Shown here: positions 1-64,000 of the stretch, piece by piece | Position numbering within the stretch: position 1 is the stretch's first letter | Layout of the letters: the number at the start of each line of letters is the position of its first letter | Virus record (IMG/VR): IMGVR_UViG_3300028800_000071 | Span: 16,796-80,795 of that record | Origin: a virus | Length of the DNA: 64,000 bases | Direction: 5' to 3' (one strand) | Notes under the pieces: generated by a model | Databases searched by the model: none | What the model was told of the DNA's origin: nothing | What the model saw: the letters and a program-made list of their open reading frames with translations, nothing else | Made by a program: the position numbers and the translations under genes

Positions 1-1
1 C

Positions 2-1150
2 ACCGACGATCCCGATATGCTCCAAACGCTCGAACGGCGGTACTTCATCGCCGACGATGCGTTGCGTGCGCAAGGCTACGACGTTGATGCGCTCAAAGAG
101 AAGTGGAAGAAGAAAGCCAAGCGCAACCGATCGCCATTAGTCGGCGACGAGTGGGCGGTTCGCATTGTGCTCACGGCCACCGAGGAGCAATGGTATCTGC
201 CGGTTCCGCGGCACGTGTACGAGCGCACCGATTGGAAAGATACCGATTGGGCGCTCGATAACGGACGCTCGTTCATGCACGAGCTCGATGAAGTGCCGGC
301 CGAGTGGGTTGTGCCGCTTCCGATCGACGCCGACGAGCTCTATCCCGACGGCGCGTGTCTGTTCGAGGATTGCATCGATCCCGAGTTTCGCCTCAATCGC
401 ACGTACTCGCAGGTCGGCCGTGCATTCGACTACAGCGGCGATCCGCAAATGTCACGGCTGCGTGACGAGAAGGGCGGCGTCCCGCGCTCGCAGTTCGGCA
501 CCGCAACGGCGCTCGGCGGCACCGCATCCGACGTTCTTGAAGGCGATGCCAAGTTTGTCGAGATCACCGGCCAAGGTTTAGAGATTGCGATCGGCACGTA
601 CGCCGAAGCCGTGGTCGATCTCGGGAAACGCGCCGCGGCCATGAGCAGAGTGACGCCGAACTCTAAGACCGGCGCTTCGCTCGAGCTTTCGTCGGCGGCG
701 ATGAAGTTTCTCAACAGTTCGCAACTGACGCTCGCCGGCATCCTGCGCGAAACCGCAGCGGAGAAGCCCGGCGATCGGATGCTGCGGCTTGCCATGCGTA
801 TGTGGGATAAGGTCACGGTGGCGTTGCCGTCGCTGCAAAAGCCGGTCAAGCCAGATCCCGAAGCTCGCTTTGAGTGGCAATGGCCGGCGTACTACGAGCC
901 ACACGGCCAAGAGAAAGTCTTTGAGGTACAGGCGATCAACACGGCCAAAGAAGGCCAACTGATCTCAAGCCAAACGTCTGTCGGCAATGCCGCACCGTTG
1001 TTCGACGTAACGGACCCCGATCGCGAAGCCGAACTCATCCAAGGCGACACCGAACAGGCGAACGCCGATGAAGTGATGCAAGCCGATGCGCTCGGCGAAG
1101 TGCAAGCCAAACACGCAGTAAAGCCTGGCGCCGGTGATGGCGCCAAATAG
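2..1150 (+). CDS. Probable portal/head protein, C-terminal part (5' truncated by window)
   Basis: Frame is open from position 2. Lies immediately upstream of scaffold and capsid genes. Function is assigned by position only. Confidence 0.45.
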   Translation, partial: TDDPDMLQTLERRYFIADDALRAQGYDVDALKEKWKKKAKRNRSPLVGDEWAVRIVLTATEEQWYLPVPRHVYERTDWKDTDWALDNGRSFMHELDEVPAEWVVPLPIDADELYPDGACLFEDCIDPEFRLNRTYSQVGRAFDYSGDPQMSRLRDEKGGVPRSQFGTATALGGTASDVLEGDAKFVEITGQGLEIAIGTYAEAVVDLGKRAAAMSRVTPNSKTGASLELSSAAMKFLNSSQLTLAGILRETAAEKPGDRMLRLAMRMWDKVTVALPSLQKPVKPDPEARFEWQWPAYYEPHGQEKVFEVQAINTAKEGQLISSQTSVGNAAPLFDVTDPDREAELIQGDTEQANADEVMQADALGEVQAKHAVKPGAGDGAK

Positions 1151-1152
1151 GA

Positions 1153-2133
1153 GTGATTCCTTTGTTCCACGATCTGCAAGCAATGTTTAGCAAATGTTTT
1201 ATCCGACCGTCGATTATCAAACGTCTCAACGACCGCTTCTTAGGACCGACGTTGCCTCCGTGGCAGTTGGCGATCTTCGACGGTGAAGGTGGGGACGGCG
1301 GTGGCAATGGCGGCGACGGTGGCGCCGGTGACGGCGGCGCTGGTGCTGGTGATGGCGGCGCAGGGGCCGGTGCCGGTGATGCCGGTGCGGGCGCTGGTGC
1401 TGGTGCAGGCGACGGTGGCGCAGCCAGCGGTGCAGCCGCAACGCGTTCTAAGGAGCGCACCAATAACGGCGATGACCGCGGCCGCGATCGCAACGATCGA
1501 GGCAATGGTGGCGGCACAGCCCGCGACAACGACGGCCGATTCACCAACGAAGAAGTGCAACGCGCCAATCAGCGCATCGCCGAGCTCAACGAAGAAAACA
1601 AAAACCGGCGCATCGAAGCGCGCGAGCTCAAAACCGAAAATGGTCTCTTGCGTACGCGCGCCATCCACGAAGATGCCAGCCGCGCCGTTATGGCCGCAGG
1701 AGCGGTGAGCGAACGCATCGTCGATATGTTCCTCGAAGATATGGGCGAGGCGATAACGCTCGACAAGAAAACCGGCCGGACCGTCGGGCTCGAGAAACTC
1801 GGCGATTGGAAGAAGGCCAACGCGGCCTTATTCAAACCCGAAACCGAAGGCGGCGACGGTGCCGGCGACGGCAACAACGGTGGTGCCGCAGCTGGTGCTG
1901 GTGACGGCGGCAACAACAACCAGCAACGAACCAATCGCACGTCCAACGGTGCCTCTCGCGGCGCCGGCGCGGGCGATCAAGGTGGCGGCGGCCGCGAAGG
2001 CCTCCCCGATCTCACAAAACTTGGTACTCCCGCCGAACGTAAGCAGGCTCTCCGCGATTGGAAGCGCGGCTTGCGTGGCGGTGGTGGCGGCGGCTACGGT
2101 GGTGGTCGCGCTTCATCCAACAAAGCCTCGTAG
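1153..2133 (+). CDS. Head scaffolding protein
   Basis: Gly/Ala/Asp low-complexity ends around a coiled-coil core (RIAELNEENKNRRIEARELK), directly before the capsid gene. Confidence 0.7.
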   Translation: MIPLFHDLQAMFSKCFIRPSIIKRLNDRFLGPTLPPWQLAIFDGEGGDGGGNGGDGGAGDGGAGAGDGGAGAGAGDAGAGAGAGAGDGGAASGAAATRSKERTNNGDDRGRDRNDRGNGGGTARDNDGRFTNEEVQRANQRIAELNEENKNRRIEARELKTENGLLRTRAIHEDASRAVMAAGAVSERIVDMFLEDMGEAITLDKKTGRTVGLEKLGDWKKANAALFKPETEGGDGAGDGNNGGAAAGAGDGGNNNQQRTNRTSNGASRGAGAGDQGGGGREGLPDLTKLGTPAERKQALRDWKRGLRGGGGGGYGGGRASSNKAS

Positions 2134-2276
2134 CTTTTCCCGTAGGCGTTGACGCCTGCCATCGGTCCCTTAGTCCCGAAACCGCGTGACGCGAGTGTGA
2201 AGGGGCATTTCGATCGGCACCGCGCGATGCGGAGTACGCCGGTTCTGCTTCTCCCCCATAAGGAAACGCGACAATC

Positions 2277-3782
2277 ATGCGCGGACAGAATCAACGCAAC
2301 GTCGTCGTGCTGCCCGATTACCGCTTGGCGATCTTCGATATCGCGGATCTGCCCTCGCAGTTGCAGCCGATGCTTCAGGCGGGCTTTCTCGCCACGTCGT
2401 TCGAAGATTATCTGGAAGCACACAACGGTTATTGGGAAGGCGTCGATGACGAATCGTTCGCCGAATCCATCTTCGAAAAGAACCGTGGTGTGACGATCAC
2501 CCGCACCCGCCCCGGCCTCAAAGCGCCGGTCGTGGTTGCGGCCGACCCCGTTCAGGCGCAAACGCCGCCAAACGATGGCGTTACGCCGTCGGACTTCTAC
2601 GTTGAGCAATACACCTTCGCGCCGTTCGAGCTCACGGACGGCATCGATCTCGATCTCATCGGTACGAACTTCGCTATCGTCGATCGCTTCGAGCACGACG
2701 TGCGCGTGTCGTATCACCAGGGCGTGCAATCGGTCGATCTGCTCGCTCGCGACACGTACCTGGCTGCCTACGGCGCCGCGTACACCGTCCTCACCGGCAA
2801 TATCTCCGGTGCCATCATCCCGGTTGACGATATCCGTGGCTTCACCACGGTCATCACCGTCGGCCCGGGCGGCACCAACGGCGTATTGACGGCCGTTTCC
2901 AGCGGCGTCCCGCTGCCGTGCTTCATCTACGTCGGCGGCGATCCGACCAACGTCAAGACGTGCAACGTCACGCTTGCCGCTGCGGACGTGACCAACGTTT
3001 CCAACTACGTGCCCTACGGTGCGCCGTACGGTACGCCGGGAGCGCCGACGGCCGCACGCGGCAACGGCGTCTCGGGTCACCTTACGCTCGCGAGCATCCA
3101 GGGCGGCTACTCGCCGGTCACGGGTGACGTGATCGTTGCGGGTGACGCGCCGATCCAACTGTTCGCAGGCGGCAGCACCCACTTCTCGCAAGTGACCGGC
3201 GGCATTTCGCAGAGCAACGTGCTCGATGCAACCGGCTACTTGGAGAACAACGCGGTGCCGCATTCGCGCAACGCCGGCGGTGACGACGAAGGCACGTACG
3301 TCTGCCATGTCGCGCCGTCGATCAATCGGCAACTGTTTGCCGATCCCGACTTCAAGCAGGCGAATCAGACGCTCGGGAAATCGGATATCTACCAGCAGGG
3401 TGTGGTATCGCGGTATTGCGGCGTCACGTTCCTCAAGAACACGAACGCTCCGCGTATCGCTCTTGCGCCGTACGGTGGCAAGGGCTACGCCTACGCAACG
3501 GTCATCGCCGGTCAAGGCGCCCTGATCGATGCGTGGTACGAGGGCCTCGTCGATTGGGTGGAATCCGCATTCCAGCCTGGTCTCGTCGAGCTCAATCGTG
3601 GCATCGCTCAGATCCTCATGCCGGCATACGCCGATCGTCAGGGTCGCCGGATGCACATCGATTGGCTCACGATCCGCGATATGGTCGCGCCGACCGACGT
3701 CACCCGCTCGTCCGTGATTCTCACGGGCACCGGCGGCCGTCGCGCTCGTGCGGTCATCATCTGGAGCTGGTCGGCAACCTAA
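2277..3782 (+). CDS. Major capsid protein
   Basis: 501 aa after the scaffold, with AAGGA RBS. Capsid-like segments (GVTITRTRPGL; YVCHVAPSINRQLFADPDF; GVVSRYCGVTFL). Followed by a strong hairpin. Confidence 0.75.
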   Translation: MRGQNQRNVVVLPDYRLAIFDIADLPSQLQPMLQAGFLATSFEDYLEAHNGYWEGVDDESFAESIFEKNRGVTITRTRPGLKAPVVVAADPVQAQTPPNDGVTPSDFYVEQYTFAPFELTDGIDLDLIGTNFAIVDRFEHDVRVSYHQGVQSVDLLARDTYLAAYGAAYTVLTGNISGAIIPVDDIRGFTTVITVGPGGTNGVLTAVSSGVPLPCFIYVGGDPTNVKTCNVTLAAADVTNVSNYVPYGAPYGTPGAPTAARGNGVSGHLTLASIQGGYSPVTGDVIVAGDAPIQLFAGGSTHFSQVTGGISQSNVLDATGYLENNAVPHSRNAGGDDEGTYVCHVAPSINRQLFADPDFKQANQTLGKSDIYQQGVVSRYCGVTFLKNTNAPRIALAPYGGKGYAYATVIAGQGALIDAWYEGLVDWVESAFQPGLVELNRGIAQILMPAYADRQGRRMHIDWLTIRDMVAPTDVTRSSVILTGTGGRRARAVIIWSWSAT

Positions 3783-3798
3783 ACCCTGCGATTAACCT

Positions 3799-3833
3799 AA
3801 AAGGGCGGGGCGAGTGATTCGCTCCGCCCTTTA
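3799..3833 (+). terminator. Stem-loop after major capsid gene
   Basis: AAAGGGCGGGGCGA-GTGAT-TCGCTCCGCCCTTT inverted repeat. The U-tail is short, so it may be a partial terminator or mRNA stabiliser. Confidence 0.55.
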
Positions 3834-3849
3834 GTTCAGGAGAGATTCC

Positions 3850-4206
3850 TTGACGACCAAACAAAACTTCGGCAAGCAGCCGAAGCTGGACGACCGGCAA
3901 GATTCGCCGCCAGCCGCCGATCAGCGGCCGCAAGAAGGCCGTGGCGATGAGATTGAAAAGCGCGCAGCGCAGACCGATCGAACGGCCAAGACTGCCGTGC
4001 AGGTCGCAAACGGTTCCAACGTACGGCGCGATCGCATTGCGCCACGGGAAAAAGTCTACATTGTCGACGAACTCGTCGAGCGATCGGTGATGGCCGGCTA
4101 CACCACGGTGGTCTTTCGGCCGAACCAAGTGCTTCAAGAGGTCAGGGACAAACGCCAGATCTCCTTGGCGCAAGCCAATAACATTCGGTTACGCGAAAGG
4201 GACTAG
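3850..4206 (+). CDS. Hypothetical virion-module protein
   Basis: AGGAGA RBS before TTG; position in operon. Confidence 0.6.
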   Translation: MTTKQNFGKQPKLDDRQDSPPAADQRPQEGRGDEIEKRAAQTDRTAKTAVQVANGSNVRRDRIAPREKVYIVDELVERSVMAGYTTVVFRPNQVLQEVRDKRQISLAQANNIRLRERD

Positions 4207-4212
4207 CGCACG

Positions 4213-5058
4213 ATGGCGATCTCGCAAACGCAAATGGCCGAGGTCGCACGCATACTCGGTTTCCCGAACCTTTCACCGCAAACGTCGCTCAACATGGAAT
4301 ACCCGACGTTCTCGTCGCAGTTCGCCGTGTTTCAGCCGTACGCGCAACTGCTCAACCGTCTAGCAGGAGCATCCGACGCCGATGAAGTTCAGTATTTCGG
4401 GGCCGAATCTACGAAGTTCGCTTCCTTCTTCACACCGTCTCAGATCGTCCTCACGTTTAGCGGCCCCGGCCCAACGACCGGCGTTATCATCCGCATCAAC
4501 CTTGGCGGCAACCAATACGAATATACGGTCAACGATAGCGATACATACGCTTCTATCGCCGCCGCCTTTTCGGCTTCGTTAGCGGACGATCCGCAAGGCT
4601 CGGCGCTCTTTCTTCCCAACGCCGTTGGCCCCGCGCTCGGCCTCTACAACGTCGCCGCCGTCGGAACGGACGGCAATGGCGTGCAATGTATGGCCGGCTC
4701 GACCGATACGAGCGTCCTGGTATCGTTCGGCGGCGCGGCAGCGCAGTTCGCGGCCGGCGCCACGTCCGGTGGCCAGGTGCCGCCCGGTCCGCAGTTCACG
4801 GCGATCACCGGCGCACAAAAAGGCCAGGTCGTCTTTGGCTTCGTGCCGATCATTCATTTGCTCGAATCCGATCTCGTCAACGCTCGCGCAAACCTTGATA
4901 CGCTAAGTGCCGAAGCCTGGCACCCGCGCCAGGACGAGCTCGACGTGCGCAAGGCGCTGCTCGACAAGTACCGGATCGATCTCGCCAACGGCCTCGCCGT
5001 GCCGATCGACCCCGATATCATGGGTAACAACAGCCGCGGCTCGCAGCGCATCGTATGA
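4213..5058 (+). CDS. Putative head-tail adaptor
   Basis: Position after capsid; overlaps the next gene (ATGA). Confidence 0.5.
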   Translation: MAISQTQMAEVARILGFPNLSPQTSLNMEYPTFSSQFAVFQPYAQLLNRLAGASDADEVQYFGAESTKFASFFTPSQIVLTFSGPGPTTGVIIRINLGGNQYEYTVNDSDTYASIAAAFSASLADDPQGSALFLPNAVGPALGLYNVAAVGTDGNGVQCMAGSTDTSVLVSFGGAAAQFAAGATSGGQVPPGPQFTAITGAQKGQVVFGFVPIIHLLESDLVNARANLDTLSAEAWHPRQDELDVRKALLDKYRIDLANGLAVPIDPDIMGNNSRGSQRIV

Positions 5059-5852
5059 GCTCGACGCGGATCGAGTATCTCGACAGCAAGATTCAATACG
5101 GGCGCGGCAAGGCCGCAACCGTTTACGGCCAGACGTTCAATATCTACCGGCTCACCAATCAGAGCGGCTCGATACTCGATGGCCATCCGATCTTTGCCGA
5201 CTTTCCGCTCTCGCCGATCAAGACCGGCAAAGGTAAGGTCGAGAACCAAGTTTACGACCTGCAAATCTTCGACGCGGCGTTCGACAACACGCTACTCAAG
5301 CTCGGCGACTACTTCGTCGAGGTCGGGCAGTTTGACGATCGCGAACCCGATCACCTGATCTTTGCGCAACGCCGACCTTTCCGTGGCCGCTCGCTCATGA
5401 TTCGGTGTGAATCGAACGTTACGATCACGCGACCGCAGCCGCTCGGCGGTGGCTCTGGCCAACAGCCGCGTTCTGGCGGCATTCGTGCCCCCGGCTATAT
5501 CGGCATCACGAAAAAGAACGAGCGCGGGATGCTGCTCGCCAACGGAATGTACTTTTTCAGCAACTCGCTCGTCACGACGCCGATCGCCAACTCCGAAGCG
5601 TCGGGGTTGGCGGCGGTGCCGGCGGCGCTGTTGCAACTCAATCGCATTCGCGATGCTACGATCCCGAAGTTGCCCGTGTCGCTCTTTCGCGAGCATTTTG
5701 TCATCTATATCCCGCCGCTCAATGGCATCATGCTACAGGAGCTCGATCGGTTGAACTTCCAGAACTCGGACCGCTACGAGATCGGCTCGCTCTTTCTGAG
5801 CGAAGAAGGCTTCGTCGGCAACATTGCGATCTGCGAGAAGCTCGGCACGTGA
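5055..5852 (+). CDS. Putative head-closure/head-tail joining protein
   Basis: Position in neck module; translationally coupled at both ends. Confidence 0.5.
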   Translation: MSSTRIEYLDSKIQYGRGKAATVYGQTFNIYRLTNQSGSILDGHPIFADFPLSPIKTGKGKVENQVYDLQIFDAAFDNTLLKLGDYFVEVGQFDDREPDHLIFAQRRPFRGRSLMIRCESNVTITRPQPLGGGSGQQPRSGGIRAPGYIGITKKNERGMLLANGMYFFSNSLVTTPIANSEASGLAAVPAALLQLNRIRDATIPKLPVSLFREHFVIYIPPLNGIMLQELDRLNFQNSDRYEIGSLFLSEEGFVGNIAICEKLGT

Positions 5853-6310
5853 CGGAGTTTAAGTACGTGCAGCGCGCCGGCGGTGATGCGCCGGCGCCAG
5901 CACAGAAGCCGCCAACGAGCAAGGTGATTGCACCCGGCCCGCGGCCGACGGCGATCATCGCTGACGATTCGGGGCCGACGCGCCGTCGCTTCCTTAGTCT
6001 GCTCACGCTCTGCGGCGTACAAGTGATCGACCAAGCAACGTCGGGGCAAGAGGCGCTCTGGAAGTGCCGTAAGATGAAACCGCAGATCGCCGTGCTCGAC
6101 GTAGCGATGCCGCCTGGCAGCGGGTACGACACGGCGTTGAAGTTGGCCGATAGCCAGATCGTGCCGCATATCATCGTGGTTTCGTCCAACTCGCAAGGGA
6201 TGGTTTTCGAACCGTTACGCAAGGCCGGCGTCATGCTGCTCACCAAGCCGGTCAACGACGATCAGTTCATCAAAGAGATAAAGGCGATGATAGCCGATGG
6301 CAACGCTTGA
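5849..6310 (+). CDS. Stand-alone response-regulator receiver (CheY-like) domain protein
   Basis: Canonical REC motifs: IIADD acidic pocket, phosphoacceptor VLDVAMP, VVSS switch residue, LTKP. No output domain. Confidence 0.88.
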   Translation: MTEFKYVQRAGGDAPAPAQKPPTSKVIAPGPRPTAIIADDSGPTRRRFLSLLTLCGVQVIDQATSGQEALWKCRKMKPQIAVLDVAMPPGSGYDTALKLADSQIVPHIIVVSSNSQGMVFEPLRKAGVMLLTKPVNDDQFIKEIKAMIADGNA

Positions 6311-7196
6311 CGAAGTAGTCGAACAAACCGTTGACACCGTGCTTGCCACGCTCAACGCAGCTGGCGGCGCCAACATACTCGGCGCCGATCCTGCGAACCC
6401 GACCGGGCCGGCGATCTATCGGTGGGTTGCCAATCCGCCGTTTCAATGCGGCTACGGTTGGCCGTACGGACAAGCGTTATCGGAGATCCTCGGGCAGTAC
6501 CAAGCGCAAGTGACGGTGTGGCCGCTCGCCGACGCCATGCGCAACGTCACCGATCGAATGCTCTCCTGGAAGTTCGCCGGCGCGGCGCCGGTGGGGCTCA
6601 ACGTAAGCTATTCGTGGCTCGACAACGGCAACGTGATTCTCACGTTCGTCGGCAGCGGCGGCGGCTTGAACGTCCATACGATCTTCGGCGAACCCGAGGT
6701 CGATGCGTACTACCTTACGCAAACAGCCGACGATACGAATGCGATCGCAACGGCGGTGATGACGCAGATCAACGCAACGGCGTTGGCCAACGGTCTCGGC
6801 GTAACAGCGACGGCGGCGAACAATCAGGTTTTCGTCAACGGCGCGAGCAAGATCGTCGTCAATATCGGCGGCGCGATCACGATGAAGCAAGAATCGCGGC
6901 GCATGATGTGCCCGATTCAAGTGACGGTGTGGGCCGAGGACCCCGACGTGCGCAACGCGATGGCCAAGCAGATCGAGGCAGGGCTCGGGCTTGGCAGCCA
7001 ACCGTTCTTGCCGCCGGTCAACGGCGAGCTCATTCGGTTCCGGTTGCAGCGCGGCCCGATTCCGAATGATCTGTCGCAATCGTCGTACTCGCTCTACATA
7101 GCGAACATAATCTTTGAGGCCACGTACCCGACGTTCGACGTTGCGATGGGCGCAACGATCGGGGCCGTCGAAACTACAATCTCTCAAGAGGTCTGA
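6297..7196 (+). CDS. Putative tail terminator/neck protein
   Basis: Position before sheath; C-terminal IQVTVWAEDPDVRNAMA resembles tail-completion proteins. Confidence 0.5.
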   Translation: MATLDEVVEQTVDTVLATLNAAGGANILGADPANPTGPAIYRWVANPPFQCGYGWPYGQALSEILGQYQAQVTVWPLADAMRNVTDRMLSWKFAGAAPVGLNVSYSWLDNGNVILTFVGSGGGLNVHTIFGEPEVDAYYLTQTADDTNAIATAVMTQINATALANGLGVTATAANNQVFVNGASKIVVNIGGAITMKQESRRMMCPIQVTVWAEDPDVRNAMAKQIEAGLGLGSQPFLPPVNGELIRFRLQRGPIPNDLSQSSYSLYIANIIFEATYPTFDVAMGATIGAVETTISQEV

Positions 7197-7199
7197 TCA

Positions 7200-8726
7200 A
7201 TGGCCATGAATTGGCTTGGGACTTTTCTCACCGGCGGCGCAGGCAAGAACGTCATTCAGACGGTTGATCCGAACGTCGATATGGCTTCGATCGGCATCTT
7301 CAACGTTGCGCGCTACGGCATGAACCCGACGGCGGCGCCAGCCGCGAACCGCCTGGCGCTGCTACAAGCCGTCCAGGATGCGCTCTCGGTTGGCGGTAAG
7401 GTGTATGTCCCAGGCGCGCTCAAGTTCTACCACACGAGCGGCGCCCCGATCGTGATCAGTTCCGGCCAGCCGATTCAGTTGGTTGGCGACGGTGCCGGTT
7501 CGGTCATCACCAAAGACGACGGTGGCGATCTCTTTCAGTTCGAGAACTACTCGGGCTCTCCGAGCGGCGCGACGATCTCCGATCTCGTGCTGCGCTATAC
7601 GAACGTCGAGAGCGGCGGCGGCAACGCCATCTATGCGGCCGGCGCGCAGTTGGTGATCGCCGAACGCGTGTGGTTTCTCAACTGCCCGAGCGCGTACTTC
7701 ATGGACAACCGCTCGTTGCAATGCGGCATGGACAAATGCACGGTCGAGAACACCAAACAAAACAACAGCATTCAGATCGTGCTCAACGGCCCGCAAAACT
7801 TCTTGCGCCAGACGGTGATGCGCCAGCAGCCGATCGGCAGCGGTGGCCCCACCGGCACCACGGCTGTGCAACTGCTCGGCAACGCCTCGACGCTCGACGC
7901 CGTGCAAATGTCGGACTTCAACGTTGGTCTGGCGATCGGTCAAGGCGCCTTCCGTAACTACATATCGAAGATCTTCTCCGAGGCGTGGACGACGGCGCTG
8001 CTGATCATGCCCGCCGGCAACAGCGGTCAAATCTTTAAGATCTACATTGCGCAATGCGACTTCGCGCAAACCAATAACTCGAACGTCACGACGGCCGGCG
8101 TCATTGTCGACCCGAACGGCGGTCCCGACACGAACCTCGAGGAAATCGAGTTCACGGCTTGCACGAGCGATGGCTGGATCGGCCCTGGCTGGCAACTCAA
8201 CGGCGGCAAGATCAAGTTGATCGGCGGCGCGGGGCGCGGCAATGGCGGCGGCGGCTTCCTAGCAGCTGGCGGCTTCGCCAAGCTCCGAGGCTTCGATGCG
8301 CTCGGTGCGCAGGTCGGCGCATCCGCAACGCAACCGTACGGCTTGATGGCGTCCGGCGCAGGCGCAATCGACGCCGCAGCGTGCGATCTGCGCGGCAATC
8401 TCACGGGCGCGCTGCACAACACGTCGAGCGGCTCGGTGTTGCTCGACAACTGCCCAGGCTACACCGATCAGAATCTCGCTGTCGATCTTACGGGCTCGCC
8501 ACCGGCATCCGGCAGCGCCTTCAAGGCGTCGCAGTTCGGCTACTTCGGCAAGAAGGCGGTGTTTGAGATCGCCGGCGGCACCGTCACGGCGATCAAGCGC
8601 GGTCCCAATCCGTCAACGCTCAAAGCCACCGGCAGAACGCTCGGTGATCTCGTGCTCGGCGAAAACGAGTATGGCGAGCTCGAGTATTCGGTGGCGCCGA
8701 CAACTCTTTTCTTCGTCGGCCACTAA
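7200..8726 (+). CDS. Right-handed beta-helix (pectate-lyase/tailspike-like) protein
   Basis: FNVARYG...ALLQAVQDA...GGKVYVPG...LVGDGAGSVI is the typical pectate_lyase_3-like start, followed by beta-helix-like repeats. Confidence 0.75.
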   Translation: MAMNWLGTFLTGGAGKNVIQTVDPNVDMASIGIFNVARYGMNPTAAPAANRLALLQAVQDALSVGGKVYVPGALKFYHTSGAPIVISSGQPIQLVGDGAGSVITKDDGGDLFQFENYSGSPSGATISDLVLRYTNVESGGGNAIYAAGAQLVIAERVWFLNCPSAYFMDNRSLQCGMDKCTVENTKQNNSIQIVLNGPQNFLRQTVMRQQPIGSGGPTGTTAVQLLGNASTLDAVQMSDFNVGLAIGQGAFRNYISKIFSEAWTTALLIMPAGNSGQIFKIYIAQCDFAQTNNSNVTTAGVIVDPNGGPDTNLEEIEFTACTSDGWIGPGWQLNGGKIKLIGGAGRGNGGGGFLAAGGFAKLRGFDALGAQVGASATQPYGLMASGAGAIDAAACDLRGNLTGALHNTSSGSVLLDNCPGYTDQNLAVDLTGSPPASGSAFKASQFGYFGKKAVFEIAGGTVTAIKRGPNPSTLKATGRTLGDLVLGENEYGELEYSVAPTTLFFVGH

Positions 8727-8744
8727 CCAACGAAAGGTTGAACA

Positions 8745-8957
8745 ATGCCCGTAGACTACAGCTATCGCGTGCTCACCGTCGGCGTCCATATTCCAGAGAG
8801 TGGAAAGAGTTACGAACCTGGCGACGTGATTACGGGCGACGATGCTCGTGCCGTCGAGGCCGATGGAACGCTCTTAAAGCGTTGCGGCCGCATTGCGCCA
8901 ACCGCGACGGCGGCGCCGGCCCCAGATCAGAAACCCGCCGATCCCGGCAGCAAGTAA
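8745..8957 (+). CDS. Small pre-sheath protein
   Basis: GAAAGG RBS; 70 aa gene directly before the sheath. Confidence 0.6.
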   Translation: MPVDYSYRVLTVGVHIPESGKSYEPGDVITGDDARAVEADGTLLKRCGRIAPTATAAPAPDQKPADPGSK

Positions 8958-8985
8958 CAACACCCGGCTTTAGGGAGTTCTCGCA

Positions 8986-10644
8986 ATGCCTATCACCAAT
9001 CAAGGCCCGACGCAACAGGTAGTGCCGAACGTTTACGTTCAGGTCCTCCCGCCGTTGCAGGCGCTTAATCCGTACATTGCAACGTCGCTCAACGGCTTCG
9101 TTGGCGTCGGCAATTGGGGTCCGGTCAATACGCCCGTGTTTTGCGGCGATTCCGCGTCGATCACTTACGCGTTCGGCAATGATTCGGTAGGTTTGACGAC
9201 CAGCGGCCTCAACGCTTCGCTCATTCAGGAAATGCTCACGGCGCTCAACGAGGACGGCAACTCCGTCGGCGTTCGCGTCACGGACGGCACCGATACGCCG
9301 GCCACGATCAAACTCATCGACACCGCCGGTTCGCCCGGTACGCTCGTTACGCTCACGGCGCGCTACTCGGGTTCGCTCCCGATGGGCAACGTCGCGACCA
9401 ACACGCCGGCTGCCGGCGCTCGCGTTGATTCGGTCGGCACCAACCTCTTTCGCGTCACGATCTTCTTCCCCAATCAAGCGCCGCAGGTGTATAACAACAT
9501 TTCCGGCGGCATCGGCTTTGGCGGCGGCGGTGGCAGTTACTCTGCCTCTGTATTTAAGAACAACGTCATTGCGGCGATCAACGGCACCGCGCCGAACACC
9601 ACGCCGAACCCGTTCTTCTTCGCCTCCACCGGCGCGTCCACGGTCGCACCGAAACTCGCGACGGTGTTTGCGCCGGATACGAACAGCGGCACGGACGGCA
9701 CGCTCGGCGTCGTTACGGCCACCCTGATCGGAACCGACAGCGCCACCGGCGCACGCACGGGCATCTATGCGTTGCGCGGCACCGGCGCCTTCCACATGGC
9801 GATCTGCGGTTGCACCGATCTCGCCCAGGCTGCAACGCTCTCGGCGTTCTGTACCACGGAGAATATCGCGCTCGCCTTCCTCACCGTGCCGAAGGGCACG
9901 AGCGATAGCGGCGCGGTCGGTCTGCGCGTGACCAACAGCGTCGCGCTCAGTAACGTGGTGCTCGTCAAGGACTTCATCTACGTCTACGACGCGATCTTGC
10001 AGACGTACCGTTACGTGTCGCCGATCGGCAAAGCCATGGGCATCGTCGGTCTGCTCGCACCGTACGCCTCGCCGATCAATCAGCCGTACGAGATCACCGG
10101 GCTCTCAGCGGCCGGCGTGTACTCGACCGAGCAGACGCCGCTCGGACCGCGCTCGCAGGACGAGCTCGGCTATCTGCTCACCAACGGTTTCGTGTCGATC
10201 ACGAATCAGATTCCGCTCAATAACGGCGCATACGGCTTCTTCGACGACGTTTGCTCCAATGGCGATCCCGCGACGAACAACGGGGCCGGCACGTACATTC
10301 CGGTGACGCGCATGACGTCGTTCCTGTCGCAGGCCTTCGAGGATATCGGCGCTCAGTACGTCGGCAAGCCGCAAAGTACGGCCGCCAACGATCCGACGCG
10401 GTTGGCGATCGAAGGTGCGTTCAATAACTTCCTCTCCTCGCTCAAGCCGAACGGCGGTCAGTCGCAGATTGATTCGTATAACGTTACGTGCGATCTCACG
10501 AACAACTCACCGGCGAGTATCGCGGCCGGGTATTGCTACGTGAAGATCCTCGTTCGGTATCTCGGCATCGTGCGTATCCTGTGGATCACGCTGCAAGGCG
10601 GCACGAACGTCACGATCAGCAACCAGCCGCCTTCGGCTGGCTAG
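8986..10644 (+). CDS. Contractile tail sheath protein
   Basis: VPNVYVQ...GFVGVGNWGPVNTPV N-terminus and IDSYNVTCDLTNNSPASIAAG C-terminus, both typical of sheath proteins. Confidence 0.92.
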   Translation: MPITNQGPTQQVVPNVYVQVLPPLQALNPYIATSLNGFVGVGNWGPVNTPVFCGDSASITYAFGNDSVGLTTSGLNASLIQEMLTALNEDGNSVGVRVTDGTDTPATIKLIDTAGSPGTLVTLTARYSGSLPMGNVATNTPAAGARVDSVGTNLFRVTIFFPNQAPQVYNNISGGIGFGGGGGSYSASVFKNNVIAAINGTAPNTTPNPFFFASTGASTVAPKLATVFAPDTNSGTDGTLGVVTATLIGTDSATGARTGIYALRGTGAFHMAICGCTDLAQAATLSAFCTTENIALAFLTVPKGTSDSGAVGLRVTNSVALSNVVLVKDFIYVYDAILQTYRYVSPIGKAMGIVGLLAPYASPINQPYEITGLSAAGVYSTEQTPLGPRSQDELGYLLTNGFVSITNQIPLNNGAYGFFDDVCSNGDPATNNGAGTYIPVTRMTSFLSQAFEDIGAQYVGKPQSTAANDPTRLAIEGAFNNFLSSLKPNGGQSQIDSYNVTCDLTNNSPASIAAGYCYVKILVRYLGIVRILWITLQGGTNVTISNQPPSAG

Positions 10645-10646
10645 TC

Positions 10647-10681
10647 ACTATACTTAGGATAGTTACTATACTTAGTATAGT
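10647..10681. promoter_or_regulatory. Tandem 17-bp palindromic operator-like sites containing TATACT
   Basis: ACTATACTTAGGATAGT-T-ACTATACTTAGTATAGT between the sheath and tube genes. Confidence 0.5.
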
Positions 10682-10758
10682 TCGCATCTTTGGCGCGGTT
10701 GCCGTAACAGGGCGCCGCGCCAAACCAAACCTCTCTCCTCTCTTGGGAGTAATAGAAC

Positions 10759-11214
10759 ATGACGGCCCCTCTACTCGGCGGGTTCAATATCGGCATTCAG
10801 CGCTCGTGGGTTGTAATCGACAACGTAACGCAAGAGCAAATGCCGTGGGGCGGCGATATCATCGACCTGCAATCATCGCCGATCACCAAGGAGATCACCA
10901 TCGACCCGATCTCCACGCAAGGGTACAGCAAATTCAAGACCGATCGCTCGGGCTGGCAGGGCAGCATCACCGTCGCGCGTGTCAACGGTGACGCCGATCA
11001 GTTCGAGGCTATCCAGGAATCGCTGTATCACCAAGGCGGCACGCAGCGGTACTTCTCCATCTACGAAACCACAATCAACGACGACGGCACCATCGACAAA
11101 ATGCAGTACACCGGCTGCGAAATCAAAATGACCGACGCCGGTATGGCTCGCAAGGATTCGTCGATGGATATCAAGTTGGCGTTCCGTGGCCAAGCACGTC
11201 AAGCACCACAATAA
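10759..11214 (+). CDS. Tail tube protein
   Basis: 151 aa, beta-rich, follows the sheath (GWQGSITVAR; IYETTINDDGTIDKMQYTGC). Confidence 0.85.
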   Translation: MTAPLLGGFNIGIQRSWVVIDNVTQEQMPWGGDIIDLQSSPITKEITIDPISTQGYSKFKTDRSGWQGSITVARVNGDADQFEAIQESLYHQGGTQRYFSIYETTINDDGTIDKMQYTGCEIKMTDAGMARKDSSMDIKLAFRGQARQAPQ

Positions 11215-11233
11215 TCCATAACGAAAGGTTGCC

Positions 11234-11686
11234 ATGAACGAATCGCCGACCGTGAAGATCACGGTCGATCCCGACGAAATCGATCGCCTGCGCAAAAAGG
11301 TCGAGGGTGGCGAGGATCTAACGCTCACAGAGTTTCGCTCGCTCATGCCGGCTCGCATCAACGATGAAGGCCAGCTGGAGATTCAACTGAGCGATCGCGC
11401 CTTTGCGATTGTGAGACGCCTCAACGGCCAAGAGTCGATGAAGTGTGACGCGCTCATCGGCGATTCGACGAACGCCGATCTCAAGTTCAAAACCTACGCG
11501 CTCTACGGCCTCACGAAGCTCATCATCGACGGTAAAGAGAAAATGCTGGCGCCGGTCGATCGAGCGGGTATGAACGTCGGCGTGCGCGGTACGCTAATGG
11601 ACGCGCTCGAAGCCAAGTCGCTCGGCGAAGCCTTCGCTATGTTCTTTATGACGCCAATGGAGGCGAGCGCCCTAAAAAACGCCTGA
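11234..11686 (+). CDS. Tail assembly chaperone (gpG-like)
   Basis: Between tube and tape measure; ends at a slippery A-AAA-AAC heptamer. Confidence 0.8.
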   Translation: MNESPTVKITVDPDEIDRLRKKVEGGEDLTLTEFRSLMPARINDEGQLEIQLSDRAFAIVRRLNGQESMKCDALIGDSTNADLKFKTYALYGLTKLIIDGKEKMLAPVDRAGMNVGVRGTLMDALEAKSLGEAFAMFFMTPMEASALKNA

Positions 11687-11862
11687 GGTCCCCCTTCCTA
11701 CAGGAAGTTGGGGACTTTATTCTTTTTGGCGGGAGCTACGGCGACGGAATGGCCATGGACTTCGCGGAGCTCAAGGCGATGAACGTCTATCTCGGGACGC
11801 GTCGTGGCGGCCTCTACGATCCCGTCAAAGGCATTTGGATCAAACAACCCGTCGTATTCTAA
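11674..11862 (+). other. -1 programmed frameshift signal and gpGT-like extension
   Basis: In-frame A AAA AAC (11674-11680), hairpin GTCCCC-CTTCC-TACA-GGAAG-TT-GGGGAC 7 nt downstream, and a -1 frame open for ~60 codons to TAA at 11860-11862. Confidence 0.8.
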
Positions 11863-11875
11863 AAGGGGAACGTGC

Positions 11876-12532
11876 GTGCCAACGATCGGGGTAAACACCG
11901 CCGCGTCGTTCATGAATCTCAAAGCCGGCCGGCCTCGAGTTTTTGGCGGTCTGCGAGAGTTTAGCGCGTTCCTCAAGGCGGAAGCCGTAGAGGAGCCATT
12001 GCGGCTGCTCGCAGCAGCCGGCGTTGCCGGTTCGATCTTCAAGTGGAAGATTCAAGCCGAGTTCGGTGACGATAGCAAACTCGCGCCGAACACGCCGACG
12101 ACGCAAGATCTGCGATCGGACGGCGGTGCCGGCGGCCCGCTGCTCGTCTCTGGCGCGTTGCGCGATTCGATTGAAGCTATGGCCGAACCGTTCGGCGACG
12201 GCGCGATCATGGGCGTCGGCTCGGCGTCGCAGATCCTCGTATGGCAAGAGCACGGCTTTACCACGGCGCCCGATTCGATGATCCCAAACAAGATCGTGCC
12301 GCCGCGTCCGGCCTTCGCGCTCGGCGTGTACGAAGCGGCACCGCTGGTGCAGCAGGCGATCATGCGGTTCGTATTGCCTGGAACCGAATGGCGCAACGTC
12401 AATAACACCTTCGGCAACTTCATGAATCCCGAATCGTATATGCGCGGCGCCGGCGATATCCGAGCGATCGGTCGCGGTCAAATGCCGTACCAGCGCGCGA
12501 GCGACTTCAAAACCGGCGTCTTTCTAGGATAA
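11876..12532 (+). CDS. Virion morphogenesis/tail-completion protein (HK97 gp10/Mu gpG-like)
   Basis: PLLVSGALRDSI, VGS, QEHG and IVPPRP motifs; AAGGGG RBS before GTG at 11876. Confidence 0.7.
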   Translation: MPTIGVNTAASFMNLKAGRPRVFGGLREFSAFLKAEAVEEPLRLLAAAGVAGSIFKWKIQAEFGDDSKLAPNTPTTQDLRSDGGAGGPLLVSGALRDSIEAMAEPFGDGAIMGVGSASQILVWQEHGFTTAPDSMIPNKIVPPRPAFALGVYEAAPLVQQAIMRFVLPGTEWRNVNNTFGNFMNPESYMRGAGDIRAIGRGQMPYQRASDFKTGVFLG

Positions 12533-12547
12533 AGGAGAACTACTAGC

Positions 12548-14638
12548 GTGGCCTTTGGAGAGTCGTGGCTGATCTCAGTCATGATGCGATTTACGAGCAA
12601 CGGCTCGCGCATTATGAACGAGCTCGGAAACTCGGCGAGCAAGGCTAATGCTATCCTCGATACGCACACCAAGAAGGTCAACGCCGCGACGGCTGCATGG
12701 GAGCGCTTTAGTGTCGCGAGCGTGAAGGCCGGCACCATGTTTGCCGGCGGCTTCGCGGCCACCGGCGCTGCGGCGATCGTCTACGGTATCAATCAGGCGG
12801 CGAAGCTGGAGCTCGCCATGACGGGCGTGTATGCCGCTACGGGCGCCAACCTGCGGCAGCAGTCGCAACTGCGCAACATGGTGATGCAGATCTCGGGCGT
12901 GACGGCGCAATCGGCTACCACGATCGCCAACGAGCTCTTTATGGTTGGCTCGTCTGGCTTGAACGATCCCAAGCAACTAATGGCGGCGTTCCCGCAGATC
13001 GCCAAAGCCGCCGACGTGCTCTGGCTCTCGACGATGGGCACGCCGAAAGCCGTCGATCCCGTACACGCCTCGATGCAAATGATGAAGCTCTCGCATCTGT
13101 TCGGCGCGTATCAAGGCAAACCGTTAGCCGATATGGTCGATGCTATCGTGCGCCTGCAAATGGTGCAACCCGACGCGCTCGCGAAGGTCGTCACGCAGGC
13201 GAGGTATTTTGTCCCGGCGGCGCTCGGCGCTGGCGTGAGTATCAAGAATCTGCCGCAATCCGATCTCATGGTTCTGATGGCGTCGATGGGCCAGCAGGGC
13301 TTCATGCAAGGCAAAGGCGGTACGGGCCTCGCGGCGTTCATTCAATACATGGATAAGGCGCCGACGTTGACGGCGCATCTGTCGAAGATTCAGCGCGCCT
13401 CAATGATCGATCTCGGGCTATTCGACAGCAGCGGCAGAAATAAGTTCCTCGATAGTCACCAAAACCTAAAGCTCGGTGAGGCGGTCCATTATCTCGGCGA
13501 AAAGTTCGACAGCATGGTCAAAGAGGGTCGGCGCGGCGACTTTATGGCCGATCTCTACGGCGCGTTCTTGCGGCAGGGCGGGGCGTTCACCGCGGCGATG
13601 CTGCTTCCGCAAGTCCGTGCGCAACGCCAACGCAACATTCTCGGCATGGAACGGATCGCGCCGCCTGGCACCGCCGTCGAACGGTTGTGGGACAAGTATA
13701 TGCACACCACGATTGGCGCGTGGAAATACTTCGTCACGAACTTCGAAAACGTGTGGATCTACGGCTTCACGCCGATGCTGCCCACCGTCACCGCCTTCTT
13801 GCGCGGCCTCGGCTACGAGTTCGGGCGCTTCGGCAATACGCTCAAAGATCACCCCGGCATGGCGCAGGCGCTCGCTAATATCCTGATCGGCCTTACGGCG
13901 CTCTCGACCGCGCGCTTCTTGCTCGGTGGCGGCACGTGGCTCTTTACCGTTGCGAGCGGCTTCGGTAAACTCGCGCCGGAACTGAGCCTCACGAGCAAAG
14001 CGCTCATGACGCTAGACAACTTCGTGCTGGCCGGCATGGGCGCGCGCCTTCTCAAGCTCACGAAGTATTGGTTTGATCTCGATACGGCAGCATTAGCGTC
14101 GGCCGCGCCGATCAATAACGTGGCTGGTGCATTGCGCGCGCTCGCGGCAGCTGGCGGCGCGTTCTTGCTCTCACCGCTCGGCCGACTGATCTCAGCCGGC
14201 GGCGGCATCCTCACCGGCGCGTACATTTCGATGCAGCAACATAGCTCGGCGAAAGCCACGTACGATGCGGTTGCACACAAGTACGGCGCGCACTACGCGA
14301 ACACGCTGTTGCACGGCGCACCGGGTTGGAACCTCGATTGGCACGGCCTCCACAAAGGCGGCGGCTCTTACGGCGGTTGGCCGTACAACTATGGTCCGAA
14401 CGATATCCCCGCTGGTGCGCCGCGGCCGCACAACGGGCCGACGCACGTAAGCATGACGAACCATATCGAGATCAAGGTGCCGAAAGGCACGTCCGCCGAG
14501 CAGGCCAAGGAGATCATCAAGATGGCCATGGCCGGTATCCGATCCGAAATGGCGTCTAGCGGAATGCACTTCACCAGCCGCAACGCGCCGCCGGTACTCA
14601 ATCTCGATCTCGCTAGTCCGAGCCTCGGCCTTTCGTAA
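12548..14638 (+). CDS. Tape measure protein
   Basis: Ala/Gly-rich helical protein with a tape-measure core (AKLELAMTGV...GGTGLAAFI); canonical position. Confidence 0.85.
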   Translation: MAFGESWLISVMMRFTSNGSRIMNELGNSASKANAILDTHTKKVNAATAAWERFSVASVKAGTMFAGGFAATGAAAIVYGINQAAKLELAMTGVYAATGANLRQQSQLRNMVMQISGVTAQSATTIANELFMVGSSGLNDPKQLMAAFPQIAKAADVLWLSTMGTPKAVDPVHASMQMMKLSHLFGAYQGKPLADMVDAIVRLQMVQPDALAKVVTQARYFVPAALGAGVSIKNLPQSDLMVLMASMGQQGFMQGKGGTGLAAFIQYMDKAPTLTAHLSKIQRASMIDLGLFDSSGRNKFLDSHQNLKLGEAVHYLGEKFDSMVKEGRRGDFMADLYGAFLRQGGAFTAAMLLPQVRAQRQRNILGMERIAPPGTAVERLWDKYMHTTIGAWKYFVTNFENVWIYGFTPMLPTVTAFLRGLGYEFGRFGNTLKDHPGMAQALANILIGLTALSTARFLLGGGTWLFTVASGFGKLAPELSLTSKALMTLDNFVLAGMGARLLKLTKYWFDLDTAALASAAPINNVAGALRALAAAGGAFLLSPLGRLISAGGGILTGAYISMQQHSSAKATYDAVAHKYGAHYANTLLHGAPGWNLDWHGLHKGGGSYGGWPYNYGPNDIPAGAPRPHNGPTHVSMTNHIEIKVPKGTSAEQAKEIIKMAMAGIRSEMASSGMHFTSRNAPPVLNLDLASPSLGLS

Positions 14639-15564
14639 TGGCAACGCTGCACCGTCCGCAACAGCAGACACCCTCGGGGCCATCGGATAGTCTGACGATC
14701 GGCAGCACCGTTCTGCTCGACGAGGAAACGCCGGACGAACTTATTATCGAGATCAAACGCGTCTGGGCGATCGTCACCTATATCGGCGGCGCTCGCGTCG
14801 CGCAAGATATGGGGCCGTCACCGGCCGATATCACGTGGAAGGGCCGGCTGTTCGCCGGCAACGTCGCCGAACGGTTCGCCGCGCTGCAATCCATGGAGAA
14901 TGCCGCGCAGTTGGTGCCGCTCACGTATCTCGATCAGGCGTTCAACGTCGTCATCAAGACGGTGCGCAAGGTGTACGAGCACCGTTGGCAGGGCGGCTAC
15001 GAGATCACGGTCACGATCATCGAGGACGTTTCCGGCCAATACCAAGTTGGTTCCGGCCCGAGCGCCGAGCAGCAAGTTGATGCGCTGTGGCAGCGCGCGC
15101 TCGATACGCTCGAACAACTCGTGCAAGCCGATCCGTTCGAAACGCCGGGCATACAAACCGAATTCACGATTCTGTTCGCCGCGCTCGAACTCGCCGGGAT
15201 GCTCTCTGAGCTCACCTCGGGATCGTTGCAGAACCTCGTGACGCTCGCCGGTCAAGCCGCCGGCGCTGCGGCTGCGTACATTGCGAATCACGGCGGGGCG
15301 AACGGTAGTTCGCAACTATTCTTGCTCGCCTCCGATCTTGAAACGTCGGCGCTGTTGATCGCCAAGAACCTACAGAGCGGCAACGCGCCAAACGTCGTGG
15401 TGATTCACGGTGCCGATCAGAGCGATCTGTTTGGGCTCGCCGCGCAGGCGTACGGTGACGCCTCGCTGGCCTTTGCGCTCGCGAGCATCAACGGTCTGTC
15501 GTCGCCGCTGCTGGCCTCGACGAAAGTCTATACGCTCACGTTGCCGACAACGCTGGTGGCATGA
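14638..15564 (+). CDS. Tail tube initiator/baseplate protein with LysM-like C-terminus
   Basis: ITWKGRLF; C-terminal LFGLAAQAYGDA...LASINGL; follows the tape measure. Confidence 0.65.
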   Translation: MATLHRPQQQTPSGPSDSLTIGSTVLLDEETPDELIIEIKRVWAIVTYIGGARVAQDMGPSPADITWKGRLFAGNVAERFAALQSMENAAQLVPLTYLDQAFNVVIKTVRKVYEHRWQGGYEITVTIIEDVSGQYQVGSGPSAEQQVDALWQRALDTLEQLVQADPFETPGIQTEFTILFAALELAGMLSELTSGSLQNLVTLAGQAAGAAAAYIANHGGANGSSQLFLLASDLETSALLIAKNLQSGNAPNVVVIHGADQSDLFGLAAQAYGDASLAFALASINGLSSPLLASTKVYTLTLPTTLVA

Positions 15565-16865
15565 CGAACGGTCTCGGGCCGCTTACGTTTACTCAGCCGG
15601 GCGACGTATCGTCGCCGCGTGCGTGCGCCAAGATCGCCGGCAAACTCTACCCGGTATCGAGCTATCGACTGAGCAAGAACTCGCACGGCGCCACGAACAC
15701 GGGCAGCATGGCGTTGGCGATCGCGGGGAATCCCGATTGGACGCGCGAGCTTACCTCGGTGATCAAAACCGGCCAGACGGACCCGTCGCCGATCTATCTC
15801 GAACTCTGGGCCGGCTTCCCGCCCGCTCCGAGCTCGGTGCCGTCGCTCGCCGGCCTACAGCGCCGCTTCTACGGCGTGCTCGATACGTACGAGCCAGATA
15901 ATCTCTCAACGACGGAGTTTCGGCTGCGCTCGATCGCCGCGCCGCTCACGACGGACGCCATCACGACGGCGGTGCAAAACGTCACGACCGTTGACTTCAT
16001 CCGCAAAATCTGCGCCTCGTACAATATCAAAGTGTCGATCGACCCGACGCTCACTAATCCGTTCACGCTCGCGCGCGTCTACGCTCAAGACTTCGTGGTC
16101 GGCCTGAAGAACCTCAAGAAGTGGGATATCTTCCTGCGCTCGTCGATCGCCGACGATTGCGATCTCTGGGAAGATGACGGCACCGTCTACTACTATCATC
16201 CGTGGAACGTGCAGCGCCAGACCGTCAAGCTCGTCTACGGCACGAGCATCAAAGACTTTCACCCGAGCCATTCGCCGCAGTTCTCGCGCACGATCCGCGT
16301 GCAGGTGCATTCGTATTCGCAGAAGATCCGTACCGCGACGACCGTGAGGGTGCAATCCGTGGTCGGCGGCATCGAAGTGTCGCGCAACACCAAGACGCTC
16401 ACGTCGCAACCGAATTGGGGAACGAACAGCGGCCAGACGACGACCTACCTCAACGACGGCTCGATAAAATACGGCTCGTGGTCATCGTCCGGCGGATCGA
16501 CCGGCTCGAGCAACGTCGCGATCGCCGAGAGCGGCATCGAGCTCTACAACTTCTATCTGCCGAATCTGTCGTACGACGAATGTAACAAGTTGACGACGGC
16601 GATCTGGCGGCAAATCTCCATGCACGAGTATCAGGGCACGATCGAATATCAAATGACGCCGGCCTTGCTCAAGCTGACGGCTATGGCTTCGCTGCTCGAC
16701 GTGAGCGGTTATCCGATGAGCAAGTTCAACACGCAGTATTGGCCGCGCACGATGGAGGAAGTATTCGAGGGCGCTCAGACCGACGAAAACTCCGGTGAAG
16801 CTCCCGGTTGGTACGTGACCTATCACGGCGTGAACCACACGCTGCCGCTCGGGGGAGGCGTCTAA
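15561..16865 (+). CDS. Baseplate hub protein
   Basis: Size and position in the canonical myophage baseplate order. Confidence 0.65.
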   Translation: MTNGLGPLTFTQPGDVSSPRACAKIAGKLYPVSSYRLSKNSHGATNTGSMALAIAGNPDWTRELTSVIKTGQTDPSPIYLELWAGFPPAPSSVPSLAGLQRRFYGVLDTYEPDNLSTTEFRLRSIAAPLTTDAITTAVQNVTTVDFIRKICASYNIKVSIDPTLTNPFTLARVYAQDFVVGLKNLKKWDIFLRSSIADDCDLWEDDGTVYYYHPWNVQRQTVKLVYGTSIKDFHPSHSPQFSRTIRVQVHSYSQKIRTATTVRVQSVVGGIEVSRNTKTLTSQPNWGTNSGQTTTYLNDGSIKYGSWSSSGGSTGSSNVAIAESGIELYNFYLPNLSYDECNKLTTAIWRQISMHEYQGTIEYQMTPALLKLTAMASLLDVSGYPMSKFNTQYWPRTMEEVFEGAQTDENSGEAPGWYVTYHGVNHTLPLGGGV

Positions 16866-17917
16866 TGGCCTTTGCCGAGCTCTTTGCGTTCATGCAGGCG
16901 CACGCGCGCGGCCAACTGCACCTTGGCTTCGAAGGCACGATCGTCAAAGATACGTACAATCAGACGGACGGCACCGTGCAGGTCGTGATCGGCGAAGCGT
17001 TCGCCAACTTCGACGACCCCGATCAGCAGCCGTATGCGATGACCGGCAAGCTCATGACGCCGATGCTCGGTCTCATGGGCGGTCCGCAGGGCGGCGAACG
17101 TGCGCTCCTGATTGCCATGCGCGGCTCGTATCGCGTGCTGCTCGAACACGACTTCGACGATGCGCCTGGCGTGCCGCCTGGCGAGCTACAGTACAAACAC
17201 TACAAGCTCGGCACGACCGGACAGGGCAATACGCCTGTTGCCGACACGGGCTTCCACTTCACGAACGACGGTCCGACGGCCGCCGATGGCCTCGGTGGCG
17301 CGCACGTCGGCGCAGATGGCGCGCACAGTACGCTCGACACGGCCAGCGGTCATCAAGTCGAACTCAACGACACCGCGAAGCAGGTCGCGATCAAGACGGC
17401 CGGTGGCGTTGGCGGCGGTGCCTCGCTTACCGAAACGTTCGACGATACGTCGCAGACGATCGTACGCACCGTATCGGCTACCGTCCAAGATAAACTCGAC
17501 GCGATCAATAAGATCGCGCAATCGCAGGTTGCGGCCAACGTATTCCACCAACTGATCGGTGGCGCTACGCCGACGGCCACGACGCAAGTCTCCAGCGGTG
17601 TCAAGACGATATGGGATTCGGCCGGCAACGCGATCTCGCACGTCGTGCCCGGTGGTGGCACCGTTGCTCTCGGTGATCTTGCTTCAAACCTTTCAGCCGC
17701 CGGCAAAGGCGCGATCAATAACGATATCCTTACGACGTTCGGCGGCAACTCCGATACGGTAGCGCTCACGAATCTGCAAGCCTTCGCGACCGCGCTGCAC
17801 ACCGCCGGCGCGATCACGGGCGCCCAACTCACGGCGATGCTCGGGATTCTGATTACGTCGTGGCTCACGAAAGTCGGCATACCGGCCGGTTCATCACTTG
17901 TCAAGATCGCCGTATAG
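16865..17917 (+). CDS. Baseplate central spike (gpV/gp5-like)
   Basis: OB-fold-like N-terminus (GGPQGGERALL) then beta-repeats (TASGHQVELNDT). Start at 16865 after GGAGG. Confidence 0.7.
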   Translation: MAFAELFAFMQAHARGQLHLGFEGTIVKDTYNQTDGTVQVVIGEAFANFDDPDQQPYAMTGKLMTPMLGLMGGPQGGERALLIAMRGSYRVLLEHDFDDAPGVPPGELQYKHYKLGTTGQGNTPVADTGFHFTNDGPTAADGLGGAHVGADGAHSTLDTASGHQVELNDTAKQVAIKTAGGVGGGASLTETFDDTSQTIVRTVSATVQDKLDAINKIAQSQVAANVFHQLIGGATPTATTQVSSGVKTIWDSAGNAISHVVPGGGTVALGDLASNLSAAGKGAINNDILTTFGGNSDTVALTNLQAFATALHTAGAITGAQLTAMLGILITSWLTKVGIPAGSSLVKIAV

Positions 17918-17926
17918 GAGAACGTT

Positions 17927-18385
17927 GTGGCTGGCCTTCCGCAGACGACGAGTAACCCGTTGGCGGCGGTGGAGGTCCTTTTGCCCTACGGCGGCGACTA
18001 TTCACTAACGTCAACCGGCGATCTGCAACTCGTCAAAGACCAACCCGGCAATCCGGCCGCCACGACGCAGCGCATCATCTTCTTGCTGCTCACCAATCCC
18101 GGCGACGATCTCTTTAACCTCGATTACGGCGCCGGCTGCCGCGCGACCGTTGGCCGACCGAACGTTATGGCGAACGTCGATGCCATCCGGCGCACGATCT
18201 CAAGCGCTCTTGCCAACGACCCGTTCGTCGCGGTGTCGCCGGGACCGACGATCGGCATAACGCTTTCGCCGGATAATCAGAGCGCCATTATTGCGATCTC
18301 GTTCTTTTCGGTGATCGGCCAATACGTATCGTTGCCCGATATATCTCTTTCGCCGAATAGCATCCAAATCGGAGCGGCAGCGTGA
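17927..18385 (+). CDS. Baseplate wedge, gp25/gpW-like
   Basis: TGDLQLV...QRIIFLLLTNPGD...DYGAG motif. Confidence 0.8.
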   Translation: MAGLPQTTSNPLAAVEVLLPYGGDYSLTSTGDLQLVKDQPGNPAATTQRIIFLLLTNPGDDLFNLDYGAGCRATVGRPNVMANVDAIRRTISSALANDPFVAVSPGPTIGITLSPDNQSAIIAISFFSVIGQYVSLPDISLSPNSIQIGAAA

Positions 18386-19587
18386 GCATTCAGAAGTACG
18401 GCCTCCAAGATCTCATCCAACTCATGCTGACGGCGTATGCCGCCAAAGCAAAACAGGAAGCCGACGTCGGCACGGGCTCGCAGTTCGGCCCCATGTATCG
18501 CGCGATGGCGCTCGCCGAGCAGCTGCTCCAAAACGAAAACGTTTACGTCGAGACCATCCTGCGCCTCGCGGCGATTCAAGATCCTCTGCCGGACGGCACG
18601 CCAAACCCCGACGTGGATTCATTCGTCAACCCGTTCAACTTCTTTCGCAACGGACCGGGCTATGCGGTCGGCGGCGTCACGGTTTCGATTCCCGCCTCGC
18701 TGCCAACCGATAAGACGATTCCGGTCGGCTATCTGTTTGGTGCCAATGCCGGCCCGACGTACACCGTCGCGGCTAACGGCCCCGGCTACAACTCCGGCGC
18801 GGGCGGTTACGTCATCCCGGCCGGTCAAACCAGCGTCATCGCGTACGTGCAATGCAACGTGTCGGGGTCGCAAGGCAACGCGCTGCCGAACACGATCACG
18901 CAGGTGCTTTCGGGGCCGAACGGATCGCCTCCCGATCCGACGCTCGCGATCAGCAACGCTTTATTGCTCACCGGCGGCGTCGATTCCGAAGTTGGCCAGC
19001 CGCTAAAGACGCGCTTCGCGCAGTATATTGCCGGCGGCGGCGAAGGCACGCCGACGAGCATCATGGCGGCCGTCGGCCAATCAATGACGGGGATCACGTA
19101 CAGTTACGGCGACTTCGTGATGGGCACCGAAGTGTCGAACGTCTGGACCTTTACGCCGAACACCGACGGATGGTTTACGGTCTGCGTCGATATCATGGGC
19201 GCGCCGGGAACGATCACGCAGGACCAACTCAATACGATCGCCGCGCTGATTCTCAACGATTATCGCGCCGGCGGCATCCATTACGCCGTCGCACCGCCGA
19301 CGCCGCTCGACGTGGCTGGTGCCGGTACGGTCGTGCTCGTGCCTGGTGCCGATCCCGGCATCGTCGTGCCGGCGGTCAATGCCGCCTTCATCACGTTCGT
19401 CAACAACCTCGGGCTCGATCCGCTCGGCGGTCCGATGATCTGCTCGATCATGGCGGCGTACATTGCGCTCTCGCAAGTCCCCGGCGTGCTGCGAATCGAC
19501 AATCTCACGCTCAACAGCGGCAACGCCGATATCACCGCCGACTTCGGACAAATCCTGCGGGCCGGCACACCCGGCTTCGCCGCGTAA
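18382..19587 (+). CDS. Baseplate J-like protein
   Basis: VQCNVSGSQGN and LTGGVDSE...LKTRF motifs. Confidence 0.85.
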   Translation: MSIQKYGLQDLIQLMLTAYAAKAKQEADVGTGSQFGPMYRAMALAEQLLQNENVYVETILRLAAIQDPLPDGTPNPDVDSFVNPFNFFRNGPGYAVGGVTVSIPASLPTDKTIPVGYLFGANAGPTYTVAANGPGYNSGAGGYVIPAGQTSVIAYVQCNVSGSQGNALPNTITQVLSGPNGSPPDPTLAISNALLLTGGVDSEVGQPLKTRFAQYIAGGGEGTPTSIMAAVGQSMTGITYSYGDFVMGTEVSNVWTFTPNTDGWFTVCVDIMGAPGTITQDQLNTIAALILNDYRAGGIHYAVAPPTPLDVAGAGTVVLVPGADPGIVVPAVNAAFITFVNNLGLDPLGGPMICSIMAAYIALSQVPGVLRIDNLTLNSGNADITADFGQILRAGTPGFAA

Positions 19588-19599
19588 AGGAGAACCTCG

Positions 19600-22251
19600 A
19601 TGCTGCGATTGCTCAAGGCGATCGGACCGGTCGTCGTGTGCGCCGCATTCTTCGCCATGCCGCACGTCGCACGCGCGAACCAAAGCGCGGCGATTACGTA
19701 CTGCGCACCGCCGGTCATATTCACGCAAGGCCAAACGATCAACGCCGACCCGTTTAATCAAAACTTCGGCACCGCCTCGACGTGCCCGGCACAGTATGGC
19801 GATATGTTTAGCGACGGGCCGTTCTACGACCCGACCGTGCCTTTCAGCGGCTCGTCCTTCAACTTCACGATCCCCGCCAATACGTGGGTTGCGCTCGGAG
19901 CTCGCGTGCCGACCAGCGCGTCGGCGCTCGTGGCACCAGCAAGCGCGACGAGCTATTGGTGGCTCTCGCGCACCGGCCTCTGGACGTGTACGCTCGACAC
20001 CGGCCCGCCGACGAATGCGTGCCCCGGCTTCAATCTTCCCGATACGACCTACGTTTCCGAATACACCATTGCGGCCAACGGCAGCGGCATCACGGCGATT
20101 ACGCTCCCGACGATCGCCGGAATCAAGTTCAACGGCACCGTCGCGCTCACGAGCTTCCCGTCGGGATCTTGCTTGCAAACCACGACAGGCGGCGTCCTTA
20201 CGGCGACCGGCCTGCCGTGCGGCAGCGGCGGCAGCGGCATCGCGAGCGTTACGGGCAGCGGCAATATCAACGCCGTCACGGTCTCGGGCGCCGTCATGGT
20301 AAGCGAAGCGAGCTCGCCGACCTGGACCGGCACGCCGACGACGGCGAGCGCCACGCAGGCCGGTTCGTTCAACTTCGGCAGCGATGGCGCGGCCTCGCTC
20401 GCGCGCACCGGCGCGAGCGCCTTCGCGTTCACGGCGGTCGGCCCGGCAACGCTCTCGGTGCCCGGCGGCGTACTGAGCGGCTCGTCGATCTACGGACCCA
20501 CCTCCGCTTTCCTCAACGGCGGCCTCACAGCGAGCGCCGTGACCGATTCCGGGCTCTCGGTCGGCCAATGCGTCCAGACGACGACAGGCGGCCTTCTGGC
20601 CACCACGGGCGCAGCCTGCGCGGGGCTCGGGAACGTGCTCTCGGTGGCGGCCGGCGGCAGCGGCAACGTGACGTGCTCGCCCACGACCGGCAACGTGATC
20701 TGCGATACGGTCAATAACCCAACGTTTTCGGGCGCCGTCGTGGCCTCGTCGTTCACCGGCTCGGGCGCCGGCCTCACGTCGGGCACGGTGCCGAACGTCG
20801 CGCTCGTAACGCCTGCGGTCACGAGCGTCACCGGGACTTCGCCGATCGCCAGCAGCGGCGGCACGACCCCGGCGATCTCGATCGCGAGCAACCCCGCGCT
20901 CTCAGGCACCGTAACGGGCACGTCGTTCCGCGCCACCGCGGCGATCGTCGCCGGGTCGGCCTCGGCCTTCTTGCCCTCCAATAACGATCTCTCGGCCTCA
21001 GAAACCACGACCTGCGGCGCGATCTACCTCGGCGGCTCGAGCGATAAGGGCAAACTCGACTACGGCTGCACGAGCGGATCGACGTTCACGTTTGGCACGA
21101 ATACGACCGTCGGCGGCACGCTCGCCGCGACGACGCTCAAAGGCACGACCCTTACCTCGGGCAACTGTGTGCAAGCGACGACCGGCGGCGTTCTGATCAC
21201 GACCAGCAGCGCGTGCGGCTCGGCAACCTCCGTGACGTCCGTGGTCGGCACGTCGCCCGTCGGCGTCACGACTTCGGTTGGCGTTGCGACCGTAACGTGT
21301 ACGACGTGCCTCACCGGCTTGACGGCCGGCTCGAATATCTCCGTCGGTAGCGGCACGACGCCATCGGTTGCAGTCGCCTCGTCGCCCACGTTCTCGGGAC
21401 AGATCGGCGCGGACGGCAACGCAGCGCCTGCTGCGGGCATTGCGCTCGGCGCGACGACGACGCCGGCAACGATCACCTCTGGCGTAAGTCTGTCGGCAGC
21501 GTTCGCCTTCAAAGATATCTCGGCGAATTGCGGCACGGGATTCATCGAGTTCGTCAAAGGCGCCTCAACGGTGATCTCGCGCATTGATTGCACCGGCAAC
21601 TATCTCATGGGATCGTCATCGTACGGTACGAACGCCACGATCGCAGGTTCCTTGAGCGCAGGCACGACGATCTCGGGCGGCAACATTCAAGATAGCGGCT
21701 TGGGATCGACCGTCACGCCGATCTGCGGAAACAATGCGGCAGCGATCGCGCCGTGCGGCCAACTGACGCCTATGTTTGCGACGACCGGCAACGCAACGAA
21801 AGCCAGCGGCACGTCGGCCAATACGTTGCAGCAACTCGGCGCGTCGGCCCCGTCGTTGACGCTCGGCACAAGCGCCGGCCCCAACGGGCAATGGCTCGTC
21901 AAGGCGCATCTGCTCATTCGTGGCGCATCGGGTTCGACTAGCGAATATCTGTACGGTTGCCTTTCGAATACGATTAGCGGCGGATCAATCACGCCTCAGC
22001 AGAATTCCGCCGACGAGATCGGCACGACGTGTTGGGCAACGCCGGGAACGGGCTCCGTTCTCGCCGGCACCGTCGGCTTCGGTCAAACGTCGTCGGCCGG
22101 CAATCAGCAATACGGGTTAGACGCGACCGCCGAGGCGATCTTCCTCGCACCGAATGGAGCAACGATCACGATCTATCCGTGGATCGGCGCATCGACCAAC
22201 GCGAGCGTGAACGTGAGTGGAGCGCTCTCGGTCGAGGCTGATCCCTACTAA
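19600..22251 (+). CDS. Cys/Gly/Ser/Thr-rich fibre-like protein with N-terminal signal-peptide-like segment
   Basis: MLRLLKAIGPVVVCAAFFAMPHVARA-NQ; three CxQxTTGGxLxxTxxxC repeats; VTSVxGTSP repeats. Confidence 0.7.
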   Translation: MLRLLKAIGPVVVCAAFFAMPHVARANQSAAITYCAPPVIFTQGQTINADPFNQNFGTASTCPAQYGDMFSDGPFYDPTVPFSGSSFNFTIPANTWVALGARVPTSASALVAPASATSYWWLSRTGLWTCTLDTGPPTNACPGFNLPDTTYVSEYTIAANGSGITAITLPTIAGIKFNGTVALTSFPSGSCLQTTTGGVLTATGLPCGSGGSGIASVTGSGNINAVTVSGAVMVSEASSPTWTGTPTTASATQAGSFNFGSDGAASLARTGASAFAFTAVGPATLSVPGGVLSGSSIYGPTSAFLNGGLTASAVTDSGLSVGQCVQTTTGGLLATTGAACAGLGNVLSVAAGGSGNVTCSPTTGNVICDTVNNPTFSGAVVASSFTGSGAGLTSGTVPNVALVTPAVTSVTGTSPIASSGGTTPAISIASNPALSGTVTGTSFRATAAIVAGSASAFLPSNNDLSASETTTCGAIYLGGSSDKGKLDYGCTSGSTFTFGTNTTVGGTLAATTLKGTTLTSGNCVQATTGGVLITTSSACGSATSVTSVVGTSPVGVTTSVGVATVTCTTCLTGLTAGSNISVGSGTTPSVAVASSPTFSGQIGADGNAAPAAGIALGATTTPATITSGVSLSAAFAFKDISANCGTGFIEFVKGASTVISRIDCTGNYLMGSSSYGTNATIAGSLSAGTTISGGNIQDSGLGSTVTPICGNNAAAIAPCGQLTPMFATTGNATKASGTSANTLQQLGASAPSLTLGTSAGPNGQWLVKAHLLIRGASGSTSEYLYGCLSNTISGGSITPQQNSADEIGTTCWATPGTGSVLAGTVGFGQTSSAGNQQYGLDATAEAIFLAPNGATITIYPWIGASTNASVNVSGALSVEADPY

Positions 22252-23411
22252 TGACGATCGGAACGTCGCAACTTGGCGGCGGCACCTTTGGTGGTGGCGG
22301 TATCTTTGGCGGCACCGCTGCGCAACTGCTCGCATTCCTGGACGAAACGGGCTCCAATCCGTTACCGGCCGGGATCTACGTGCAAATATACGCCGGGTCG
22401 ATCGACGGGCTGCTCGGTGCGCCGCCGATCGCCGCTGGCTGGACGCAGCCAGGCGGGCTTTGCAATGTTCCCGTACAGCCCGGCAATCTGATCACGTGCG
22501 TCTTTTCATTGTCGTCGCAAGCGCCCCCGAATCCCGTAGAGATTACGCCCGACGGGAACGGTCCGGTTTACACCGTGACGGTGGCACCCTACCGATCTCC
22601 GTCGCTGTCGGACAGCGGATACGCGGCGCTGCTTACTTCGAAACTGCCCAGAGGGTGGTTTAGCGGCGCGGCATTAGCCGATGAACCAGGCGACGGTTCC
22701 CCGAGCGGCATTGCGTACGCGATCGCCTACGCGATCGGTGCGGCGCTTGCGGCGCTTGATCAAGGACAGACGCAGGTCAACCTTGGTCGAGCGCGTCTTG
22801 GTCCGAGCGTCGGCGCCGATATCGACAGTTGGTCGACGGATATGGTCGGCCCGACGTTCGGCCGATATCCTCAAGAATCTGATGCGCTGTTTATCTCGCG
22901 CAATATGCTCATGGTTTCGCGGCCGCGCTGCTCAATCAACGCGTTGCAAAAGTTCGTGACGCAGTTCTATGCGTCGATCTTGGCAGGTTGGAACGTAACG
23001 GGCTCCGAAGCGCTCGGCTTCGATACGGCGGGCGGCTTCGAAGTATCGGGCGCATTCAATAATCCGCCGGCCCCATCCGTTCCTAAAAATCCGCCGCCCG
23101 TAACGGTGTGGGACGGCATGACGCAACCGGCTCTGGCTGCGGCGCTCGGCGTCACGCCGTTGCAGTTCGTCATTATGGTCGGCCTATTCAGTACGAGTCT
23201 CGTCGAACAACTCGGCTTCAACGTCGCTGGTGCCCTCGGTGGCGGCCCGCACGGCGCGTCGCCCGGCTCGGGCGGATTCAGTAATGAAGTCACAAACGAC
23301 ACGCTGCCAAGCCCGACGCGCCAGGCGCCAGACCCGCGACTCGGCACGATGATCAATCTCATCACCAAAGGCACCGGCACCGTACCCCTATATCTCATCG
23401 GTCAACTCTGA
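22251..23411 (+). CDS. Baseplate wedge gpI-like protein
   Basis: LLTSKLPRGWF...IDSWSTDMVG...RYPQESDALFISR resembles gpI-type wedge proteins; position near gpJ. Confidence 0.6.
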   Translation: MTIGTSQLGGGTFGGGGIFGGTAAQLLAFLDETGSNPLPAGIYVQIYAGSIDGLLGAPPIAAGWTQPGGLCNVPVQPGNLITCVFSLSSQAPPNPVEITPDGNGPVYTVTVAPYRSPSLSDSGYAALLTSKLPRGWFSGAALADEPGDGSPSGIAYAIAYAIGAALAALDQGQTQVNLGRARLGPSVGADIDSWSTDMVGPTFGRYPQESDALFISRNMLMVSRPRCSINALQKFVTQFYASILAGWNVTGSEALGFDTAGGFEVSGAFNNPPAPSVPKNPPPVTVWDGMTQPALAAALGVTPLQFVIMVGLFSTSLVEQLGFNVAGALGGGPHGASPGSGGFSNEVTNDTLPSPTRQAPDPRLGTMINLITKGTGTVPLYLIGQL

Positions 23412-23421
23412 GGAGCTCAAC

Positions 23422-24765
23422 GTGAAGAAGTTTGCATCTGCGATCGCCGCGCTCGCGCTCGCGCTCTCGCCGTTCGTGGCGCAAGCGACGCAAGTCACCG
23501 TGCAGCCTGCGCCGACGGCGCGCGTCATGGTGTACGCCGGCCAAAACCCCGACACCAACGAAACCAACCTGATCCCGCGCTTTCAGCGGCTTGCCGACGG
23601 CACGATGCTGCGCGATATTCTCTCGACGCTCGGCACGTCTGGCGCGTGGTCGAACATTGCGATTCGGCCAGGCTCGGGCCTCAACGTCACGATCAACCCG
23701 TATCCGAATACGTCGCAACTCGGCGCGGTCTATCAGATCGGTCAGAACGACGTGACGGCGCTGCCGCCGCCGCCAGGTCAATCTCCGAATCAGATCCCGG
23801 CAGATTCGACCAATATCATCATTCAGGCAACGCAGAACGTGCAGAGCAATCCGCTCGGCCCGTTAAGCGCGCCTAGTGGCGCGGGCAACGGCATCTATTA
23901 CATGGTCGAGGCGCAACTGAGTTCGATCGACACACAGAACCAATCCATGCTCTTTGTGTCGTCGAGCGGCATCACGAACTATCAGAACGTCAATACGCAA
24001 CGCCAAGACATCATCACCTATAAGCTAAACCCGGGCGGGCCAGGCACGGCCGATTGCAGCACGACGTTCCCGACGCCGCCTGCGGTGGATAGCGGTTGGA
24101 TTGAGATCGGCTTGGTCTGCATCCCGCACGCCTTGACGCAGATCACCACGGCCAATATCGCCATGTTCCTCGGGACGAACTTCAACGGTTCGTCCTTTGC
24201 GCAATTGAACTTCGGCGGCGCCTACGTAACGGGCGGTTGCCAAGGTACGGCGACCAACTGCGGCCCTTCGACGCTCTCCACGTCGCAGAACAGCGGGTGC
24301 GATCTCAATAACGAGCTCGGGTTCGTGATCAATAACAACGCGAATACGAATAACGGGAACCACGTGCTCGTGGCCGATCTGGCCGGCGATCTGGGCGTCT
24401 GCGGCAGCGAGCTCCATATCTTCAATCAGAACTCGAACTCGACGGCCGCCAAGATCATCGTCAATACGTCCGTCGATAAAGGCACGGCCACGGACGAAAC
24501 GCTGTATCCGGCCAATAACACCGCGACCTTGGTGACGAATTCCAACTGCGCCAACGCCACGATCTGCCAAAGCGCAGCGGAAAAGGATATCTGCGCTCAG
24601 TCCGGCGCGGCGTCAACGGCGATGATTACGCCGAATGGCGATTCCGCGATGGCGGTGACGAGCGCGCCCACGTCGGGGACCGGCGTACGTGTAGAGTTTT
24701 ACAACGTGAGCGGTAGCTCGATCTCGAGCCCGCACACGTTTAACTTTACCTATACGTGCTTCTGA
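23422..24765 (+). CDS. Tail-fibre-position protein with Sec signal peptide
   Basis: MKKFASAIAALALALSPFVAQA- leader. The body resembles baseplate-proximal fibre domains (RVMVYAGQ...PAVDSGW...TQITTANI). Confidence 0.65.
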   Translation: MKKFASAIAALALALSPFVAQATQVTVQPAPTARVMVYAGQNPDTNETNLIPRFQRLADGTMLRDILSTLGTSGAWSNIAIRPGSGLNVTINPYPNTSQLGAVYQIGQNDVTALPPPPGQSPNQIPADSTNIIIQATQNVQSNPLGPLSAPSGAGNGIYYMVEAQLSSIDTQNQSMLFVSSSGITNYQNVNTQRQDIITYKLNPGGPGTADCSTTFPTPPAVDSGWIEIGLVCIPHALTQITTANIAMFLGTNFNGSSFAQLNFGGAYVTGGCQGTATNCGPSTLSTSQNSGCDLNNELGFVINNNANTNNGNHVLVADLAGDLGVCGSELHIFNQNSNSTAAKIIVNTSVDKGTATDETLYPANNTATLVTNSNCANATICQSAAEKDICAQSGAASTAMITPNGDSAMAVTSAPTSGTGVRVEFYNVSGSSISSPHTFNFTYTCF

Positions 24766-25061
24766 GGTTCAAACGCGTCGATCATTCGCCGCGCCGATAG
24801 AACGAAGAAGCAGGCAGCGGCCAAGCCAAACTCGGGCGCCCATGAGGCGAGCACCACGCAGATCCCCGCCATCGCGGAGTTACGAATGACGCCGGTCAAT
24901 CGCTCCGCGAGCTCGTAGAACGCGGCGTTCGGCTGCTCGATGATCGGAGTGACGTTGCGGAGATCCCGGGCCGGCAGCGCGTCGGCGAACTCGGGGTGCT
25001 CGATCGCGATCATCACCTGTACGTGAGGCGGAAGATCAAGGAAGTGGATGCTGCGCCGCAT
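24750..25061 (-). CDS. Small leftward membrane protein (moron-like)
   Basis: Hydrophobic C-terminal half; extended -10 (TGcTATACT, minus strand 25073-25081) just upstream of ATG at 25061. Confidence 0.45.
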   Translation of the reverse strand: MRRSIHFLDLPPHVQVMIAIEHPEFADALPARDLRNVTPIIEQPNAAFYELAERLTGVIRNSAMAGICVVLASWAPEFGLAAACFFVLSARRMIDAFEPQKHV

Positions 25062-25084
25062 TTGAGGGGGCAAGTATAGCACGA

Positions 25085-25345
25085 ATGACCCCGCAGGGCT
25101 ATCGGAACCGGCTCGCGTGCATAGAGTGGCACGTGAACTTCTGGCTGCAATCGGGAACCGATTACGACCAATGCCAGCGTACCTTACACCACCTTCAAGA
25201 ATGCCTCGACGCGGACTTCTACGGCGAAGCGCGCCCAGAGGCGCCCGATTCCATTACACTAGTATTAATTGACTATTTGGACCGGGAGTTTTCCGGCCCG
25301 ACCGTCGAACGGGATGGTTGGGGAGCGCTCGTTTCGTTTGAATGA
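25085..25345 (+). CDS. Hypothetical protein
   Basis: ORF with plausible composition and no recognisable motif. Confidence 0.4.
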   Translation: MTPQGYRNRLACIEWHVNFWLQSGTDYDQCQRTLHHLQECLDADFYGEARPEAPDSITLVLIDYLDREFSGPTVERDGWGALVSFE

Positions 25346-25396
25346 GGAGCGAGTTACCGAGGCGAACCCACAACGTCGTGCGCAAGGATTCTGACC

Positions 25397-25717
25397 GTGC
25401 CATCTTGGGAACGCGAGATCTCGGACTTGTGGGCGGCGTTATTCGTCCCCGCGAGCGCCGTCATCGGCACGATCGGCGTCATTCTGCTCGCCCTCACCCG
25501 CTTCAAGGACAAGCGGATGGAAGGGGCGCTCGAAGCGAGCACGACCTGGCGCGAGCTCGCACAAAGCCGCGAGGCCACCAATGTCGATCTCGAACGCAAG
25601 GCCGTGTCGAGAGATCGGTACATTCAGCGGCTCGAACGGCAAAACTCATTCCTTTGGGATCAACTTGCGCCCGAGAAGCGAGAGGAGGTTTCTCGCAAAT
25701 GGAACTTACGCGAATAG
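25397..25717 (+). CDS. Membrane-anchored coiled-coil protein (lysis module; holin/spanin-like)
   Basis: N-terminal TM helix then coiled coil; upstream of the endolysins. Confidence 0.5.
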   Translation: MPSWEREISDLWAALFVPASAVIGTIGVILLALTRFKDKRMEGALEASTTWRELAQSREATNVDLERKAVSRDRYIQRLERQNSFLWDQLAPEKREEVSRKWNLRE

Positions 25718-25724
25718 GTGCCGT

Positions 25725-26126
25725 ATGATTAACACGCTTCCGAACACCCTGTGGGCTCTCTCTGTTTGTAGCTTCATTGCGATCTATGCGATCGTGCTCG
25801 GCTTTGCGTGGGGGAAAATCAGCCGGCGGTTTTTGTTCCGCCGATTCGCCGATCACTATACGCAGTTCGACGTGACGTGCGTCGGCATCGGAACATTACT
25901 CACCCTCATTCTTTTTGAGTGGGGCGTTCGCGCGCCGTTCGTATTTTTCGTTTTCGGTCACGTGACGATCGGCGGGTGGTGGGTTCAAATCTGGATCGTC
26001 TGCTTCGCTGCCGGCACAATGTTTGGCTACAGTAAACGCAAGCGCGAGGACAACAACCTCCTCAACGACGGCGCCATTACGTTCTGCCCCCATCCTAACT
26101 GTCCAGCACTAAAAGGAGATCACTAG
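25725..26126 (+). CDS. Multi-TM membrane protein (holin candidate)
   Basis: About three hydrophobic segments and a charged C-terminus; lysis module. Confidence 0.5.
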   Translation: MINTLPNTLWALSVCSFIAIYAIVLGFAWGKISRRFLFRRFADHYTQFDVTCVGIGTLLTLILFEWGVRAPFVFFVFGHVTIGGWWVQIWIVCFAAGTMFGYSKRKREDNNLLNDGAITFCPHPNCPALKGDH

Positions 26127-26506
26127 TGAAGCAAATCCTCGCCGTTGCGATGCTCATGCTCGCGGCGGCACCCGTGTCTGCGGCAACGCCGCCACCGAAT
26201 GCCGCGCCGGCGAGCGCGCCAATCCAAAATGCACCGAACGGTGTCAAGCCAAGTCCGCAGCCGTTATGGGCGCTCGTGAAAACCGTGCAAGACAACGACG
26301 CCGCCGTAACGCGCGACTACAATCTTTTTGTCATGCACTATCAGACGTTCGGCGCCTCGGTCTATGCACCGTGGTGCGTCAACGCGGGCGGCGTCCTCAC
26401 CGTGAAGCTCGCCAAAGCGTGGGCTGCATGGCCGGCAACCGTGTGGTGCCATAAGGACGATCCGAAAGGGCCAGGGCGTTCCGCCACGGCGCCGGTGGTC
26501 AAATGA
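26126..26506 (+). CDS. Secreted protein
   Basis: Signal peptide MKQILAVAMLMLAAAPVSA; AAGGAG RBS. Confidence 0.65.
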   Translation: MKQILAVAMLMLAAAPVSAATPPPNAAPASAPIQNAPNGVKPSPQPLWALVKTVQDNDAAVTRDYNLFVMHYQTFGASVYAPWCVNAGGVLTVKLAKAWAAWPATVWCHKDDPKGPGRSATAPVVK

Positions 26507-27234
26507 TCGCCACCCATCATTGGTCCGGCTCGCGCGCCGTTCGCGGCCGCAACTATCATATCGAGAACGCGCGTACGGGCATCATCGACGACGCCTATCG
26601 CCATCTGCTGCGCGCCGCATGGATCACCGACGACGGCGCCAAGTCGGTAGACTTCCATAAACTCAAATCGCTGTTCATCGTCTACAAGAACGATTCGCTC
26701 ACGGAAACGACCGAGTTCGGGACCTGGGATCTCAATAGCGATCCGCGCAACGGCACGCCGAATATCGAGATCGCCTCGCTCTGTATGCCGGGCGGCGCGA
26801 CGGACTTCGAGGGCGTCGAACCATTCACGATCGCGCACGCATGGGTTCACGCCTACGAAACCGCGGCGATCTGCCTGCTCAAAGGTCAAGACCCGCAGGA
26901 GTTCTTCAACGCAAACGTCGCGCCGCAACTGCAAAACGGACCGATCTTCGTTTTTAGTACGCACGGCGAGCGTGCGATTCAGACCAAGAACTACAACGTG
27001 CCTGGCGCCGGCGCATCGTCGGAAGCCGTGTCTGAGGAATATGGCTACTTCTTCGGCAGCGGTGATTCTGATTCGCGCGCCGATCTATTCTGCCTCGACG
27101 GCGCGTGGTACAACGGCAAAGTCACCGAGGACCAATGCCGATCGAGCGCGGCAGCGATCCGCCATCACGCGCTCATGATCATCCAGCACGGGCTCGTGAA
27201 AGACTTCTGGGGGCTCGACGGCCCCGAGAGCTAA
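26503..27234 (+). CDS. Putative N-acetylmuramoyl-L-alanine amidase-like endolysin (divergent)
   Basis: HHWSG...NYHI...NIEIASLCM...STHGE pattern of amidase_2-type phage lysins. Confidence 0.6.
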   Translation: MIATHHWSGSRAVRGRNYHIENARTGIIDDAYRHLLRAAWITDDGAKSVDFHKLKSLFIVYKNDSLTETTEFGTWDLNSDPRNGTPNIEIASLCMPGGATDFEGVEPFTIAHAWVHAYETAAICLLKGQDPQEFFNANVAPQLQNGPIFVFSTHGERAIQTKNYNVPGAGASSEAVSEEYGYFFGSGDSDSRADLFCLDGAWYNGKVTEDQCRSSAAAIRHHALMIIQHGLVKDFWGLDGPES

Positions 27235-27283
27235 AGCGCAACGAGGGCGAGCAATCGCCCTCGCTTCTTTCCCCGAAGGTGTC

Positions 27284-28096
27284 ATGGACAATCACGTCGT
27301 CGATATCTGCCTCGCGATCTTCGCTTTGTCGATGGTCGCGCTTGCCGTTATTCCGCACCCCGAAGGTACGCCGATCCCATCGGCGCCGCTCACGAAGCCG
27401 CTCTCAAAGACGGCCGCGGTCGTGCTCAAATACAATAACGAGCATCCATTCTTCAGTAAGGCGCCCGTGTGGACCGAACCGGCGCCCGGCGTAACGATTC
27501 ACAAGATCCCGCCGAGCACGGCGCAAGAAGAAGCCGACGTCGCCGAAGCCGCGAGCGTGCGCGAGAAGTATCCGCTCACGATGATCTTCGCTGCGCTCGG
27601 CGTCGAGAGCGTGCTCGATCCGCTTTGCGAAAACCACAACGCCGCGCCGGGCGAAAGCAACGAAGGCAATAAGTTCGGGCCGGCCGGTTGGGATATGGGG
27701 CTTGGACAGTTCAAACTCGGAATTCTGGCCAAGGCGCTCGGCATCACGCTCGCGCAGGCACAGGAGCTCGCGTTCACGATCAAATGGGCGATCGACTATC
27801 ACGTCGCCGTGATGAAGAAGGAAGTCGCCTGGGCCAATACGGTCATTGCGCAAAACCAAGGCAACTCGAACGTCGATTATCGCTTTCGCGATCCGTATCT
27901 ACTCGCGACGTGCTCGTACAACTACGGCCGCAACGGCGTGCTCGAACAGTATTATTACAAAGGCACGTTTCCCGACGGCGGCAAGAACCCCGATGGTACT
28001 CCGCGCAAGAATCACGGCGCGTCGGTCATGAGTGACGAAGCCTACTTTGCCAAGCAACTCGGCGTAACGTCGATCTTCGCCTATCTCAAGGCGTAG
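27284..28096 (+). CDS. Lytic transglycosylase with N-terminal TM/SAR anchor
   Basis: SLT motifs: VES (catalytic Glu), GLGQF, SYNYG. Confidence 0.75.
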   Translation: MDNHVVDICLAIFALSMVALAVIPHPEGTPIPSAPLTKPLSKTAAVVLKYNNEHPFFSKAPVWTEPAPGVTIHKIPPSTAQEEADVAEAASVREKYPLTMIFAALGVESVLDPLCENHNAAPGESNEGNKFGPAGWDMGLGQFKLGILAKALGITLAQAQELAFTIKWAIDYHVAVMKKEVAWANTVIAQNQGNSNVDYRFRDPYLLATCSYNYGRNGVLEQYYYKGTFPDGGKNPDGTPRKNHGASVMSDEAYFAKQLGVTSIFAYLKA

Positions 28097-28108
28097 GAGG
28101 ATCATTGC

Positions 28109-28264
28109 ATGGATTCCGATTCTGGCGGTGGCGCAAAAGGGTCCGTCGCCGCTTCAGACAGCCTCGATGCCGTCGTGATTCACAAAGACGGCAGCACGAC
28201 CCAAACTCAGCTAACGGGCGTTAAAAAAATCATCGCCTGGTTCAAAGGATGGTTCACGTCATGA
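28109..28264 (+). CDS. Small hypothetical protein (not in ORF track)
   Basis: AGGAGG RBS, ATG at 28109, stop overlaps the next ATG; 51 aa ending KKIIAWFKGWFTS. Confidence 0.55.
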   Translation: MDSDSGGGAKGSVAASDSLDAVVIHKDGSTTQTQLTGVKKIIAWFKGWFTS

Positions 28265-29196
28265 AAAAACTGCTCGGTGCAGTTCTGCTCACGGCGCTCG
28301 CGCTCGCAGGCTGCTCTCACGGAACAACGCATCACCCGGGCCTCGCGCCGGGAAAGATGCGTGCGCACAGTTCGCTCGTTCACAAGGTTGACCTTAAGGC
28401 CGGCAAGCCGCAAGAGCACGCCGTAATCGATCTGCGCAAACACCAGCCGACGGTATTCCTCGGTAGCGGCGTCAACTTCGGCCATATCATGGCCTATCAC
28501 TATCGTCACCATCGTCTGATCGGCGTTCACGATCTCGGGTTCGGGACCGTGACGAACGTCGGCGTAATGGCCATGGCCAACGACTTTGCGTGGGCCGGCC
28601 CGTCGGGTGCGCCGATCAATACGCTCGCGCTCTGCAAGTTCATGGCGACAGGTACGGGCACAACCGCCTCGGCCTCAACGGATATCGCGTTGCAGACCGC
28701 CGACGGTGTTGCCTCAGTCACCGGCACGCAGTCGCTCGTGAGCGCGGCCAACTCCCAAGCCTATAAGGTCGTCGGAACCCAAAACTATACGGGCACCGAG
28801 GCCGTCACGGAATGGGGACTCTTTGCGAACGGCACGCTTTCGGCGAGCACAGGCACGCCGTTTACCGCCGGATCGGCGACGAGCGGAACCGTAACAGGCA
28901 CACCGCTTACGGCATCGTCGACGACGGCTCAAGGCGAGCAACAGTTCATCTTCCAAGATACGACCAAATCGCCGAAGATCTACGGCTTGGTGACGAGCAA
29001 CACCACGTCGGTCGTGACCGTTCCGGCGTGGTACAAATCCACCGACGGCACCGCTGCCGGCACAACGCCGGCCAACGCCGATGCGTTGACGATTCTCCCG
29101 GTGATGCTCGACCATATCGTCTTTTCGGCGATCAACGTCATCAATGGCGACTCGATTCAGTTTACGTTCACGTTGACGTTGCCTTCGGGCTCGTAA
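28261..29196 (+). CDS. Lipoprotein-signal-bearing tail-fibre/collar-like protein
   Basis: MKKLLGAVLLTALALAG-C lipobox. The body (MATGTGTTA...TEWGLF...FSAINVINGDSIQFTFTL) resembles phage tail-associated proteins. Confidence 0.65.
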   Translation: MKKLLGAVLLTALALAGCSHGTTHHPGLAPGKMRAHSSLVHKVDLKAGKPQEHAVIDLRKHQPTVFLGSGVNFGHIMAYHYRHHRLIGVHDLGFGTVTNVGVMAMANDFAWAGPSGAPINTLALCKFMATGTGTTASASTDIALQTADGVASVTGTQSLVSAANSQAYKVVGTQNYTGTEAVTEWGLFANGTLSASTGTPFTAGSATSGTVTGTPLTASSTTAQGEQQFIFQDTTKSPKIYGLVTSNTTSVVTVPAWYKSTDGTAAGTTPANADALTILPVMLDHIVFSAINVINGDSIQFTFTLTLPSGS

Positions 29197-29220
29197 GTAA
29201 CTCGCACGGGAGTCTAGCCG

Positions 29221-32200
29221 ATGGCGATCTCGTTCGTCCAAGCCGCTCAAGGCGCGGGGTTCGGCGTCGTTCTCGGTGCGGCTCCCGTGAAAGGCAACCT
29301 CTTACTCGCCGTTGCGGTCAATAACGGCTCGACGCCGACAGCCAATACGGGCTGGACGAGCATCGACACCCTCAACCTCACGCAAGACGGCATTTCGCTC
29401 TATAAGATCGCTGGTGCGGCCGAACTCTCGACGCAGACGCCGATCGCCGGCACGTCGAGCAACGTTTCGGTCTACGAGTTCCACGCCGATCGCGGCTTTG
29501 CGGCCAATCCGGTCGATGACCATTCCGTGCGCCAAGGCGCACCGGCTACGCCGCCGACGTGCGTTTCTAACGGCGTAAACCCGACCAAGCCGATCAACGG
29601 AATGCTGGCGGTGTTTTACTCTACGTCGAGCGCCGATACGGCGCCGACGGCTGTTTCGGGCATGACCGTGCAACTCACGTTGAGCGGCGGCGCGACCGGC
29701 AACGGCGTCGGCTGTTATCAGATCGGCGTCAACGGCGAACACGTCACAAAAACAGCGACGTGGACCGGCTCAACGAGCGCATCATCGTGCGCCTTTATCA
29801 TCGTCTTTTACGAGCAGACGGAAGTCACGCTCGTGCAAGCCGCGACGGCCGTCGGCACCGGCGTCACGTTCGGATCTGCGCCGACGCAAGGCAATCTGCT
29901 CGTCGCCGTCTGCTTCAATAGCGGCACGCCGGCGCTCGGCACAGGCTGGACGAATATCGACAATCAGGCGAGTTCGCCCAATAGTCGATCTATGTATAAG
30001 ATCGCCGGGGCCGGCGAATCGACGACACAAAGTCCGACAAGTACGGCGACGAGTACGCTCATGGTCGCCGAGTTCAACGCCGTGAGCGGACCATTTACGG
30101 CAGCGAATCTCGACGTACATGGCGTGACGCGCGTTGCGACGGCAAATCCACCGAGCGTCACGTCCGGTGCTCTTACGCCATCGAAGGTCAACGACTTCGC
30201 CATCGTTGTCGCGTGCGATGCCGGTACGGCCGACGCTGCGCCGACGGCGATCACCGGCATGGTCACGCTCGTTGATATGCCAGGCACCGGCGGCAACGTC
30301 GGTATCGGCTTTGCGGCGTGGACGGTCAATACGGGCACGGGTTCGTTTACGAAAACCGTCACGTGGGGTAGCGGCACAACGTCGGCGAGCGCCGTTCACG
30401 TCATGATCTTTACGGTGCCGGGCTATACTTCAACGCCGTCGGGATCTGTGACGGGCGCGGGGGCCGCCAATCGCGCCGATAAGGCGGTGCGCACCGGCAG
30501 CATCACGGGAGCCAGCGCGCTCTCGCGGGCGATCGCTCATGGTCTGACGGCCTCGATCACGGCCGTGAGCTCCGCGCTCCGATTCGTCGCAAAGATATTG
30601 CCCGGCGCGTCGATGACGCCGACCGGCACGGCGACAAAGCAGGCGCAACTGCCGGTTGCAGGCAGCGTCACGGGTGCAAGCTCGTTCGTGCGCGCAACCT
30701 TTGCACAACTCGCTGGAAGCGAAACGCCGGCCGGAACGTTCGTGCGTTTCATTCAGCGCGTGCTCACGACGGGCTCGATCACGGGTGCCGGCGCCGCTTC
30801 AAAGCAGACGCAGGTGCCGGTGGCCGGGTCCGTCACGGGCTCGACTTCGATGCTGCACGCCATCGGCGCGCTACTCAGCGGCAGCGTCACGGGCGCGACC
30901 GGATTCGTTCGCTCGACGTTCCGTAAACTCACCGGCAGCGAGACCCCCGCCGGCGCGGCTACGCGTGCGATCGCGCGCGCCTTTACTGCGGCGAGCATCA
31001 CGGCAAGCTCGGCTCTGGCCACCGGCAAAGCCTTCGTGCGATCCTTGACGAGTTCGATCACGGGCACGACCGGCTTCGTTCGCTCGACGTTCCGCAAGCT
31101 CACCGGCAGCGAAACGCCAGCCGGCGCGGCTGCGCGTGCGATCGCGCGCGCGTTCACGGCAGCGAGCATTACAGCCACGTCGGCGCTGGCCACCAGCAAG
31201 TCTTTCCTCCGATCATTCACGGGTTCGATCACGGGCTCGAGTTCGATGCTACACGCCATCGGTGCGCTTCTCAGCGGCAGCGTCACGGGCACGAGCTCGA
31301 TGAACCGCTCGATCGGCGCGAAGCTCACCGGAAGCATCACGGATGCCGGGACGTTCATCCGATCGACCGTCGCGAAACTTACGGGCAGCGAAACTCCCGC
31401 CGGTGTCGTCGCGCGCGCGATCGCCCGCACCTTCGCCGCGGCGAGCATCACGGCGAGCTCGGCTCTGGCCACCGGCAAGGCGTTCGTTCGATCGTTCACC
31501 GGCTCGATCACCCCGGCCGGCTCGATCAATCGGTTCACGACGGCGCTGATCTCGGGCAGCGAGGCCGCTACGTCGTCGCTCAACCGCTTCACGGCGCGTC
31601 TTGAGGCCGGGAGCATTACCGGGGCCGGCACGGCTCACAAATCGACCGGAACGGTCGAAAGCGGCAGCATCACGGATGCCGGGGCGATCGGCAAGCAGAC
31701 GAAGGTGCCCGTGGCGGGCAGCGTCACGAGCTCGGGAACGCTCAGGCGCTCGATCTTCGCCTTGCTCGCGGCCAGCATCACGGCGGCCAGCGCGATCCGG
31801 CGCGCGTCGACCAGGGCGCTCGTCGCCCAGGTTACGCCGCAGGGCGGGCTCGCCCGGGCGATCGGCGCGGCGCTCGCGAGTGCCAGCATTACGGCACAGT
31901 CGCTGCTTACGTCCAATCGTGCCATCATCCGCAACTTCACGGCGTCGATCGCGCCGAGCGGGACGATCGGCAAAGCCGTCAGCGCGCTACTGAGCGGCAA
32001 CGTGGCGCCGGCGACACACCTCCTTCGCTCGACGGTCGTACAGTTCGGCGGCCAGATCACCGCAACGGCCGGCATCGTCCGTACGACGGTGCTCAATATC
32101 GCCGGCAGCATCGCGGCCGCTGGCACCATTGCTCGTGGCCGTATCAAGAACTTCACCGGCTCAATCACCGGGCAAGGCGTGCTCGCCGACCGCAAGGCGA

Positions 32201-32505
32201 TCAACGTCATCTTCAACGCCGTGCTTGCGCCGCAGGGCACGATACGTCGGTCGATCCGCAAGGCGTTCGCGGCCGTCATTGCGGCCGTCGGGTCGCTTCG
32301 CAATCTGTTCTATCACGCGCCGCCGGCCATCGTGCTCGATATTGCGATCATCGCGCCGACGGAGATCAGCGCCTCGATTCTCGCGCCGACGGTGATCGGC
32401 GCACCGATTCTCGCGCCGACGACAATCAGCGCACCGATTCTCGCGCCGACGATGCTTGAGCTCGATATTCCCGGCGCCATCATTCTGTCGGTTTCGGGGG
32501 ACTAA
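29221..32505 (+). CDS. Large repetitive fibre/adhesin-like structural protein
   Basis: Two tandem ~200-aa beta domains (VQAA...GNLL-AV), then dozens of ~20-aa GSIT-repeat units and ILAPT repeats. Confidence 0.7.
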   Translation: MAISFVQAAQGAGFGVVLGAAPVKGNLLLAVAVNNGSTPTANTGWTSIDTLNLTQDGISLYKIAGAAELSTQTPIAGTSSNVSVYEFHADRGFAANPVDDHSVRQGAPATPPTCVSNGVNPTKPINGMLAVFYSTSSADTAPTAVSGMTVQLTLSGGATGNGVGCYQIGVNGEHVTKTATWTGSTSASSCAFIIVFYEQTEVTLVQAATAVGTGVTFGSAPTQGNLLVAVCFNSGTPALGTGWTNIDNQASSPNSRSMYKIAGAGESTTQSPTSTATSTLMVAEFNAVSGPFTAANLDVHGVTRVATANPPSVTSGALTPSKVNDFAIVVACDAGTADAAPTAITGMVTLVDMPGTGGNVGIGFAAWTVNTGTGSFTKTVTWGSGTTSASAVHVMIFTVPGYTSTPSGSVTGAGAANRADKAVRTGSITGASALSRAIAHGLTASITAVSSALRFVAKILPGASMTPTGTATKQAQLPVAGSVTGASSFVRATFAQLAGSETPAGTFVRFIQRVLTTGSITGAGAASKQTQVPVAGSVTGSTSMLHAIGALLSGSVTGATGFVRSTFRKLTGSETPAGAATRAIARAFTAASITASSALATGKAFVRSLTSSITGTTGFVRSTFRKLTGSETPAGAAARAIARAFTAASITATSALATSKSFLRSFTGSITGSSSMLHAIGALLSGSVTGTSSMNRSIGAKLTGSITDAGTFIRSTVAKLTGSETPAGVVARAIARTFAAASITASSALATGKAFVRSFTGSITPAGSINRFTTALISGSEAATSSLNRFTARLEAGSITGAGTAHKSTGTVESGSITDAGAIGKQTKVPVAGSVTSSGTLRRSIFALLAASITAASAIRRASTRALVAQVTPQGGLARAIGAALASASITAQSLLTSNRAIIRNFTASIAPSGTIGKAVSALLSGNVAPATHLLRSTVVQFGGQITATAGIVRTTVLNIAGSIAAAGTIARGRIKNFTGSITGQGVLADRKAINVIFNAVLAPQGTIRRSIRKAFAAVIAAVGSLRNLFYHAPPAIVLDIAIIAPTEISASILAPTVIGAPILAPTTISAPILAPTMLELDIPGAIILSVSGD

Positions 32506-32838
32506 ATGAATAGCGACCAGCAGCCGGTCATCATTCCGCAAAAGACGATCGGCCGAACGATCAAAGTCAATACCAACGGCGAAGGCTACGTAATCACTTC
32601 GGGCCTCACGGCCGTCCTGATCTTCCGCCAAGTGAGCGGCACGGGCGTTCGCAACGAAAAACAACTCACGTGCGCGATCGCCGCCGACGGCCTGTCGGTA
32701 TCCTATACGACGGTCGGCGGCGAGTTCGACGCGATCCCCGGTCTGTGCGATGCGCAGGTCAAAGTCTTTGCCTCTGGCGTGCTCGACTACAGCTACGTCA
32801 TGCCACGCCTCGTCAACATTCAGCCGCCTTTAGGATGA
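32506..32838 (+). CDS. BppU-N-like small structural protein
   Basis: DGLSVSYTTVGGEFDAIPG-x-x-x-AQVKV pattern. Confidence 0.5.
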   Translation: MNSDQQPVIIPQKTIGRTIKVNTNGEGYVITSGLTAVLIFRQVSGTGVRNEKQLTCAIAADGLSVSYTTVGGEFDAIPGLCDAQVKVFASGVLDYSYVMPRLVNIQPPLG

Positions 32839-33146
32839 ACACTATGGCGATCAAGTTTTCGAACCCATGGATGGCGGCGCTCTACGCGGCGCTCTATTCG
32901 TGCTTCATTAGTGCGTTCACGATCGTCTCGACGGCCGTCGGCGTCGGCTTGACGCTCGGCCCCAAAAACGGCGGCTTCGACGATCTGACGACCTTCATTA
33001 CGTTTATGAGCCACGCATGGTTCGGCTGCGTACTCGGCTTCGTCTTTCAGGTCGGGCCGTACGTGCGCGCCAAGCAAGGCTTTACGGCCTCGAAGAACGG
33101 CGGCGCAACAGCTCCCCCGCCGGAACAAAACCAGCCAGACAAATAG
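32835..33146 (+). CDS. Two-TM membrane protein (holin-like)
   Basis: Two hydrophobic helices and a polar tail. Confidence 0.5.
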   Translation: MNTMAIKFSNPWMAALYAALYSCFISAFTIVSTAVGVGLTLGPKNGGFDDLTTFITFMSHAWFGCVLGFVFQVGPYVRAKQGFTASKNGGATAPPPEQNQPDK

Positions 33147-33208
33147 GAAGCCGCCGTCGAGCGGCCAATCTCCTCCCCCACACCCTCGAAAACGTTAGGA
33201 GAACAAAG

Positions 33209-33511
33209 ATGGATCTTCAAGATATCCTCAAGCCGCTCGAAAAGGAAATGATCGAAGCGGTCGCCGCGGGTCTCGATAACGAAAAGACCGCGATCGAGCA
33301 AGTCACCGGACCGGCGGTTTTGGTCGTCGTCAACGGTGCCGTCAAGGTCGCCGATGGCGTGTTTGCGCAGTTCCCGTGGGGCACCGGCGCGATCGTCGAT
33401 GCCGCGCTGCATAAGTACGTGCAGCAATACGAAGGCGATATCAGCAAGTACGAAGGCGCCGGGATCGACGATCTCGTGCAGCTGCTCGAAAACGCCGCAG
33501 CGAAACTCTAA
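33209..33511 (+). CDS. Hypothetical protein
   Basis: AGGAGA RBS; last gene before the terminator. Confidence 0.65.
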   Translation: MDLQDILKPLEKEMIEAVAAGLDNEKTAIEQVTGPAVLVVVNGAVKVADGVFAQFPWGTGAIVDAALHKYVQQYEGDISKYEGAGIDDLVQLLENAAAKL

Positions 33512-33532
33512 CCCCTATCGCACGTTGCAACG

Positions 33533-33572
33533 AAGCACCCTCGCCGTAATGGCGGGGGTGCTTTTTTCTTTT
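33533..33572 (+). terminator. Intrinsic terminator ending the late operon
   Basis: AAGCACCCTCGCC-GTAAT-GGCGGGGGTGCTT followed by a T-run. Confidence 0.85.
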
Positions 33573-33772
33573 GTCCCGAGGAGGCATGAAGAAGCGAACA
33601 GATGACGACGACGATCTCGTCGAATACGATCCCCCCGAGCCAGAGCCCGAGCGAGAGCGCGTCAAGCTGCCGCCGCTCAAACCCGTCGATCAACTCGAAC
33701 GAACGCGTCTGCGGCCGGCGCCGACGCACGTGACGCACAAGATTCCAAAATGAAAGGACGGCATCTAACGCC

Positions 33773-34345
33773 ATGACAACCGCAAAGCGGACCCTCAACG
33801 GTCTGCGCATCGAAACCAAGAACCTTGCCGATCTCAAGGCGGCGCCCTACAACCCGCGCACGATCTCGCAAGAAGCGCTCAACGGGCTTGCGAAAAGCCT
33901 CGAACGATTCGGCATCGTCGAACCGATCATCTTCAACGAACGTACCGGGCACGTCGTCGGCGGCCACCAGCGGCTCAAGGTCCTGGAGCATCAAAAGAAG
34001 CAGCAGACCGACGTGATCGTCGTCGATCTTGAGCTCAAGGAAGAAAAGGCGCTCAACGTCGCGCTCAACAGCGAGCATATTCAGGGCGAGTTCGACGACG
34101 AAAAACTCGAGGCGCTGCTCAAAGAGATTCACGTGAGCGACAAAGAGCTATTCGACGGCCTGCGCTTCGAGGAGTTCGGCTTCAACATTGAAGCGCCGAA
34201 TATCGACGACGTGGTAGGCACGCCGAACATGGCCTTCGCCTCGAAGTTCGAGTGTATCGTCACGTGCAAAGACGAAGCCGAGCAGCGCGATCTCTACGAA
34301 CGCCTGCAAGCCGAGGGCTACAAGGTCAAGGTTCTGCAACTGTGA
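33773..34345 (+). CDS. ParB/Srx N-terminal domain protein
   Basis: LKAAPYNPR...SLERFGIVEPIIFN...VVGGHQRLK...EKALNVALN. Confidence 0.88.
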   Translation: MTTAKRTLNGLRIETKNLADLKAAPYNPRTISQEALNGLAKSLERFGIVEPIIFNERTGHVVGGHQRLKVLEHQKKQQTDVIVVDLELKEEKALNVALNSEHIQGEFDDEKLEALLKEIHVSDKELFDGLRFEEFGFNIEAPNIDDVVGTPNMAFASKFECIVTCKDEAEQRDLYERLQAEGYKVKVLQL

Positions 34346-35565
34346 TCGTCGAGCTCGAACTCAAATCGCCCGTATCGGATACGTTTCGCGTGCAGACGCT
34401 CGCGTCGCGCATGGATTACGAGCCTTCGGAGAGCACGACGTTTCGGCTCACGGCCGAGCTCCCGTCGCTCGACGAGAAGTGGAACGTCGGCCTGATCGTC
34501 GGACCGTCGGGCAGCGGCAAGACGCGGCTGCTCGAAAAGGCCTACCCGTCGTTCACAGACGCCGCCAAGTATCATTGGAAAGCCAAGTCGTTCATCGACG
34601 ATCTGGCCGAGAAGGCGAGCGTCGAACAGATCTCGCTCGCGCTCACGTCAGCCGGCTTATCGTCCGTGCCGACGTGGATGCTGCCGTATCATCGCCTTTC
34701 CAACGGTCAACAGCAACGCGCTGCGATGACGCGCGCTCTGCTCGAAACCGATGAGATCGCCTTTGACGAGTTTTCGTCGATGCTCGATCGTGTGGTTGCT
34801 CGTACGACGGCGATGGCCGTCGCGAAAACGATCCGTCGTGCCAACAAGCGGCTCGTTGTCGCCACCTGTCACTATGATATCGCTGAGTGGTTGGAAGCCG
34901 ATTGGGTTTTCGATACTGCGACGGCGACGTTGGCAAGGGGGAAACTTCAGCGACCAAAGCTCGACATTACAGTCCATCCTGCACCGCGTTCTCTCTGGCC
35001 CCTCTTTGCGCCGTATCATTATATGAATCCGCGCCAAGCGCCGGCGGCGCGCTGCTTCATCGCCACGCTCAACGTCAAAGGCGAGGAGGCGATCTGCGGG
35101 TGGGTCAGCTTCGTGCCGGTGGCCGGCTACAAACACTATTGGCGCGGCCATCGCGCCGTGGTGCTGCCCGACTTTCAGGGGATCGGGATCGGCGCGCGGT
35201 TTCCGAGCGCGTGCTTCGATATTCTGAGCAAGGAAGATCCCAAGCGTCGTATCAGTACGATCACGGGTTCGATCGCGCTCAACGTTGCGAAGCAGCGGCA
35301 GAAGTGGTGGATTCTCACGCGCGCCCCGTCACGCATCACGGGTCGTGACGTGGGGACGTTGAAAGCGACGGCGCACCGATCGTTCGAACGTTTGACGACG
35401 ACGTGGGTATTCGACGCGCCGAAGTACGACGCGAAAGCGAACGGCGAAGTGCCGCTTGATTACGACGCGTCTGCGTCTGATCAGACGAAGCGCGAAAGCG
35501 CGAAAGCGCAGACGCGAGGGCGCGTCAAGGGGGCGTCTGTGACGCGTTCAAAAGACGACGGGTGA
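34342..35565 (+). CDS. ABC-type ATPase fused to GNAT acetyltransferase
   Basis: Walker A GPSGSGKT, signature LSNGQQQR, Walker B IAFDEF, H-loop TCH; C-terminal acetyl-CoA motif VVLPDFQGIGIG. GTGA overlap with ParB. Confidence 0.88.
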   Translation: MIVELELKSPVSDTFRVQTLASRMDYEPSESTTFRLTAELPSLDEKWNVGLIVGPSGSGKTRLLEKAYPSFTDAAKYHWKAKSFIDDLAEKASVEQISLALTSAGLSSVPTWMLPYHRLSNGQQQRAAMTRALLETDEIAFDEFSSMLDRVVARTTAMAVAKTIRRANKRLVVATCHYDIAEWLEADWVFDTATATLARGKLQRPKLDITVHPAPRSLWPLFAPYHYMNPRQAPAARCFIATLNVKGEEAICGWVSFVPVAGYKHYWRGHRAVVLPDFQGIGIGARFPSACFDILSKEDPKRRISTITGSIALNVAKQRQKWWILTRAPSRITGRDVGTLKATAHRSFERLTTTWVFDAPKYDAKANGEVPLDYDASASDQTKRESAKAQTRGRVKGASVTRSKDDG

Positions 35566-35895
35566 CGTATCAGACGCGGGGGCGCGTTCAGACGCGTCAG
35601 GGGGCAGGGAAACGTCATATCCCGTCAGTCTTTCAGACGCGTTCAGAACGCGTCAGATCAGCATCGAACACCTGTTCGATACTTTCACGAATGGCAGCTT
35701 GCCCTGGTGGGCGGGCAAGCGTCGTTTTAAGCGTTTCCCTGCGTCCCTAGACCCCCCTAGCCCCCCGCAGCAGTATCAGACGCAGACGATTCTCAGACGC
35801 AGCAGGGGGCAGGGAAAGCGAGCCCCACGCGATTCTGTACGAAGCGCGTCTGAGAAGCGTCGGGGGGCGACGTTCAGATGTTCAGACGCGTCTGA
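35467..35895. repeat. Cluster of TCAGACGC/GCGTCTGA motifs
   Basis: About a dozen copies in both orientations, including the palindrome TCAGACGCGTCTGA at 35882-35895. Confidence 0.7.
35663..35680. promoter_or_regulatory. LexA (SOS) box, Gram-positive type
   Basis: ATCGAAC-ACCT-GTTCGAT matches CGAAC-N4-GTTCG. Confidence 0.65.
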
Positions 35896-35952
35896 TCAGT
35901 ACGTTCGGAAAGTGCTCACTTTTGGAACGCCGCGCGGCAGATCGCCGGATGC

Positions 35953-35993
35953 AAAAAAGAAAAGAGGGTCGCCTGATCGGCGGCCCTCTTTTT
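35953..35993. terminator. Bidirectional intrinsic terminator between convergent operons
   Basis: AAAAGAGGGTCGCC-TGATC-GGCGGCCCTCTTTT with an A-run before and a T-run after. Confidence 0.8.
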
Positions 35994-35995
35994 CG

Positions 35996-36403
35996 TTATC
36001 CGACGAGCGCGCTTATTCGCCGTCGAACGTGATCGGGTGGCGTCCACAGTCCTTGACGCCCGCTGGTTTTGATCGGCTCGATGCGTCGAACGTTGCGCAG
36101 CATCCAGCAGTAGGGTCCCGCTGCCCATGGCGGCAGATCGTCACCGAACTCGCGAACGTGAATCACGTCGACGAGCTCGGCGATCGCGACGATGCTGCTT
36201 CGCTGCGCCATCGCCTCGGCGCGCAGGCGATCGGACAGACGCCCGACGTTCGCCTCAACGGCGGCGAGATCGTCGAACGCTTTGCTGCCGGCGTGAATCA
36301 AGATCGTGCCGCGATACGGGGTCGGCCATGTACGATTCTCGATTCGTTTCCCGGCGTGCGTGATCGCCCACGCCCACGGCTGCCGCAGCGTGAGTGCTCT
36401 CAA
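35996..36403 (-). CDS. ASCH domain protein
   Basis: ALTLRQPWAWAI...KRIENRTW...RGTILIHAG...GRQGLW. Confidence 0.92.
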   Translation of the reverse strand: MRALTLRQPWAWAITHAGKRIENRTWPTPYRGTILIHAGSKAFDDLAAVEANVGRLSDRLRAEAMAQRSSIVAIAELVDVIHVREFGDDLPPWAAGPYCWMLRNVRRIEPIKTSGRQGLWTPPDHVRRRISALVG

Positions 36404-36666
36404 CCTTGCCTCTCTTTCCGATGCGCGCGATTGCGCCGTTGTGCCTGGCGCCGGCGATGCACGGCGTCCACGTACAGCGGTTCCTTGCCGCGTGATCTGG
36501 CATCCTGAACGACCCTAGTCGGGATTCGCTCGCCGCAGTTGCAGCCGCAGAGCGGATTCGCTTTGCATCCCGGGCAGTAGTCCTCCGTATGCCAGCCGTG
36601 ATCGGGGCATTTGTCTGCGCCGCAGACGCAGGTCGTGCCCTGATCTTTTTTGTGGCGATGATTCAT
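36400..36666 (-). CDS. Cys-rich small protein
   Basis: Several CxC/CxxC motifs; coupled to its neighbours. Confidence 0.55.
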   Translation of the reverse strand: MNHRHKKDQGTTCVCGADKCPDHGWHTEDYCPGCKANPLCGCNCGERIPTRVVQDARSRGKEPLYVDAVHRRRQAQRRNRAHRKERQG

Positions 36667-36911
36667 TCGTCGCCGTCCTCGTCCGTGACTTCTTCGATAT
36701 CGTCGGCGAGCTTGTATTCGCTCTCGACGACGGGTCCGAAGAATACGGTGATATGCCCGACCCGTTCGTCGTCAACTTCGACTTCGACGTGCTCGGGTAG
36801 AACGGCGCTGAGAATCTCGGCGGCCGACGCTTCATCTTCCGCCTTGATCTCGGCGCAGAACCCGATTGGTCCGGTGCTGCTATTGCCGCAGCTGAAATGT
36901 ACCACTTTCAT
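36663..36911 (-). CDS. Hypothetical protein
   Basis: Starts MKVVHFSCGNS; coupled overlaps. Confidence 0.55.
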   Translation of the reverse strand: MKVVHFSCGNSSTGPIGFCAEIKAEDEASAAEILSAVLPEHVEVEVDDERVGHITVFFGPVVESEYKLADDIEEVTDEDGDE

Positions 36912-37369
36912 TTGATGCCGTATCCTTTCAGCGCTTCGCCGATTTTGATGCCGAGGTTCTGTGCGTACCCAACCGAATCGCGGCATTCGGGCGCGTCGGT
37001 GTAGATATCGTCGTGCGTCGTCGCCATCAGCGATCTCACGACTTCAAGGAACGAGCGCTTTACCGGCACGTCATCGCGCTCGATGTCGGCGGCGAGGTCG
37101 TTGCGAAGCGATTCAAGAACCGAGCGCGATACCATCATGCAGTTGAACTTGCCGGGGTCCGGCTCGCCGCGCAGCATTTGCCGAACGCGATGCAGATCGT
37201 CGATCAACGTATCGAGGCGATCATCGACTTGGCCGGCTTCCGGCTCGCGATTTTCGCCGTCGAGGCATTCGATGCGAATCGCCTCGAACAGCGGACTGTC
37301 GGGATCGTGAAAGCCCTCGCTCATCGTTTCCCAGGCTTTCTCGAATTGTTTGGCGGTGATTCTCGGCAT
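36908..37369 (-). CDS. Hypothetical protein
   Basis: AAGGAG RBS; coupled to neighbours. Confidence 0.6.
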   Translation of the reverse strand: MPRITAKQFEKAWETMSEGFHDPDSPLFEAIRIECLDGENREPEAGQVDDRLDTLIDDLHRVRQMLRGEPDPGKFNCMMVSRSVLESLRNDLAADIERDDVPVKRSFLEVVRSLMATTHDDIYTDAPECRDSVGYAQNLGIKIGEALKGYGIK

Positions 37370-37827
37370 TAGTGATTCTCCTTTATCGCGAGAAAGTTGT
37401 TCGCGGCTTCTTTGTGCTTACACCACTTCTCGGCGTGACCGTCGGCGCAGGTGCAGGACGGACGCGACGAATCGGTCGTCCACGTTCCGTGCAGACGCTG
37501 ACGCCGATGCTCTTGCATCCCTTGGACGTGAAACGCGTTCTCGATGCCGTCATCCCATACGGATATGAACCCGTTGGCGTTCTCTTGAACGGCGAGGTTC
37601 TCGCTCGGCGTGAGGCAGCGGCCTTCATGGCCGATGCCGACTTGCTCGATCTCGCGCCAATGCTCGTCGAGCAGTTGATTGGCGACGGTGATGATCTCAA
37701 CGCCGGCGCCGTCCGTGTACGTGTTTTGGATGACGCCTTCTTGGCTCACGATGCCGACCGTGATCTCCGGCTCGATCTGCTCACCGCAGGCGAGGCAGGC
37801 GAGATTCTCGTGTTTGCAATCGCTCAT
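37369..37827 (-). CDS. SWIM zinc-finger protein
   Basis: C-terminal SCTCADG...WCKH (CxC...CxH). Confidence 0.7.
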   Translation of the reverse strand: MSDCKHENLACLACGEQIEPEITVGIVSQEGVIQNTYTDGAGVEIITVANQLLDEHWREIEQVGIGHEGRCLTPSENLAVQENANGFISVWDDGIENAFHVQGMQEHRRQRLHGTWTTDSSRPSCTCADGHAEKWCKHKEAANNFLAIKENH

Positions 37828-38810
37828 AGAAAGTTCTCCACGGTTTCGACTTTGCCGGTGGCATAGTCGATATGACAGCCTCTGATCGGCGCGTTATAGC
37901 GGCGCCGCGCCGTCACGGCTTTCGCCATGGCGTTATCAAACGAGACGCTATCGCCGCGATGATAGGGGAAATAGTCGAATGCGACCGTCAGCGCGTGCTG
38001 TTCCTCTGGCGTCCACCAACACGGCATCACGTGTCCTGGGATATTGTGCGGCCAATAATCGGCGATGAAGCCGATCGCCTGGGGCGTTGACTTAAAAACG
38101 TACCATTGAACCGGCGAGGCTTGCAGGTCTGGCGCGGCGTAGTACCGTTCTGCCTGCGGTCCGCTCTGGGTGAGGTCAATGGCGCCGACCATCTTGAGAT
38201 ATCGGCAACTGAGGCATTCGCCTTTGACGTTCTTGTCGAGCGGCTGATCGTGAATGCAGAGCACGTCGCGGACGTTCTGTTGATACGCATCATCGCGGTC
38301 GTAAGTCACCGTGTCGAGCATCCATTCGCTTACAGGGTCCGTGCCGTCGCCGATCTGCTCGGGTTCGTACATGGTGCCGTCGGCGTTGTAGTAGATAATC
38401 CGGTCGCCAGACAGAATCTCGCGCAGGCGCTTCTCGGCGATCTCGGCGTCGGCGGCGCGAACCCAGAAGGCTTCGTAAACGACGCGATTGATCTTGATCA
38501 GATATTCGCGCGCGCCGTCGGCGACGGGGCGCTTCGGTGCGGCTTCTTCACGATTCGGTCCCCATTGTTTGGGAAACGATTGGAACTCGTGATGCGGAAA
38601 TGGACAGTTGCCGACGACGCAGTACGGCTTCGGGTCCTCGCATTCGGCCGTATGCTCGTGATCGACCAAGCATTGCTCGGCCGCAGCGGGGAACTCGTGA
38701 TCGCGAAACGTGTCGCCGCAGACGAAGCAGGGTTCATCTTCGGTGCCACGGAGCTCGGCGATGCCGTCGGTGATCACTTTCAATAGATCGGTGATGGTCT
38801 GAATACTCAT
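37824..38810 (-). CDS. Hypothetical protein with Cys/His clusters
   Basis: Starts after the GTAGGAGA motif; contains CxxC motifs. Confidence 0.6.
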   Translation of the reverse strand: MSIQTITDLLKVITDGIAELRGTEDEPCFVCGDTFRDHEFPAAAEQCLVDHEHTAECEDPKPYCVVGNCPFPHHEFQSFPKQWGPNREEAAPKRPVADGAREYLIKINRVVYEAFWVRAADAEIAEKRLREILSGDRIIYYNADGTMYEPEQIGDGTDPVSEWMLDTVTYDRDDAYQQNVRDVLCIHDQPLDKNVKGECLSCRYLKMVGAIDLTQSGPQAERYYAAPDLQASPVQWYVFKSTPQAIGFIADYWPHNIPGHVMPCWWTPEEQHALTVAFDYFPYHRGDSVSFDNAMAKAVTARRRYNAPIRGCHIDYATGKVETVENFL

Positions 38811-38901
38811 TTGGAATCTCCTACGGATTTGATGCGTTTTGAATGTTGACGCCGCCAATCAAACAACTTCTTGATTCGCGGGTCGCGTTGTCGTAGACGC
38901 C

Positions 38902-39504
38902 TCATTGCTGACGAGCCTCGACGACGCCGCAGAACTTGCATGACGCGGCATGACTGAGACGATAGCGCCAGACGAGAAGCGCCGCGCAGCAGAAGCAATC
39001 GCGGCATTCATGCCGATTGTCCGTACTTACGGCCGCCTGGCGCTTGAGCTCCTTGTCGTCGAGCGGCCACGCATTCGCCAACTGCTCGTTGAACGATACG
39101 CCGTCGTCGATGATTCGCTCGACCCCCAGGATGACGTTCGTTCGGCGAGCGATATCGTTCGCGTACGTGAGCGCTTCTGCTTCGGTCGGACAGACCGTGC
39201 CGTCGCCGACTTTCCAGATGCCATACCCGGCGTCGAACCCGATCACCGTGCCGACGGCATCGCCGTGATCGTAGCAGAGAATCGGCGAGACGCGGACGGA
39301 TTCGAGATCGTACTTCTCATAGACTTGCGCGAGCTTGTCGCCGGGGTTATTGGCGAAGATCGCGTGCGCCCATTCGGCGGCATCCTCGAACTTGTCGAAG
39401 TGCGCGCCGCCTTGGTTCTCGCGCAGCAGTACGCGAAGCCCGCTTTTCTTTTCGCGGATCGTCGGCGCGAATCGCAGACGAGTCGAGAGCGGATAGTCTG
39501 GCAT
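38902..39504 (-). CDS. Hypothetical protein
   Basis: Starts MPDYPLS, coupled to the upstream stop; Cys-rich C-terminus. Confidence 0.55.
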   Translation of the reverse strand: MPDYPLSTRLRFAPTIREKKSGLRVLLRENQGGAHFDKFEDAAEWAHAIFANNPGDKLAQVYEKYDLESVRVSPILCYDHGDAVGTVIGFDAGYGIWKVGDGTVCPTEAEALTYANDIARRTNVILGVERIIDDGVSFNEQLANAWPLDDKELKRQAAVSTDNRHECRDCFCCAALLVWRYRLSHAASCKFCGVVEARQQ

Positions 39505-40331
39505 TAGTTGTTCTCCCACAGGAAGCCCGCGCCGACGATCAAGCGTTTGAACGCCTTCATGAGCGACGGGTGTCGTGCTTCGAGCGCGGCGCGTAATGCG
39601 TCTGGCTCTTGCATGAGATCTGCGTCGGTCGCCTCTGGCCAAATGGCGGTGCGGCGCGCGTGATCGAGTTGGCGTTCCTTGCCCTCTCCGATGCGCTCTG
39701 ACTGAACCCATTTCAGGACCGGCGTCGTTGGCAGATCATCGCCGTCGTGCCGTTCCTTGAGGATGAAAAGCGGGACCGTTTCGAGGCCAGCATACTTGAG
39801 GCCGGTCGGCGTATCGCTCAGTTTCACGCCAACGCCGAGTGGGGCGCCGGTGATGGCGTGCAGTTCCCACATTTTCAATCCGCTTCGCGTCGTCAACGGT
39901 TGGCGTTCGCCTTTGCGTAGCCCCCAACAGTCACGATCGCCGGCGTGATAGATCGTATTGGCGACGTAATGCATCGGCGCGTCGCTGCTCGTCAAGTGCC
40001 ATGGAATGAACGGCGCGAGCTCGGGGAATACGCTAGCGATCTCGTCGTGCATACAGCCGCCGGCCTCAATGTCATGGCGGCGCCTGCTGGCGGCGGTCGT
40101 CACGCCGGCCGTAATCGCGAACGTGTTGTGCCCGTTGCGGCATTCGTCGTCGAATCGAAGGTTGACGGTCATGCGGCCGCCGGGGCCGTAGTCGTCGATC
40201 GGCCGGCTGGACTTCCATTCTTGCTTGCAGAAGCAGCCTGGCTTTTCGTCCTCTCGCGCCGTGACGGCGAACATTCGGCCTTCGACGCCGTTGATCGTGT
40301 GCTCGTGTTCTTGCTTGATGATCGGGTTCAC
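39504..40331 (-). CDS. Hypothetical phage protein
   Basis: 275-aa ORF (RFDDECRNGHNTFAIT...GGCMHDEI...PMHYVAN); no function recognised. Confidence 0.65.
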   Translation of the reverse strand: MNPIIKQEHEHTINGVEGRMFAVTAREDEKPGCFCKQEWKSSRPIDDYGPGGRMTVNLRFDDECRNGHNTFAITAGVTTAASRRRHDIEAGGCMHDEIASVFPELAPFIPWHLTSSDAPMHYVANTIYHAGDRDCWGLRKGERQPLTTRSGLKMWELHAITGAPLGVGVKLSDTPTGLKYAGLETVPLFILKERHDGDDLPTTPVLKWVQSERIGEGKERQLDHARRTAIWPEATDADLMQEPDALRAALEARHPSLMKAFKRLIVGAGFLWENN

Positions 40332-40708
40332 TTGATGATCTCCTCGGTGAGTTCAATCTCGACGACGAAGGGATGCTGACAGCAGCGGAAGCGATTGCCG
40401 CTCCCGTCAACGTCGATCAGCGGCGCATAGCATCCCATGCTCGGGCAGACGACGATGCCGGTGCCGGCGGCGTTGATGCGCTTCTCGGCCACGTCAACGA
40501 GAACGGCGAGCGCCTCTTGGCTCCCCATTGTGAGCCCTTCGCGCGCATCGGTGATCGAGATCGGCTTGAGGCCGCGCTCGACGCAGGTCTGGCACGTGTC
40601 GCCGTAACAGCCGCCGTGCCGAATGCAGGCGAAGCTCGGCCCTTTGACGGTCACGTACTCGTACTCTGGCTCCCGGGCTTGCGCCGGTGTGATATGATCG
40701 TTTTGCAT
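40328..40708 (-). CDS. Hypothetical Cys-rich protein
   Basis: Starts after the CCGTAGGAGAA motif. Confidence 0.55.
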   Translation of the reverse strand: MQNDHITPAQAREPEYEYVTVKGPSFACIRHGGCYGDTCQTCVERGLKPISITDAREGLTMGSQEALAVLVDVAEKRINAAGTGIVVCPSMGCYAPLIDVDGSGNRFRCCQHPFVVEIELTEEIIK

Positions 40709-40784
40709 TAGGGATTCTCCTACGGGTTCTGAGTGCAGGGGCGACGGGGTAAAACCCGCCGCCCCCTTTTTGTTTTCCAGCCGC

Positions 40785-42020
40785 TTACTGCCGAAGCGGC
40801 ATGATGATGCAGTAATCGCCGGTCCGATTCGCCAGGACGAGCGGCGAGAGCGGGTTGTGCAGGTCGGCTTCGATCTGCTCGTAATCGTCGAACGACGACA
40901 GGCAGCTGGCGAGATACTCGGCATTGAAGGCAATGCTCATATCGTTCGCGAGCGGCTTGGGCGCCGGTTCGGTGAACGCGACGAGACGCGTGAACTTTCC
41001 TTTCGTCTCGCTCTCGGCGTTGATCTCGACGGCGTTGCCCTTGGCAAGGAACAGGAGTTTGATCAACGATGCGCGGTCGCTGGCCACTTTGCCGGCGGCC
41101 GTCACGGCGGCGATCATTTCATCCACGGGGATACTGACTGTGCCGCTGATCATAGCCTTCGCCGGATAGACGGCTTCGTAGTTCGGGTACTGACCGTCCA
41201 CGCAGCGGCAGATCACGGTGATGCCGTCGCTCACGGCGATGGCGTACGTGGTGTTGGCCTTGACGGTGATCGAGACTTCGACTTCGCTGGCCTTCGGCAG
41301 AACTTTCATCATCGCTCTAGCGAATACGGGAACGACGATGGCCTTGCCGCCGGTGCCCTTCTTCTCTTGATCGCCGGTGAACGAATCACGAACGACGGCA
41401 TCCTCGATCTGGAAGTGTCCCATTTTGTAGCCGTCCGTTGCGGTGATCGCTGCGCCGGCGTTGCCTTTGATTTCGAGCAGCGTGCTCATGAGCGTGGCGC
41501 CGCGCGCTTGTTCGTCGCTCGCGTGCTTACTGCATTTGAGGAACGCCACGCGTACGTTGTCCGTCGGCGCGAGGAAGGCCGCGATGCGTTCGCCGTCGGT
41601 TGGCGGATAGGCGGGGAGGTCCTCGGCCGGCAGAGTGGGCAGCGTGACGCTGCCAATTCCCCACCCGAGATCGTCGGCGCTGGCGAGGGAGAGTTTATCT
41701 GCCTCGAACGTCAAGCGAACGTTCCCGTGAACGCCCTTGAGCATTTCCTTGAGCGCCTTGGGGCTAACGGTCGTTTCACCGGCGGTGATGCCGACGGCCG
41801 GGACTTCGGCGATGATGCGCGTTTCGAGATCGGTTCCCGTGATCGAGAGTTTGCCGGTGCGGTGATCGGCGCTCAGTTTCACGTTCGCCAAGATCGGCGT
41901 ATGCGAATGCGTGTTGACGGCGAGCAAGACTTGCGTGAGTGCCTTGACGAGATTCTTGGCGTCGGTGACGACGACGGCGGGTTCGAGTTTGGTTTGTGCT
42001 TGTGCCATGTTGATATTCAT
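40785..42020 (-). CDS. dnaN: DNA polymerase III beta sliding clamp homolog
   Basis: PILANVKL, ITGTDLE, ATDGYKM, DGQYPNYEAVYP, IAFNAEYL, IIMPLR: characteristic beta-clamp motifs across the whole length. Confidence 0.92.
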   Translation of the reverse strand: MNINMAQAQTKLEPAVVVTDAKNLVKALTQVLLAVNTHSHTPILANVKLSADHRTGKLSITGTDLETRIIAEVPAVGITAGETTVSPKALKEMLKGVHGNVRLTFEADKLSLASADDLGWGIGSVTLPTLPAEDLPAYPPTDGERIAAFLAPTDNVRVAFLKCSKHASDEQARGATLMSTLLEIKGNAGAAITATDGYKMGHFQIEDAVVRDSFTGDQEKKGTGGKAIVVPVFARAMMKVLPKASEVEVSITVKANTTYAIAVSDGITVICRCVDGQYPNYEAVYPAKAMISGTVSIPVDEMIAAVTAAGKVASDRASLIKLLFLAKGNAVEINAESETKGKFTRLVAFTEPAPKPLANDMSIAFNAEYLASCLSSFDDYEQIEADLHNPLSPLVLANRTGDYCIIMPLRQ

Positions 42021-42538
42021 TCTCCTACGGGTGCGTTGTGTGTATTGTAGAACGCCGCGACGGCGAGATTCTTGAGCATTGATTCGATGGCGCGGCATTC
42101 GGCAGCGGCGTCAACTTCGATCGCATCGAAGGCCACGTCGCCGCATTCGTCCCAAAGAATCCTGCCGCGTGTATCTATGGGACAGGTGATGAGGGTGTCG
42201 CCCTCTAGCCAATAGACCTGCGCGTCGTCAAGGATGACGAGTTGCGTGCCGGTCGGCGGCGAACTTGTATCGACTTTCTTCTCGAACTTGAGGCGGTCCG
42301 TGAGATCGACTTGTGCATCCGCCAACTTCTCGGCGTAGTTCTCCAAGTCGAGGCAGACCTGATTGAAGTCCGGCAGATAGCGCGGGTAATCCACTTGCGC
42401 GTCGAGATCGTGATCCCACGCTCGTTGCAGTTGGCGCGCGGCCTGTGCAAAGAGCATCGCGGCCTCTGGCATATCGGGGCAGGCGGAACAGAACTCGTTG
42501 GCGGCTTTGCCGTGGATGCAGTCGTAGGCGCGCTTCAT
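42017..42538 (-). CDS. Hypothetical protein
   Basis: Coupled ORF in the leftward operon (overlap with dnaN start is small). Confidence 0.5.
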   Translation of the reverse strand: MKRAYDCIHGKAANEFCSACPDMPEAAMLFAQAARQLQRAWDHDLDAQVDYPRYLPDFNQVCLDLENYAEKLADAQVDLTDRLKFEKKVDTSSPPTGTQLVILDDAQVYWLEGDTLITCPIDTRGRILWDECGDVAFDAIEVDAAAECRAIESMLKNLAVAAFYNTHNAPVGE

Positions 42539-42801
42539 ACCGGCGGTCCCTCAAAGCCGCTGACCATGATGGCGTCAAACTTACTGCTGACGTGCATACG
42601 CAGTATCGCTCGGCGAAAGCGCCCTTGATGAAAGAGGCGCTCGCGGAACGGCAGTTTGCTCATGCTGTCGAACAGCGCTCGCTGGTTCTGTGTCATGAGC
42701 GAATCGGCTACTCGGTCGGCCATTTGCGCCGCGCCGAGATCGGAGAACGGGGCTTCGAGGATGGCCAGCGCATCGGCCGGCGTCATGGTGATCTGTTGCA
42801 T
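42535..42801 (-). CDS. Hypothetical protein
   Basis: Preceded by CCATAGGAGAA. Confidence 0.6.
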   Translation of the reverse strand: MQQITMTPADALAILEAPFSDLGAAQMADRVADSLMTQNQRALFDSMSKLPFRERLFHQGRFRRAILRMHVSSKFDAIMVSGFEGPPV

Positions 42802-42825
42802 ACTTTCTCCTATGGTTCGAGTGAT

Positions 42826-43491
42826 TTAGAGGTCGGTGATGCCGAGCACGTTTCGGACTTCTGTGTGCGAGCCAACCCATCCGTCGGCGTACAGCCCGAC
42901 GCCGTGTTGGAAGTCGCGGTCCATCCGCAGCCGTTCGGCGTGCCCGAGCTCGTCGAGCGCCACGATCTTGTGCGGGCACCACGGCTTGTCTTGCGCGCCG
43001 TCGGGACAGGAACAGACGGGCTGCGAATCCGGCTCGATATCATTGGCGATGATCGCCTTGCGATACGCGATCATGCCTTCGACGTACGCCGACCCGAGCT
43101 CGGGTTCGATCTCCTCGGGCAGCGCCGAGTTCCAGACTTCCATTTTGTCGATGGCGCTTGGCGGGTCGCCTTTGTACCCCTGATTGACGCAGTAGTACGC
43201 TCCCCATTCGAGGCGCGGCAGAATCGGCTTCTTGCAGCCGTCGCAGAAGTCGATGCAGCCGTTGTCGTACTCTTGCTGCGCCGTCATTGGCTCATCGGGG
43301 TCGTTCTCGAAGCGCGTCGACTTGCCGTTCTCGACGGGGCATTCGTGCTTCGGATTACATGACGGGCAGAAGATGAACGAGGGGAACCAAACGGGTGCGG
43401 CGCCGTTCGCGATCGCCTCGGGCGATGACGTGTGACGTTCGCCGTGACAGTAGGCGACGATGGTCTTGGGAAGAACGAGAATCGTTTGCAT
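42826..43491 (-). CDS. SWIM/zinc-finger protein
   Basis: CSCPDG...WCPH plus further CxxC motifs; GGAGG RBS. Confidence 0.65.
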   Translation of the reverse strand: MQTILVLPKTIVAYCHGERHTSSPEAIANGAAPVWFPSFIFCPSCNPKHECPVENGKSTRFENDPDEPMTAQQEYDNGCIDFCDGCKKPILPRLEWGAYYCVNQGYKGDPPSAIDKMEVWNSALPEEIEPELGSAYVEGMIAYRKAIIANDIEPDSQPVCSCPDGAQDKPWCPHKIVALDELGHAERLRMDRDFQHGVGLYADGWVGSHTEVRNVLGITDL

Positions 43492-43911
43492 TAGTGGTCC
43501 TCCATTGGCGGAAGTGCGAAGTAGAGATCGGTGAGATCGTTGACGCCAAGAACCTCGAACGTGAGGGCATTGAGCGTTGCGATCAGAACGAGTTGACTAT
43601 GCTTGCCGTGCGGACGATCGGCGGCGTACGCGCGGCGGTACAGGGCTTGCAAAGCGACGGCGACTTCGTAGTCGGTGGGGCCGGTTGCCGGGCCGGCCCC
43701 TTTGGTCGAACAGTTGACGCAGACGAACGCCGTGCGGTCGCAGGTCGTGAAACGATGGCGGCAGGTGTGACAGTCTTTCGTCACCGTCAAGCCGCCATCG
43801 TTCACGTCATGATCGACGTAGATCACCACGGCCTCACGACGGCAAACATGAGGATGATAAACAGAACGACGCCGACGACGATGCGCCAATCTTCGTGTTG
43901 CTTCGTCATCA

Positions 43912-44223
43912 TCAGAATTGCTCAAACTCTAGCTTGAGGCGTTCGGCGAGCATCGCCGCGCCGCCGACGAATCCCCATCCGAGATCGGCGATTTGATCGG
44001 GGTGCGGCTCGCCGAACGGAACCATCTTCAAGCCCGAATCTTCGCCGCCGCGCCAGATACCGATGGGGCCGATAGGGAACTCTTTGATATAGTCCTTGCA
44101 TTTGAACGTGACTTTGGCGCCGCTCGGGATCACGACGTTCGTGAGTTTCTTGAGCGATTCGACCAACTGTTGCTCGCAGGCTTCGCCATACGATGCTTTG
44201 GTGACGACGGGCTTCTTGGCCAT
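43912..44223 (-). CDS. Hypothetical protein
   Basis: GGAGGACACCGCTAATG initiation region. Confidence 0.55.
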   Translation of the reverse strand: MAKKPVVTKASYGEACEQQLVESLKKLTNVVIPSGAKVTFKCKDYIKEFPIGPIGIWRGGEDSGLKMVPFGEPHPDQIADLGWGFVGGAAMLAERLKLEFEQF

Positions 44224-44402
44224 TAGCGGTGTCCTCCGAAGTCCCACGACGCGACTTCAAGTTGGCGCATGATGCGGTCGGCGTTGGTTTCTCCGAGCGT
44301 CTTGACGAGATAGCCATAGCGGCTGTCGTTGCCGCGTAACCGATCTATATCGGCAACGGTCGTGATGCCGAGATCGGCGAGCGCGGTTTTCAGGTCGGCC
44401 AT
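44223..44402 (-). CDS. Small hypothetical protein
   Basis: Same duplicated initiation region; starts MADLKTALADLG. Confidence 0.55.
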   Translation of the reverse strand: MADLKTALADLGITTVADIDRLRGNDSRYGYLVKTLGETNADRIMRQLEVASWDFGGHR

Positions 44403-44610
44403 TAGCGGTGTCCTCCAAGTGGTGAGAGCGGTGCATTGCGGAGTGCTTGACGCAGCCGGCCGATCGCCGCAAGCCGGTTGCCGAGCAGGGTGACGGCGTG
44501 GAACTGTTGGTTGTGCCGCTTCACGGCGCCACGTGAGAACGCGGCGTCGGTGATGACCATGCGGCAGGCCGGGCAGAAAGCCCGGCCCTCGGTGATCAGT
44601 TTCATCATGA

Positions 44611-44880
44611 TCAGGCCCTCGCGTATCCGTGCTGTTCGAGTTGCGTGACGACGAGCGCCGCGCCGCGATCAACGTCGCGCAGACGCTTGACGCGCTTCCA
44701 CGTTCCGCCGAACGGCTTTTCGCCGTGCGGCTTCCAGCTGGACTTTTTGAGAACCCATCCGTTGCTTCGGATGCTGTACGTCGTAACGATCTCGGTCGGG
44801 ACGCCGGTGACGCTATCGGGTTGCGTGCGGCGCTTGGTGAGACGAGCGACTTCCTCGCCGTTCTTGAATAGACTTGCCAT
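44611..44880 (-). CDS. Hypothetical protein
   Basis: Preceded by CCGTAGGAGAA. Confidence 0.6.
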   Translation of the reverse strand: MASLFKNGEEVARLTKRRTQPDSVTGVPTEIVTTYSIRSNGWVLKKSSWKPHGEKPFGGTWKRVKRLRDVDRGAALVVTQLEQHGYARA

Positions 44881-44911
44881 GTTGGTTCTTCTCCTACGGG
44901 ATTTTGGTGTG

Positions 44912-45469
44912 CTACAGGATGGCGTATGCCAGAACATCGTCGGTGCCGGTGAACGTGTTGAGGCGCTCTTGCTCGGCGCGGCTATGCTGAACGTGGCGGC
45001 CTTGGTTCTTGCAGTAGTCCTCCACGTCCATGATGCGATAGAGTTCGCTTTCGCGGCGGCGCGCTTCTTCGATCATCGACGTATGCCCGACGACCGTATA
45101 GGCGTACGCGTGATGCGCGTCGGCGGCGATGCAGGGCACGACGTACAGGAACTTTGGGTCGAGCGTCTCGGCGACGAGCGCGCCGACCTGCCGGGTCCTT
45201 TCGGCCGATTCGGCTTCCAGGCGATCGGCGAGGATATCGAGGCCACGTGCCAACAGCCGCGCGCCGAGGACGACGCGTTCTTGCGGCTTGAGGTGCGCTT
45301 CGCGCGGCAGTAGCGCGTTCGTGATCGCCGTTGCGGCTTGGTCGAGGATATGGGAAAGTTCCACCGCGCCGGCGCCGTCGTCGCGTTCTTGCGCGGTGAG
45401 CGATTCGGTAATGAGAGAGCGGAGATCGGCGCGGCGCCGGGCGTGAGCGGACGGGGTGATCTTGGTCAT
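44912..45469 (-). CDS. Hypothetical protein
   Basis: Preceded by CCGTAGGAGAA. Confidence 0.6.
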   Translation of the reverse strand: MTKITPSAHARRRADLRSLITESLTAQERDDGAGAVELSHILDQAATAITNALLPREAHLKPQERVVLGARLLARGLDILADRLEAESAERTRQVGALVAETLDPKFLYVVPCIAADAHHAYAYTVVGHTSMIEEARRRESELYRIMDVEDYCKNQGRHVQHSRAEQERLNTFTGTDDVLAYAIL

Positions 45470-45680
45470 GTTGTTTATTCTCCTACGGTTGTGAGTGATT
45501 AAAGGGGAACGTTTTGGACGGTGGTCGTGCTATCGCCGTCATCTTCGTCGTAGCGCCAGCGCCAGCCGCCGTTGCCGTCGGAAGTATAGAGCTTGCGGCG
45601 TTCTTGCGTATTGACCTTACGGCTGATCTCCGCGCCCTTCTCGTCCAGCATAATGAACGTGCGCGTGACGGTTTGCTCGT

Positions 45681-46082
45681 TCACAGTAGATGCCCCCGAC
45701 CGGCGTTGATAATGTTCTCGCGGTCGATTGCGCTGAAGCCGCCGTCATCGTAATCGCGGCCATGCGAATCGCGGGGTTCGCCGTCGTCATCGGTTTCTTC
45801 GGCGTCGTCGGCGACGCTGACGGCGGCGGGCTTCGGCATCCGGTAATATGCGGCGGCGCATTCGGGGCAGATGGCGATCAGGACTTTCATATCGCCGATT
45901 GTCCAGCCGTCGTCGGTGACGTAGATATCCCAAACGCCGCCGGGATCGTGAACGACGCCTTTGCGAACCATGGCGCTCGTTCCGAGTTTGCGGTCGGGGT
46001 GCGCCTCGCAGGCGAGCATGAAACCGTGATCGGTGAACTCAAAGAGTTCGCCGCTGGTGGTGATTTCGAAACGGTCTGTCAT
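45681..46082 (-). CDS. Hypothetical protein
   Basis: GAGGT RBS; operon context. Confidence 0.55.
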   Translation of the reverse strand: MTDRFEITTSGELFEFTDHGFMLACEAHPDRKLGTSAMVRKGVVHDPGGVWDIYVTDDGWTIGDMKVLIAICPECAAAYYRMPKPAAVSVADDAEETDDDGEPRDSHGRDYDDGGFSAIDRENIINAGRGHLL

Positions 46083-46083
46083 G

Positions 46084-46326
46084 TTACTTTACCTCGAAGG
46101 CGTTGGTGAGTGGAACAAGATGGCCGTCAACGTCGCCGTAAACGCGCTTGACGCGGAGCCAGATGCCGTTGTCGGGGTCGTGCGAGATTTCCGTGACCGT
46201 GCTCTTGAAGCGTCGGCCAGATACGCCGCAGGCGCGGGCATATTTGCCAGCGGCTTTGAATTGAATACGGCTTCCCGGTTTGATCGTGAAGCCTCGGTGG
46301 GATTGGACGGATTGCAGTTGCTTCAT
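46084..46326 (-). CDS. Small basic protein
   Basis: Preceded by CCGTAGGAGAA. Confidence 0.6.
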   Translation of the reverse strand: MKQLQSVQSHRGFTIKPGSRIQFKAAGKYARACGVSGRRFKSTVTEISHDPDNGIWLRVKRVYGDVDGHLVPLTNAFEVK

Positions 46327-46360
46327 GTTTGCGGTTTTTCTCCTACGGGTGTGTGAGTGA

Positions 46361-46657
46361 TTAAACGGTCGGGTTTACGATTTTGCAGTACGACGCGGCC
46401 ACGCGCTTCATTTGCTTCGTCGTGCGATCAAGAACGTTGAGCGACGTGCGGTTTACTTTCTTGACGGTGCCGATGAAGTGTGAGCCATGGCGGCTGTTTA
46501 CTTGGACGAGATCGCCTTTTGAGAAGTCGCCTGCCGTCCAGAACGATTCGTTGCGATAGGCGGCTTTGAGAATCGCCATGGCTTCTTCGAGCGTGGACTT
46601 GTTTTGATCGGCAACGTTTTCGCGGATGAAGTTGAGGAAGTTGTGGTTGTATCGCAT
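46361..46657 (-). CDS. Small SH3/KOW-like hypothetical protein
   Basis: FSKGDLVQV...GTVKKVNRTS; coupled start at 46657. Confidence 0.55.
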   Translation of the reverse strand: MRYNHNFLNFIRENVADQNKSTLEEAMAILKAAYRNESFWTAGDFSKGDLVQVNSRHGSHFIGTVKKVNRTSLNVLDRTTKQMKRVAASYCKIVNPTV

Positions 46658-46980
46658 TACTTGCCACCGGCCGGGATGAACGCGGCGATATCGGCGGCGT
46701 CGGCGACGACCCATTCGCTGAACGTTGCGCGACGGACGAACTTGACGTATTCGTATTTGACGGTCATGAAGTAATCGTTGCAGTAATCGGCGACGGTCGA
46801 GCGCGAGACGGCGCCAACGTTGTCGATGAGCTCGTGCATTGCTTGCAGTACGGGGTTTGACGAATCGGAATCTTCGGGGTTCACGATGGCGAGAACGTCG
46901 TCGTGATCGTCGTAGATCACCGGCCAGAGCGGGAAGTTGGCTCTGGCAGCGGCGGCGGCGGCGATTTGCTCGTTGTGCAT
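46657..46980 (-). CDS. First gene of the leftward operon, hypothetical
   Basis: Preceded by CCGTAGGAGAA and the leftward promoter. Confidence 0.6.
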   Translation of the reverse strand: MHNEQIAAAAAARANFPLWPVIYDDHDDVLAIVNPEDSDSSNPVLQAMHELIDNVGAVSRSTVADYCNDYFMTVKYEYVKFVRRATFSEWVVADAADIAAFIPAGGK

Positions 46981-47060
46981 TTTGTTCTCCTACGGTTTCG
47001 AGTGCTTCGTGATCGGCGCTTTCGGGGGGTTCTCGTTCGCGCCAATTAGAAGATGACAGA

Positions 47061-47104
47061 AGTATAACATACGTCCCGATCATGCGAAAGCGAACGTCTG
47101 TTCG
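47061..47104 (-). promoter_or_regulatory. Leftward promoter (extended -10 TGtTATACT) with adjacent LexA box
   Basis: Minus-strand TATGTTATACT near 47061-47071; CGAAC-GTCT-GTTCG at 47091-47104. Confidence 0.6.
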
Positions 47105-47315
47105 TCGGTTTCTGAGCGAAACTAATCAAGCCAGGCCTGTAGTTTTACGCTCCCCTGCCCCTCAGAGTGGGCTGTCCGAAAATGACGATCTCGACGCTCG
47201 CTCCCCCTACAGGGCAGGCAAGCGTGGTTTCTCTGCCGTCCAAAGTGAACGTATTCTTCAACGTTCTTCCCAACGTATTGCCGAACGGGTACCGGCCGTG
47301 CTAGGCTGGCGGCGG

Positions 47316-47522
47316 ATGCTCGATATAGGCAAGGCGCTCGATCAGGCGATGCGCGAGCGTGATCTCTCAAACGTTCAGGTCGCTGCGGCGATCGGCAGCG
47401 CCGAGATCACGATCAAGCATTGGCGGCAATCCAAGAAGGAGCCGCGAGGGCGTGCGATCATCGCCCTGGTCAAATTCATCCCGCGCTTTGGCGAGCTTCT
47501 TGGATTGAGGGTAATCACGTGA
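47316..47522 (+). CDS. Cro/XRE-type HTH regulator
   Basis: LDQAMRERDLSNVQVAAAIGSAEITIKHWRQSKKEP. Preceded by a TTGCCG-N18-TAGGCT promoter-like sequence. Confidence 0.8.
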   Translation: MLDIGKALDQAMRERDLSNVQVAAAIGSAEITIKHWRQSKKEPRGRAIIALVKFIPRFGELLGLRVIT

Positions 47523-47980
47523 ACTTTCGAAAGGGCGACAAAATCGAAAACCTCGGCGCGGCGCGCAAGTGCCGGCTTGGCTACGTCAATCACCAGCCCG
47601 AGATCGACGCCAAGACGATCTCATATCGTTGCGCCGGCGCGCACGGCATCGAGCACACCGCTCGCATCGAGAACGTCGTGCTGCTCGCACAAGCGAGTGC
47701 CGCGTGATCGTCTGGCTGTGGTACTACGTCCTGCCCGGCGCGCGTAAGCGCCGCGAGGCGTTATTGGGCGCGACCTGCGGAGACGACGATTGCTGGATTT
47801 GCAACTTCGGGCAAGGCGGCGTGCCGACATGAACGAGCAAGCGAAGATCCTCGCCACGTTAGCCGACGAATGCAAGGATGCTCGTCGCAAACCAGCACAA
47901 CTCGTCGTTGCGTTCTGTGTCGAGGCCGCCGCTAAGGCAATCGTGAGCGCGTTGTTCTCGATGCCTCGGGCGCCGCTGTC

Positions 47981-48667
47981 GTGAAGTACGAAGTCGAACT
48001 GAGCGACGCCATCACGCCGATCGACGAGTTCAAAGCCGAGATCACGAACAGCTACGAACGTCGTCGCATCGCAGCGGCGTCGATTGCGCTCGGCCTCCCG
48101 TCCCCCGCCGACCTGGCCAAGATCAATATCGAAAAGATGACGGCGGCCGATTGCGCGACGGCGATCAAGTTCCTCGACGAAGCCCTCGCCTCGGCGCGAG
48201 CGCGCATGGGCGAGCTCCAAGATCCCGTCAACGAAGTCCGTAAGGCCGCCGCCAAGAAAGTCACGGAAGCGATTCACGAAGCCAAAGGCAAGAAGTTGCC
48301 GCACGACTTTCTCAACGTCGAGCTAACACGATCGCCAGGCCGCCGCTCGAACGAGGACGCGCGCCTCTCCGATCTATTCAAGCTCGTCGACTTCGTGCCG
48401 GCCGACCAGCTGGCGCCCTGCCTGTGGATTGATTCCGTAGACGTACAGAACGTGACGCCCGAGGCCATCGAAGCGATCTCGATGGCCGGCGGCAAACTGC
48501 ATTGGAAATGCAATCTCACGAAACTCGATAAGCTCGCCAGAGATTTCGGCGAGGATCACCCGATCGCCAAGATCATCAAAGACGCGACGCCGCGCGGCCC
48601 CGAAGGGCCGGAAGTTCTCACTATCACGCCGCGCGAAAGCGCGATGAAAACCGTAGGAGCAAAATGA
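47981..48667 (+). CDS. Hypothetical protein (recombination module)
   Basis: Coiled-coil N-terminal half; sits just before the KTSC and AAA genes. Confidence 0.6.
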   Translation: MKYEVELSDAITPIDEFKAEITNSYERRRIAAASIALGLPSPADLAKINIEKMTAADCATAIKFLDEALASARARMGELQDPVNEVRKAAAKKVTEAIHEAKGKKLPHDFLNVELTRSPGRRSNEDARLSDLFKLVDFVPADQLAPCLWIDSVDVQNVTPEAIEAISMAGGKLHWKCNLTKLDKLARDFGEDHPIAKIIKDATPRGPEGPEVLTITPRESAMKTVGAK

Positions 48668-48912
48668 TCAGAGTCAAGATTGAATCGCGCGCCATGACGA
48701 GCGTCGGCTACGACAAGGCCACGCAGACGCTGGAGATCGCGTTTCATCCCAAAGACGACAAGATTGCCGTTTGGCAGTATTCCCCCGTCCCGATCGAAGT
48801 TTACGATCGCCTCGTTGGCGGCGCCGAATCAGCCGGTCGCATTTGGGCGAAAGAAGTCAAGATGAATCCGGCCGTCATTGCGCTTCGGTGCGAGGACGAG
48901 GACGACGTATGA
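48664..48912 (+). CDS. KTSC domain protein
   Basis: ESRAMTSVGYDKATQTLEIAF...WQYSPVP...AESAGR. Confidence 0.88.
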   Translation: MIRVKIESRAMTSVGYDKATQTLEIAFHPKDDKIAVWQYSPVPIEVYDRLVGGAESAGRIWAKEVKMNPAVIALRCEDEDDV

Positions 48913-49307
48913 CGGACAGTAAAGAGACGCACGAGCGCATCGTCGAGGCCATCAACGCGCACGACGAACGCGGCCGCGAGCGCGAGCAGTTCAATCAGGC
49001 GTTTCTCGCGGCGCAAGCGGCAAAGCAGGTTGCCAAGAACTTCATCCAGCGCGGCGGCAAATGGCGCCTACGGCGAAAGCGGCGCCTGATCGACGCCGGC
49101 GTGCAGCCGGCCCGCGTCGTCGCGCGTCAGCAGCAAAGCGGCAACTACAACGTGGAGCTCGACGGGGCGCTCACGCATATCATCGCCCGCAACGAAAAAG
49201 GCGCATGGTTCGTCACGCGCTATAACGGTCACGGCCGCTCAGGCCTCTATAACGACCCCAAGATCGCAGCGCAACGCTACGGTCTGCTTATTCACGAATG
49301 GAAGTAG
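48909..49307 (+). CDS. Hypothetical protein
   Basis: Coupled ATGA overlap. Confidence 0.55.
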   Translation: MTDSKETHERIVEAINAHDERGREREQFNQAFLAAQAAKQVAKNFIQRGGKWRLRRKRRLIDAGVQPARVVARQQQSGNYNVELDGALTHIIARNEKGAWFVTRYNGHGRSGLYNDPKIAAQRYGLLIHEWK

Positions 49308-49320
49308 GAGAATAATCCAA

Positions 49321-49701
49321 ATGAAAAACCTGAAAGCCTTAGTATTGCTATTGGCGTTGCCGCTGCTCGCGGTGACGCAACCCATGGAACATACGGACGA
49401 CGCGCATTGCCATGCGGCCACGCAGGCCGACGATAACCCGGCGATCGTCGTGTGGTGTACGTCTGCGGCCGAAGATCACGTAACGGATGCCGAAGGCGAA
49501 AGCGGCGATTCGCGCGCGATCGATCTCGTGATGGGCGCGATGCAATTGCTCATTACGGCGCTGGCGCACCGCGAAATGGGCGACAGCAACTATCAGTATC
49601 TCGTTGACAACGCCCGCCAGGCATTACAGGAAGCCGCGCAGGCGGCGCGATCGAACCGCGTGATCTTGCTCGTCCAACACGCCCAAGAATCGTTGCCTTG
49701 A
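49321..49701 (+). CDS. Secreted/membrane hypothetical protein
   Basis: Signal-like MKNLKALVLLLALPLLA; GTAGGAGAA RBS. Confidence 0.6.
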   Translation: MKNLKALVLLLALPLLAVTQPMEHTDDAHCHAATQADDNPAIVVWCTSAAEDHVTDAEGESGDSRAIDLVMGAMQLLITALAHREMGDSNYQYLVDNARQALQEAAQAARSNRVILLVQHAQESLP

Positions 49702-50693
49702 GTCTATTCAAAAAGTCGAGCGAAACCGGCAAGAACGTTCGCGACAAAATCCTGATCTTCGGGCCGACGCATACGTCCAAGACGCACGCGGCGCTCGGCT
49801 GGCCAGATCCCGCTATCGTTGACGTCGAGAACCGTGCCGGCCACTTCTCCGACCGCTTCGACTTCTTCCACGCGCAGCCGCGCACGATGGACGATATCCT
49901 CGAGGTGATCGCCGAGCTCAAGAGCGGGCGCATCGGCTGCAAGACATTCGTGCTCGATTCGTATTCGGCGATCTACGAGAAACTCGTGGCGGTCCATACG
50001 ACCGTCACGAGCCCGCAGCAGGGCAAGGTTCCTGTCGCCGTCACGGACTATGCGACGGTCAACCGCCGCGTGGCGCCGATCCGCGAGTTCATCTTCTCGA
50101 CGATCGACCAAGACTTGATCGTCGTGGCGCACCAGCAACAGAAGTACGATCGCGCCGGCAACAATTTCTCGAAGCGCAAGGAAGTCGAGTTCATGGGCGA
50201 CGAGAAGTTCCGCTACGCGTTCGACTACGTATTCAGAACCGAGCCGACCGGCAGCGACCCGCGTACGCACGCCGTAAAGTTCGTGATCGAAAAGAGCGCT
50301 TCGCCGAAGCTCAAGATCGGCGACGTGCTGGCCGTGAAGCCGAACGAGAAGTTGTACGACGTTTTCCGGCAGCGCGTCGGAAAGGGCGAGACGGCCGCAC
50401 GGTCCTCCGCGGCCGCACCGCCTTCTCCCGAGGCGGCGCCCGCGCCCGCAAGTGAGCCGCCGCAGCAGGAGCAGCCGGCGTTGCTCGATACGGCCGTGGC
50501 CAATCGTCCGCTCACGCGCGAGCAGATCGCCGCGATTGCGAAGTTGCAGAGCCAGCTTGGTTTGAATCACGGGGATATCGGCGTCTTTGTGCTCGGCATT
50601 ACGGAGCACCGTTATCAGGACTACAAGTCGCTCACGGGCGGCGAGGCACAGACGTTGATCGCCATGCTCGAAAAGCAAGCCGCAGGCTCGTAA
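49698..50693 (+). CDS. AAA_24/Sak4-like P-loop recombination ATPase
   Basis: KILIFGPTHTSKT (variant Walker A), VDVEN, FVLDSY, IVVAH. Confidence 0.75.
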   Translation: MSLFKKSSETGKNVRDKILIFGPTHTSKTHAALGWPDPAIVDVENRAGHFSDRFDFFHAQPRTMDDILEVIAELKSGRIGCKTFVLDSYSAIYEKLVAVHTTVTSPQQGKVPVAVTDYATVNRRVAPIREFIFSTIDQDLIVVAHQQQKYDRAGNNFSKRKEVEFMGDEKFRYAFDYVFRTEPTGSDPRTHAVKFVIEKSASPKLKIGDVLAVKPNEKLYDVFRQRVGKGETAARSSAAAPPSPEAAPAPASEPPQQEQPALLDTAVANRPLTREQIAAIAKLQSQLGLNHGDIGVFVLGITEHRYQDYKSLTGGEAQTLIAMLEKQAAGS

Positions 50694-50968
50694 TGGAACG
50701 CTTTTACTTCGTCACGCTGCAATGGAAGCGCCTCGGCGATTCGGATTGGGTATTCCAAAACGATATCATCGACGTTCACCCGCTGGCCTATCTGCGCCGC
50801 AACGTCGAGGCGTCCGATCAAGCCGTCAAGCGCTACGAGGAATACAAAAAAGGCGGCAAGTGGCAACAGCCAACGGTCGCCGAGGAATACGTGCTGCGGT
50901 TTTGGGCTGAGATCACGCGCGAGCAGTACGACGAGCATAAGGCCTGGGAAGAACGGGAGCGCGAATGA
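50693..50968 (+). CDS. Hypothetical protein
   Basis: Coupled ORF. Confidence 0.55.
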   Translation: MERFYFVTLQWKRLGDSDWVFQNDIIDVHPLAYLRRNVEASDQAVKRYEEYKKGGKWQQPTVAEEYVLRFWAEITREQYDEHKAWEERERE

Positions 50969-51366
50969 ACGCCGGCAAGAGCGAGGCGCCCGACGAATTC
51001 GAGCGCCTCCGTGATGGCATGGAACGTCCGGTATATGACCGGCGGCCGAGTCCTAAACTAGAACCCGACGCACGCCATGAAGTGGATGATCTGTTGCCCG
51101 ATCTGGGAGATAAACCCCACACAGGCCGCGATGGTGATTGCCATGGTAAGACCCTCCTTGCGTCGGATAGTAGCACAAGCCGGTTGCGCTACGCCATAGG
51201 TCGCATTGGAGCTCGTCTGATCGCTCGGGTCGAGGCAATCGTCATGGCGCTGCCAGAGAACGCCAGGACGGGCCGTGGCGGCTTCCGATGGGGCGATCTG
51301 GCCTGCTGGCTGATCTTCGGCGCCACGGCGGCCTATTTCGTCGGCCGCTCGGTTTTGGGGCGCTAG

Positions 51367-51577
51367 ATATGCACAACGGTGGACAGCCTGTGTATAACTA
51401 CCCCACTTATCCACAGGGTTATCCACAGTCAACCCTGGGTTATGCACAGGTTATGCACAGGCGCTCTAAGGATCGCGCGCCGCGCGTGCGCGCGCTACTA
51501 CTGCTACTACTGACCGTAATTTCTAATTGGTTTACGCGCGAGGCCGCTTTTTCAAAACCTGTGGATAACGGGGATAA
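51367..51577. other. oriC-like replication origin (DnaA boxes, DnaA-trios, AT-rich segment)
   Basis: TTATNCACA boxes at 51389 (rev), 51407, 51419, 51440, 51451 and 51560 (rev); GC-rich spacer; CTACTACTGCTACTACTG at 51495-51512; then TAATTTCTAATT. Confidence 0.8.
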
Positions 51578-51771
51578 GTCATGACGCCGGCATTCGAGCG
51601 ACTGCTGCGCGAACGCGCGGCCAGCGCGATCTGGGAGGAGGATCGGAAGCTCTTTGCCCAGGCCGCCGACTTCGCTCGCGATCTCGACCGCTTCATCGTG
51701 GCCTGCGAGGCGTCCCGATCGCCCGGCATGACGATGATCGATCTCGCCAAAGAACTGCGAGCCATGTTCCC

Positions 51772-52137
51772 ATGAGTGACGATCTGTCGCTCTTTGATTA
51801 CGTGCCGCCCAAACCGCCGGTCGATCTCGCGCGCGACTTCGAGCGCGGCATGGAAGAATCGCAGCGCTCGGCCAACGCCAAGTGGACCGACGACGAGATC
51901 GCGACGGTACGCAAAGCGATCCGCACCGTTGCCGGCCGGCTGCATACCTTCACGACCGATGCCGTCTGGGACGAGCTCGGCGCGGACTTTCCGTTTTCGA
52001 AAGGCATGGCATCGCAACTGCTTGCGATCGTGCACGAAGGCATCATCATCAATACCGGCCGCGTTGACGTATCGCGTCGAGGCGGCAAACACGGCCACGC
52101 TCAACGTCTGAGCGTATGGCAATCAACGCTAAAGTAG
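51772..52137 (+). CDS. Hypothetical phage protein (possible winged helix)
   Basis: FTTDAVW...GIIINTGR...VWQS pattern. Confidence 0.55.
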   Translation: MSDDLSLFDYVPPKPPVDLARDFERGMEESQRSANAKWTDDEIATVRKAIRTVAGRLHTFTTDAVWDELGADFPFSKGMASQLLAIVHEGIIINTGRVDVSRRGGKHGHAQRLSVWQSTLK

Positions 52138-52145
52138 GAGAATCT

Positions 52146-53048
52146 ATGAAAGAAAAGCATATGCTAGGGCGGGAGGTAATCATGAGCACAACAGCCTTGA
52201 TCTTCGCTCTTGCGATCGCCGGGTGCGGCGGCGCGAAAATGACCCCGGCCCCCGGCCTTACCGGCATAGCCGGGAACGTCATTGCCCAGGGGAGTGACCC
52301 CTCGTCGACGACCTTCGTCTACGTCGTCGATACGTCCACCAATAAACTCTACGTCTATCCCGGCGGCGTCAACAATCCCGCGCCGATCAGAAGCGTGACG
52401 CCAGCTGACAAACCACACGCCGTCGTGACGGACGCGGCCGGCAACGTCTACGTTTCATCGACCGAAAGCGGCGAGATCGAAGTCTATGCCAGCGGCGCAA
52501 CAAGTCTGCTCTACACGATCACCGGGTTGAATCATCCGCAAGCGCTCACGATCGACGGGAACGGCAATCTCTACAGCGCCGACGTGAACGCGAGCGTCAT
52601 CACCGAATTCGCGCCAGGCGGTACGACGCCAATCGCGACGTTCGCGACCAACGCTGCGCCGCTCGGCGGTGTGGCGGTCGATTCGAATGGTACGGTCTAC
52701 GTTGACGAAACGGGTGGCGTGATCGAAGCCTGCAACCCGACGTGCGCAACGCTCCCCGGCGTCACCGGCCCGAGCTCGGCGACCGGCGGTCTAGCCTTCA
52801 CGGGCACGACGCTCAACGTCGCAGGCGGCCGCGTCGTGGCGCATTACGATACCTCAACGTGGACGCTCACGGGTTCGACAACCTACGGCGGCGGCATTGG
52901 CGTCGTGCGCTTCATCACCGCAGCCGGCGGCGTGCTCTCGGTGCCGTTTGCATCGTCATCGCTCGCGCCATCGGCCGTCTACGTCTCCAGCGGTCAAACG
53001 ATCACCAATAGTCTGCACGTTCCCTACGGCGCGGCGATCGGGCCGTAA
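52146..53048 (+). CDS. NHL-repeat (beta-propeller) lipoprotein
   Basis: Lipobox LAIAG-C; repeats PHAVVTDAAGNVYV, PQALTIDGNGNLYSAD, GVAVDSNGTVYV. Alternative start at 52182. Confidence 0.8.
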   Translation: MKEKHMLGREVIMSTTALIFALAIAGCGGAKMTPAPGLTGIAGNVIAQGSDPSSTTFVYVVDTSTNKLYVYPGGVNNPAPIRSVTPADKPHAVVTDAAGNVYVSSTESGEIEVYASGATSLLYTITGLNHPQALTIDGNGNLYSADVNASVITEFAPGGTTPIATFATNAAPLGGVAVDSNGTVYVDETGGVIEACNPTCATLPGVTGPSSATGGLAFTGTTLNVAGGRVVAHYDTSTWTLTGSTTYGGGIGVVRFITAAGGVLSVPFASSSLAPSAVYVSSGQTITNSLHVPYGAAIGP

Positions 53049-53076
53049 CACTAGCGCTTCTCATGAGGTTGTCAAA

Positions 53077-54285
53077 ATGAATCTCCGCAAACTCCCGCTC
53101 TACGCCGGCGCGGTCGCGATGATCTTCGCGGCGCTCGCGCTACTTGGCAGCAACGGAGGCAATCCGTTCACCGGCAAGCCAACCCCGTCGCCGTCGGCGT
53201 CGGCATCGCCAACTCCAACGCCGCAACCGACGCCGACGCCGATCATTAGTCATATCCCGCGAGTGACCGGCACGTATTGGCTCGGTAAATGCCAAGTCTA
53301 CAACGGCAAGAAGCGTCAACCCGATCCGATCGCCAACGCGATTCTTTCGCAATACGGGACCGACCCCAATGGTCCGAGCGTGATCGCAACCGCAGCGCCG
53401 CACGTCACGTTTTCGTCTGGCGACAACGCCGGCCTTGAGGTCGTCAATCTCGCAAACAACAGCACGCCGATGCTCACAATCAACACCGTGCCCGGGGGGC
53501 ACAGCCCGCCCTTCTCTCCCGGTGCGTACGGCGGCGGTTCGAATGCACAGATCCCGTGGTGCTCGACGACGAGTCTGCCGGGTTGTCCGAATGGTCCGTT
53601 TCAGATCGAGAATACCAACGCGCCGAACGATCACGATCAGTACGGCAGCGGCGACGGCCATACGGCCGTGCTCAATCAAGATACGTGCGTGCTGTATCAA
53701 GCCGGCGGTGCTCGGTGGGCCAACACCGGCGGCAGCAACGGCACGTTCTCTGCCTACAACGGATTCACCGATAACCTTTTCACCGATTACGATCATCAAG
53801 GCACGCCGTGGTCGCAGAACAAGGGCGACAACGTAACGGTGAGCGGTACGGGCGTCGTCAACTTCACGGATTACGACGACGACTTCGGAGCGAGGACGAT
53901 CAATCACCCGATCGGCATGATCTTGCCAACGTCGGTCGTCGTTTGTTACAACACGTGCGGGTCAATGGGCGTGAACTATTCGCCTGGCACCGGCGGTGAT
54001 GGCGCGTGTAGCGTTGGTCCGACGAAGTGTTTTATCTACGGCGATATCGTGTGGTTGCCGCTTACGTATATCTGTCCGACCGGCGACGATTGGACGTATA
54101 AGTTCTGCTTGCAACTCAAGACACAAGGGGCGGTCGTGCAGGACACGGGGTCGAGTCCGACGTTTCGATTCGGGTATGGGTTGGACGGAACGCATACGTA
54201 CGACCCGACGTTGTGGTCGTACATTCACAGCCTGCCGTTGTCGGCGTTCGTGCTCGCCTGTCGCGGATGCTTAACGCCCCCGTAA
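53077..54285 (+). CDS. Secreted/surface protein with Pro-Thr linker
   Basis: N-terminal TM, PTPSPSASASPTPTPQPTPTP linker, Cys-rich domain (GDGHTAVLNQDTCVLYQ). Confidence 0.7.
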   Translation: MNLRKLPLYAGAVAMIFAALALLGSNGGNPFTGKPTPSPSASASPTPTPQPTPTPIISHIPRVTGTYWLGKCQVYNGKKRQPDPIANAILSQYGTDPNGPSVIATAAPHVTFSSGDNAGLEVVNLANNSTPMLTINTVPGGHSPPFSPGAYGGGSNAQIPWCSTTSLPGCPNGPFQIENTNAPNDHDQYGSGDGHTAVLNQDTCVLYQAGGARWANTGGSNGTFSAYNGFTDNLFTDYDHQGTPWSQNKGDNVTVSGTGVVNFTDYDDDFGARTINHPIGMILPTSVVVCYNTCGSMGVNYSPGTGGDGACSVGPTKCFIYGDIVWLPLTYICPTGDDWTYKFCLQLKTQGAVVQDTGSSPTFRFGYGLDGTHTYDPTLWSYIHSLPLSAFVLACRGCLTPP

Positions 54286-54947
54286 TGCTGCTTATGACCC
54301 TGATCGGGTGGAGTCTCGCGGCCTACTTCGCAATGGCGGTGTGGGCCGCGGCTCTACGGTACGTCAAAATCAAAGAGCGCGTCGAGCGGGCATTGCAGAT
54401 CGCGCGAGCGCATACCGACTGCGGCGGCATTGATCGCAACTGCTGGTGCAGTCGAATCATGACGGCGCTAACGATGGAGAAAGCCGAATGAAACGATTCA
54501 TCGACTATTGGAGCTACGACGATAATTTCGGGCATCACTTTGCGTGGGGCGCGTTAGCGTTGGTGATCTTCGTCGTAGCGGCGATCATCGGCGTGATCTT
54601 TATGGTCGCGACGGCGTTCGCTTCGACGCCGGCCGCTACGCCGACGCCGTGCGGCGGGTACGATTGTCGCGGGACGGCAACCCCGCAGCCTGGCCAGACG
54701 GCAGCGCCATATACGCACGAATGCAATCTCGGGTGGGACGAACCGTGCTTCCCGCTGCCGAGCCCGACGCCATGAACGACGAACAGGGCTTTCGTACCGG
54801 CGCCTGGCTGTGCTTCTTGGCGCTCGCGATCGTTTTCGGGTCCGTCGCCGGCGCCATGATTTCCCTGCCGCCGTTCGATCTCGCTGCGGTCGGCTATATG
54901 CTCGGGATCGCAGGCGTATCGGCATTGCTGGCGATCGCGGTGAGGCC

Positions 54948-55526
54948 ATGACGGCCGAAGCCTTTACGGAGCAGCAGATGGGCGGCGAACGCGAACCGTT
55001 CCTGTCGATCTTTATCCCCGGCGAACCGTACCCGAAAGGGTCGCTCACGCCCATTACGCAGGGCACGCGTCTCGTCTACGACAAGCGCTTGAAACGTATG
55101 GGCAAGAAGCCGATCATCCGAATGCTGCCGGCGCACGATAAGTTGCGTAAGGACGGGACGCGCGGCGATGCGCGCAAGCGAGCGGAGATATGGACGCTTC
55201 ACGTCACGACGGCCTTCAACGTCTGGCAACTGACGCATAAGCGCGTGCCGGGCGACGACGAGGCGATCCGCGCGGAGCTCGTATTCGTTTTGCCGCGCCC
55301 GCCATCGCGCAAGAAGGCGAAGTATCCGAACCGCAAACCTGATCTCGATAAGCTCGCGCGTTGCGTCTATGATTGCGCCGTGCGGGCGAAGGTGCTCGGT
55401 GAGGATTCGCGCATCGTCAAGCAGCAGCATGAGAAGATCTTCCCGATCGAGCTCGTATATCCGCAGTACAATCCCGATACGGCCTTCCTGCCGACCGGCG
55501 TTCACGTCAAGTTGTGGGTTCTGTGA
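54948..55526 (+). CDS. rusA: RusA-like Holliday junction resolvase
   Basis: IPGEPYPKGS...FVLPRP...KPDLDKLARCVYD...EDSRIV. Confidence 0.85.
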   Translation: MTAEAFTEQQMGGEREPFLSIFIPGEPYPKGSLTPITQGTRLVYDKRLKRMGKKPIIRMLPAHDKLRKDGTRGDARKRAEIWTLHVTTAFNVWQLTHKRVPGDDEAIRAELVFVLPRPPSRKKAKYPNRKPDLDKLARCVYDCAVRAKVLGEDSRIVKQQHEKIFPIELVYPQYNPDTAFLPTGVHVKLWVL

Positions 55527-55797
55527 ACGAGGTCCGCTTCGTGCAATCGTTTGATCGGCGCGCGATCCCGTTGACGCACGTCTACGCTCGCGATCAGCTG
55601 CTAACATTCTATACGCGCACCCCGTTCGGAGGCACGACGCATCGGCATGAGCCGCGCCCGCGTACTATCTGTGGGCAGGTCATCGTGAAGCCGCGCGATC
55701 TGGCGTATCCGATCGGCACCATGTGCGAGCGGTGCGAATCGCTGCTCGACGACGGCAAAGTCCCGTCGGGGCCGATCGAAGTCGCGGAGTGGTTCGG

Positions 55798-56265
55798 GTG
55801 ATAAAACTCGTGATCGTGCCGGTGCCATTCGACGAAGCCTGCGCCTTCGTGCGTAAGCATCATCGGCATCATCGCTCGCCGCCGGGCGCAAAGTTTTCGA
55901 TCGGCGTGGCGCTCAATATCGACAACCGGCAACTTGAATCGATGATCGTCGGGGTGGCAATGGTCGGGCGTCCGGTCGCGCGCTCCTACGACGACGGGTG
56001 GACGCTGGAGATCATTCGGTGCGCCACGGACGGCACCAAGAATGCGTGCTCGGCCCTCTATCGCGCAGCTGCGCGAGCGGCGTTCGCGATGGGTTATCGC
56101 AAGGTCATCACGTACACGCGCACGGACGAAGGCGGCGCATCGTTGCGGGGATCTGGATTCAAATGCGTCGCGCAACGGCCGGCGCGATCTTGGGATACGC
56201 CAAGCCGGCCGCGCGTCGATAAGAGCGAGCCGCACGAACGGCTACTGTGGGAGGTTGTCGCGTGA
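55798..56265 (+). CDS. XF1762-family, Mom-like GNAT-fold DNA modification protein
   Basis: FVRKHHRHH...VGVAMVGRPVAR...LEIIRCATDG...NACSALY...YRKVITYT...GASLRGSGF. Confidence 0.8.
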   Translation: MIKLVIVPVPFDEACAFVRKHHRHHRSPPGAKFSIGVALNIDNRQLESMIVGVAMVGRPVARSYDDGWTLEIIRCATDGTKNACSALYRAAARAAFAMGYRKVITYTRTDEGGASLRGSGFKCVAQRPARSWDTPSRPRVDKSEPHERLLWEVVA

Positions 56266-56624
56266 GCGATCTGATCGCTCGGCTAAAGAACGAGCGCGCC
56301 GTGCTCGACGATCGCATCCGTGCGCTCGAAGCCGGTCAACCCGAGCCGCGGCGCCCGCACGATTGGCGCGGCTACGAGCTCGAAGGCCTGATCTGCGCCA
56401 ACTGCTCTGCGCTCTTGCGCGGTATGGTTGATATGAGCCAGGGATGGCCGGGTTACTGCGACGAGTGGGAAGGGCCGCGCCTCTCCGGTTACTTGGACAA
56501 TCTGCACCAGGCGAAGTACGAGCTCCACGATATCAAAGAGCGCATCGAAGGACTTGAGATTCGCGCGCCGATGCAAGAATGGCGGCGGCGCCTGCATTAC
56601 GTTCGAACCGGAGAGTGGACGTGA
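56262..56624 (+). CDS. Hypothetical protein
   Basis: Coupled between its neighbours. Confidence 0.55.
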   Translation: MSDLIARLKNERAVLDDRIRALEAGQPEPRRPHDWRGYELEGLICANCSALLRGMVDMSQGWPGYCDEWEGPRLSGYLDNLHQAKYELHDIKERIEGLEIRAPMQEWRRRLHYVRTGEWT

Positions 56625-58108
56625 GATACGCCACGGTGTGCAGCGGCATCGGTGCGCCCGAGGTCGCGTTCGGCCAACTCGGTTGGACGTGCGCCTTCGC
56701 ATCGGAGATCGATCGCTTCGCGCGCGCCGTCTATACGCACCATTACCCCGACACGCCGTTGTACGGCGACTTCACCAAGATTACGGAGGAAGAACTTGGA
56801 CGAGCAGGATCAGTTGACGTTCTCATTGCCGGAACTCCATGCCAGGACTTCTCTGTCGCGGGACTTCGAGCGGGGCTTGCTGGAGATCGCGGTAACCTCA
56901 CCATCGAGTTTCTGCGTCTCGTTGAACGACTTGAGCCCCGCTGGCTGGTTTACGAGAACGTGCCCGGACTATTGTCGATTGACGGAGGACGGGCGTTTGG
57001 AATCTTTATCGGGAGCTTGGGGCAACTCGGGTATGGGACCGCTTACCGGATTCTTGACGCTCGACACTTCGGAGTCCCACAACGACGCCGTAGAGTGTTC
57101 CTTGTCGGACATATTGGAGGCGCATGGCAACGTGCCGCAGCGGTACTTTTTGAGCGCCAAAGCCTGTCGCGGTATTCTCAAGAGAGCCGAGAAGCGCGGG
57201 CGCACGCTGCCGCCCTTACTGCAAACAGCGTTGGAGCAGGCGTTGGCGCAGACGACAACTCCGCACAAGCCGGGCACCTCGTAGGACCGTTGCAGGGCGC
57301 ATCGGAACGCGCCGGCCATCGCATCGGTGCCGACGAAGCCGCATCCGGCCAGCTGATCGCGCACACGTTGCGCGGCGACGGCTTCGACGCAAGCGAGGAT
57401 GGCACCGGACGCGGCACGCCCATCGTCGTTGCCGGAACGATCGGTGCCGAAATGGGACGCAATCGCGGCCTTGGCAGCGAGCAAGAGATCGATTTGATCG
57501 TGATCGACCCGAATCAAGTGACGAGCGCCGGCAATCGGTCGAACCCGCAGCCCGGCGATCCGTCGCATCCGCTCCCGGCCGATAAGCCGCCGCTCATTGC
57601 GTTCTCGAATACGGCGGGTGATACGGCGCTTGGCGCCGGCGACGACGCGCCGCCGATCACGGCACGTAAGGGAGATCCCGGCATGATCGCCTTCTCGTCG
57701 AAAGATAACGGGCGCGATGCCGTCGCTGATCTCGCGCCAACGCTTCGCCGCATGGGGCACGACGCCGCCGATCAGAACGGTGGCGGGCAGCTGGCGGTCG
57801 CGTTTCAATGCCACGGCACGAACGTCGGGGAAATGGGCGCCGTGCGATCGGGCAACGGCGGCGTAACGGGCGGCGTGCCGTTCGTCGAGCTCGGCGCCCT
57901 TGCGGGCGTACGACGCCTCACGCCGGTCGAATGCGAGCGCCTCATGAGCTTCCCCGACGGGTACACGGACGTGATCTATCGCAAGAAGCCGGCGGCCGAC
58001 GGCAACCGGCATCGCGCGCTCGGCAACAGCATGGTCGTGAACGTGGTTTCCTGGATTGGGAAACGCATCGAGCTCGTCGAAAGGCTGGCTCATGGCGAGG
58101 CTTCATAA
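56621..58108 (+). CDS. DNA (cytosine-5) methyltransferase, large subunit
   Basis: Motif I CSGIG, IV GTPCQDFS, VI ENVPG, VIII GVPQRRRRVF, C-terminal RRLTPVECERL and ALGNSM. Confidence 0.95.
   Translation: MRYATVCSGIGAPEVAFGQLGWTCAFASEIDRFARAVYTHHYPDTPLYGDFTKITEEELGRAGSVDVLIAGTPCQDFSVAGLRAGLAGDRGNLTIEFLRLVERLEPRWLVYENVPGLLSIDGGRAFGIFIGSLGQLGYGTAYRILDARHFGVPQRRRRVFLVGHIGGAWQRAAAVLFERQSLSRYSQESREARAHAAALTANSVGAGVGADDNSAQAGHLVGPLQGASERAGHRIGADEAASGQLIAHTLRGDGFDASEDGTGRGTPIVVAGTIGAEMGRNRGLGSEQEIDLIVIDPNQVTSAGNRSNPQPGDPSHPLPADKPPLIAFSNTAGDTALGAGDDAPPITARKGDPGMIAFSSKDNGRDAVADLAPTLRRMGHDAADQNGGGQLAVAFQCHGTNVGEMGAVRSGNGGVTGGVPFVELGALAGVRRLTPVECERLMSFPDGYTDVIYRKKPAADGNRHRALGNSMVVNVVSWIGKRIELVERLAHGEAS
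56796..57284 (+). CDS. Nested alternative-frame ORF, M.EcoHK31I beta-subunit-like
   Basis: GGAGGA RBS before TTG at 56796; CSLSDILE...VPQRYFLSAKACRGILKRAEKRG motif. Confidence 0.7.
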   Translation: MDEQDQLTFSLPELHARTSLSRDFERGLLEIAVTSPSSFCVSLNDLSPAGWFTRTCPDYCRLTEDGRLESLSGAWGNSGMGPLTGFLTLDTSESHNDAVECSLSDILEAHGNVPQRYFLSAKACRGILKRAEKRGRTLPPLLQTALEQALAQTTTPHKPGTS

Positions 58109-58309
58109 CTTTGAAGGCTGGACGACAAGTGAGGCGCTCACGATCGCGCAAGCGCACGTGCTCGATATGATGCCCGACGGTGCGCACGGCGAGATCACCG
58201 AAGTTTCGATCTGCCGCGATTGCGAAACGATGCACGTCGAAGCGAACGTCACGCTCATGGGCCGGCCGCGCTTCCTGATCGTCAACCTGTCGGCGGGAGA
58301 TATCGAGCT

Positions 58310-58594
58310 ATGAACGACGACGAGAAGATCATCGGGCATCTGTACGAAAAGGCCGTACAGAACATGAGCGAGGCGATCGCCAAGAACGAGGACGAGCTCA
58401 TGAAACGGATCATTGCCATGTACGGGTACGATCCCGACCCGTCGCCGACGGCGATCTGGCGCAAGCATATCCGTCTTGAGCATCGGCACGTCGGCTTGAA
58501 GATCATCTTCGTTGACGGCACGCCCGTCTGCCGCATCGAAACCGAACCGAGCGAAGATAGCAGATCCTGGATCGTCCGTGTGGTGCTCTGTTGA
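58310..58594 (+). CDS. Hypothetical protein
   Basis: Coupled ORF whose stop abuts the repeat array. Confidence 0.55.
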   Translation: MNDDEKIIGHLYEKAVQNMSEAIAKNEDELMKRIIAMYGYDPDPSPTAIWRKHIRLEHRHVGLKIIFVDGTPVCRIETEPSEDSRSWIVRVVLC

Positions 58595-58596
58595 AA

Positions 58597-59660
58597 TCGG
58601 TAGCCAGAAAGGAAGCGAGAATCATAACCATAGAGCCTAGCCGTTCCCACGGCGGGAACCATAGCAAATGCGCGAGCCACGATAGCCGCGAGAACCATAT
58701 TTCGCGCGCGAGCCAGCGGAGAATAGAGAACCATAGCCTTTGCGCGAGCCACGCTGTTTGTGGGAACCAAAATATAAGTGCGAGACAATAAAATGGCGCG
58801 AACCATTACTCATGATCGAGCCATACACGAAGCGCAAACCAACGCGATGACGCGAGCCACACCACGTGCGAGAACCTAGTACCACGAGCGAGTCAAAGTA
58901 ATCGCTAGAACCAATCGGCATGAACGAGCCAACGCAGGGTGAGAGAACCAACATAAGAGAGCGATCCACACCTGGACGCCTTGAAACAATACACTTGCGA
59001 GAGTCATTTGCTGGCGCGAACCATGGAAAAAGAACGAGACACACTTGTAGAGTGAACCAATGAAGAAGATCGAGACACACAGGTCGTGCGAGAACCAACA
59101 GCAAGGATCGAACCAATGAAAGGGAGAGAACCTATCGCGAGGCGAGCGAGCCTGAAGGCAGAGAGAATCATAGCACCGGCGCGAGCCACGCCCCATCGGC
59201 GAGAACCATATTATGCGCGCGAGCCATATCTAGAGTGAGAACCATCTTCGTAGCGCGAGCCAACGTGAAGTGAGAGAACCAAGGAGGGAAAGCGAGCCGA
59301 CCTGTGTGCGGGAACCAATAAATAAGAGCGAGCCATTCAGGACGATCGAAACAATGATCTTGTGCGAGCCTGTTTGACCTGCGCGAACCATAGAGAGTGT
59401 GCGAGCCTTGGCTCTGGAGAGAACCATAGTAGAGGTGCGAGCCAGGACCCAAGCGCGAACCGTACGATCAGAACGAGCCAATATGTTCGGCGTGAACCAA
59501 TTCTAATGCGCGAGCCATCAAGAAAGAGCGAACCATTCGAAGCAGCGCGAGACAAAAGCTCCGTGAGAATCAGACCGCCCGATCGAGCCAATAGCTCCGC
59601 GCGAACCATCTGACACGGCGCGATCCATAACGAACGAGCGAACCATAATCCTAGCGAACT
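58597..59660 (+). ncRNA. TIGR-like tandem interspaced guide-RNA array (~29 units of ~36 nt)
   Basis: 58 short repeats counted by hand, alternating GNGCGAGCCA and GNGNGAACCA, separated by variable 7-10-nt (mostly 8-nt) spacers. Period 18/36 nt; directly upstream of a Nop-domain gene. Confidence 0.88.
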
Positions 59661-59696
59661 CTTTTCAACACAACACAGATTGAAAGGGAATCCAAA

Positions 59697-60545
59697 ATGA
59701 TCCAAAACGAAGAAGGCCTTTTGAACTCCGACGCCCTGATCGAAAAGCTCGGGCGCGATCTCAAGAGAGCCGCAGCAGGCTTCACACGTAACGAAGCCCG
59801 CTTTATCGTCGAACTGCATTACGATATGCAATCCTTCCGCATCGAAAGCCAAGGCCGCGTCCGAGCTCTCGGTGAAGCCGGCGCCCCGATCGAAACGCTG
59901 CAATACTTCCTGCGGCAAATGGAACTGATCGAAGTCGCCTCCGCAGCGGTGCTCGATTCCTACAGCGCCGCCAATCCGCTCGGGCGATGGGCGCGCGAGA
60001 TCCTCGGCATCGGACCGAAGTTCGCCGCCGGCCTGCTTGCGCATATCGACATTCCCAACGCCAAGACGGCCGGGCAAATCTGGGCCTTCGCCGGCCTCGA
60101 TCCGACGCGCGAGTGGAAGAAGGGCGAGAAGCGTCCATGGAACGCGCGCCTCAAAAAACTCTGCTGGCTGATCGGCGAATCGTTCGTCAAAGTGAGCGGC
60201 AACGAGAACGCCTTCTATGGCCAACTCTATAAGCAGCGCAAGGCGTACGAGACGGCTAAGAACGAGGCCGGCGACTACGCCGAGCTCGCGGCGTCGATCT
60301 TGGAGAAGAAGAACTACAGCGCCGATACGACGGCGAAAGCCGAGTACCAAAAGGGACGGCTACCAAAGGCGCATATCCACGCTCGCGCCAAGCGCTATGC
60401 CGTCAAACTGTTCCTGGCGCATTACTTCGAGGTCGGCTGTAAGCTCGCCGGCCGCACGCCGCCGATACCCTATCCGGTCGCGCACCAAAACCACGCGCAT
60501 TACATTGCGCCGCCCGGCATCGATCACGTGGAGGCCGTCGCATGA
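59697..60545 (+). CDS. Nop/IS110-C-terminal-like RNA-binding protein without nuclease (TasA-like)
   Basis: Coiled coil (YDMQSFRIESQGRVRAL), then ILGIGPKFAAGLLAHI, QIWAFAGLDP, WNARLKKLCW-IGESFVK, FYGQLYKQRKAYE, HIHARAKRYAVKLFL. No DEDD/RuvC or HNH domain; GAAAGGGA RBS. Confidence 0.85.
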   Translation: MIQNEEGLLNSDALIEKLGRDLKRAAAGFTRNEARFIVELHYDMQSFRIESQGRVRALGEAGAPIETLQYFLRQMELIEVASAAVLDSYSAANPLGRWAREILGIGPKFAAGLLAHIDIPNAKTAGQIWAFAGLDPTREWKKGEKRPWNARLKKLCWLIGESFVKVSGNENAFYGQLYKQRKAYETAKNEAGDYAELAASILEKKNYSADTTAKAEYQKGRLPKAHIHARAKRYAVKLFLAHYFEVGCKLAGRTPPIPYPVAHQNHAHYIAPPGIDHVEAVA

Positions 60546-60902
60546 AAAAGGAACTCGCAACCGGCTTCTTCATGATCGCGATGGCGGCGTCGATCGCCGG
60601 GTTGGCCGTGATCGCAACGATCGCCATTACGGCGGGAGGGCATCGCTAATGCTGACCTTCACGCTGCCAGACGGCACGAAGCGTATCTTCCCCGAGAGCA
60701 ACGACGACGTGCATACGAAAGTGATCGTCCTGTTCTACAACGCCGACGGCTGGAACTTTCATTGGGAAGATACGACCGCCACACTAGCGCGCGGCGTCGG
60801 GTACGATTCGGCCTGCCGTTTTAACGGCGGCAAAGTCAACGGCAATCAGATCGAGTTCGATACGCCGGAAGGCAAATACACGCTGACCTGGGGAGATAAA
60901 TA

Positions 60903-61181
60903 ATGGCCGTACAGTTAGACGTCGAGCGCCTCATGAGCGTCGTCGATGCTATCCGCGAGCACAACGCCATGGATTGGGCCGAAGTTGGCAAGGCGATCGA
61001 CGTATCGCCGTCAACGCTCGCGCGCATGGAGAAAGGCGAGCAGCCGAACGTCACGACGCTCTGCCGGCTGCTGCGTTGGTCGAATATCGACGTGCGCAAA
61101 TATATCTCCGACGTTACGCAAGCCGAGCTCGTACCAACGCCGGCGATGGCGGAAGGCGGCGACGCAAATGGCGGCGACTGA
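60903..61181 (+). CDS. XRE-family HTH regulator
   Basis: WAEVGKAIDVSPSTLARMEKGEQPNVTTLCRLLRW. Confidence 0.85.
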   Translation: MAVQLDVERLMSVVDAIREHNAMDWAEVGKAIDVSPSTLARMEKGEQPNVTTLCRLLRWSNIDVRKYISDVTQAELVPTPAMAEGGDANGGD

Positions 61182-61629
61182 GCCGCTTGCCGAAGCCTTC
61201 GAGCCTTGTTATGCGTGCGATGGCAAAGGGTGGCGGGATCTCACCGATCTGCCGCCCGGCGCCCCCGTTCGCCGGGTTCGCCAGCCGATCGACGAGCTCG
61301 GGTATCGCGTCGGGTGCGATCGGTGTAACGATACCGGATCGCTCCAGCGCGTGAAGCCCGGCGATTATTGGTACGCATGGAGCAACGCGATCGGTGGTGC
61401 ATACAAGGGATGCCGTCTAACGGTGCTCGTGCTCGCCATCGTTGACGGGCTGTATCGCGCTCGCGTTTGGCAAGCGTCGGGAGAGTGTTATGACGAGTGG
61501 CTTCCGCGGTCGTGGTTCGATGGCATCGGGCTGCAACTGTGCTGCCGAATGGAATCAAAGGGGTGCCACTTCAATCACAAACGGTATCGGTATTGGTTCC
61601 CGTCGCCGGCATTCGGAGGGCCGCCATGA
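61168..61629 (+). CDS. Hypothetical protein with CxxCxGxG zinc motifs
   Basis: CYACDGKG and CDRCNDTG. Confidence 0.55.
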   Translation: MAATEPLAEAFEPCYACDGKGWRDLTDLPPGAPVRRVRQPIDELGYRVGCDRCNDTGSLQRVKPGDYWYAWSNAIGGAYKGCRLTVLVLAIVDGLYRARVWQASGECYDEWLPRSWFDGIGLQLCCRMESKGCHFNHKRYRYWFPSPAFGGPP

Positions 61630-61933
61630 AGGTGCGCGTCACCGAGGAAATGGTGCGGCGGTTTTGCGAGGCGAACGCGATCGCAGGGCATGGTTCCCCG
61701 TGCGATTGCGATGGCGAATACCATAAAGGCATCCGCGCTGGCCTGAGAGCCGTTCTCTCGGGTGTCGGCGAGCTCTGCTCTCCTCGGTTCTGCGAATGCA
61801 AAAAGCCCGAGCCCGATCCGACCTATCACAATCGTTGCAAGGCCGTCGTTCGTCCAGCGCGCGACCCGATGGATGGCCGATTCTGTTACGGGTTCATTCG
61901 CGGCGTATCGGAACGTCGTGATGGGAGGAAAAA

Positions 61934-62374
61934 GTGAAGCATCTACTCGCGAGCGGCTGCATATCGCAGGTCACGCTCGACTTCAAATGGCGCAAGCGCA
62001 TCATCGTCCCGAACCCCGAGCGATTCATCTTCGAGCCAGCAGGCGATACGCGCCTCGTGGTCATTCACGGCCGTATCACGGTCTGGAAAATCACGACGCA
62101 TATCCTGAGCCGATCGTTCGAACAAAAGTTCGGCGATCTGCCGTGGTGCGAAAGCATGATCACCGTGGGACCCGGCGTCGTCATCCGGCGCCTCGTCCTC
62201 GACCCCGAGCAACTGCCGACCATGCTGCGCGTCGATCAGATCTACGATCGCGCCGAGCAAGATATCAACAGCGTGCGCTTTTACGGTATCCAAAGCATGG
62301 TCGTCGAGAGCGATATCATCAAGAAGGTCGCAGCCTTTATTGTCGTCGCAAGGCGACGGGAGAATATTGCATGA
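61934..62374 (+). CDS. Hypothetical protein
   Basis: GGAGG RBS; coupled. Confidence 0.55.
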   Translation: MKHLLASGCISQVTLDFKWRKRIIVPNPERFIFEPAGDTRLVVIHGRITVWKITTHILSRSFEQKFGDLPWCESMITVGPGVVIRRLVLDPEQLPTMLRVDQIYDRAEQDINSVRFYGIQSMVVESDIIKKVAAFIVVARRRENIA

Positions 62375-63400
62375 CTAAGGCTCCGCAGCAGCCGTTGACG
62401 CGAGCAGACCTTCCCATCGAGTTGCGGATAAACGCAGACCGAGAGGCTTGTCCGGCCTACGCGAGAGGTTTGATGCGCGAAGCCGCAGCCGCGTTGGAAC
62501 GCCTCCAATCAACGCTCGATAGACAAAAGATACTAATAAAACAGCAGCGCGAGATAATAGACCGCGCCTATAACCCACAACACTAAGACTTTACGGCATC
62601 AAAGCCGCCATCGCCAGCGCCAAGAAAGAGGGAAGCTAAAATGGAACGTGTTGACGCGCTACAAACAGAATGCTTAATCACACAAGGTAAGCTGGACGAA
62701 ATGCGGCAGGCGGCCAAGACTGTAGACTCCAGGAGCCTTCGAAAAGTTTTTGCAATGGCGGATGAGGACAAGCCGCAATATGTTGAGCAGTTGGTTTGGT
62801 TATTAGATAAAATCGAGGAGATTTGCAAGCGATGACCCGCAAAGAAGCAGCACGGCGATTCCAGGCGCTGCAACAGCAGAATGACGAGATGCGTGCGTTG
62901 CTTATCGCTATCGAGCCGCGCTGCGAATACGTCGGCTGCGAGAGGCCGGGGCCACACGTTACGCACACCATCGGTGGAAGCGCGTCGGCAACCCCAGCAC
63001 AGCAACAAGCGGGTAGTCCCAAGAAGAAAAGTGAGGAATAGAAACGTGATTAGGTTTTTCGCCCGCGTGTTTTGCGGGATTTTCGGGCACCGTTACGGCC
63101 TCGCGCCGGGGTATCCATCCGCAACAGACGACCGCATTTACGAGTGCAAGACTTGGGGTTGTCGGGATTGGCACGGATGAGCAACACCAACGCCCCCTAC
63201 ACCTCCAAGGCCCATTTTCATATCGTAGCGGGACCCGAGTCCCAGTTCGTTTCGTCGCCCATCGCGACGTTGCGTAAAGCAAGGAATCGTTTAGTGGCGG
63301 TAAAAAGCCCGAAACATATCGTTGAGTGTAGCGCCGCCACAAGGGCCGATTTCTGCGAAAGCGTTTTTGACGGTTCTATTCTTCGAGCGAAGGTGGTTAC

Positions 63401-63706
63401 ATGAGCTACACCTCCGAGGACCTTACTGCGCTCCCGAAGATTGCGGAGCGGTTGCGAAACAATATGCCGCACAATCATATTGGCGACCCCGCTGGACTGG
63501 GCGACCCGATTCTCTACTGCACAAGTTGTTGCGAAAGGCGCGAAGCCGCATCCGCGCTACTCAAGGCACACGCTGAGATAGTGAGGTTGCAGGGGCGGCT
63601 AACGAGCGTTACCGCGTTCGCTGATAGATGGGACGCAGACGGCGTGATAGGCACAGCCGAGTGGTGTGAACTGCGCCAAACCGCAAGCCGCTTGGAGGGC
63701 AAATAA
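63401..63706 (+). CDS. Hypothetical protein
   Basis: Coupled ORF in the lower-GC tail region. Confidence 0.5.
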   Translation: MSYTSEDLTALPKIAERLRNNMPHNHIGDPAGLGDPILYCTSCCERREAASALLKAHAEIVRLQGRLTSVTAFADRWDADGVIGTAEWCELRQTASRLEGK

Positions 63707-63891
63707 TGCATGAAATGACGCTTCGTTATATTGCGGGATTCTCGCTATTGGTAGCGGTTCTGTTGGCGCTATTTTGCCCCGTAATAGCCCAGGCACTATG
63801 GATTTTGAAGAAACGTTTGGACGCTCATAGCCTACAAAAAAGCGCAAGGTATTCTCCACCCAAAGACGACCCGCGCTTGGAGGGCAAATAA
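63706..63891 (+). CDS. Small membrane protein flanked by 20-bp direct repeats
   Basis: One TM helix; CGCTTGGAGGGCAAATAATG at both ends. Confidence 0.5.
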   Translation: MHEMTLRYIAGFSLLVAVLLALFCPVIAQALWILKKRLDAHSLQKSARYSPPKDDPRLEGK

Positions 63892-64000
63892 TGGCTGCTG
63901 ATGAGTTTTGTAATCCGAAGAAGTTTTTATGGTGGACGTACTCGGCCCACGACTGGCAAGATTTTCAAGGCATGAACTGGGATTTGCCCGGCTATTCCCG

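Follow-up and report, generated by a model that had tools for sequence, protein, structure and literature searches.

Predicted Sec signal peptides and an even-cysteine signature in tail-fibre proteins of an uncultured phage point to folding outside the cytoplasm

In the textbook view, tailed phages are assembled entirely in the cytoplasm, and it is assumed that their fibres do without export. Exported phage proteins do occur beside tail-fibre genes, as in the case of lambda Lom and the exclusion lipoproteins of the Cor/Llp type, but these morons are small proteins with no relation to fibres and are often expressed from a promoter of their own. By contrast, the fibres of the P2/Mu-like myophages Raharianne (gp49; Ralstonia, YP_010078173) and phiKX1 (phiKX1_790; Komagataeibacter, BCZ76084) are leaderless: they start M-(T)-D-R, carry few and unpaired cysteines and combine an N-terminal shoulder with a variable distal receptor-binding part. 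The shoulder-neck-head receptor-binding proteins (RBPs) of siphophages and the T6SS protein TssK are cytoplasmic and have no leader either. The closest published case is that of the mosaic adhesive trimer (MAT) fibres of Bdellovibrio bacteriovorus, which are secreted and in which a MAT domain of ~130 aa follows the signal peptide (Caulton et al. 2024, PMC10769870); these are, however, chromosomal proteins of a predatory bacterium on its own surface. In the limited literature that we searched, we found no report of signal peptides on tailed-phage virion fibres or RBPs, and, as far as that search extends, an export route for the fibres of tailed phages has not been described before.

The two proteins studied here, P0001 (883 aa, 19600..22251) and P0002 (447 aa, 23422..24765), are encoded by ORFs at these coordinates of the window, i.e., the whole 64,000-nt stretch of DNA that was analyzed, which belongs to the 80.8-kb genome of an uncultured soil-type phage (record 83% complete). 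Like all features given below, they are on the plus strand. Both genes lie downstream of baseplate J within one close-packed operon, and the gene order in the window places TMP, hub, gpD-like, spike, W and J upstream of the post-J protein and the fibre. The initial annotation had described them as interleaved with baseplate J and I. For J this was borne out, since the 401-aa protein at 18382..19587, which has three cysteines and no leader, is a J-like wedge protein (PF04865, E 2.5e-12; phrog_6, E 3.7e-24), whereas I stands by position alone: P0003 (386 aa, 22251..23411), also leaderless, has no Pfam or PHROG match of its own, post-J proteins matched no Pfam family, leaving membership in P2 gpI unsupported by Pfam, and a sequence search of P0003 against PDB gave only chance-level matches (E > 0.2). 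Homologs of P0003 follow J in five viral loci (L002, L007, L008, L009 and L011) and two prophages (L017 and L018), where the order of J, post-J protein and leader-bearing fibre is kept, with an extra gene in between in some loci; the arrangement from TMP to J given above for the window recurs in these seven loci as well. The L007 homolog matches phrog_26379, the family of the gene following J in cultured phages, as do the post-J proteins of Raharianne and phiKX1, whose fibres lie downstream of J and this protein in the way that P0002 lies downstream of J and P0003. The packing is tight throughout, with 12 nt from the J stop to the P0001 start, a 1-nt overlap of the P0003 start with the P0001 stop and 10 nt from the P0003 stop to the P0002 start; promoter- or terminator-like sites between J and P0002 did not exceed chance. 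Although P0001 and P0002 resemble the exclusion morons (Cor, Llp, Lom type) as predicted exported proteins of the tail-fibre region, we rejected this class for proteins of 883 and 447 aa that are homologous to fibres, have no promoter-like site and are coupled to their neighbours.

Both genes had been proposed to open with a Sec-type leader behind a good ribosome-binding site (RBS), and we find this to be the case. The predicted signal peptide of P0001 spans 26 aa (19600..19677; MLRLLKAIGPVVVCAAFFAMPHVARA, followed by NQS), with R3 and K6, a 14-residue hydrophobic core and ARA at -3/-1, and that of P0002 spans 22 aa (23422..23487; VKKFASAIAALALALSPFVAQA, followed by TQV), with K2 and K3, a 13-residue hydrophobic core and a predicted cut between AQA and T. 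The RBSs, read from the sequence, are AGGAG (19588..19592), 7 nt upstream of the ATG of P0001, and GAGGAG (23410..23415), 6 nt upstream of the GTG of P0002. The best 10-residue Kyte-Doolittle mean is 2.8 for P0001 and 2.41 for P0002, and it is at least 2.0 in 110/110 leader-bearing relatives. We assigned leaders by rules and by conservation among homologs; when every ORF of the genome was scanned by such rules, those of P0001 and P0002 were flagged together with only a few other real genes. Homologs of both proteins all keep a leader of K/R, hydrophobic stretch and AxA (AHA, AKA, ASA or ARA at the equivalent site in P0001 homologs), while the leader sequence itself varies and the mature part is conserved; for P0002, the leader is present in all 11 close homologs, although its sequence is unconserved. 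Two other signal types were rejected: neither protein has a lipobox Cys, and the twin-arginine motif (S/T-R-R-x-F-L-K) of Tat signals is absent from P0001, P0002 and most relatives, RR occurring only in some homologs (P0018, P0019). Unlike these two, the gene at 28249-29196 has a lipobox (LAGC).

Searches for known families gave little for either protein. P0001, P0002 and P0003 matched no family in Pfam and PHROGs (E ≤ 0.01 for P0001 and P0002), P0001 and P0002 match no Pfam models of P2 gpH or T4-type fibre repeats (e.g., PF03406, PF07484), tblastn of the two against 50,697 phage records gave no match, and neither did sequence searches of their families against PDB. A profile search with the P0002 N-domain, in turn, returned 831 relatives. 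Among 136 classified representatives, 110 bear a leader (at least 110 protein clusters below 50% identity) and 26 start directly with M-D/N-R. The C-termini of the leaderless members belong to PHROG tail-fibre families, PF21882 and PF13884, and the fibres of Raharianne and phiKX1 have a shoulder homologous to that of P0002 (hmmsearch E 3.5e-45 and 8.6e-22, respectively; also tblastn), without its 22-aa signal peptide and 10 cysteines. K/R occurs within the first 8 residues of 107 of the 110 leader-bearing relatives, and the full Sec/SPase I grammar is present in 107-110 of them. In 103/110, the predicted cut falls 1-3 residues before a conserved Arg, the very point at which the leaderless M-D-R relatives start; in P0002's own subclade the distance is 10-13 residues instead. 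On the N-domain tree the leader requires 3 state changes, compared with a mean of 24 in shuffles. The P0001 N-domain has a handful of relatives, among which we found no leaderless kin.

The predicted structure of P0002 agrees with the homology. In the AF2 model, pLDDT exceeds 90 across most of residues 31-250, and the model, fold matches and homology to leaderless fibres together point to a shoulder, i.e., a baseplate-docking domain, at residues 31-255 (23512..24186), followed by a neck and a Cys-rich C-terminal head at residues ~340-447 (24439..24762). The six best PDB matches are all shoulders of phage RBPs, fibres or TssK, with Z scores of 6.2-8.2, a range that may reflect a common arrangement only. 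VIA Z is 8.2 for the RBP of lactococcal phage 1358, 7.2 for the HFTV1 tail fibre and 7.0 for TssK, and further shoulder matches are the p2 RBP and Mtd. The shoulders of the siphophage RBPs and TssK (PDB 4l92, 2wzp and 5y0e; Z 8.2, 6.5 and 7.0) align with residues ~40-260 of P0002 in spite of having no detectable sequence similarity to it, and a small beta-sandwich head at the C-terminus is a further common feature. The fold of the P0002 head resembles tailspike and fibre heads (Z 4.5-6.1), and all BFVD matches of P0002 are tailed-phage proteins; Foldseek against PDB gave none at E ≤ 0.001. With MAT fibres, which we compared by architecture only, P0002 shares that its relatives carry PF13884. 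The shoulder is the most conserved part of the P0002 family; the distal part is variable, in the manner of true RBPs. The proposal that both proteins are fibre or receptor-binding proteins of the tail module is supported; judged by sequence and model, P0002 is very probably a true RBP, and in the explanation that we tentatively favour below P0001 would be another fibre-like protein of greater length. The neighbours of P0001 in ESM Atlas are all viral, with scores below 0.85 that make them leads only.

The cysteines follow a pattern of their own. P0001 has 23, one in the leader and 22 in the mature part, and P0002 has 10, close to the ~22 and ~10 originally counted by hand. The 22 mature cysteines of P0001 form 11 consecutive near pairs with a spacing of 3-27 residues. 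Three Cys-closed loops have the form C-x15-C, exactly as previously noted: CLQTTTGGVLTATGLPC (residues 191-207, 20170..20220), CVQTTTGGLLATTGAAC (residues 324-340, 20569..20619) and CVQATTGGVLITTSSAC (residues 523-539, 21166..21216). The motif of the first loop is found again elsewhere in the P0001 family and, within the P0002 family, in 8 members with a leader and in none without. The P0001 homologs (P0017-P0021, P0024, P0026 and L002 5383-8670) all combine a leader with an even mature Cys count, and six cysteines of P0002 are invariant among close homologs, four inside the head (376, 382, 391 and 446) and two just upstream of it (293 and 327). Cys content is 2.6% in P0001 and 2.2% in P0002, against 0.67% in 24 other late-region proteins pooled. 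Within the P0002 N-domain family, the mature Cys count is even in 99/110 leader-bearing members (p 7e-19) versus 12/26 leaderless ones, and Cys content is 1.81% versus 0.85% (p 4e-9), with p-values that overstate independence because the sequences are related. A bias toward even numbers of cysteines is an accepted mark of disulfide formation (PMC2823432), and disulfide folding of the leader-bearing fibres outside the cytoplasm is, on these counts, well supported.

Relatives were located as prophages in genomes of Eremiobacterota, and the host of the window's phage presumably belongs to this phylum. Eremiobacterota are diderm, with an LPS outer membrane (PMC9758169; bioRxiv 10.1101/534180). VKOR scored above the Pfam cut-off in 4/4 carrier genomes and DSBA in 1/4, whereas Thioredoxin_4 was not found in these four and no DSBA was found in the phage genome. 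Because the even-Cys signature coincides with a diderm, VKOR-encoding host phylum, and with a leader that is conserved as a feature, we infer export and oxidative folding of the fibres, as the initial annotation had suggested; the export of P0001 and P0002 is in our view well supported, and both proteins, together with more than 100 related fibre families, probably acquire their fold outside the cytoplasm, the compartment in which the remainder of the particle is assembled.

It is tempting to speculate on how such fibres would reach the virion. Expressed from the late tail operon, P0001 and P0002 would each carry a cleavable Sec signal peptide and be threaded unfolded into the host periplasm, where signal peptidase I would cut the leader and the fibres would fold and trimerise, with disulfides supplied by host machinery of the DsbA/VKOR type. 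Tails and baseplates (J, P0003 and the rest, all leaderless) would be built in the cytoplasm as usual. Docking by the shoulder domain would then have to wait until holin and endolysin have opened the inner membrane and the contents of both compartments come together, or until just after lysis, although fibres released by lysis would meet rapid dilution, which counts against the latter. What the sequences show is that the leaders exist and are conserved, that P0002 is of RBP type and that the Cys signature is present; that the exported fibre may later join the particle we infer from the retained docking domain and from a genome in which no leaderless shoulder-domain fibre was found. Periplasm-matured fibres that dock after export are the best explanation as a whole, and we hold it tentatively, at somewhat under an even chance. 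Counting against it, the phage also has a repeat protein of 1094 aa (29221-32505) that bears no leader and may itself be a fibre; the longer distance from the predicted cut to the conserved Arg in P0002's own subclade and the incompleteness of the genome record weigh in the same direction.

The same evidence for export would also serve if the proteins were exported and disulfide-bonded without being part of the virion, i.e., as fibre-derived proteins of the periplasm or cell surface whose role is to cover or bind the receptor (for superinfection exclusion or protection of progeny from debris) or as adhesins like the MAT fibres. Phage morons with signal peptides do adjoin tail genes, as lambda lom and cor-type lipoproteins do. 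In addition, the P0002 head domain is found in exported proteins and lipoproteins encoded by hosts, and in L011, L017 and L018 a leaderless, distant shoulder paralog just upstream of the leader-bearing fibre may be the one that the virion actually carries. Bdellovibrio offers a precedent for secreted trimers of tail-fibre type in which the signal peptide is immediately followed by a conserved domain (PMC10769870). On the other hand, the most conserved part of P0002 is the shoulder that it has in common with virion fibres of cultured phages, and its distal part behaves like that of an RBP; the genes take the fibre position, translationally coupled in the late operon and without a promoter of their own (the MAT genes, for comparison, are chromosomal); the phage genome encodes no second shoulder-domain protein; and it is hard to see how a periplasmic protein would get to receptors on the outer surface. 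A surface receptor blocker thus fits less well with the docking-domain conservation and the translational coupling in the late tail operon, and we regard a role outside the virion as unlikely, if a serious contender.

Considerably less probable is that the leader does not drive export at all, and that the fibre joins the baseplate in the cytoplasm with its hydrophobic N-terminus serving to dock it, to tether it to the membrane or as a propeptide that a phage protease cuts off. To our knowledge, tailed-phage assembly has been cytoplasmic in all cases studied, which speaks for this reading, but the complete Sec/SPase I grammar of all or nearly all leader-bearing members speaks against it, and a reducing cytoplasm leaves unexplained why a strong even-Cys bias and a doubled Cys content appear in those members only. 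Moreover, the predicted cut coincides with the point where leaderless relatives begin, and the leader is therefore not part of the docking domain. Finally, the leaders could be start-codon artefacts, with the true starts downstream of the hydrophobic stretch, as had been considered from the outset: ORF finders favour long ORFs, and in-frame GTG/ATG codons occur in both genes (residue 19 in P0002, residue 20 in P0001). These internal candidates, however, lack an RBS and fall within or right beside the hydrophobic core, whereas the proposed starts are preceded by strong RBSs and by upstream genes that end 10-12 nt before them, a layout of RBS and close upstream gene that is repeated in L002, and across more than 100 diverged homologs the frame there stays open and retains the grammar of a signal peptide. 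Since RBS and gene packing fix the starts, we consider this account very improbable.

Should periplasmic maturation with later docking be correct, phage morphogenesis could extend over two compartments, with lysis setting its timing, and cleavage by signal peptidase would be a licensing step for baseplate docking. Disulfide-stabilised RBPs would form a distinct, environmentally hardy class that would be of interest to engineering, and pipelines that take "signal peptide" to mean "not structural" would mislabel host-range determinants of many soil phages. More tentatively still, one may picture an extensive, ancient clade of phages with contractile tails, some of them in Eremiobacterota, with a two-compartment assembly line, in which RBP fibres are made in the periplasm, signal peptidase creates a docking-competent N-terminus, host oxidases provide the disulfides and virions are completed at lysis. 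The leader-bearing and leaderless sister groups with their common docking domain would be a clean system for addressing this question.

The virus record spans 80.8 kb, with a completeness estimate of 83%, and the G+C content of the window is about 61%. Upstream of P0001, one of the two leader-bearing fibre proteins, a contractile-tail module is encoded, in which genes for a tape-measure-like protein (12548-14638) and a gpU/hub-like protein (14638-15564) are followed, in the listed order, by two more conserved baseplate genes, a gp25/W-like gene (17927-18385) and the gene of the baseplate J protein (18382-19587; PF04865, E = 2.5e-12; phrog_6, E = 3.7e-24). Next come P0001 itself (19600-22251, 883 aa), the post-J baseplate protein P0003 (22251-23411, 386 aa) and the other leader-bearing fibre protein, P0002 (23422-24765, 447 aa). 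The ATG of P0001 lies 12 nt past the end of J and is preceded by AGGAG 7 nt upstream, the P0001 stop overlaps the start of P0003, and the GTG of P0002 lies 10 nt past the end of P0003, with GAGGAG 6 nt upstream. Because of this close coupling, and since neither a promoter-like site nor a terminator-like site above chance was found between J and the end of P0002, we read the four genes as a single coupled late operon. As for P0003, which the initial annotation had labeled baseplate I, the post-J position holds, but the protein has no family match of its own; it is assigned through its homologs to phrog_26379, the family of the post-J gene in cultured phages.

Both fibre genes had been flagged for signal-peptide-like starts and good ribosome binding sites, and both features are borne out: the two Shine-Dalgarno-like motifs lie 6-7 nt before the starts, and the N-termini (MLRLLKAIGPVVVCAAFFAMPHVARA ahead of NQS in P0001, VKKFASAIAALALALSPFVAQA ahead of TQV in P0002) contain a pair of basic residues, a hydrophobic core of 13-14 residues and then an AxA site. 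Leaders of like grammar are found in all 11 P0002 homologs (35-56% identity to P0002) and in all of the P0001 homologs (seven or more). The leader sequence itself is not conserved among these homologs, and conservation starts with the mature part. On the related viral contig L002, the gene order J/P0001-like/P0003-like/P0002-like is the same as in the window, the starts are likewise coupled to ribosome binding sites, and leaders are present on the same two genes. We consider the starts of P0001 and P0002 to be well fixed; a true start further downstream, which would require that more than 100 diverged sequences had kept an open signal-peptide-like frame by chance, is very unlikely.

A search of the P0002-family profile against 1.84 billion representative proteins returned 831 relatives, 189 of them at E ≤ 1e-10, which have the first ~250 residues in common and diverge after them. 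Among the best matches of this search, from which the grouping was taken, 110 members have the motif [DN]-R-[VI]-x-x-Y-x-G-Q-N-P after a leader, and 26 leaderless members start directly with M-D/N-R-x-I-x-Y. The C-terminal parts of the leaderless group match PHROG tail-fibre families, PF21882 (Gp53-like_C) and PF13884, and its N-domain is present in the cultured Ralstonia phages Raharianne, Hyacinthe and Albius as well as in the Komagataeibacter phages phiKX1/2. In phiKX1, the fibre gene directly follows those of the baseplate spike, W, J and the post-J protein; Raharianne has one extra gene (gp48) between the post-J protein and the fibre. The AlphaFold2 model of P0002, built from a 140-sequence alignment, is confident (mean pLDDT 82.9, above 90 for most of residues 31-250). 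Its N-domain aligns best with the shoulder, the baseplate-docking domain, of the lactococcal phage 1358 receptor-binding protein (Z = 8.2), followed by the Haloferax tailed virus 1 tail fibre (7.2), the type VI secretion baseplate protein TssK (7.0), the phage p2 receptor-binding protein shoulder (6.5) and Mtd (6.2). The final ~90 residues match tailspike and fibre tips (Z = 4.5-6.1), and all significant BFVD matches of the model are tailed-phage proteins. Since these Z values are moderate, the fold evidence backs sequence and synteny but falls short of proof. Taken together, family sequence, synteny and the supporting predicted fold identify P0002 as the shoulder-neck-head receptor-binding protein of the phage in the canonical fibre position, and its assignment as a bona fide receptor-binding protein is well supported.

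For 103 of the 110 members with a leader, the AxA cut is predicted 1-3 residues before the conserved Arg, in the region where the leaderless relatives carry their initiator Met, so that cleavage would recreate the N-terminus of an ordinary fibre. An exception is P0002's own subclade, with 10-13 extra residues between the cut and the Arg. On the N-domain tree, leader state changes only 3 times (mean of 24 in label shuffles), with one deep split and two isolated leaderless rows, one of them free of cysteine; on this pattern, the predicted leader is an old and stably kept feature.

The ~22 and ~10 often paired cysteines reported initially were recovered on recounting. P0001 has 23, of which one is inside the leader, and the 22 mature cysteines form 11 consecutive near pairs, including all three C-x15-C loops quoted in the initial annotation; P0002 has 10. 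This corresponds to a cysteine content of 2.6% and 2.2%, respectively, versus 0.67% pooled over 24 other late-region proteins. A bias toward even cysteine numbers is accepted as a sign that exported proteins form disulfides (PMC2823432). Across the P0002 family, the cysteine number of the predicted mature part is even in 99/110 leader-bearing members (binomial p = 7e-19) and in 12/26 leaderless ones, and the cysteine content is 1.81% versus 0.85% (p = 4e-9), both p-values being optimistic because the compared rows are related. The counts of the leader-bearing members span 2 to 28 over very different distal domains. In the P0001 family, every member has an even count once the leader is removed. 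The C-x15-C loop module is shared by the P0001 family and eight leader-bearing P0002-family fibres and occurs in none of the leaderless P0002-family members. We regard the predicted Sec-type leaders and the disulfide signature as well supported for both proteins.

With less confidence than for P0002, we read P0001 as a second, putatively exported fibre. Pfam, PHROGs and the PDB yielded no match, and the small family to which it belongs gave no leaderless relative. Its repeats are similar to fibre repeats, it shares the cysteine-loop module with leader-bearing receptor-binding proteins, and the clusters closest to it in the ESM Atlas are without exception viral and of fibre-like character, at scores below 0.85. 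A P0001-type gene between J and the post-J gene was seen only in the window and L002.

From the leaders, the cysteine signature and the receptor-binding protein identity, we infer that P0001 and P0002 would be exported, cut by signal peptidase I and oxidatively folded in the periplasm. One step further, breaching of the inner membrane at lysis might allow the exported fibres to dock to the baseplate built in the cytoplasm. In favor of such docking, the most conserved part of the P0002 family is the docking domain, the predicted cut site falls where leaderless fibres naturally begin, the P0002 gene is still operon-coupled in the fibre position, and the genome of the window phage contains no second shoulder-domain protein. 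However, lysis would dilute the fibres, and the phage encodes a leaderless 1094-aa repeat protein that is a possible fibre. The main rival reading is that the exported proteins never join virions and instead act as receptor maskers or adhesins, comparable to the Bdellovibrio MAT fibres (PMC10769870). Also speaking against docking, three related loci (L011, L017 and L018) have a leaderless distant shoulder paralog upstream of the predicted exported fibre.

These paralogs are three of four leaderless proteins of 477-533 aa whose genes separate the leader-bearing fibre from the post-J gene in a number of related phages and prophages (L011, 6801-8234; L018, 1457-2911; L017, 10664-12265; L008, 7477-8982). 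Such an intervening protein, absent from the window phage, may be a cytoplasmic stub or adaptor for docking of the exported fibre.

P0001 homologs of ~56% identity were found in two near-identical elements of one Candidatus Eremiobacteraeota MAG (OY970335.1, 8409-31786 and 1006088-1028799), and leader-bearing shoulder fibres in J plus post-J context occur in 3 of 301-401 sampled genomes of the phylum Eremiobacterota. On the basis of these links, Eremiobacterota are the putative hosts of the window phage. In each element, the leader-bearing homolog has ~1450 aa (1452/1451 aa); genes for 470-aa and 162-aa proteins precede it, and tape-measure-like and gpD-like genes follow. A search of the 10-kb flanks gave no J or W homolog, and the two represent a different kind of element with the same predicted exported fibre. 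The only member of the phylum in culture is enclosed by an inner membrane, a thin peptidoglycan layer and an outer membrane with LPS (PMC9758169), and genomic evidence also indicates a diderm envelope for the phylum (bioRxiv 10.1101/534180). VKOR scores above the Pfam cut-off in 4/4 carrier genomes and DSBA in 1/4; the phage encodes no DSBA. P0002's Cys-rich head domain (residues ~320-442) is also seen in host-encoded proteins of the same phylum (loci L023 and L028-L030; genomes G190, G261, G302 and G395), which have 360-460 aa, stand in tandem pairs and seem by eye to carry Sec or lipoprotein leaders (L023, L028-L030). This occurrence in seemingly leader-bearing host proteins suggests that an extracytoplasmic module has been exchanged between host surface proteins and phage fibres.

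We found no report of signal peptides on tailed-phage virion fibres in the literature searched; a preprint notes that the P22 tailspike has none because no export is needed. What is added here is, first, that cultured myophages contain an exact sister group without leaders, whose start codon corresponds to the cut site; further additions are a strong cysteine-parity statistic, a near-single origin of the leader and the link to Eremiobacterota.

Several other genes of the window deserve mention. Within an apparent lysis cassette, a 126-aa protein (26126-26506; conserved in L002, 13728-14090) has a clear Sec leader (VKQILAVAMLMLAAAPVSA ahead of A) and two mature cysteines, and may serve as a component of a spanin or assist the exported fibres in the periplasm. 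A multi-TM protein (25581-26126) is a holin candidate, and the 270-aa product of 27284-28096, whose N-terminus has a signal-anchor-like helix, is possibly a SAR-type endolysin; neither matches Pfam or PHROGs. A 315-aa lipoprotein with the lipobox LAGC (28249-29196) directly precedes the leaderless 1094-aa protein (29221-32505), in which the N-domain is duplicated and ~20-aa GS(I/V)TG repeats are numerous. Neither has a family match, and the pair may be another appendage system. In L002, the homolog of the 315-aa lipoprotein has a Sec-type leader, and a separate small lipoprotein gene stands ahead of a 770-aa homolog of the repeat protein. Immediately past the structural region, a 437-aa protein (34252-35565) combines ABC-ATPase-like and GNAT acetyltransferase-like regions (phrog_11143, E = 2.4e-81), and a 126-aa ORF outside the late region (49321-49701) starts with a Sec-type leader (MKNLKALVLLLALPLLAVTQP).

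What the first reader, a model, noticed from the sequence alone, without database searches (positions are those of the whole stretch)
51367..51577. Bacterial oriC mimic inside a phage: DnaA boxes, DnaA-trios and AT-rich unwinding segment
Seen: six matches to TTATNCACA within ~180 bp (two head-to-tail pairs with 12- and 11-bp periods), two further near-matches, a GC-rich spacer, then CTA-CTA-CTG-CTA-CTA-CTG and an AT-rich patch. Established: box, GC spacer, trinucleotide DnaA-trios and AT cluster is the basal unwinding architecture of Bacillus-type chromosomal origins. No phage initiator, helicase or polymerase is recognisable in the window. Inference: the phage replicates by recruiting host DnaA directly (possibly as a plasmid-like prophage), or titrates DnaA to stall host replication.
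Basis: partly seen in the sequence, partly recalled or inferred. Interest (0 to 1): 0.78.

Follow-up and report, generated by a model that had tools for sequence, protein, structure and literature searches.

The report
Host-DnaA binding array in a phage
A soil phage carries a dense cluster of binding sites for the host replication initiator DnaA, laid out partly like a bacterial chromosome origin, so it probably borrows or soaks up host DnaA; similar site arrays turn out to be common in phages.

Summary
A 214-bp non-coding gap (51367-51580) holds eight DnaA boxes. All six exact TTATNCACA sites of the 80.8-kb record lie here, against 0.6 expected. After them come a 35-bp spacer (80% GC), CTACTACTG twice (unique in the record), an AT-rich patch and two inward-facing boxes.

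The polarity is that of the bacterial basal unwinding system (BUS), and 3'-GATGATGAC-5' is a very common DnaA-trio string in real oriCs. However, the box-to-trio spacer is 35 bp with no weak box in it, while the BUS rule is 16 bp or less. It resembles a BUS but is not a canonical one.

The record has no recognisable DnaA, DnaB-type helicase, integrase or transposase. It does encode a divergent beta-clamp and a Sak4-like recombinase. About 17% of the genome is missing.

The uniqueness is overstated. Tandem DnaA-box arrays occur in at least 119 IMG/VR contigs and in Klebsiella, Microbacterium and Arthrobacter phage records, and are described for T5-like phages. They mostly sit next to terminase genes or genome ends and show no trio enrichment.

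Best reading: a DnaA-dependent phage origin (about 0.45). Main rival: a DnaA sink or DnaA-gated control element (about 0.35). Nothing here is experimental.

The parts
51367..51375 (+). near-consensus DnaA box ATATGCACA, directly after the stop codon of the upstream ORF
51389..51397 (-). DnaA box TTATACACA (inverted)
51407..51427 (+). head-to-tail pair of perfect DnaA boxes TTATCCACA, 3-bp gap (12-bp period)
51440..51459 (+). head-to-tail pair of DnaA boxes TTATGCACA, 2-bp GG gap (11-bp period)
51460..51494 (.). 35-bp spacer, 80% GC, with one GATC and an alternating GC tract; no DnaA box with 4 or fewer mismatches in the + orientation
   Evidence: no significant fold
51495..51512 (+). CTACTACTG x2, i.e. 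six DnaA-trio-like triplets (3'-GATGATGAC-5' x2 on the - strand), in BUS polarity relative to the + strand boxes
51513..51559 (.). AT-rich patch (33% GC over 51513-51536); candidate unwinding element or promoter
   Evidence: no sigma-70-type promoter found
51560..51577 (-). abutting boxes TTATCCACA and TTATCCCCG facing the AT-rich patch, 3 bp before the ATG at 51581
51581..51775 (+). 64-aa ORF of unknown function, first gene after the array
51772..52137 (+). 121-aa phage protein with a winged-helix-like core, in a family of 138 representative clusters; N-terminal xLSLFD motif resembles a beta-clamp-binding peptide (inference)
49698..50693 (+). Sak4-like AAA_24 recombinase upstream of the array
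40785..42098 (-). divergent full-length DnaN (beta sliding clamp) homologue
54810..55526 (+). RusA-like resolvase downstream (weak match)

Best explanation
The locus is a real, helically phased array of high-affinity binding sites for the host initiator DnaA. It most likely serves as this phage's replication origin.

Proposed mechanism (inferred): host DnaA occupies the two tandem box pairs and the inward-facing boxes on the other side. ATP-DnaA oligomers then engage the 3'-GATGATGAC-5' x2 trio strand and open the adjacent AT-rich patch (51495-51559). Host helicase, loader and Pol III are recruited, helped by the phage's own beta-clamp. Sak4-dependent recombination then drives later replication.

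Shown: the sites, their statistics, their polarity and their genomic position. Inferred: DnaA binding, unwinding, and use as an origin.
For: All six exact boxes of the record lie in 180 bp. They form pairs with 2-3-bp gaps on one helical face. This is the arrangement I recall as needed for cooperative DnaA binding (Hansen et al. 2007, from memory). The trio string is unique in the record. It has the BUS polarity and is identical to a string present in many predicted oriC BUS modules, with 122 occurrences in the supplementary table, e.g. H. pylori, S. coelicolor and M. gilvum. Only 1 of 93 other phage arrays has a run of 6 or more. An AT-rich patch among the top ~16 of the record is bracketed by convergent boxes. 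The site lies between Sak4 and RusA, where temperate siphophages usually keep organizer and ori (position argument from established knowledge; PMC5499656). It is the only iteron-like array in 35.5-58.6 kb. No DnaA, DnaB_C, AAA_25, integrase or rve match exists in the 80.8 kb.
Against: The spacer between the last box and the first trio is 35 bp with no weak box, against 16 bp or less in the BUS definition. The AT-rich patch is short, and no 13-mer-type repeats or IHF site are present. GC skew follows transcription and shows no inflection at the site. Most phage DnaA-box arrays sit in phages with their own replication systems and next to terminase genes or genome ends. About 17% of the genome is missing and most early genes are unannotatable, so a phage initiator could be hidden. 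No relatives were found to test conservation.
Confidence: 0.45

Rival explanations
1. DnaA sink or DnaA-gated control element, not an origin. On the multi-copy phage DNA the array would titrate host DnaA. That would stall host initiation or de-repress DnaA-controlled genes. It could also act as an operator that puts the downstream operon (64-aa, 121-aa, NHL propeller, secreted protein) under DnaA control. On this reading the trio-like repeat is coincidental.
For: Same-orientation boxes with 2-3-bp gaps occur in at least 119 viral contigs of all GC contents. They also occur at the left end of Klebsiella phage ZK1, an Autographiviridae with six perfect boxes in 200 bp, and in T5-like iss regions, where an origin role is judged unlikely. 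Array neighbours are mostly terminases, not replication genes. The right-hand boxes end 3 bp before the ATG at 51581, an operator-like position. datA has a comparable site count, two consensus plus four one-misfit boxes (PMC5835720). The BUS spacing rule fails.
Against: It does not explain the unique trio string in correct polarity next to an AT-rich patch. No sigma-70-type promoter was found in the gap. This array is internal, in the recombination/replication module, not at a genome end. Homologues of the downstream 121-aa gene never carry DnaA boxes nearby (0 of 80 loci), so the array is not a conserved operator of that gene.
Confidence: 0.35
2. Auxiliary DnaA boxes of an origin fired by a phage-encoded initiator, as in P1 oriR, pSC101 or RK2 oriV. 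The initiator would be one of the unannotated early proteins or lie in the missing ~17% of the genome.
For: Most early ORFs have no family match. The record is estimated at 83% complete. CTACTACTG x2 could be a pair of iterons for the adjacent winged-helix protein.
Against: There are only two copies of the 9-mer and no other iteron family at or near the site. Loci of the winged-helix family show no DnaA boxes. No Rep-like, helicase or primase signature was found in six-frame searches.
Confidence: 0.12
3. Non-functional relic: a fragment of a host oriC or dnaA-promoter region picked up together with the downstream cargo-like genes, or a chance cluster.
For: The genes just downstream (NHL beta-propeller, signal-peptide protein) look like cargo rather than core phage genes.
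Against: Chance is excluded statistically. Perfect boxes, phasing and symmetry argue for maintenance by selection. The same sequence recurs without change in several rhizosphere metagenome runs, though this is the same phage and not independent. No matching bacterial locus was found.
Confidence: 0.08

Closest known systems
Bacterial oriC basal unwinding system (BUS: DnaA boxes, DnaA-trios, AT-rich region; Richardson 2016, Pelliciari 2021, PMC8287927, PMC6669920)
   Same: Tandem same-orientation boxes, then a GC-rich gap, then six triplets with central A on the bound strand (3'-GATGATGAC-5' x2), then AT-rich DNA. Polarity is identical, and the trio string is identical to that of many real oriCs.
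   Different: The gap is 35 bp instead of about 3-4 bp after a proximal box (16 bp or less overall). The AT-rich part is short. The locus is in a phage, not next to dnaA/dnaN. A second, inverted box pair closes the far side. Canonical examples fetched for comparison (L131, L134) have weak boxes 4 bp from the trios and a long AT tract.
DnaA-box clusters of T5-like phages (injection stop signal region; bioRxiv 10.1101/866236) and left-end arrays of Autographiviridae
   Same: About eight boxes, many in pairs separated by 2-3 bp, in non-coding phage DNA with inverted symmetry.
   Different: Those lie in terminal repeats or at genome ends of phages with their own replication machinery, and an origin role is considered unlikely. 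This one is internal, in the early recombination/replication operon, and has trios plus an AT patch.
E. coli DnaA titration and regulatory loci (datA, mioC promoter region, DARS)
   Same: A cluster of consensus and one-misfit boxes. Close same-orientation spacing plus a distal box about 100 bp away resembles the mioC arrangement (my recollection of Hansen et al. 2007). The datA box count is from PMC5835720.
   Different: No IHF consensus at the site. Phage context. Function untested.
Iteron origins with auxiliary DnaA boxes (P1 oriR, pSC101, RK2 oriV) and DnaA-stimulated lambda replication
   Same: A mobile element uses host DnaA at or near its origin (established knowledge; lambda in PMC5499656).
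   Different: No Rep/O-type initiator gene and no iteron set were found here.

Membership tests
oriC basal unwinding system (BUS) | At least one DnaA box with 2 or fewer mismatches to TTATCCACA, usually a tandem pair | tested here: met
   Four same-orientation boxes with 0-1 mismatch at 51407-51459
oriC basal unwinding system (BUS) | Three or more DnaA-trios (3'-NAN-5', consensus 3'-GAT-5') downstream of the box, on the strand opposite 5'-TTATCCACA-3' | tested here: met
   Six triplets at 51495-51512, four GAT and two GAC; polarity as in the supplementary tables of PMC8287927
oriC basal unwinding system (BUS) | Spacer between the box and the first trio of 0-16 bp (peak 10-13) | tested here: not met
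   35 bp from 51459 to 51495. The best candidate 9-mer in between has 5 mismatches
oriC basal unwinding system (BUS) | AT-rich unwinding region distal to the trios | tested here: inconclusive
   51513-51536 is 33% GC and ranks in the top ~16 of the record, but it is only about 25-45 bp long and also sits in a promoter-like position
oriC basal unwinding system (BUS) | ATP-DnaA-dependent strand separation and origin activity | not testable with these tools
   Needs EMSA, KMnO4/P1 probing and replication assays
T5-type phage DnaA-box cluster (iss) | About eight boxes in pairs 3 bp apart, embedded in the IRC/IRD inverted repeats of the terminal-repeat non-coding region | tested here: not met
   Box number and pairing are similar. 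The site is internal, 55 kb from the terminase, and the record has no end repeats
Iteron-type phage or plasmid origin with auxiliary DnaA boxes | Set of three or more iterons plus a cognate initiator gene nearby | tested here: not met
   Only CTACTACTG x2; no other repeat family; no Rep, helicase or primase match
datA-like DnaA titration locus | Cluster of high-affinity boxes plus an IHF site; titration or DnaA-ATP hydrolysis activity | tested here: inconclusive
   Boxes are present. There is no WATCARNNNNTTR match in 51200-51700. Activity is not testable here

The most novel reading that the evidence does not exclude
A tailed phage that encodes no initiator of its own and fires replication from a compact oriC-like module, using host DnaA alone. 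The module would consist of phased DnaA boxes, canonical DnaA-trios and a short DUE, but with a 35-bp GC spacer that breaks the bacterial spacing rule. The phage would supply only a beta-clamp and a recombinase. This would be one functional variant within a large, essentially unstudied class of DnaA-box arrays in phage genomes.
Probability: 0.3. Interest if true: 0.75.

Novelty: new variant of a known kind. Interest (0 to 1): 0.55.

Why it matters
If the array is an origin, it would be a natural minimal DnaA-only replicon on a virus. It would also be a natural experiment on the BUS spacing rule: trios 35 bp from the nearest box. It would show a route by which phages dispense with an initiator gene.

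Whatever its role here, the survey shows that tandem DnaA-box arrays are frequent in phage genomes of very different GC content and type. The papers I could search discuss them only for T5-like phages. Phage manipulation of the host initiator, as origin, sink or anchor, may therefore be a general and testable theme.

Tried and rejected
Relatives:
- Protein-anchored scans with the NHL protein, Sak4-like protein and large terminase found nothing in viral contigs or genome contigs.
- The 121-aa protein gave two weak partial loci without a box cluster.
- blastn of 49-56 kb against phage records gave only one trivial hit.

Association test: 80 loci encoding homologues of the 121-aa protein hold no TTATNCACA at all. 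The array is therefore not a conserved partner of that gene.

BUS-like modules in other phages: no viral contig has tandem boxes followed within 3-33 nt by CTACTACTG. Five metagenome hits were found; two look like ordinary oriCs and none is related to this phage.

Population variation: contigs of four other rhizosphere runs are identical fragments of the same phage, so they give no conservation signal and no usable depth. No RNA holder is listed.

Other negative results:
- GC skew tracks gene orientation and is uninformative.
- No sigma-70-type promoter or convincing terminator in the gap.
- No significant single-strand fold of 51455-51560.
- No IHF, CtrA or GANTC sites, and only one GATC, in the array.
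- GATC looks threefold over-represented against base composition, but trinucleotide usage explains it.
- The plasmid database gave only chance matches to an IS element.
- The 310-aa and 462-aa ORFs downstream were considered as O/P-like replication genes and rejected. They are an NHL beta-propeller and a signal-peptide protein.

Full report
**Context.** The window is the last 64 kb of an 80,795-bp IMG/VR virus record. The record is linear, has no end repeats and is estimated at 83% complete. Its GC content is about 61%. The same sequence occurs in several rhizosphere metagenome runs.

Gene layout was taken from GC3-guided ORF calls and family scans:
- Structural genes lie on the + strand up to about 35.5 kb.
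- A - strand block at 36.9-47 kb includes a divergent but full-length beta sliding clamp at 40785-42098 (Pfam DNA_pol3_beta N/C domains; TIGR00663 E=3e-31, below cut-off).
- A + strand block starts at 47 kb. It contains a Sak4-like AAA_24 protein (49698-50693), small ORFs, the non-coding gap in question, then ORFs of 64 and 121 aa.
- Next come an NHL-repeat beta-propeller (52116-53048; PDB matches to PknD sensor/Pizza proteins) and a protein with a signal peptide and a Pro/Thr linker (true start near the MNLRK... methionine).
- Further downstream are a weak RusA-like match and a C5 methylase.

**The observation.**
- Six exact TTATNCACA sites lie within 51389-51568. The expectation is 0.61 for the whole 64 kb, and no shuffle reaches six. 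There is no further site in the other 16.8 kb of the record.
- With two mismatches allowed, the whole-window count is at chance level (74 against 77). The signal is therefore the local concentration of near-perfect sites, plus ATATGCACA at 51367 and TTATCCCCG at 51569(-).
- The four central + strand boxes form two head-to-tail pairs with 3-bp and 2-bp gaps. All five + strand sites fall within 2 bp of the same helical phase.
- A 35-bp spacer of 80% GC follows, then CTACTACTG twice (51495-51512). This is the only run of four or more CT[AG] triplets in the record, although generic NTN x6 runs are not rare, with 47 positions.
- A patch of 33% GC follows. Its best 30-bp window ranks among about 16 comparably AT-rich regions of the record.
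- Two abutting inverted boxes close the far side, 3 bp before the ATG at 51581.

**Comparison with the bacterial unwinding module.** The published BUS definition has three parts (PMC8287927):
- a box with 2 or fewer mismatches;
- a spacer of 0-16 bp, with a peak at 10-13 that is described as an apparent maximum;
- at least three triplets with a central adenine on the bound strand.

The paper's supplementary tables write modules 3'->5' as AATAGGTGT..gap..GATGAT.... On the other strand this reads 5'-TTATCCACA..gap..CTACTA-3', which is exactly the polarity seen here.

The string 3'-GATGATGAC-5' occurs 122 times in the table of predicted modules. Examples are H. pylori, S. coelicolor and M. gilvum. 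Experimentally used scaffolds of S. elongatus and H. pylori contain CTACTACTG itself.

Box quality, polarity, trio number and trio sequence are therefore met. The spacing is not. From the last box (ending at 51459) to the first triplet (51495) there are 35 bp, and the best 9-mer in between has five mismatches. Two metagenomic loci fetched for comparison (L131, L134) show what a canonical module looks like: weak boxes 4 bp from the trios and a long AT tract. The phage locus resembles a BUS, but I do not file it as one.

**Is there a phage initiator?** ORF-based Pfam, PHROG and NCBIfam scans of the early regions and of the 16.8 kb outside the window found no initiator, helicase, primase or polymerase. 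Six-frame searches of the whole record were negative for DnaB_C, AAA_25, Bac_DnaA, tyrosine and serine recombinases and rve. The only hit of this kind is a lone ParB_N-domain protein in the late region.

No other iteron-like repeat family exists between 35.5 and 58.6 kb. These negatives are limited by two things: most early proteins match nothing, and an estimated 17% of the genome is missing.

**How unusual is a DnaA-box array in a phage?** It is not unusual.
Their GC content ranges from 0.33 to 0.66.
- After de-duplication to 97 loci, the median array has five boxes with 1 or fewer mismatches, and 85% of boxes are in one orientation.
- The most frequent neighbouring gene is a large terminase (about 26 of 82 on one side). 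Primase-helicase or polymerase neighbours are a small minority.
- A quarter of the arrays lie within 500 bp of a locus end, against 14% expected.
- In cultured phages the box segment matches non-coding DNA of Klebsiella, Microbacterium, Arthrobacter and Vibrio phages. Klebsiella phage vB_KpnP_ZK1 (Autographiviridae) has six perfect boxes in its first 200 bp.
- For T5-like phages, eight boxes in pairs 3 bp apart have been described in the injection-stop region. The author argues against a replication role (bioRxiv 10.1101/866236).
- Across the 93 arrays that could be scored, trio-like runs downstream are no more frequent than in two controls (means 2.48 against 2.44 and 2.63). Only one array reaches a run of six.
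- No other viral contig combines tandem boxes with CTACTACTG within 3-33 nt.

The array as such belongs to a common and poorly understood class. The trio string plus AT patch is what sets this locus apart.

**The downstream gene.** The 121-aa protein has no Pfam family. It belongs to a phage family with 138 representative clusters and at least 359 IMG/VR loci. Feature and structure look-alikes point weakly to a winged-helix fold.

Many members carry an xSLFD-type motif ahead of the conserved core. This resembles the QL[SD]LF beta-clamp-binding peptide. That is my inference and is untested.

None of 80 loci with a homologue contains a single DnaA box within about 5 kb. The array is therefore not a conserved operator or origin attached to this gene.

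**Weighing the explanations.** That host DnaA binds here is very likely (about 0.9) from site quality, number, pairing and phasing. What the binding achieves is not settled.

For an origin:
- the unique, correctly oriented, archetypal trio string;
- the AT-rich patch enclosed by convergent boxes;
- the position between the recombinase and RusA;
- the absence of any other iteron set or initiator.

Against an origin:
- the failed spacing rule and the short AT patch;
- the uninformative skew;
- the base rate set by arrays in phages that plainly do not need DnaA.

I put a DnaA-dependent origin at 0.45 and a DnaA sink or DnaA-gated control element at 0.35. An auxiliary role beside an unrecognised phage initiator gets 0.12, and a relic 0.08. 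All functional statements are inference; no experiment or expression data bear on them.

**Verdict.** The oriC resemblance is partial. I class it as a new variant of a known kind (DnaA-box arrays on phages and plasmids), with interest of about 0.55.

Noticed in passing
IMG/VR loci L010-L128; phage record OK625527.1 (L135:19-198): Tandem DnaA-box arrays (TTATNCACA with 2-bp GG linkers, often 4-11 boxes in one orientation) occur in at least 119 viral contigs of GC 0.33-0.66 and in cultured Klebsiella, Microbacterium, Arthrobacter and Vibrio phages. Their commonest neighbour is the large terminase, and many lie near contig or genome ends. This looks like a widespread, largely undescribed phage feature.
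   Followed up: partly
window 51772-52137: The 121-aa protein belongs to a large phage-only family (138 representative clusters, at least 359 IMG/VR loci) with a conserved winged-helix-like core (FTADDVW...TKG...QRLTVW). Ahead of the core there is a recurrent N-terminal xSLFD motif that resembles a beta-clamp-binding peptide. The phage encodes its own DnaN-like clamp at 40785-42098.
   Followed up: partly
window 51061-51145 (- strand) and about 51245-51366 (+ strand): Just upstream of the array there are two small hydrophobic ORFs. One is a 28-aa peptide on the - strand (MAITIAACVGF...) preceded by an AAGGAGGG ribosome-binding site. The other is a ~40-aa + strand ORF ending in a membrane-like segment. 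Possibly small membrane peptides or a toxin-like pair.
   Followed up: no
window 52116-54285: Directly downstream of the array lie an NHL-repeat beta-propeller (PknD-sensor-like) and a Cys-rich protein with a signal peptide and a Pro/Thr linker. This is cargo-like, exported content in the middle of the early operon.
   Followed up: partly
window 33773-35565: A lone ParB_N-domain protein is followed by a 437-aa protein with weak P-loop ATPase and GNAT matches, at the end of the late operon. No ParA was found, so this is not evidence for plasmid-type partition.
   Followed up: no
L114:6971-7344 and the related high-GC loci L020, L055, L058, L101, L109, L117: In a group of 64-66% GC viral contigs, four tandem perfect DnaA boxes sit in a ~370-bp gap between an Sf6-type small terminase gene and the next large gene. 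The gap also holds other short direct repeats (CAACAAGTGGCG, GCGAATCAAGCACTT), which suggests a link between DnaA boxes and the packaging or genome-end region.
   Followed up: partly
window 35541-35891: Several 13-25-nt direct repeats (e.g. TCAGACGCGTCAGGGGGCAGGGAAA x2, 205 bp apart) lie in the non-coding stretch between the late operon and the - strand early block.
   Followed up: no

What the first reader, a model, noticed from the sequence alone, without database searches (positions are those of the whole stretch)
58597..60545. RNA-guided system: dual-repeat guide array plus a nuclease-less Nop-domain protein (TIGR-Tas, TasA type)
Seen: a 1.05-kb non-coding stretch parses into 58 ten-nt repeats alternating ...GAGCCA and ...GAACCA, each followed by a different ~8-nt spacer. 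Example: gcgggaacca-TAGCAAAT-gcgcgagcca-CGATAGCC-gcgagaacca-TATTTCGC-gcgcgagcca-GCGGAGAA. That gives ~29 units of ~36 nt, each with two spacers. About 36 nt after the array comes a 282-aa protein with the GIG/AGLDP/RAKR motifs of the domain shared by IS110 transposases and Nop56/58. Established: TIGR-Tas systems consist of ~36-nt dual-repeat, dual-spacer units processed into guide RNAs that load Nop-domain Tas proteins and pair with both strands of a DNA target; TasA has no nuclease. Inference: this phage encodes about 29 programmable DNA-binding guides, probably for silencing or interfering with competing elements or host loci rather than cutting. The family is described, but this array's repeat consensus and its targets may be new.
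Basis: partly seen in the sequence, partly recalled or inferred. Interest (0 to 1): 0.96.

Follow-up and report, generated by a model that had tools for sequence, protein, structure and literature searches.

The report
Phage TIGR guide array with TasA
An 81-kb soil (rhizosphere) phage carries a typical TIGR-TasA system, with about 29 two-part guide RNAs and a nuclease-free protein that binds them; this kind of system was published in 2025-26, so this is a new member rather than a new system, and its targets are still unknown.

Summary
At 58597-59659 there are 58 ten-nt repeats with an 18-nt period. GNGCGAGCCA alternates with GNGNGAACCA, and spacers are mostly 8 nt, giving about 29 units of 36 nt. 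The 282-aa gene 37 nt downstream (59697-60545) matches solved TasR and TasH by sequence and by predicted fold. It is all-helical with no nuclease domain, so it is TasA. It keeps the Tyr/His pair (Y259/H266) that SpTasH uses to cut its own guide precursor.

With this window's repeat profile, 138 of 161 related loci show a same-strand array next to the homolog and none on the opposite strand. The repeat consensus is the commonest one in the clade, so it is not new. This scan has already noted TIGR-Tas loci in at least 47 other genomes.

No guide matches the phage's own 80.8-kb genome at up to 2 mismatches, and six guides scanned against IMG/VR gave background-level hits, so targets remain unknown.

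In passing: in a relative (a prophage of Acidobacteriaceae KBS 96), one guide matches perfectly, and a second at 14 of 16, within 0.9 kb of each other. Both sites lie in a 10-kb satellite-like island elsewhere in that genome. This favours an anti-mobile-element role.

Verdict: new member of a known kind, moderate interest.

The parts
58597..59659 (+). Dual-repeat TIGR array: 58 ten-nt repeats (29 edge-type GNGCGAGCCA, 29 loop-type GNGNGAACCA) with 58 spacers, then a 3'-truncated edge repeat (59654-59659). The first three repeats (58597-58651) are degenerate.
   Evidence: Edge/loop assignment comes from position 4:7 pairing (C4 in 27/29, G7 in 25/29 in one class; N4/A7 in the other) and from covariation in relatives.
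59683..59689 (+). Shine-Dalgarno-like AAAGGGA, 7 nt before the tasA start codon. No terminator-like or promoter-like site lies between the array and the gene.
59697..60545 (+). tasA: 282-aa nuclease-free Tas protein. N-terminal coiled-coil helices cover about residues 5-92, the Nop-type RNA-binding domain about 93-250, and the C-terminal loop holds Y259/H266.
60471..60494 (+). Codons for Y259 (60471-60473) to H266 (60492-60494). This pair aligns without gaps to Y289/H296 of SpTasH, the residues that cut the guide precursor.
   Evidence: for the alignment; PMC13421893 for the SpTasH residues; conservation
56579..58108 (+). Context only: C-5 cytosine DNA methyltransferase upstream on the same strand. 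A Mom-like gene (55723-56265) and a RusA-like gene (54810-55526) lie further up.
60542..61181 (+). Context only: three small same-strand ORFs joined by overlapping stop/start codons. They are a 35-aa hydrophobic ORF (60542-60649, ATGA overlap with tasA), an 84-aa ORF (60649-60903) and an HTH_3 protein (60903-61181). None is conserved next to tasA in relatives.

Best explanation
This is a dual-repeat TIGR array with its TasA effector, sitting in the rightward early/middle operon of an uncultured 80.8-kb rhizosphere phage. Shown here: the array architecture; the homology and fold of the protein; the absence of a nuclease domain; the conserved Tyr/His processing pair; the same-strand adjacency of array and gene across the clade; and the absence of targets in the phage's own genome. 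Inferred from published work on relatives: (1) The array is transcribed with tasA as one precursor. (2) A TasA dimer binds each unit through the CCA (box C) ends of the edge and loop repeats. (3) TasA cuts inside the edge repeats with Y259/H266, releasing roughly 36-nt tigRNAs of the form edge 3' half, 8-nt spacer A, loop repeat, 8-nt spacer B, edge 5' half. (4) The complex then opens a 16-bp DNA site, with each spacer pairing to a different strand. (5) Having no nuclease, it stays bound and blocks transcription or replication. The most likely targets are other mobile elements (rival phages or satellites) in the host, and less likely host genes.
For: Array. Protein against solved structures by sequence: TasR 9mty E 3.9e-16, TasH 21kl E 9.5e-13, IS621 only 0.74. 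AlphaFold2 model: pLDDT 90.3, all helices. The ten best Foldseek PDB hits are all TasH/TasR complexes (E about 1e-7), followed by IS110-family recombinases. Family scans: Pfam PF02371 over residues 100-139 only, and phrog_4285 at 2.8e-50. Y259/H266 align without gaps to SpTasH Y289/H296 and are conserved in 36 homologs. Relatives: 138 of 161 loci have a same-strand array detected with this window's repeat profile, 0 on the opposite strand. One repeat class carries a complementary position 4:7 in 81 of 102 arrays, with CG, UA and AU pair types, as published for edge repeats. TasA and the array are the only conserved module. Published function: TasA binds 36-nt RNAs, and MbTasA represses transcription in a guide-dependent way. 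Own-genome search: no hit at up to 2 mismatches in either two-strand register, against 0.55-0.85 expected by chance. The array is identical in contigs from four other rhizosphere samples apart from one base.
Against: There is no RNA evidence for this locus: no RNA run was listed, so expression and 36-nt processing are untested. Box D is GNG (GAG in relatives), not the UG of TasR. 19 of 58 repeats deviate by one base from CCA, and 13 spacers are not 8 nt, so some units may be dead. No sigma-70-like promoter or intrinsic terminator was found at the locus, so the transcription unit is inferred from gene order only. No target was found for any guide.
Confidence: 0.85

Rival explanations
1. Same system, but the guides are aimed at host chromosomal genes. 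The phage would silence host functions during infection rather than rival mobile elements.
For: Spacer GC tracks flank GC across 116 arrays (r 0.64), as expected if targets share the host's composition. Guide 58814 (target ACGCGATGTTCGTGTA) matches exactly the YTNIAF motif of class Ib ribonucleotide reductase nrdF in 16 related IMG/VR contigs. In KBS 96, a third guide has a 1-mismatch site on the start codon of a Cys/Met PLP enzyme gene.
Against: The nrdF cluster is one coincidence multiplied by a conserved family, and no second guide hits those contigs. The KBS 96 1-mismatch hit is at the chance level (about 1.5 expected over ten patterns). The only statistically strong natural match lies in a mobile island, not in a host gene.
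Confidence: 0.2
2. The guides regulate the phage's own genes, acting as a timing or lysogeny switch.
For: The array sits in an early/middle operon beside an HTH regulator. Published discussion lists lifecycle regulation as one option.
Against: With the array masked, none of the 29 guides matches the complete 80,795-bp genome at up to 2 mismatches in either two-strand register. In the KBS 96 relative, the 60 kb around its tasA also holds no match at up to 1 mismatch.
Confidence: 0.04
3. The array is a decaying relic, and TasA here has lost guide-dependent function or works with only a few units.
For: Only 12 of 29 units have CCA in both repeats, 13 spacers are off-length, and the first three repeats are degenerate.
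Against: tasA is intact and keeps every invariant residue of the clade, including the processing pair. ACA, TCA and CCG box-C variants are consensus forms in other arrays of the clade, so single-base variants may be tolerated. The array is stable across five samples.
Confidence: 0.08
4. The repeats act as DNA (iterons, a partition site or an origin), or encode a repeat protein, and the neighbouring gene is an IS110 transposase remnant.
For: The Pfam name of the only hit is 'Transposase IS116/IS110/IS902'. The 18-nt period is a multiple of three.
Against: There is no DEDD/RuvC domain, and the match to IS621 is far weaker than to Tas proteins. The repeats are strand-asymmetric and co-oriented with the gene in 138 of 138 arrays. 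Stops occur in all frames and 13 steps shift the frame. Across relatives the repeats are conserved while the intervening 8 nt differ, which is the opposite of a coding pattern.
Confidence: 0.02

Closest known systems
Dual-repeat TIGR-TasA systems (FpTIGR of Flavonifractor plautii; Faure et al. 2025, Science, PMC12045711)
   Same: Solo Nop-domain protein. Adjacent array of two alternating roughly 10-nt repeats with short spacers, in 36-nt units. Both repeats end in CCA. [quoted passage not shown] Phage-borne.
   Different: Spacers are 8 nt, not 9. Box D reads GNG, not UG. The array lies upstream of the gene, which is the minority layout in this clade. At 29 units it is about twice the published mean of 16 per dual-repeat array.
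SpTIGR-TasH of Salicola phage CGphi29 (PDB 9w03, 9w04, 21kl; PMC13421893)
   Same: 8-nt spacers. 33% identity over the Nop domain. It is the best structural match. The Tyr/His processing pair sits at the same spacing.
   Different: SpTasH has an N-terminal HNH nuclease and cuts both strands. The window protein begins directly with the coiled coil.
MbTasA and catalytically dead TasR as RNA-guided transcriptional repressors (Xu et al. 2026, bioRxiv 10.64898/2026.09.09.750476)
   Same: Nuclease-free Tas effector. This is the published mechanism I assume here.
   Different: The TasR proteins characterised there use stem-loop guides and lack the Tyr/His loop, and MbTasA comes from a Minisyncoccota bacterium rather than a phage. 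The window system is of the dual-repeat class.
IS110/IS621 bridge-RNA recombinases (PDB 8wt6)
   Same: Shared RNA-binding domain fold (Foldseek ranks 12-17) and the Pfam PF02371 match.
   Different: No DEDD/RuvC recombinase domain, no single bridge RNA and no transposon ends. The sequence match is weak (E 0.74).
Phage-encoded CRISPR-Cas of vibriophage ICP1 aimed at the PLE satellite, and type IV / V-M CRISPR systems that interfere without cutting (from my own knowledge and)
   Same: A mobile element carries RNA guides against another mobile element. This is a functional analogy for the KBS 96 observation.
   Different: The proteins and guide architecture are unrelated. The analogy is inference only.

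Membership tests
TIGR-Tas (Faure et al. 2025) | Tas protein: a Nop-type RNA-binding domain homologous to characterised Tas proteins | tested here: met
   phmmer against PDB: TasR 9mty 3.9e-16 and TasH 9.5e-13. The Foldseek top 10 are all TasH/TasR, from a model with pLDDT 90.
TIGR-Tas (Faure et al. 2025) | Array of two distinct alternating 8-12-nt repeats with 8-12-nt spacers, next to the tas gene on the same strand | tested here: met
   58 repeats of 10 nt, spacers mostly 8 nt, ending 37 nt before tasA. The same layout occurs in 138 of 161 relatives and never on the opposite strand.
TIGR-Tas (Faure et al. 2025) | Box C (CCA) at the 3' end of both repeat classes | tested here: met
   The consensus of both classes ends in CCA. 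39 of 58 individual repeats match exactly and the rest differ by one base.
TIGR-Tas (Faure et al. 2025) | Box D (UG) at the 5' start of both repeats, with the G pairing to box C | tested here: inconclusive
   The repeats start GNG. The U is absent, while G3 is conserved (48 of 58). In clade consensus sequences, position 3:8 is G:C in 30 of 50 and U:A in 4. The paper allows divergent motifs that covary between edge and loop repeats.
TIGR-Tas (Faure et al. 2025) | Edge repeat has one base pair more than the loop repeat, supported by covariation | tested here: met
   C4:G7 occurs in the GAGCCA class and N4/A7 in the GAACCA class. Exactly one class pairs at 4:7 in 81 of 102 arrays, with CG, UA and AU types.
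TasA subtype | No HNH or RuvC nuclease domain | tested here: met
   282 aa, all helical. Pfam finds only PF02371 at residues 100-139. Alignments to TasH and TasR start after their nuclease domains. Listed homologs are 262-312 aa. A search for longer fused forms was not run.
Dual-repeat class | Tyr/His processing pair on the C-terminal loop (SpTasH Y289/H296) | tested here: met
   Y259/H266 align without gaps. H266 is invariant and Y259 is at least 90% conserved.
TIGR-Tas (Faure et al. 2025) | The array is transcribed and processed into roughly 36-nt RNAs bound by the Tas protein | not testable with these tools
   No RNA run holding this DNA was listed.
TIGR-Tas (Faure et al. 2025) | Guide-dependent binding of double-stranded DNA, with one spacer pairing to each strand | not testable with these tools
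   Indirect only: a relative's guide matches a genomic site perfectly when spacer B is read on one strand and spacer A on the other.
IS110-family transposase | N-terminal DEDD/RuvC-like recombinase domain (PF01548) | tested here: not met
   No such Pfam hit at E up to 10, and the model has no beta-sheet domain.

The most novel reading that the evidence does not exclude
The array is a phage's arsenal against parasitic or rival mobile elements. TasA-tigRNA complexes would sit on the early operon of satellites or competing prophages in the host and keep them silent without cutting. The lead comes from a relative, a prophage of Acidobacteriaceae bacterium KBS 96. There, guide 1 matches perfectly a site 25-40 nt inside the alpA-like HTH_17 gene of a 10.15-kb island integrated at tRNA-Glu. 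That island carries an integrase, a repressor-like HTH, a small terminase, a protease and a capsid gene. Guide 4 matches at 14 of 16 only 0.9 kb away. If this holds generally, it would be the first natural target class for TIGR-TasA, and it would fix the pairing register as spacer B followed by the reverse complement of spacer A.
Probability: 0.3. Interest if true: 0.75.

Novelty: new member of a known kind. Interest (0 to 1): 0.35.

Why it matters
For the window itself the value is modest. It is a clean, complete and fairly large TIGR-TasA locus in a full-length phage genome. It therefore allows a self-targeting test that most metagenomic fragments cannot support, and that test was negative. 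It adds nothing to the definition of the family.

The wider point is that natural targets of TIGR systems are an acknowledged open question. Comparing this clade with an isolate genome gave one statistically credible natural target, in a satellite-like island. That makes the 'weapon against other mobile elements' idea testable in a culturable bacterium, Acidobacteriaceae KBS 96.

Tried and rejected
1. **Self-targets.** I searched the whole phage genome with the array masked, in four spacer arrangements, at up to 2 mismatches. The two-strand registers gave nothing.

2. **Guides against the array itself or relatives' arrays.** Hits were at chance level, except the repeat-like spacer at 59409 listed under noticed in passing.

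3. **Window guides against 0.95 Mb of related loci.** One 1-mismatch hit against 0.7 expected. Foreign guides against this phage gave 0 perfect hits.

4. **Six window guides (register B+rcA) scanned exactly in IMG/VR.** They gave 12, 30, 1, 29, 7 and 5 hits. No contig was hit by two guides at a meaningful level. The nrdF cluster was judged to be one event amplified by a gene family.

5. **Shared spacers.** None are shared with 116 non-redundant arrays.

6. **Closest relatives.** The single-protein metagenome scan found nothing.

7. **Rfam.** No match at E up to 1.

8. **Promoter and terminator scan.** Nothing above shuffled expectation.

9. **Cultured phages.** There is no DNA match, and protein matches are all below 33% identity, so no host could be read off.

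10. **Sequencing runs.** No RNA holder was listed.

11. **Other arrays in the genome.** None found.

12. **Replication of the KBS 96 result in Halomonas sp. NO4.** Five guides gave no perfect match. Four 1-mismatch hits lay on four different contigs and were not followed up.

13. **Pairing register from the literature.** The paper texts I could read do not state it in words.

Full report
**What is there.** Reading 58300-60800 shows a non-coding stretch followed by a 282-aa ORF.

- A regex for GA[GA]NCN-type cores and a profile-based chain search allowing steps of 16-21 nt both give 58 repeats from 58597 to 59653.
- These are followed by a truncated repeat (GCGAAC) at 59654-59659.
- The two repeat classes alternate slot by slot. 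The consensus sequences are G-[C/A]-G-C-G-A-G-C-C-A and G-N-G-N-G-A-A-C-C-A.
- 45 of 58 spacers are 8 nt, and no spacer is repeated.
- The same profile finds no other chain on either strand of the full 80,795-bp genome.
- Stops in all six frames and 13 off-period steps argue against a coding repeat.
- Rfam has no match.

**The protein.**

- Pfam gives only PF02371 over residues 100-139 (E 1e-4). PHROGs gives phrog_4285 at 2.8e-50.
- Against the sequences of all PDB chains, the best hits are the TIGR-TasR chain 9mty (3.9e-16) and SpTasH (9.5e-13). The IS621 recombinase scores only 0.74.
- An AlphaFold2 model built on 36 homologs has pLDDT 90.3, pTM 0.87, and is entirely helical.
- The ten best Foldseek hits in the PDB are all TasH or TasR complexes (E about 1e-7, TM about 0.6). 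IS110-family recombinases follow.
- No nuclease domain is present. The alignments to TasH and TasR begin after their HNH or RuvC domains, and residues 5-92 form the long helices of the coiled-coil dimerisation region. The protein is therefore TasA.

**Guide processing.** SpTasH cuts its own precursor with Y289 and H296 on a C-terminal loop (PMC13421893). This pair is reported as conserved in dual-repeat systems and absent from stem-loop systems (Xu et al. preprint). I translated the SpTasH gene from the phage record. Extending the BLAST alignment without gaps puts Y259 on Y289 and H266 on H296. This agrees with the HMMER alignment, which ends exactly at Y259/Y289. H266 is invariant and Y259 at least 90% conserved among 36 homologs. 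I therefore infer that this TasA matures its own guides.

**Which repeat is which.** Faure et al. describe both repeats as starting with box D and ending with box C (CCA). The edge repeat has one extra base pair supported by covariation, and the loop repeat is A-rich in the middle.

- In this array the GAGCCA class has C at position 4 (27 of 29) and G at position 7 (25 of 29).
- The GAACCA class has a variable position 4 and always A at position 7.
- Among 102 related arrays, exactly one class is complementary at 4:7 in 81 of them. Across the 50 distinct repeat consensus sequences, the pair types at 4:7 are CG (11), UA (7) and AU (3). Position 3:8 also shows G:C and U:A.
- So GNGCGAGCCA is the edge repeat and GNGNGAACCA is the loop repeat. 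[quoted passage not shown]
- Box D reads GNG here, not UG. The paper notes that these motifs can diverge.

**Relatives.** The protein has thousands of homologs of similar length, and the nearest is 70% identical.

- I fetched 80 viral and 80 metagenomic loci with homologs of about 50% identity.
- Scanning them with this window's own repeat profile finds a same-strand array directly next to the gene in 138 of 161 loci. None is found on the opposite strand, which serves as the control.
- Arrays run from 8 to 124 repeats, and 12 of the 138 reach 58 or more.
- The commonest consensus pair is GAGCGAGCCA with GAGAGAACCA, so the repeat consensus here is not new.
- No neighbouring gene is conserved with tasA. 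The one exception is an occasional C5 methyltransferase, in 13 of 195 loci.
- In 185,579 species genomes, only 33 carry a member of the clade. Several are soil Acidobacteria.
- Cultured phages hold only distant relatives, below 33% identity.
- The scan's own records list TIGR-Tas notes in at least 47 other genomes.

**Context and stability.** The genes upstream on the same strand are RusA-like, Mom-like and a C5 DNA methyltransferase. Downstream, three small ORFs are joined to tasA by overlapping stop/start codons, and one of them is an HTH_3 protein. No promoter-like or terminator-like site separates the array from tasA, so co-transcription is the simplest reading. It remains unproven. The DNA occurs in rhizosphere metagenomes. 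Contigs from four further samples cover the array with no indel and a single base difference, C>A at 59005. These samples may belong to one campaign.

**Targets.**

- With the array masked, none of the 29 guides matches the phage genome at up to 2 mismatches in either two-strand register. Mispaired controls give 0.55-0.85 hits.
- Nothing significant appeared in 0.95 Mb of related loci.
- Six guides scanned exactly against IMG/VR gave 1-30 hits each, and no contig was hit by two guides.
- Sixteen of the 30 hits of one guide lie in the YTNIAF motif of nrdF. I regard this as a single coincidence multiplied by a conserved family.
- Spacers are AT-shifted: 43% GC against 60.6% for the genome. The same shift occurs in 103 of 116 arrays, while spacer GC still tracks flank GC with r 0.64.

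**A relative with a genome around it.** Acidobacteriaceae bacterium KBS 96 is an isolate with a 6.69-Mb scaffold. It carries a homolog (50% identity) with a clean array of five units of the same repeat type. The locus lies inside a prophage that has exonuclease VIII, a replication initiator, a methyltransferase, a large terminase and a portal gene.

- I searched the whole genome with all five guides in both registers, ten patterns in all.
- Register rc(A)+B gave nothing at up to 1 mismatch.
- Register B+rc(A) gave three notable hits: one perfect match (guide 1, at 6,329,962), one 1-mismatch match (guide 3), and a 14-of-16 match of guide 4 only 0.9 kb from the perfect one.
- About 0.03 perfect matches are expected over ten patterns. 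The chance of a second guide landing within 1 kb at up to 2 mismatches is about 0.01. The joint probability is about 3e-4, though this is a post hoc estimate.
- The two clustered sites lie in a 10.15-kb element bounded by 44-nt direct repeats at tRNA-Glu.
- That element carries an integrase, an HTH_3 protein, a divergent HTH_17 (alpA-like) gene, a small terminase, a head protease and a capsid gene.
- The perfect site is 25-40 nt inside the HTH_17 gene.
- This looks like a phage satellite or a small defective prophage whose leftward operon would be blocked by a bound TasA complex. That reading is an inference.
- The 1-mismatch site of guide 3 lies at a housekeeping promoter and is at the chance level.
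- A repeat in Halomonas sp. NO4 gave no perfect match.
- The held literature does not link TIGR-Tas with satellites, and a September 2026 preprint still calls natural targets undetermined.

**Verdict.** The locus meets every defining feature of a dual-repeat TIGR-TasA system that sequence alone can test. Box D is a clade-wide variant. RNA processing and DNA binding remain to be shown. It is a new member of a known kind.

Noticed in passing
L170:3786-4001 (array) and L196:9052-9977 (targets); G001:C1:6329052-6329977: In Acidobacteriaceae bacterium KBS 96, a prophage TIGR-TasA array of the same repeat type has one guide with a perfect 16-nt match. A second guide has a 14/16 match 0.9 kb away. 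Both sites lie in a 10.15-kb integrase/alpA-like/TerS/protease/capsid island at tRNA-Glu, 6.2 Mb from the array. It is a candidate natural target, a satellite-like element.
   Followed up: partly
G001 whole genome, ten patterns: Only the arrangement 'spacer B followed by the reverse complement of spacer A' gave matches at up to 1 mismatch. The opposite arrangement gave none. This may fix the natural pairing register, with both spacers running from the outer edges of the target towards its centre.
   Followed up: partly
window 58597-59653 and 116 related arrays: Spacers are AT-shifted relative to their flanks: here 43% against 60.6% GC, and lower in 103 of 116 arrays, with a median of -7 points. 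The first base after the loop repeat is A or T in 28 of 29 units here, and in about two thirds of cases in relatives.
   Followed up: partly
window 58814-58849 (guide); L213, L216-L219 and others: The predicted target of this guide (ACGCGATGTTCGTGTA) occurs exactly in the YTNIAF-coding motif of class Ib ribonucleotide reductase nrdF in 16 related IMG/VR contigs, many from isolate genomes. This is probably chance amplified by a conserved gene, but it could hint at a high-GC Gram-positive host.
   Followed up: partly
window 59399-59434: Spacer A of this unit (TGGCTCTG) is the reverse complement of an edge-repeat-like end (CAGAGCCA). In the rc(A)+B register the guide would fit its own loop-repeat/spacer-B junction except for two bases. 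This resembles the 'guides aimed at guide arrays' noted elsewhere in the scan. On its own it is not significant (about 0.1-0.2 by chance).
   Followed up: partly
L002/L004/L005/L006, L016/L017/L022/L023, L063/L068, L069/L148: Related arrays share only some of their 16-nt spacer pairs (for example 16 between L004 and L006). Arrays therefore diverge by gain and loss of whole units while the repeats stay fixed.
   Followed up: no
window 60542-60649: A 35-aa hydrophobic ORF overlaps the tasA stop codon (ATGA), and it is followed by a TAATG-coupled 84-aa ORF. Neither is found next to tasA in 195 related loci.
   Followed up: partly
window 56579-58108; L198:2568-3410; 13 related loci: A C5 DNA methyltransferase lies near tasA here, in the KBS 96 prophage and in 13 of 195 related loci. 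This is a loose association of TIGR-TasA with DNA-modification genes.
   Followed up: no
window 59005: One rhizosphere sample (X5) reads A instead of the otherwise invariant C9 of a repeat. It comes from a single contig at depth about 5, so it may be an error.
   Followed up: no
Genome-contig scan (L163-L195): This TasA clade was confirmed in more than 500 viral and more than 500 metagenomic stretches, but in only 33 of 185,579 species genomes. Those 33 are spread over many phyla, with several soil Acidobacteria.
   Followed up: no
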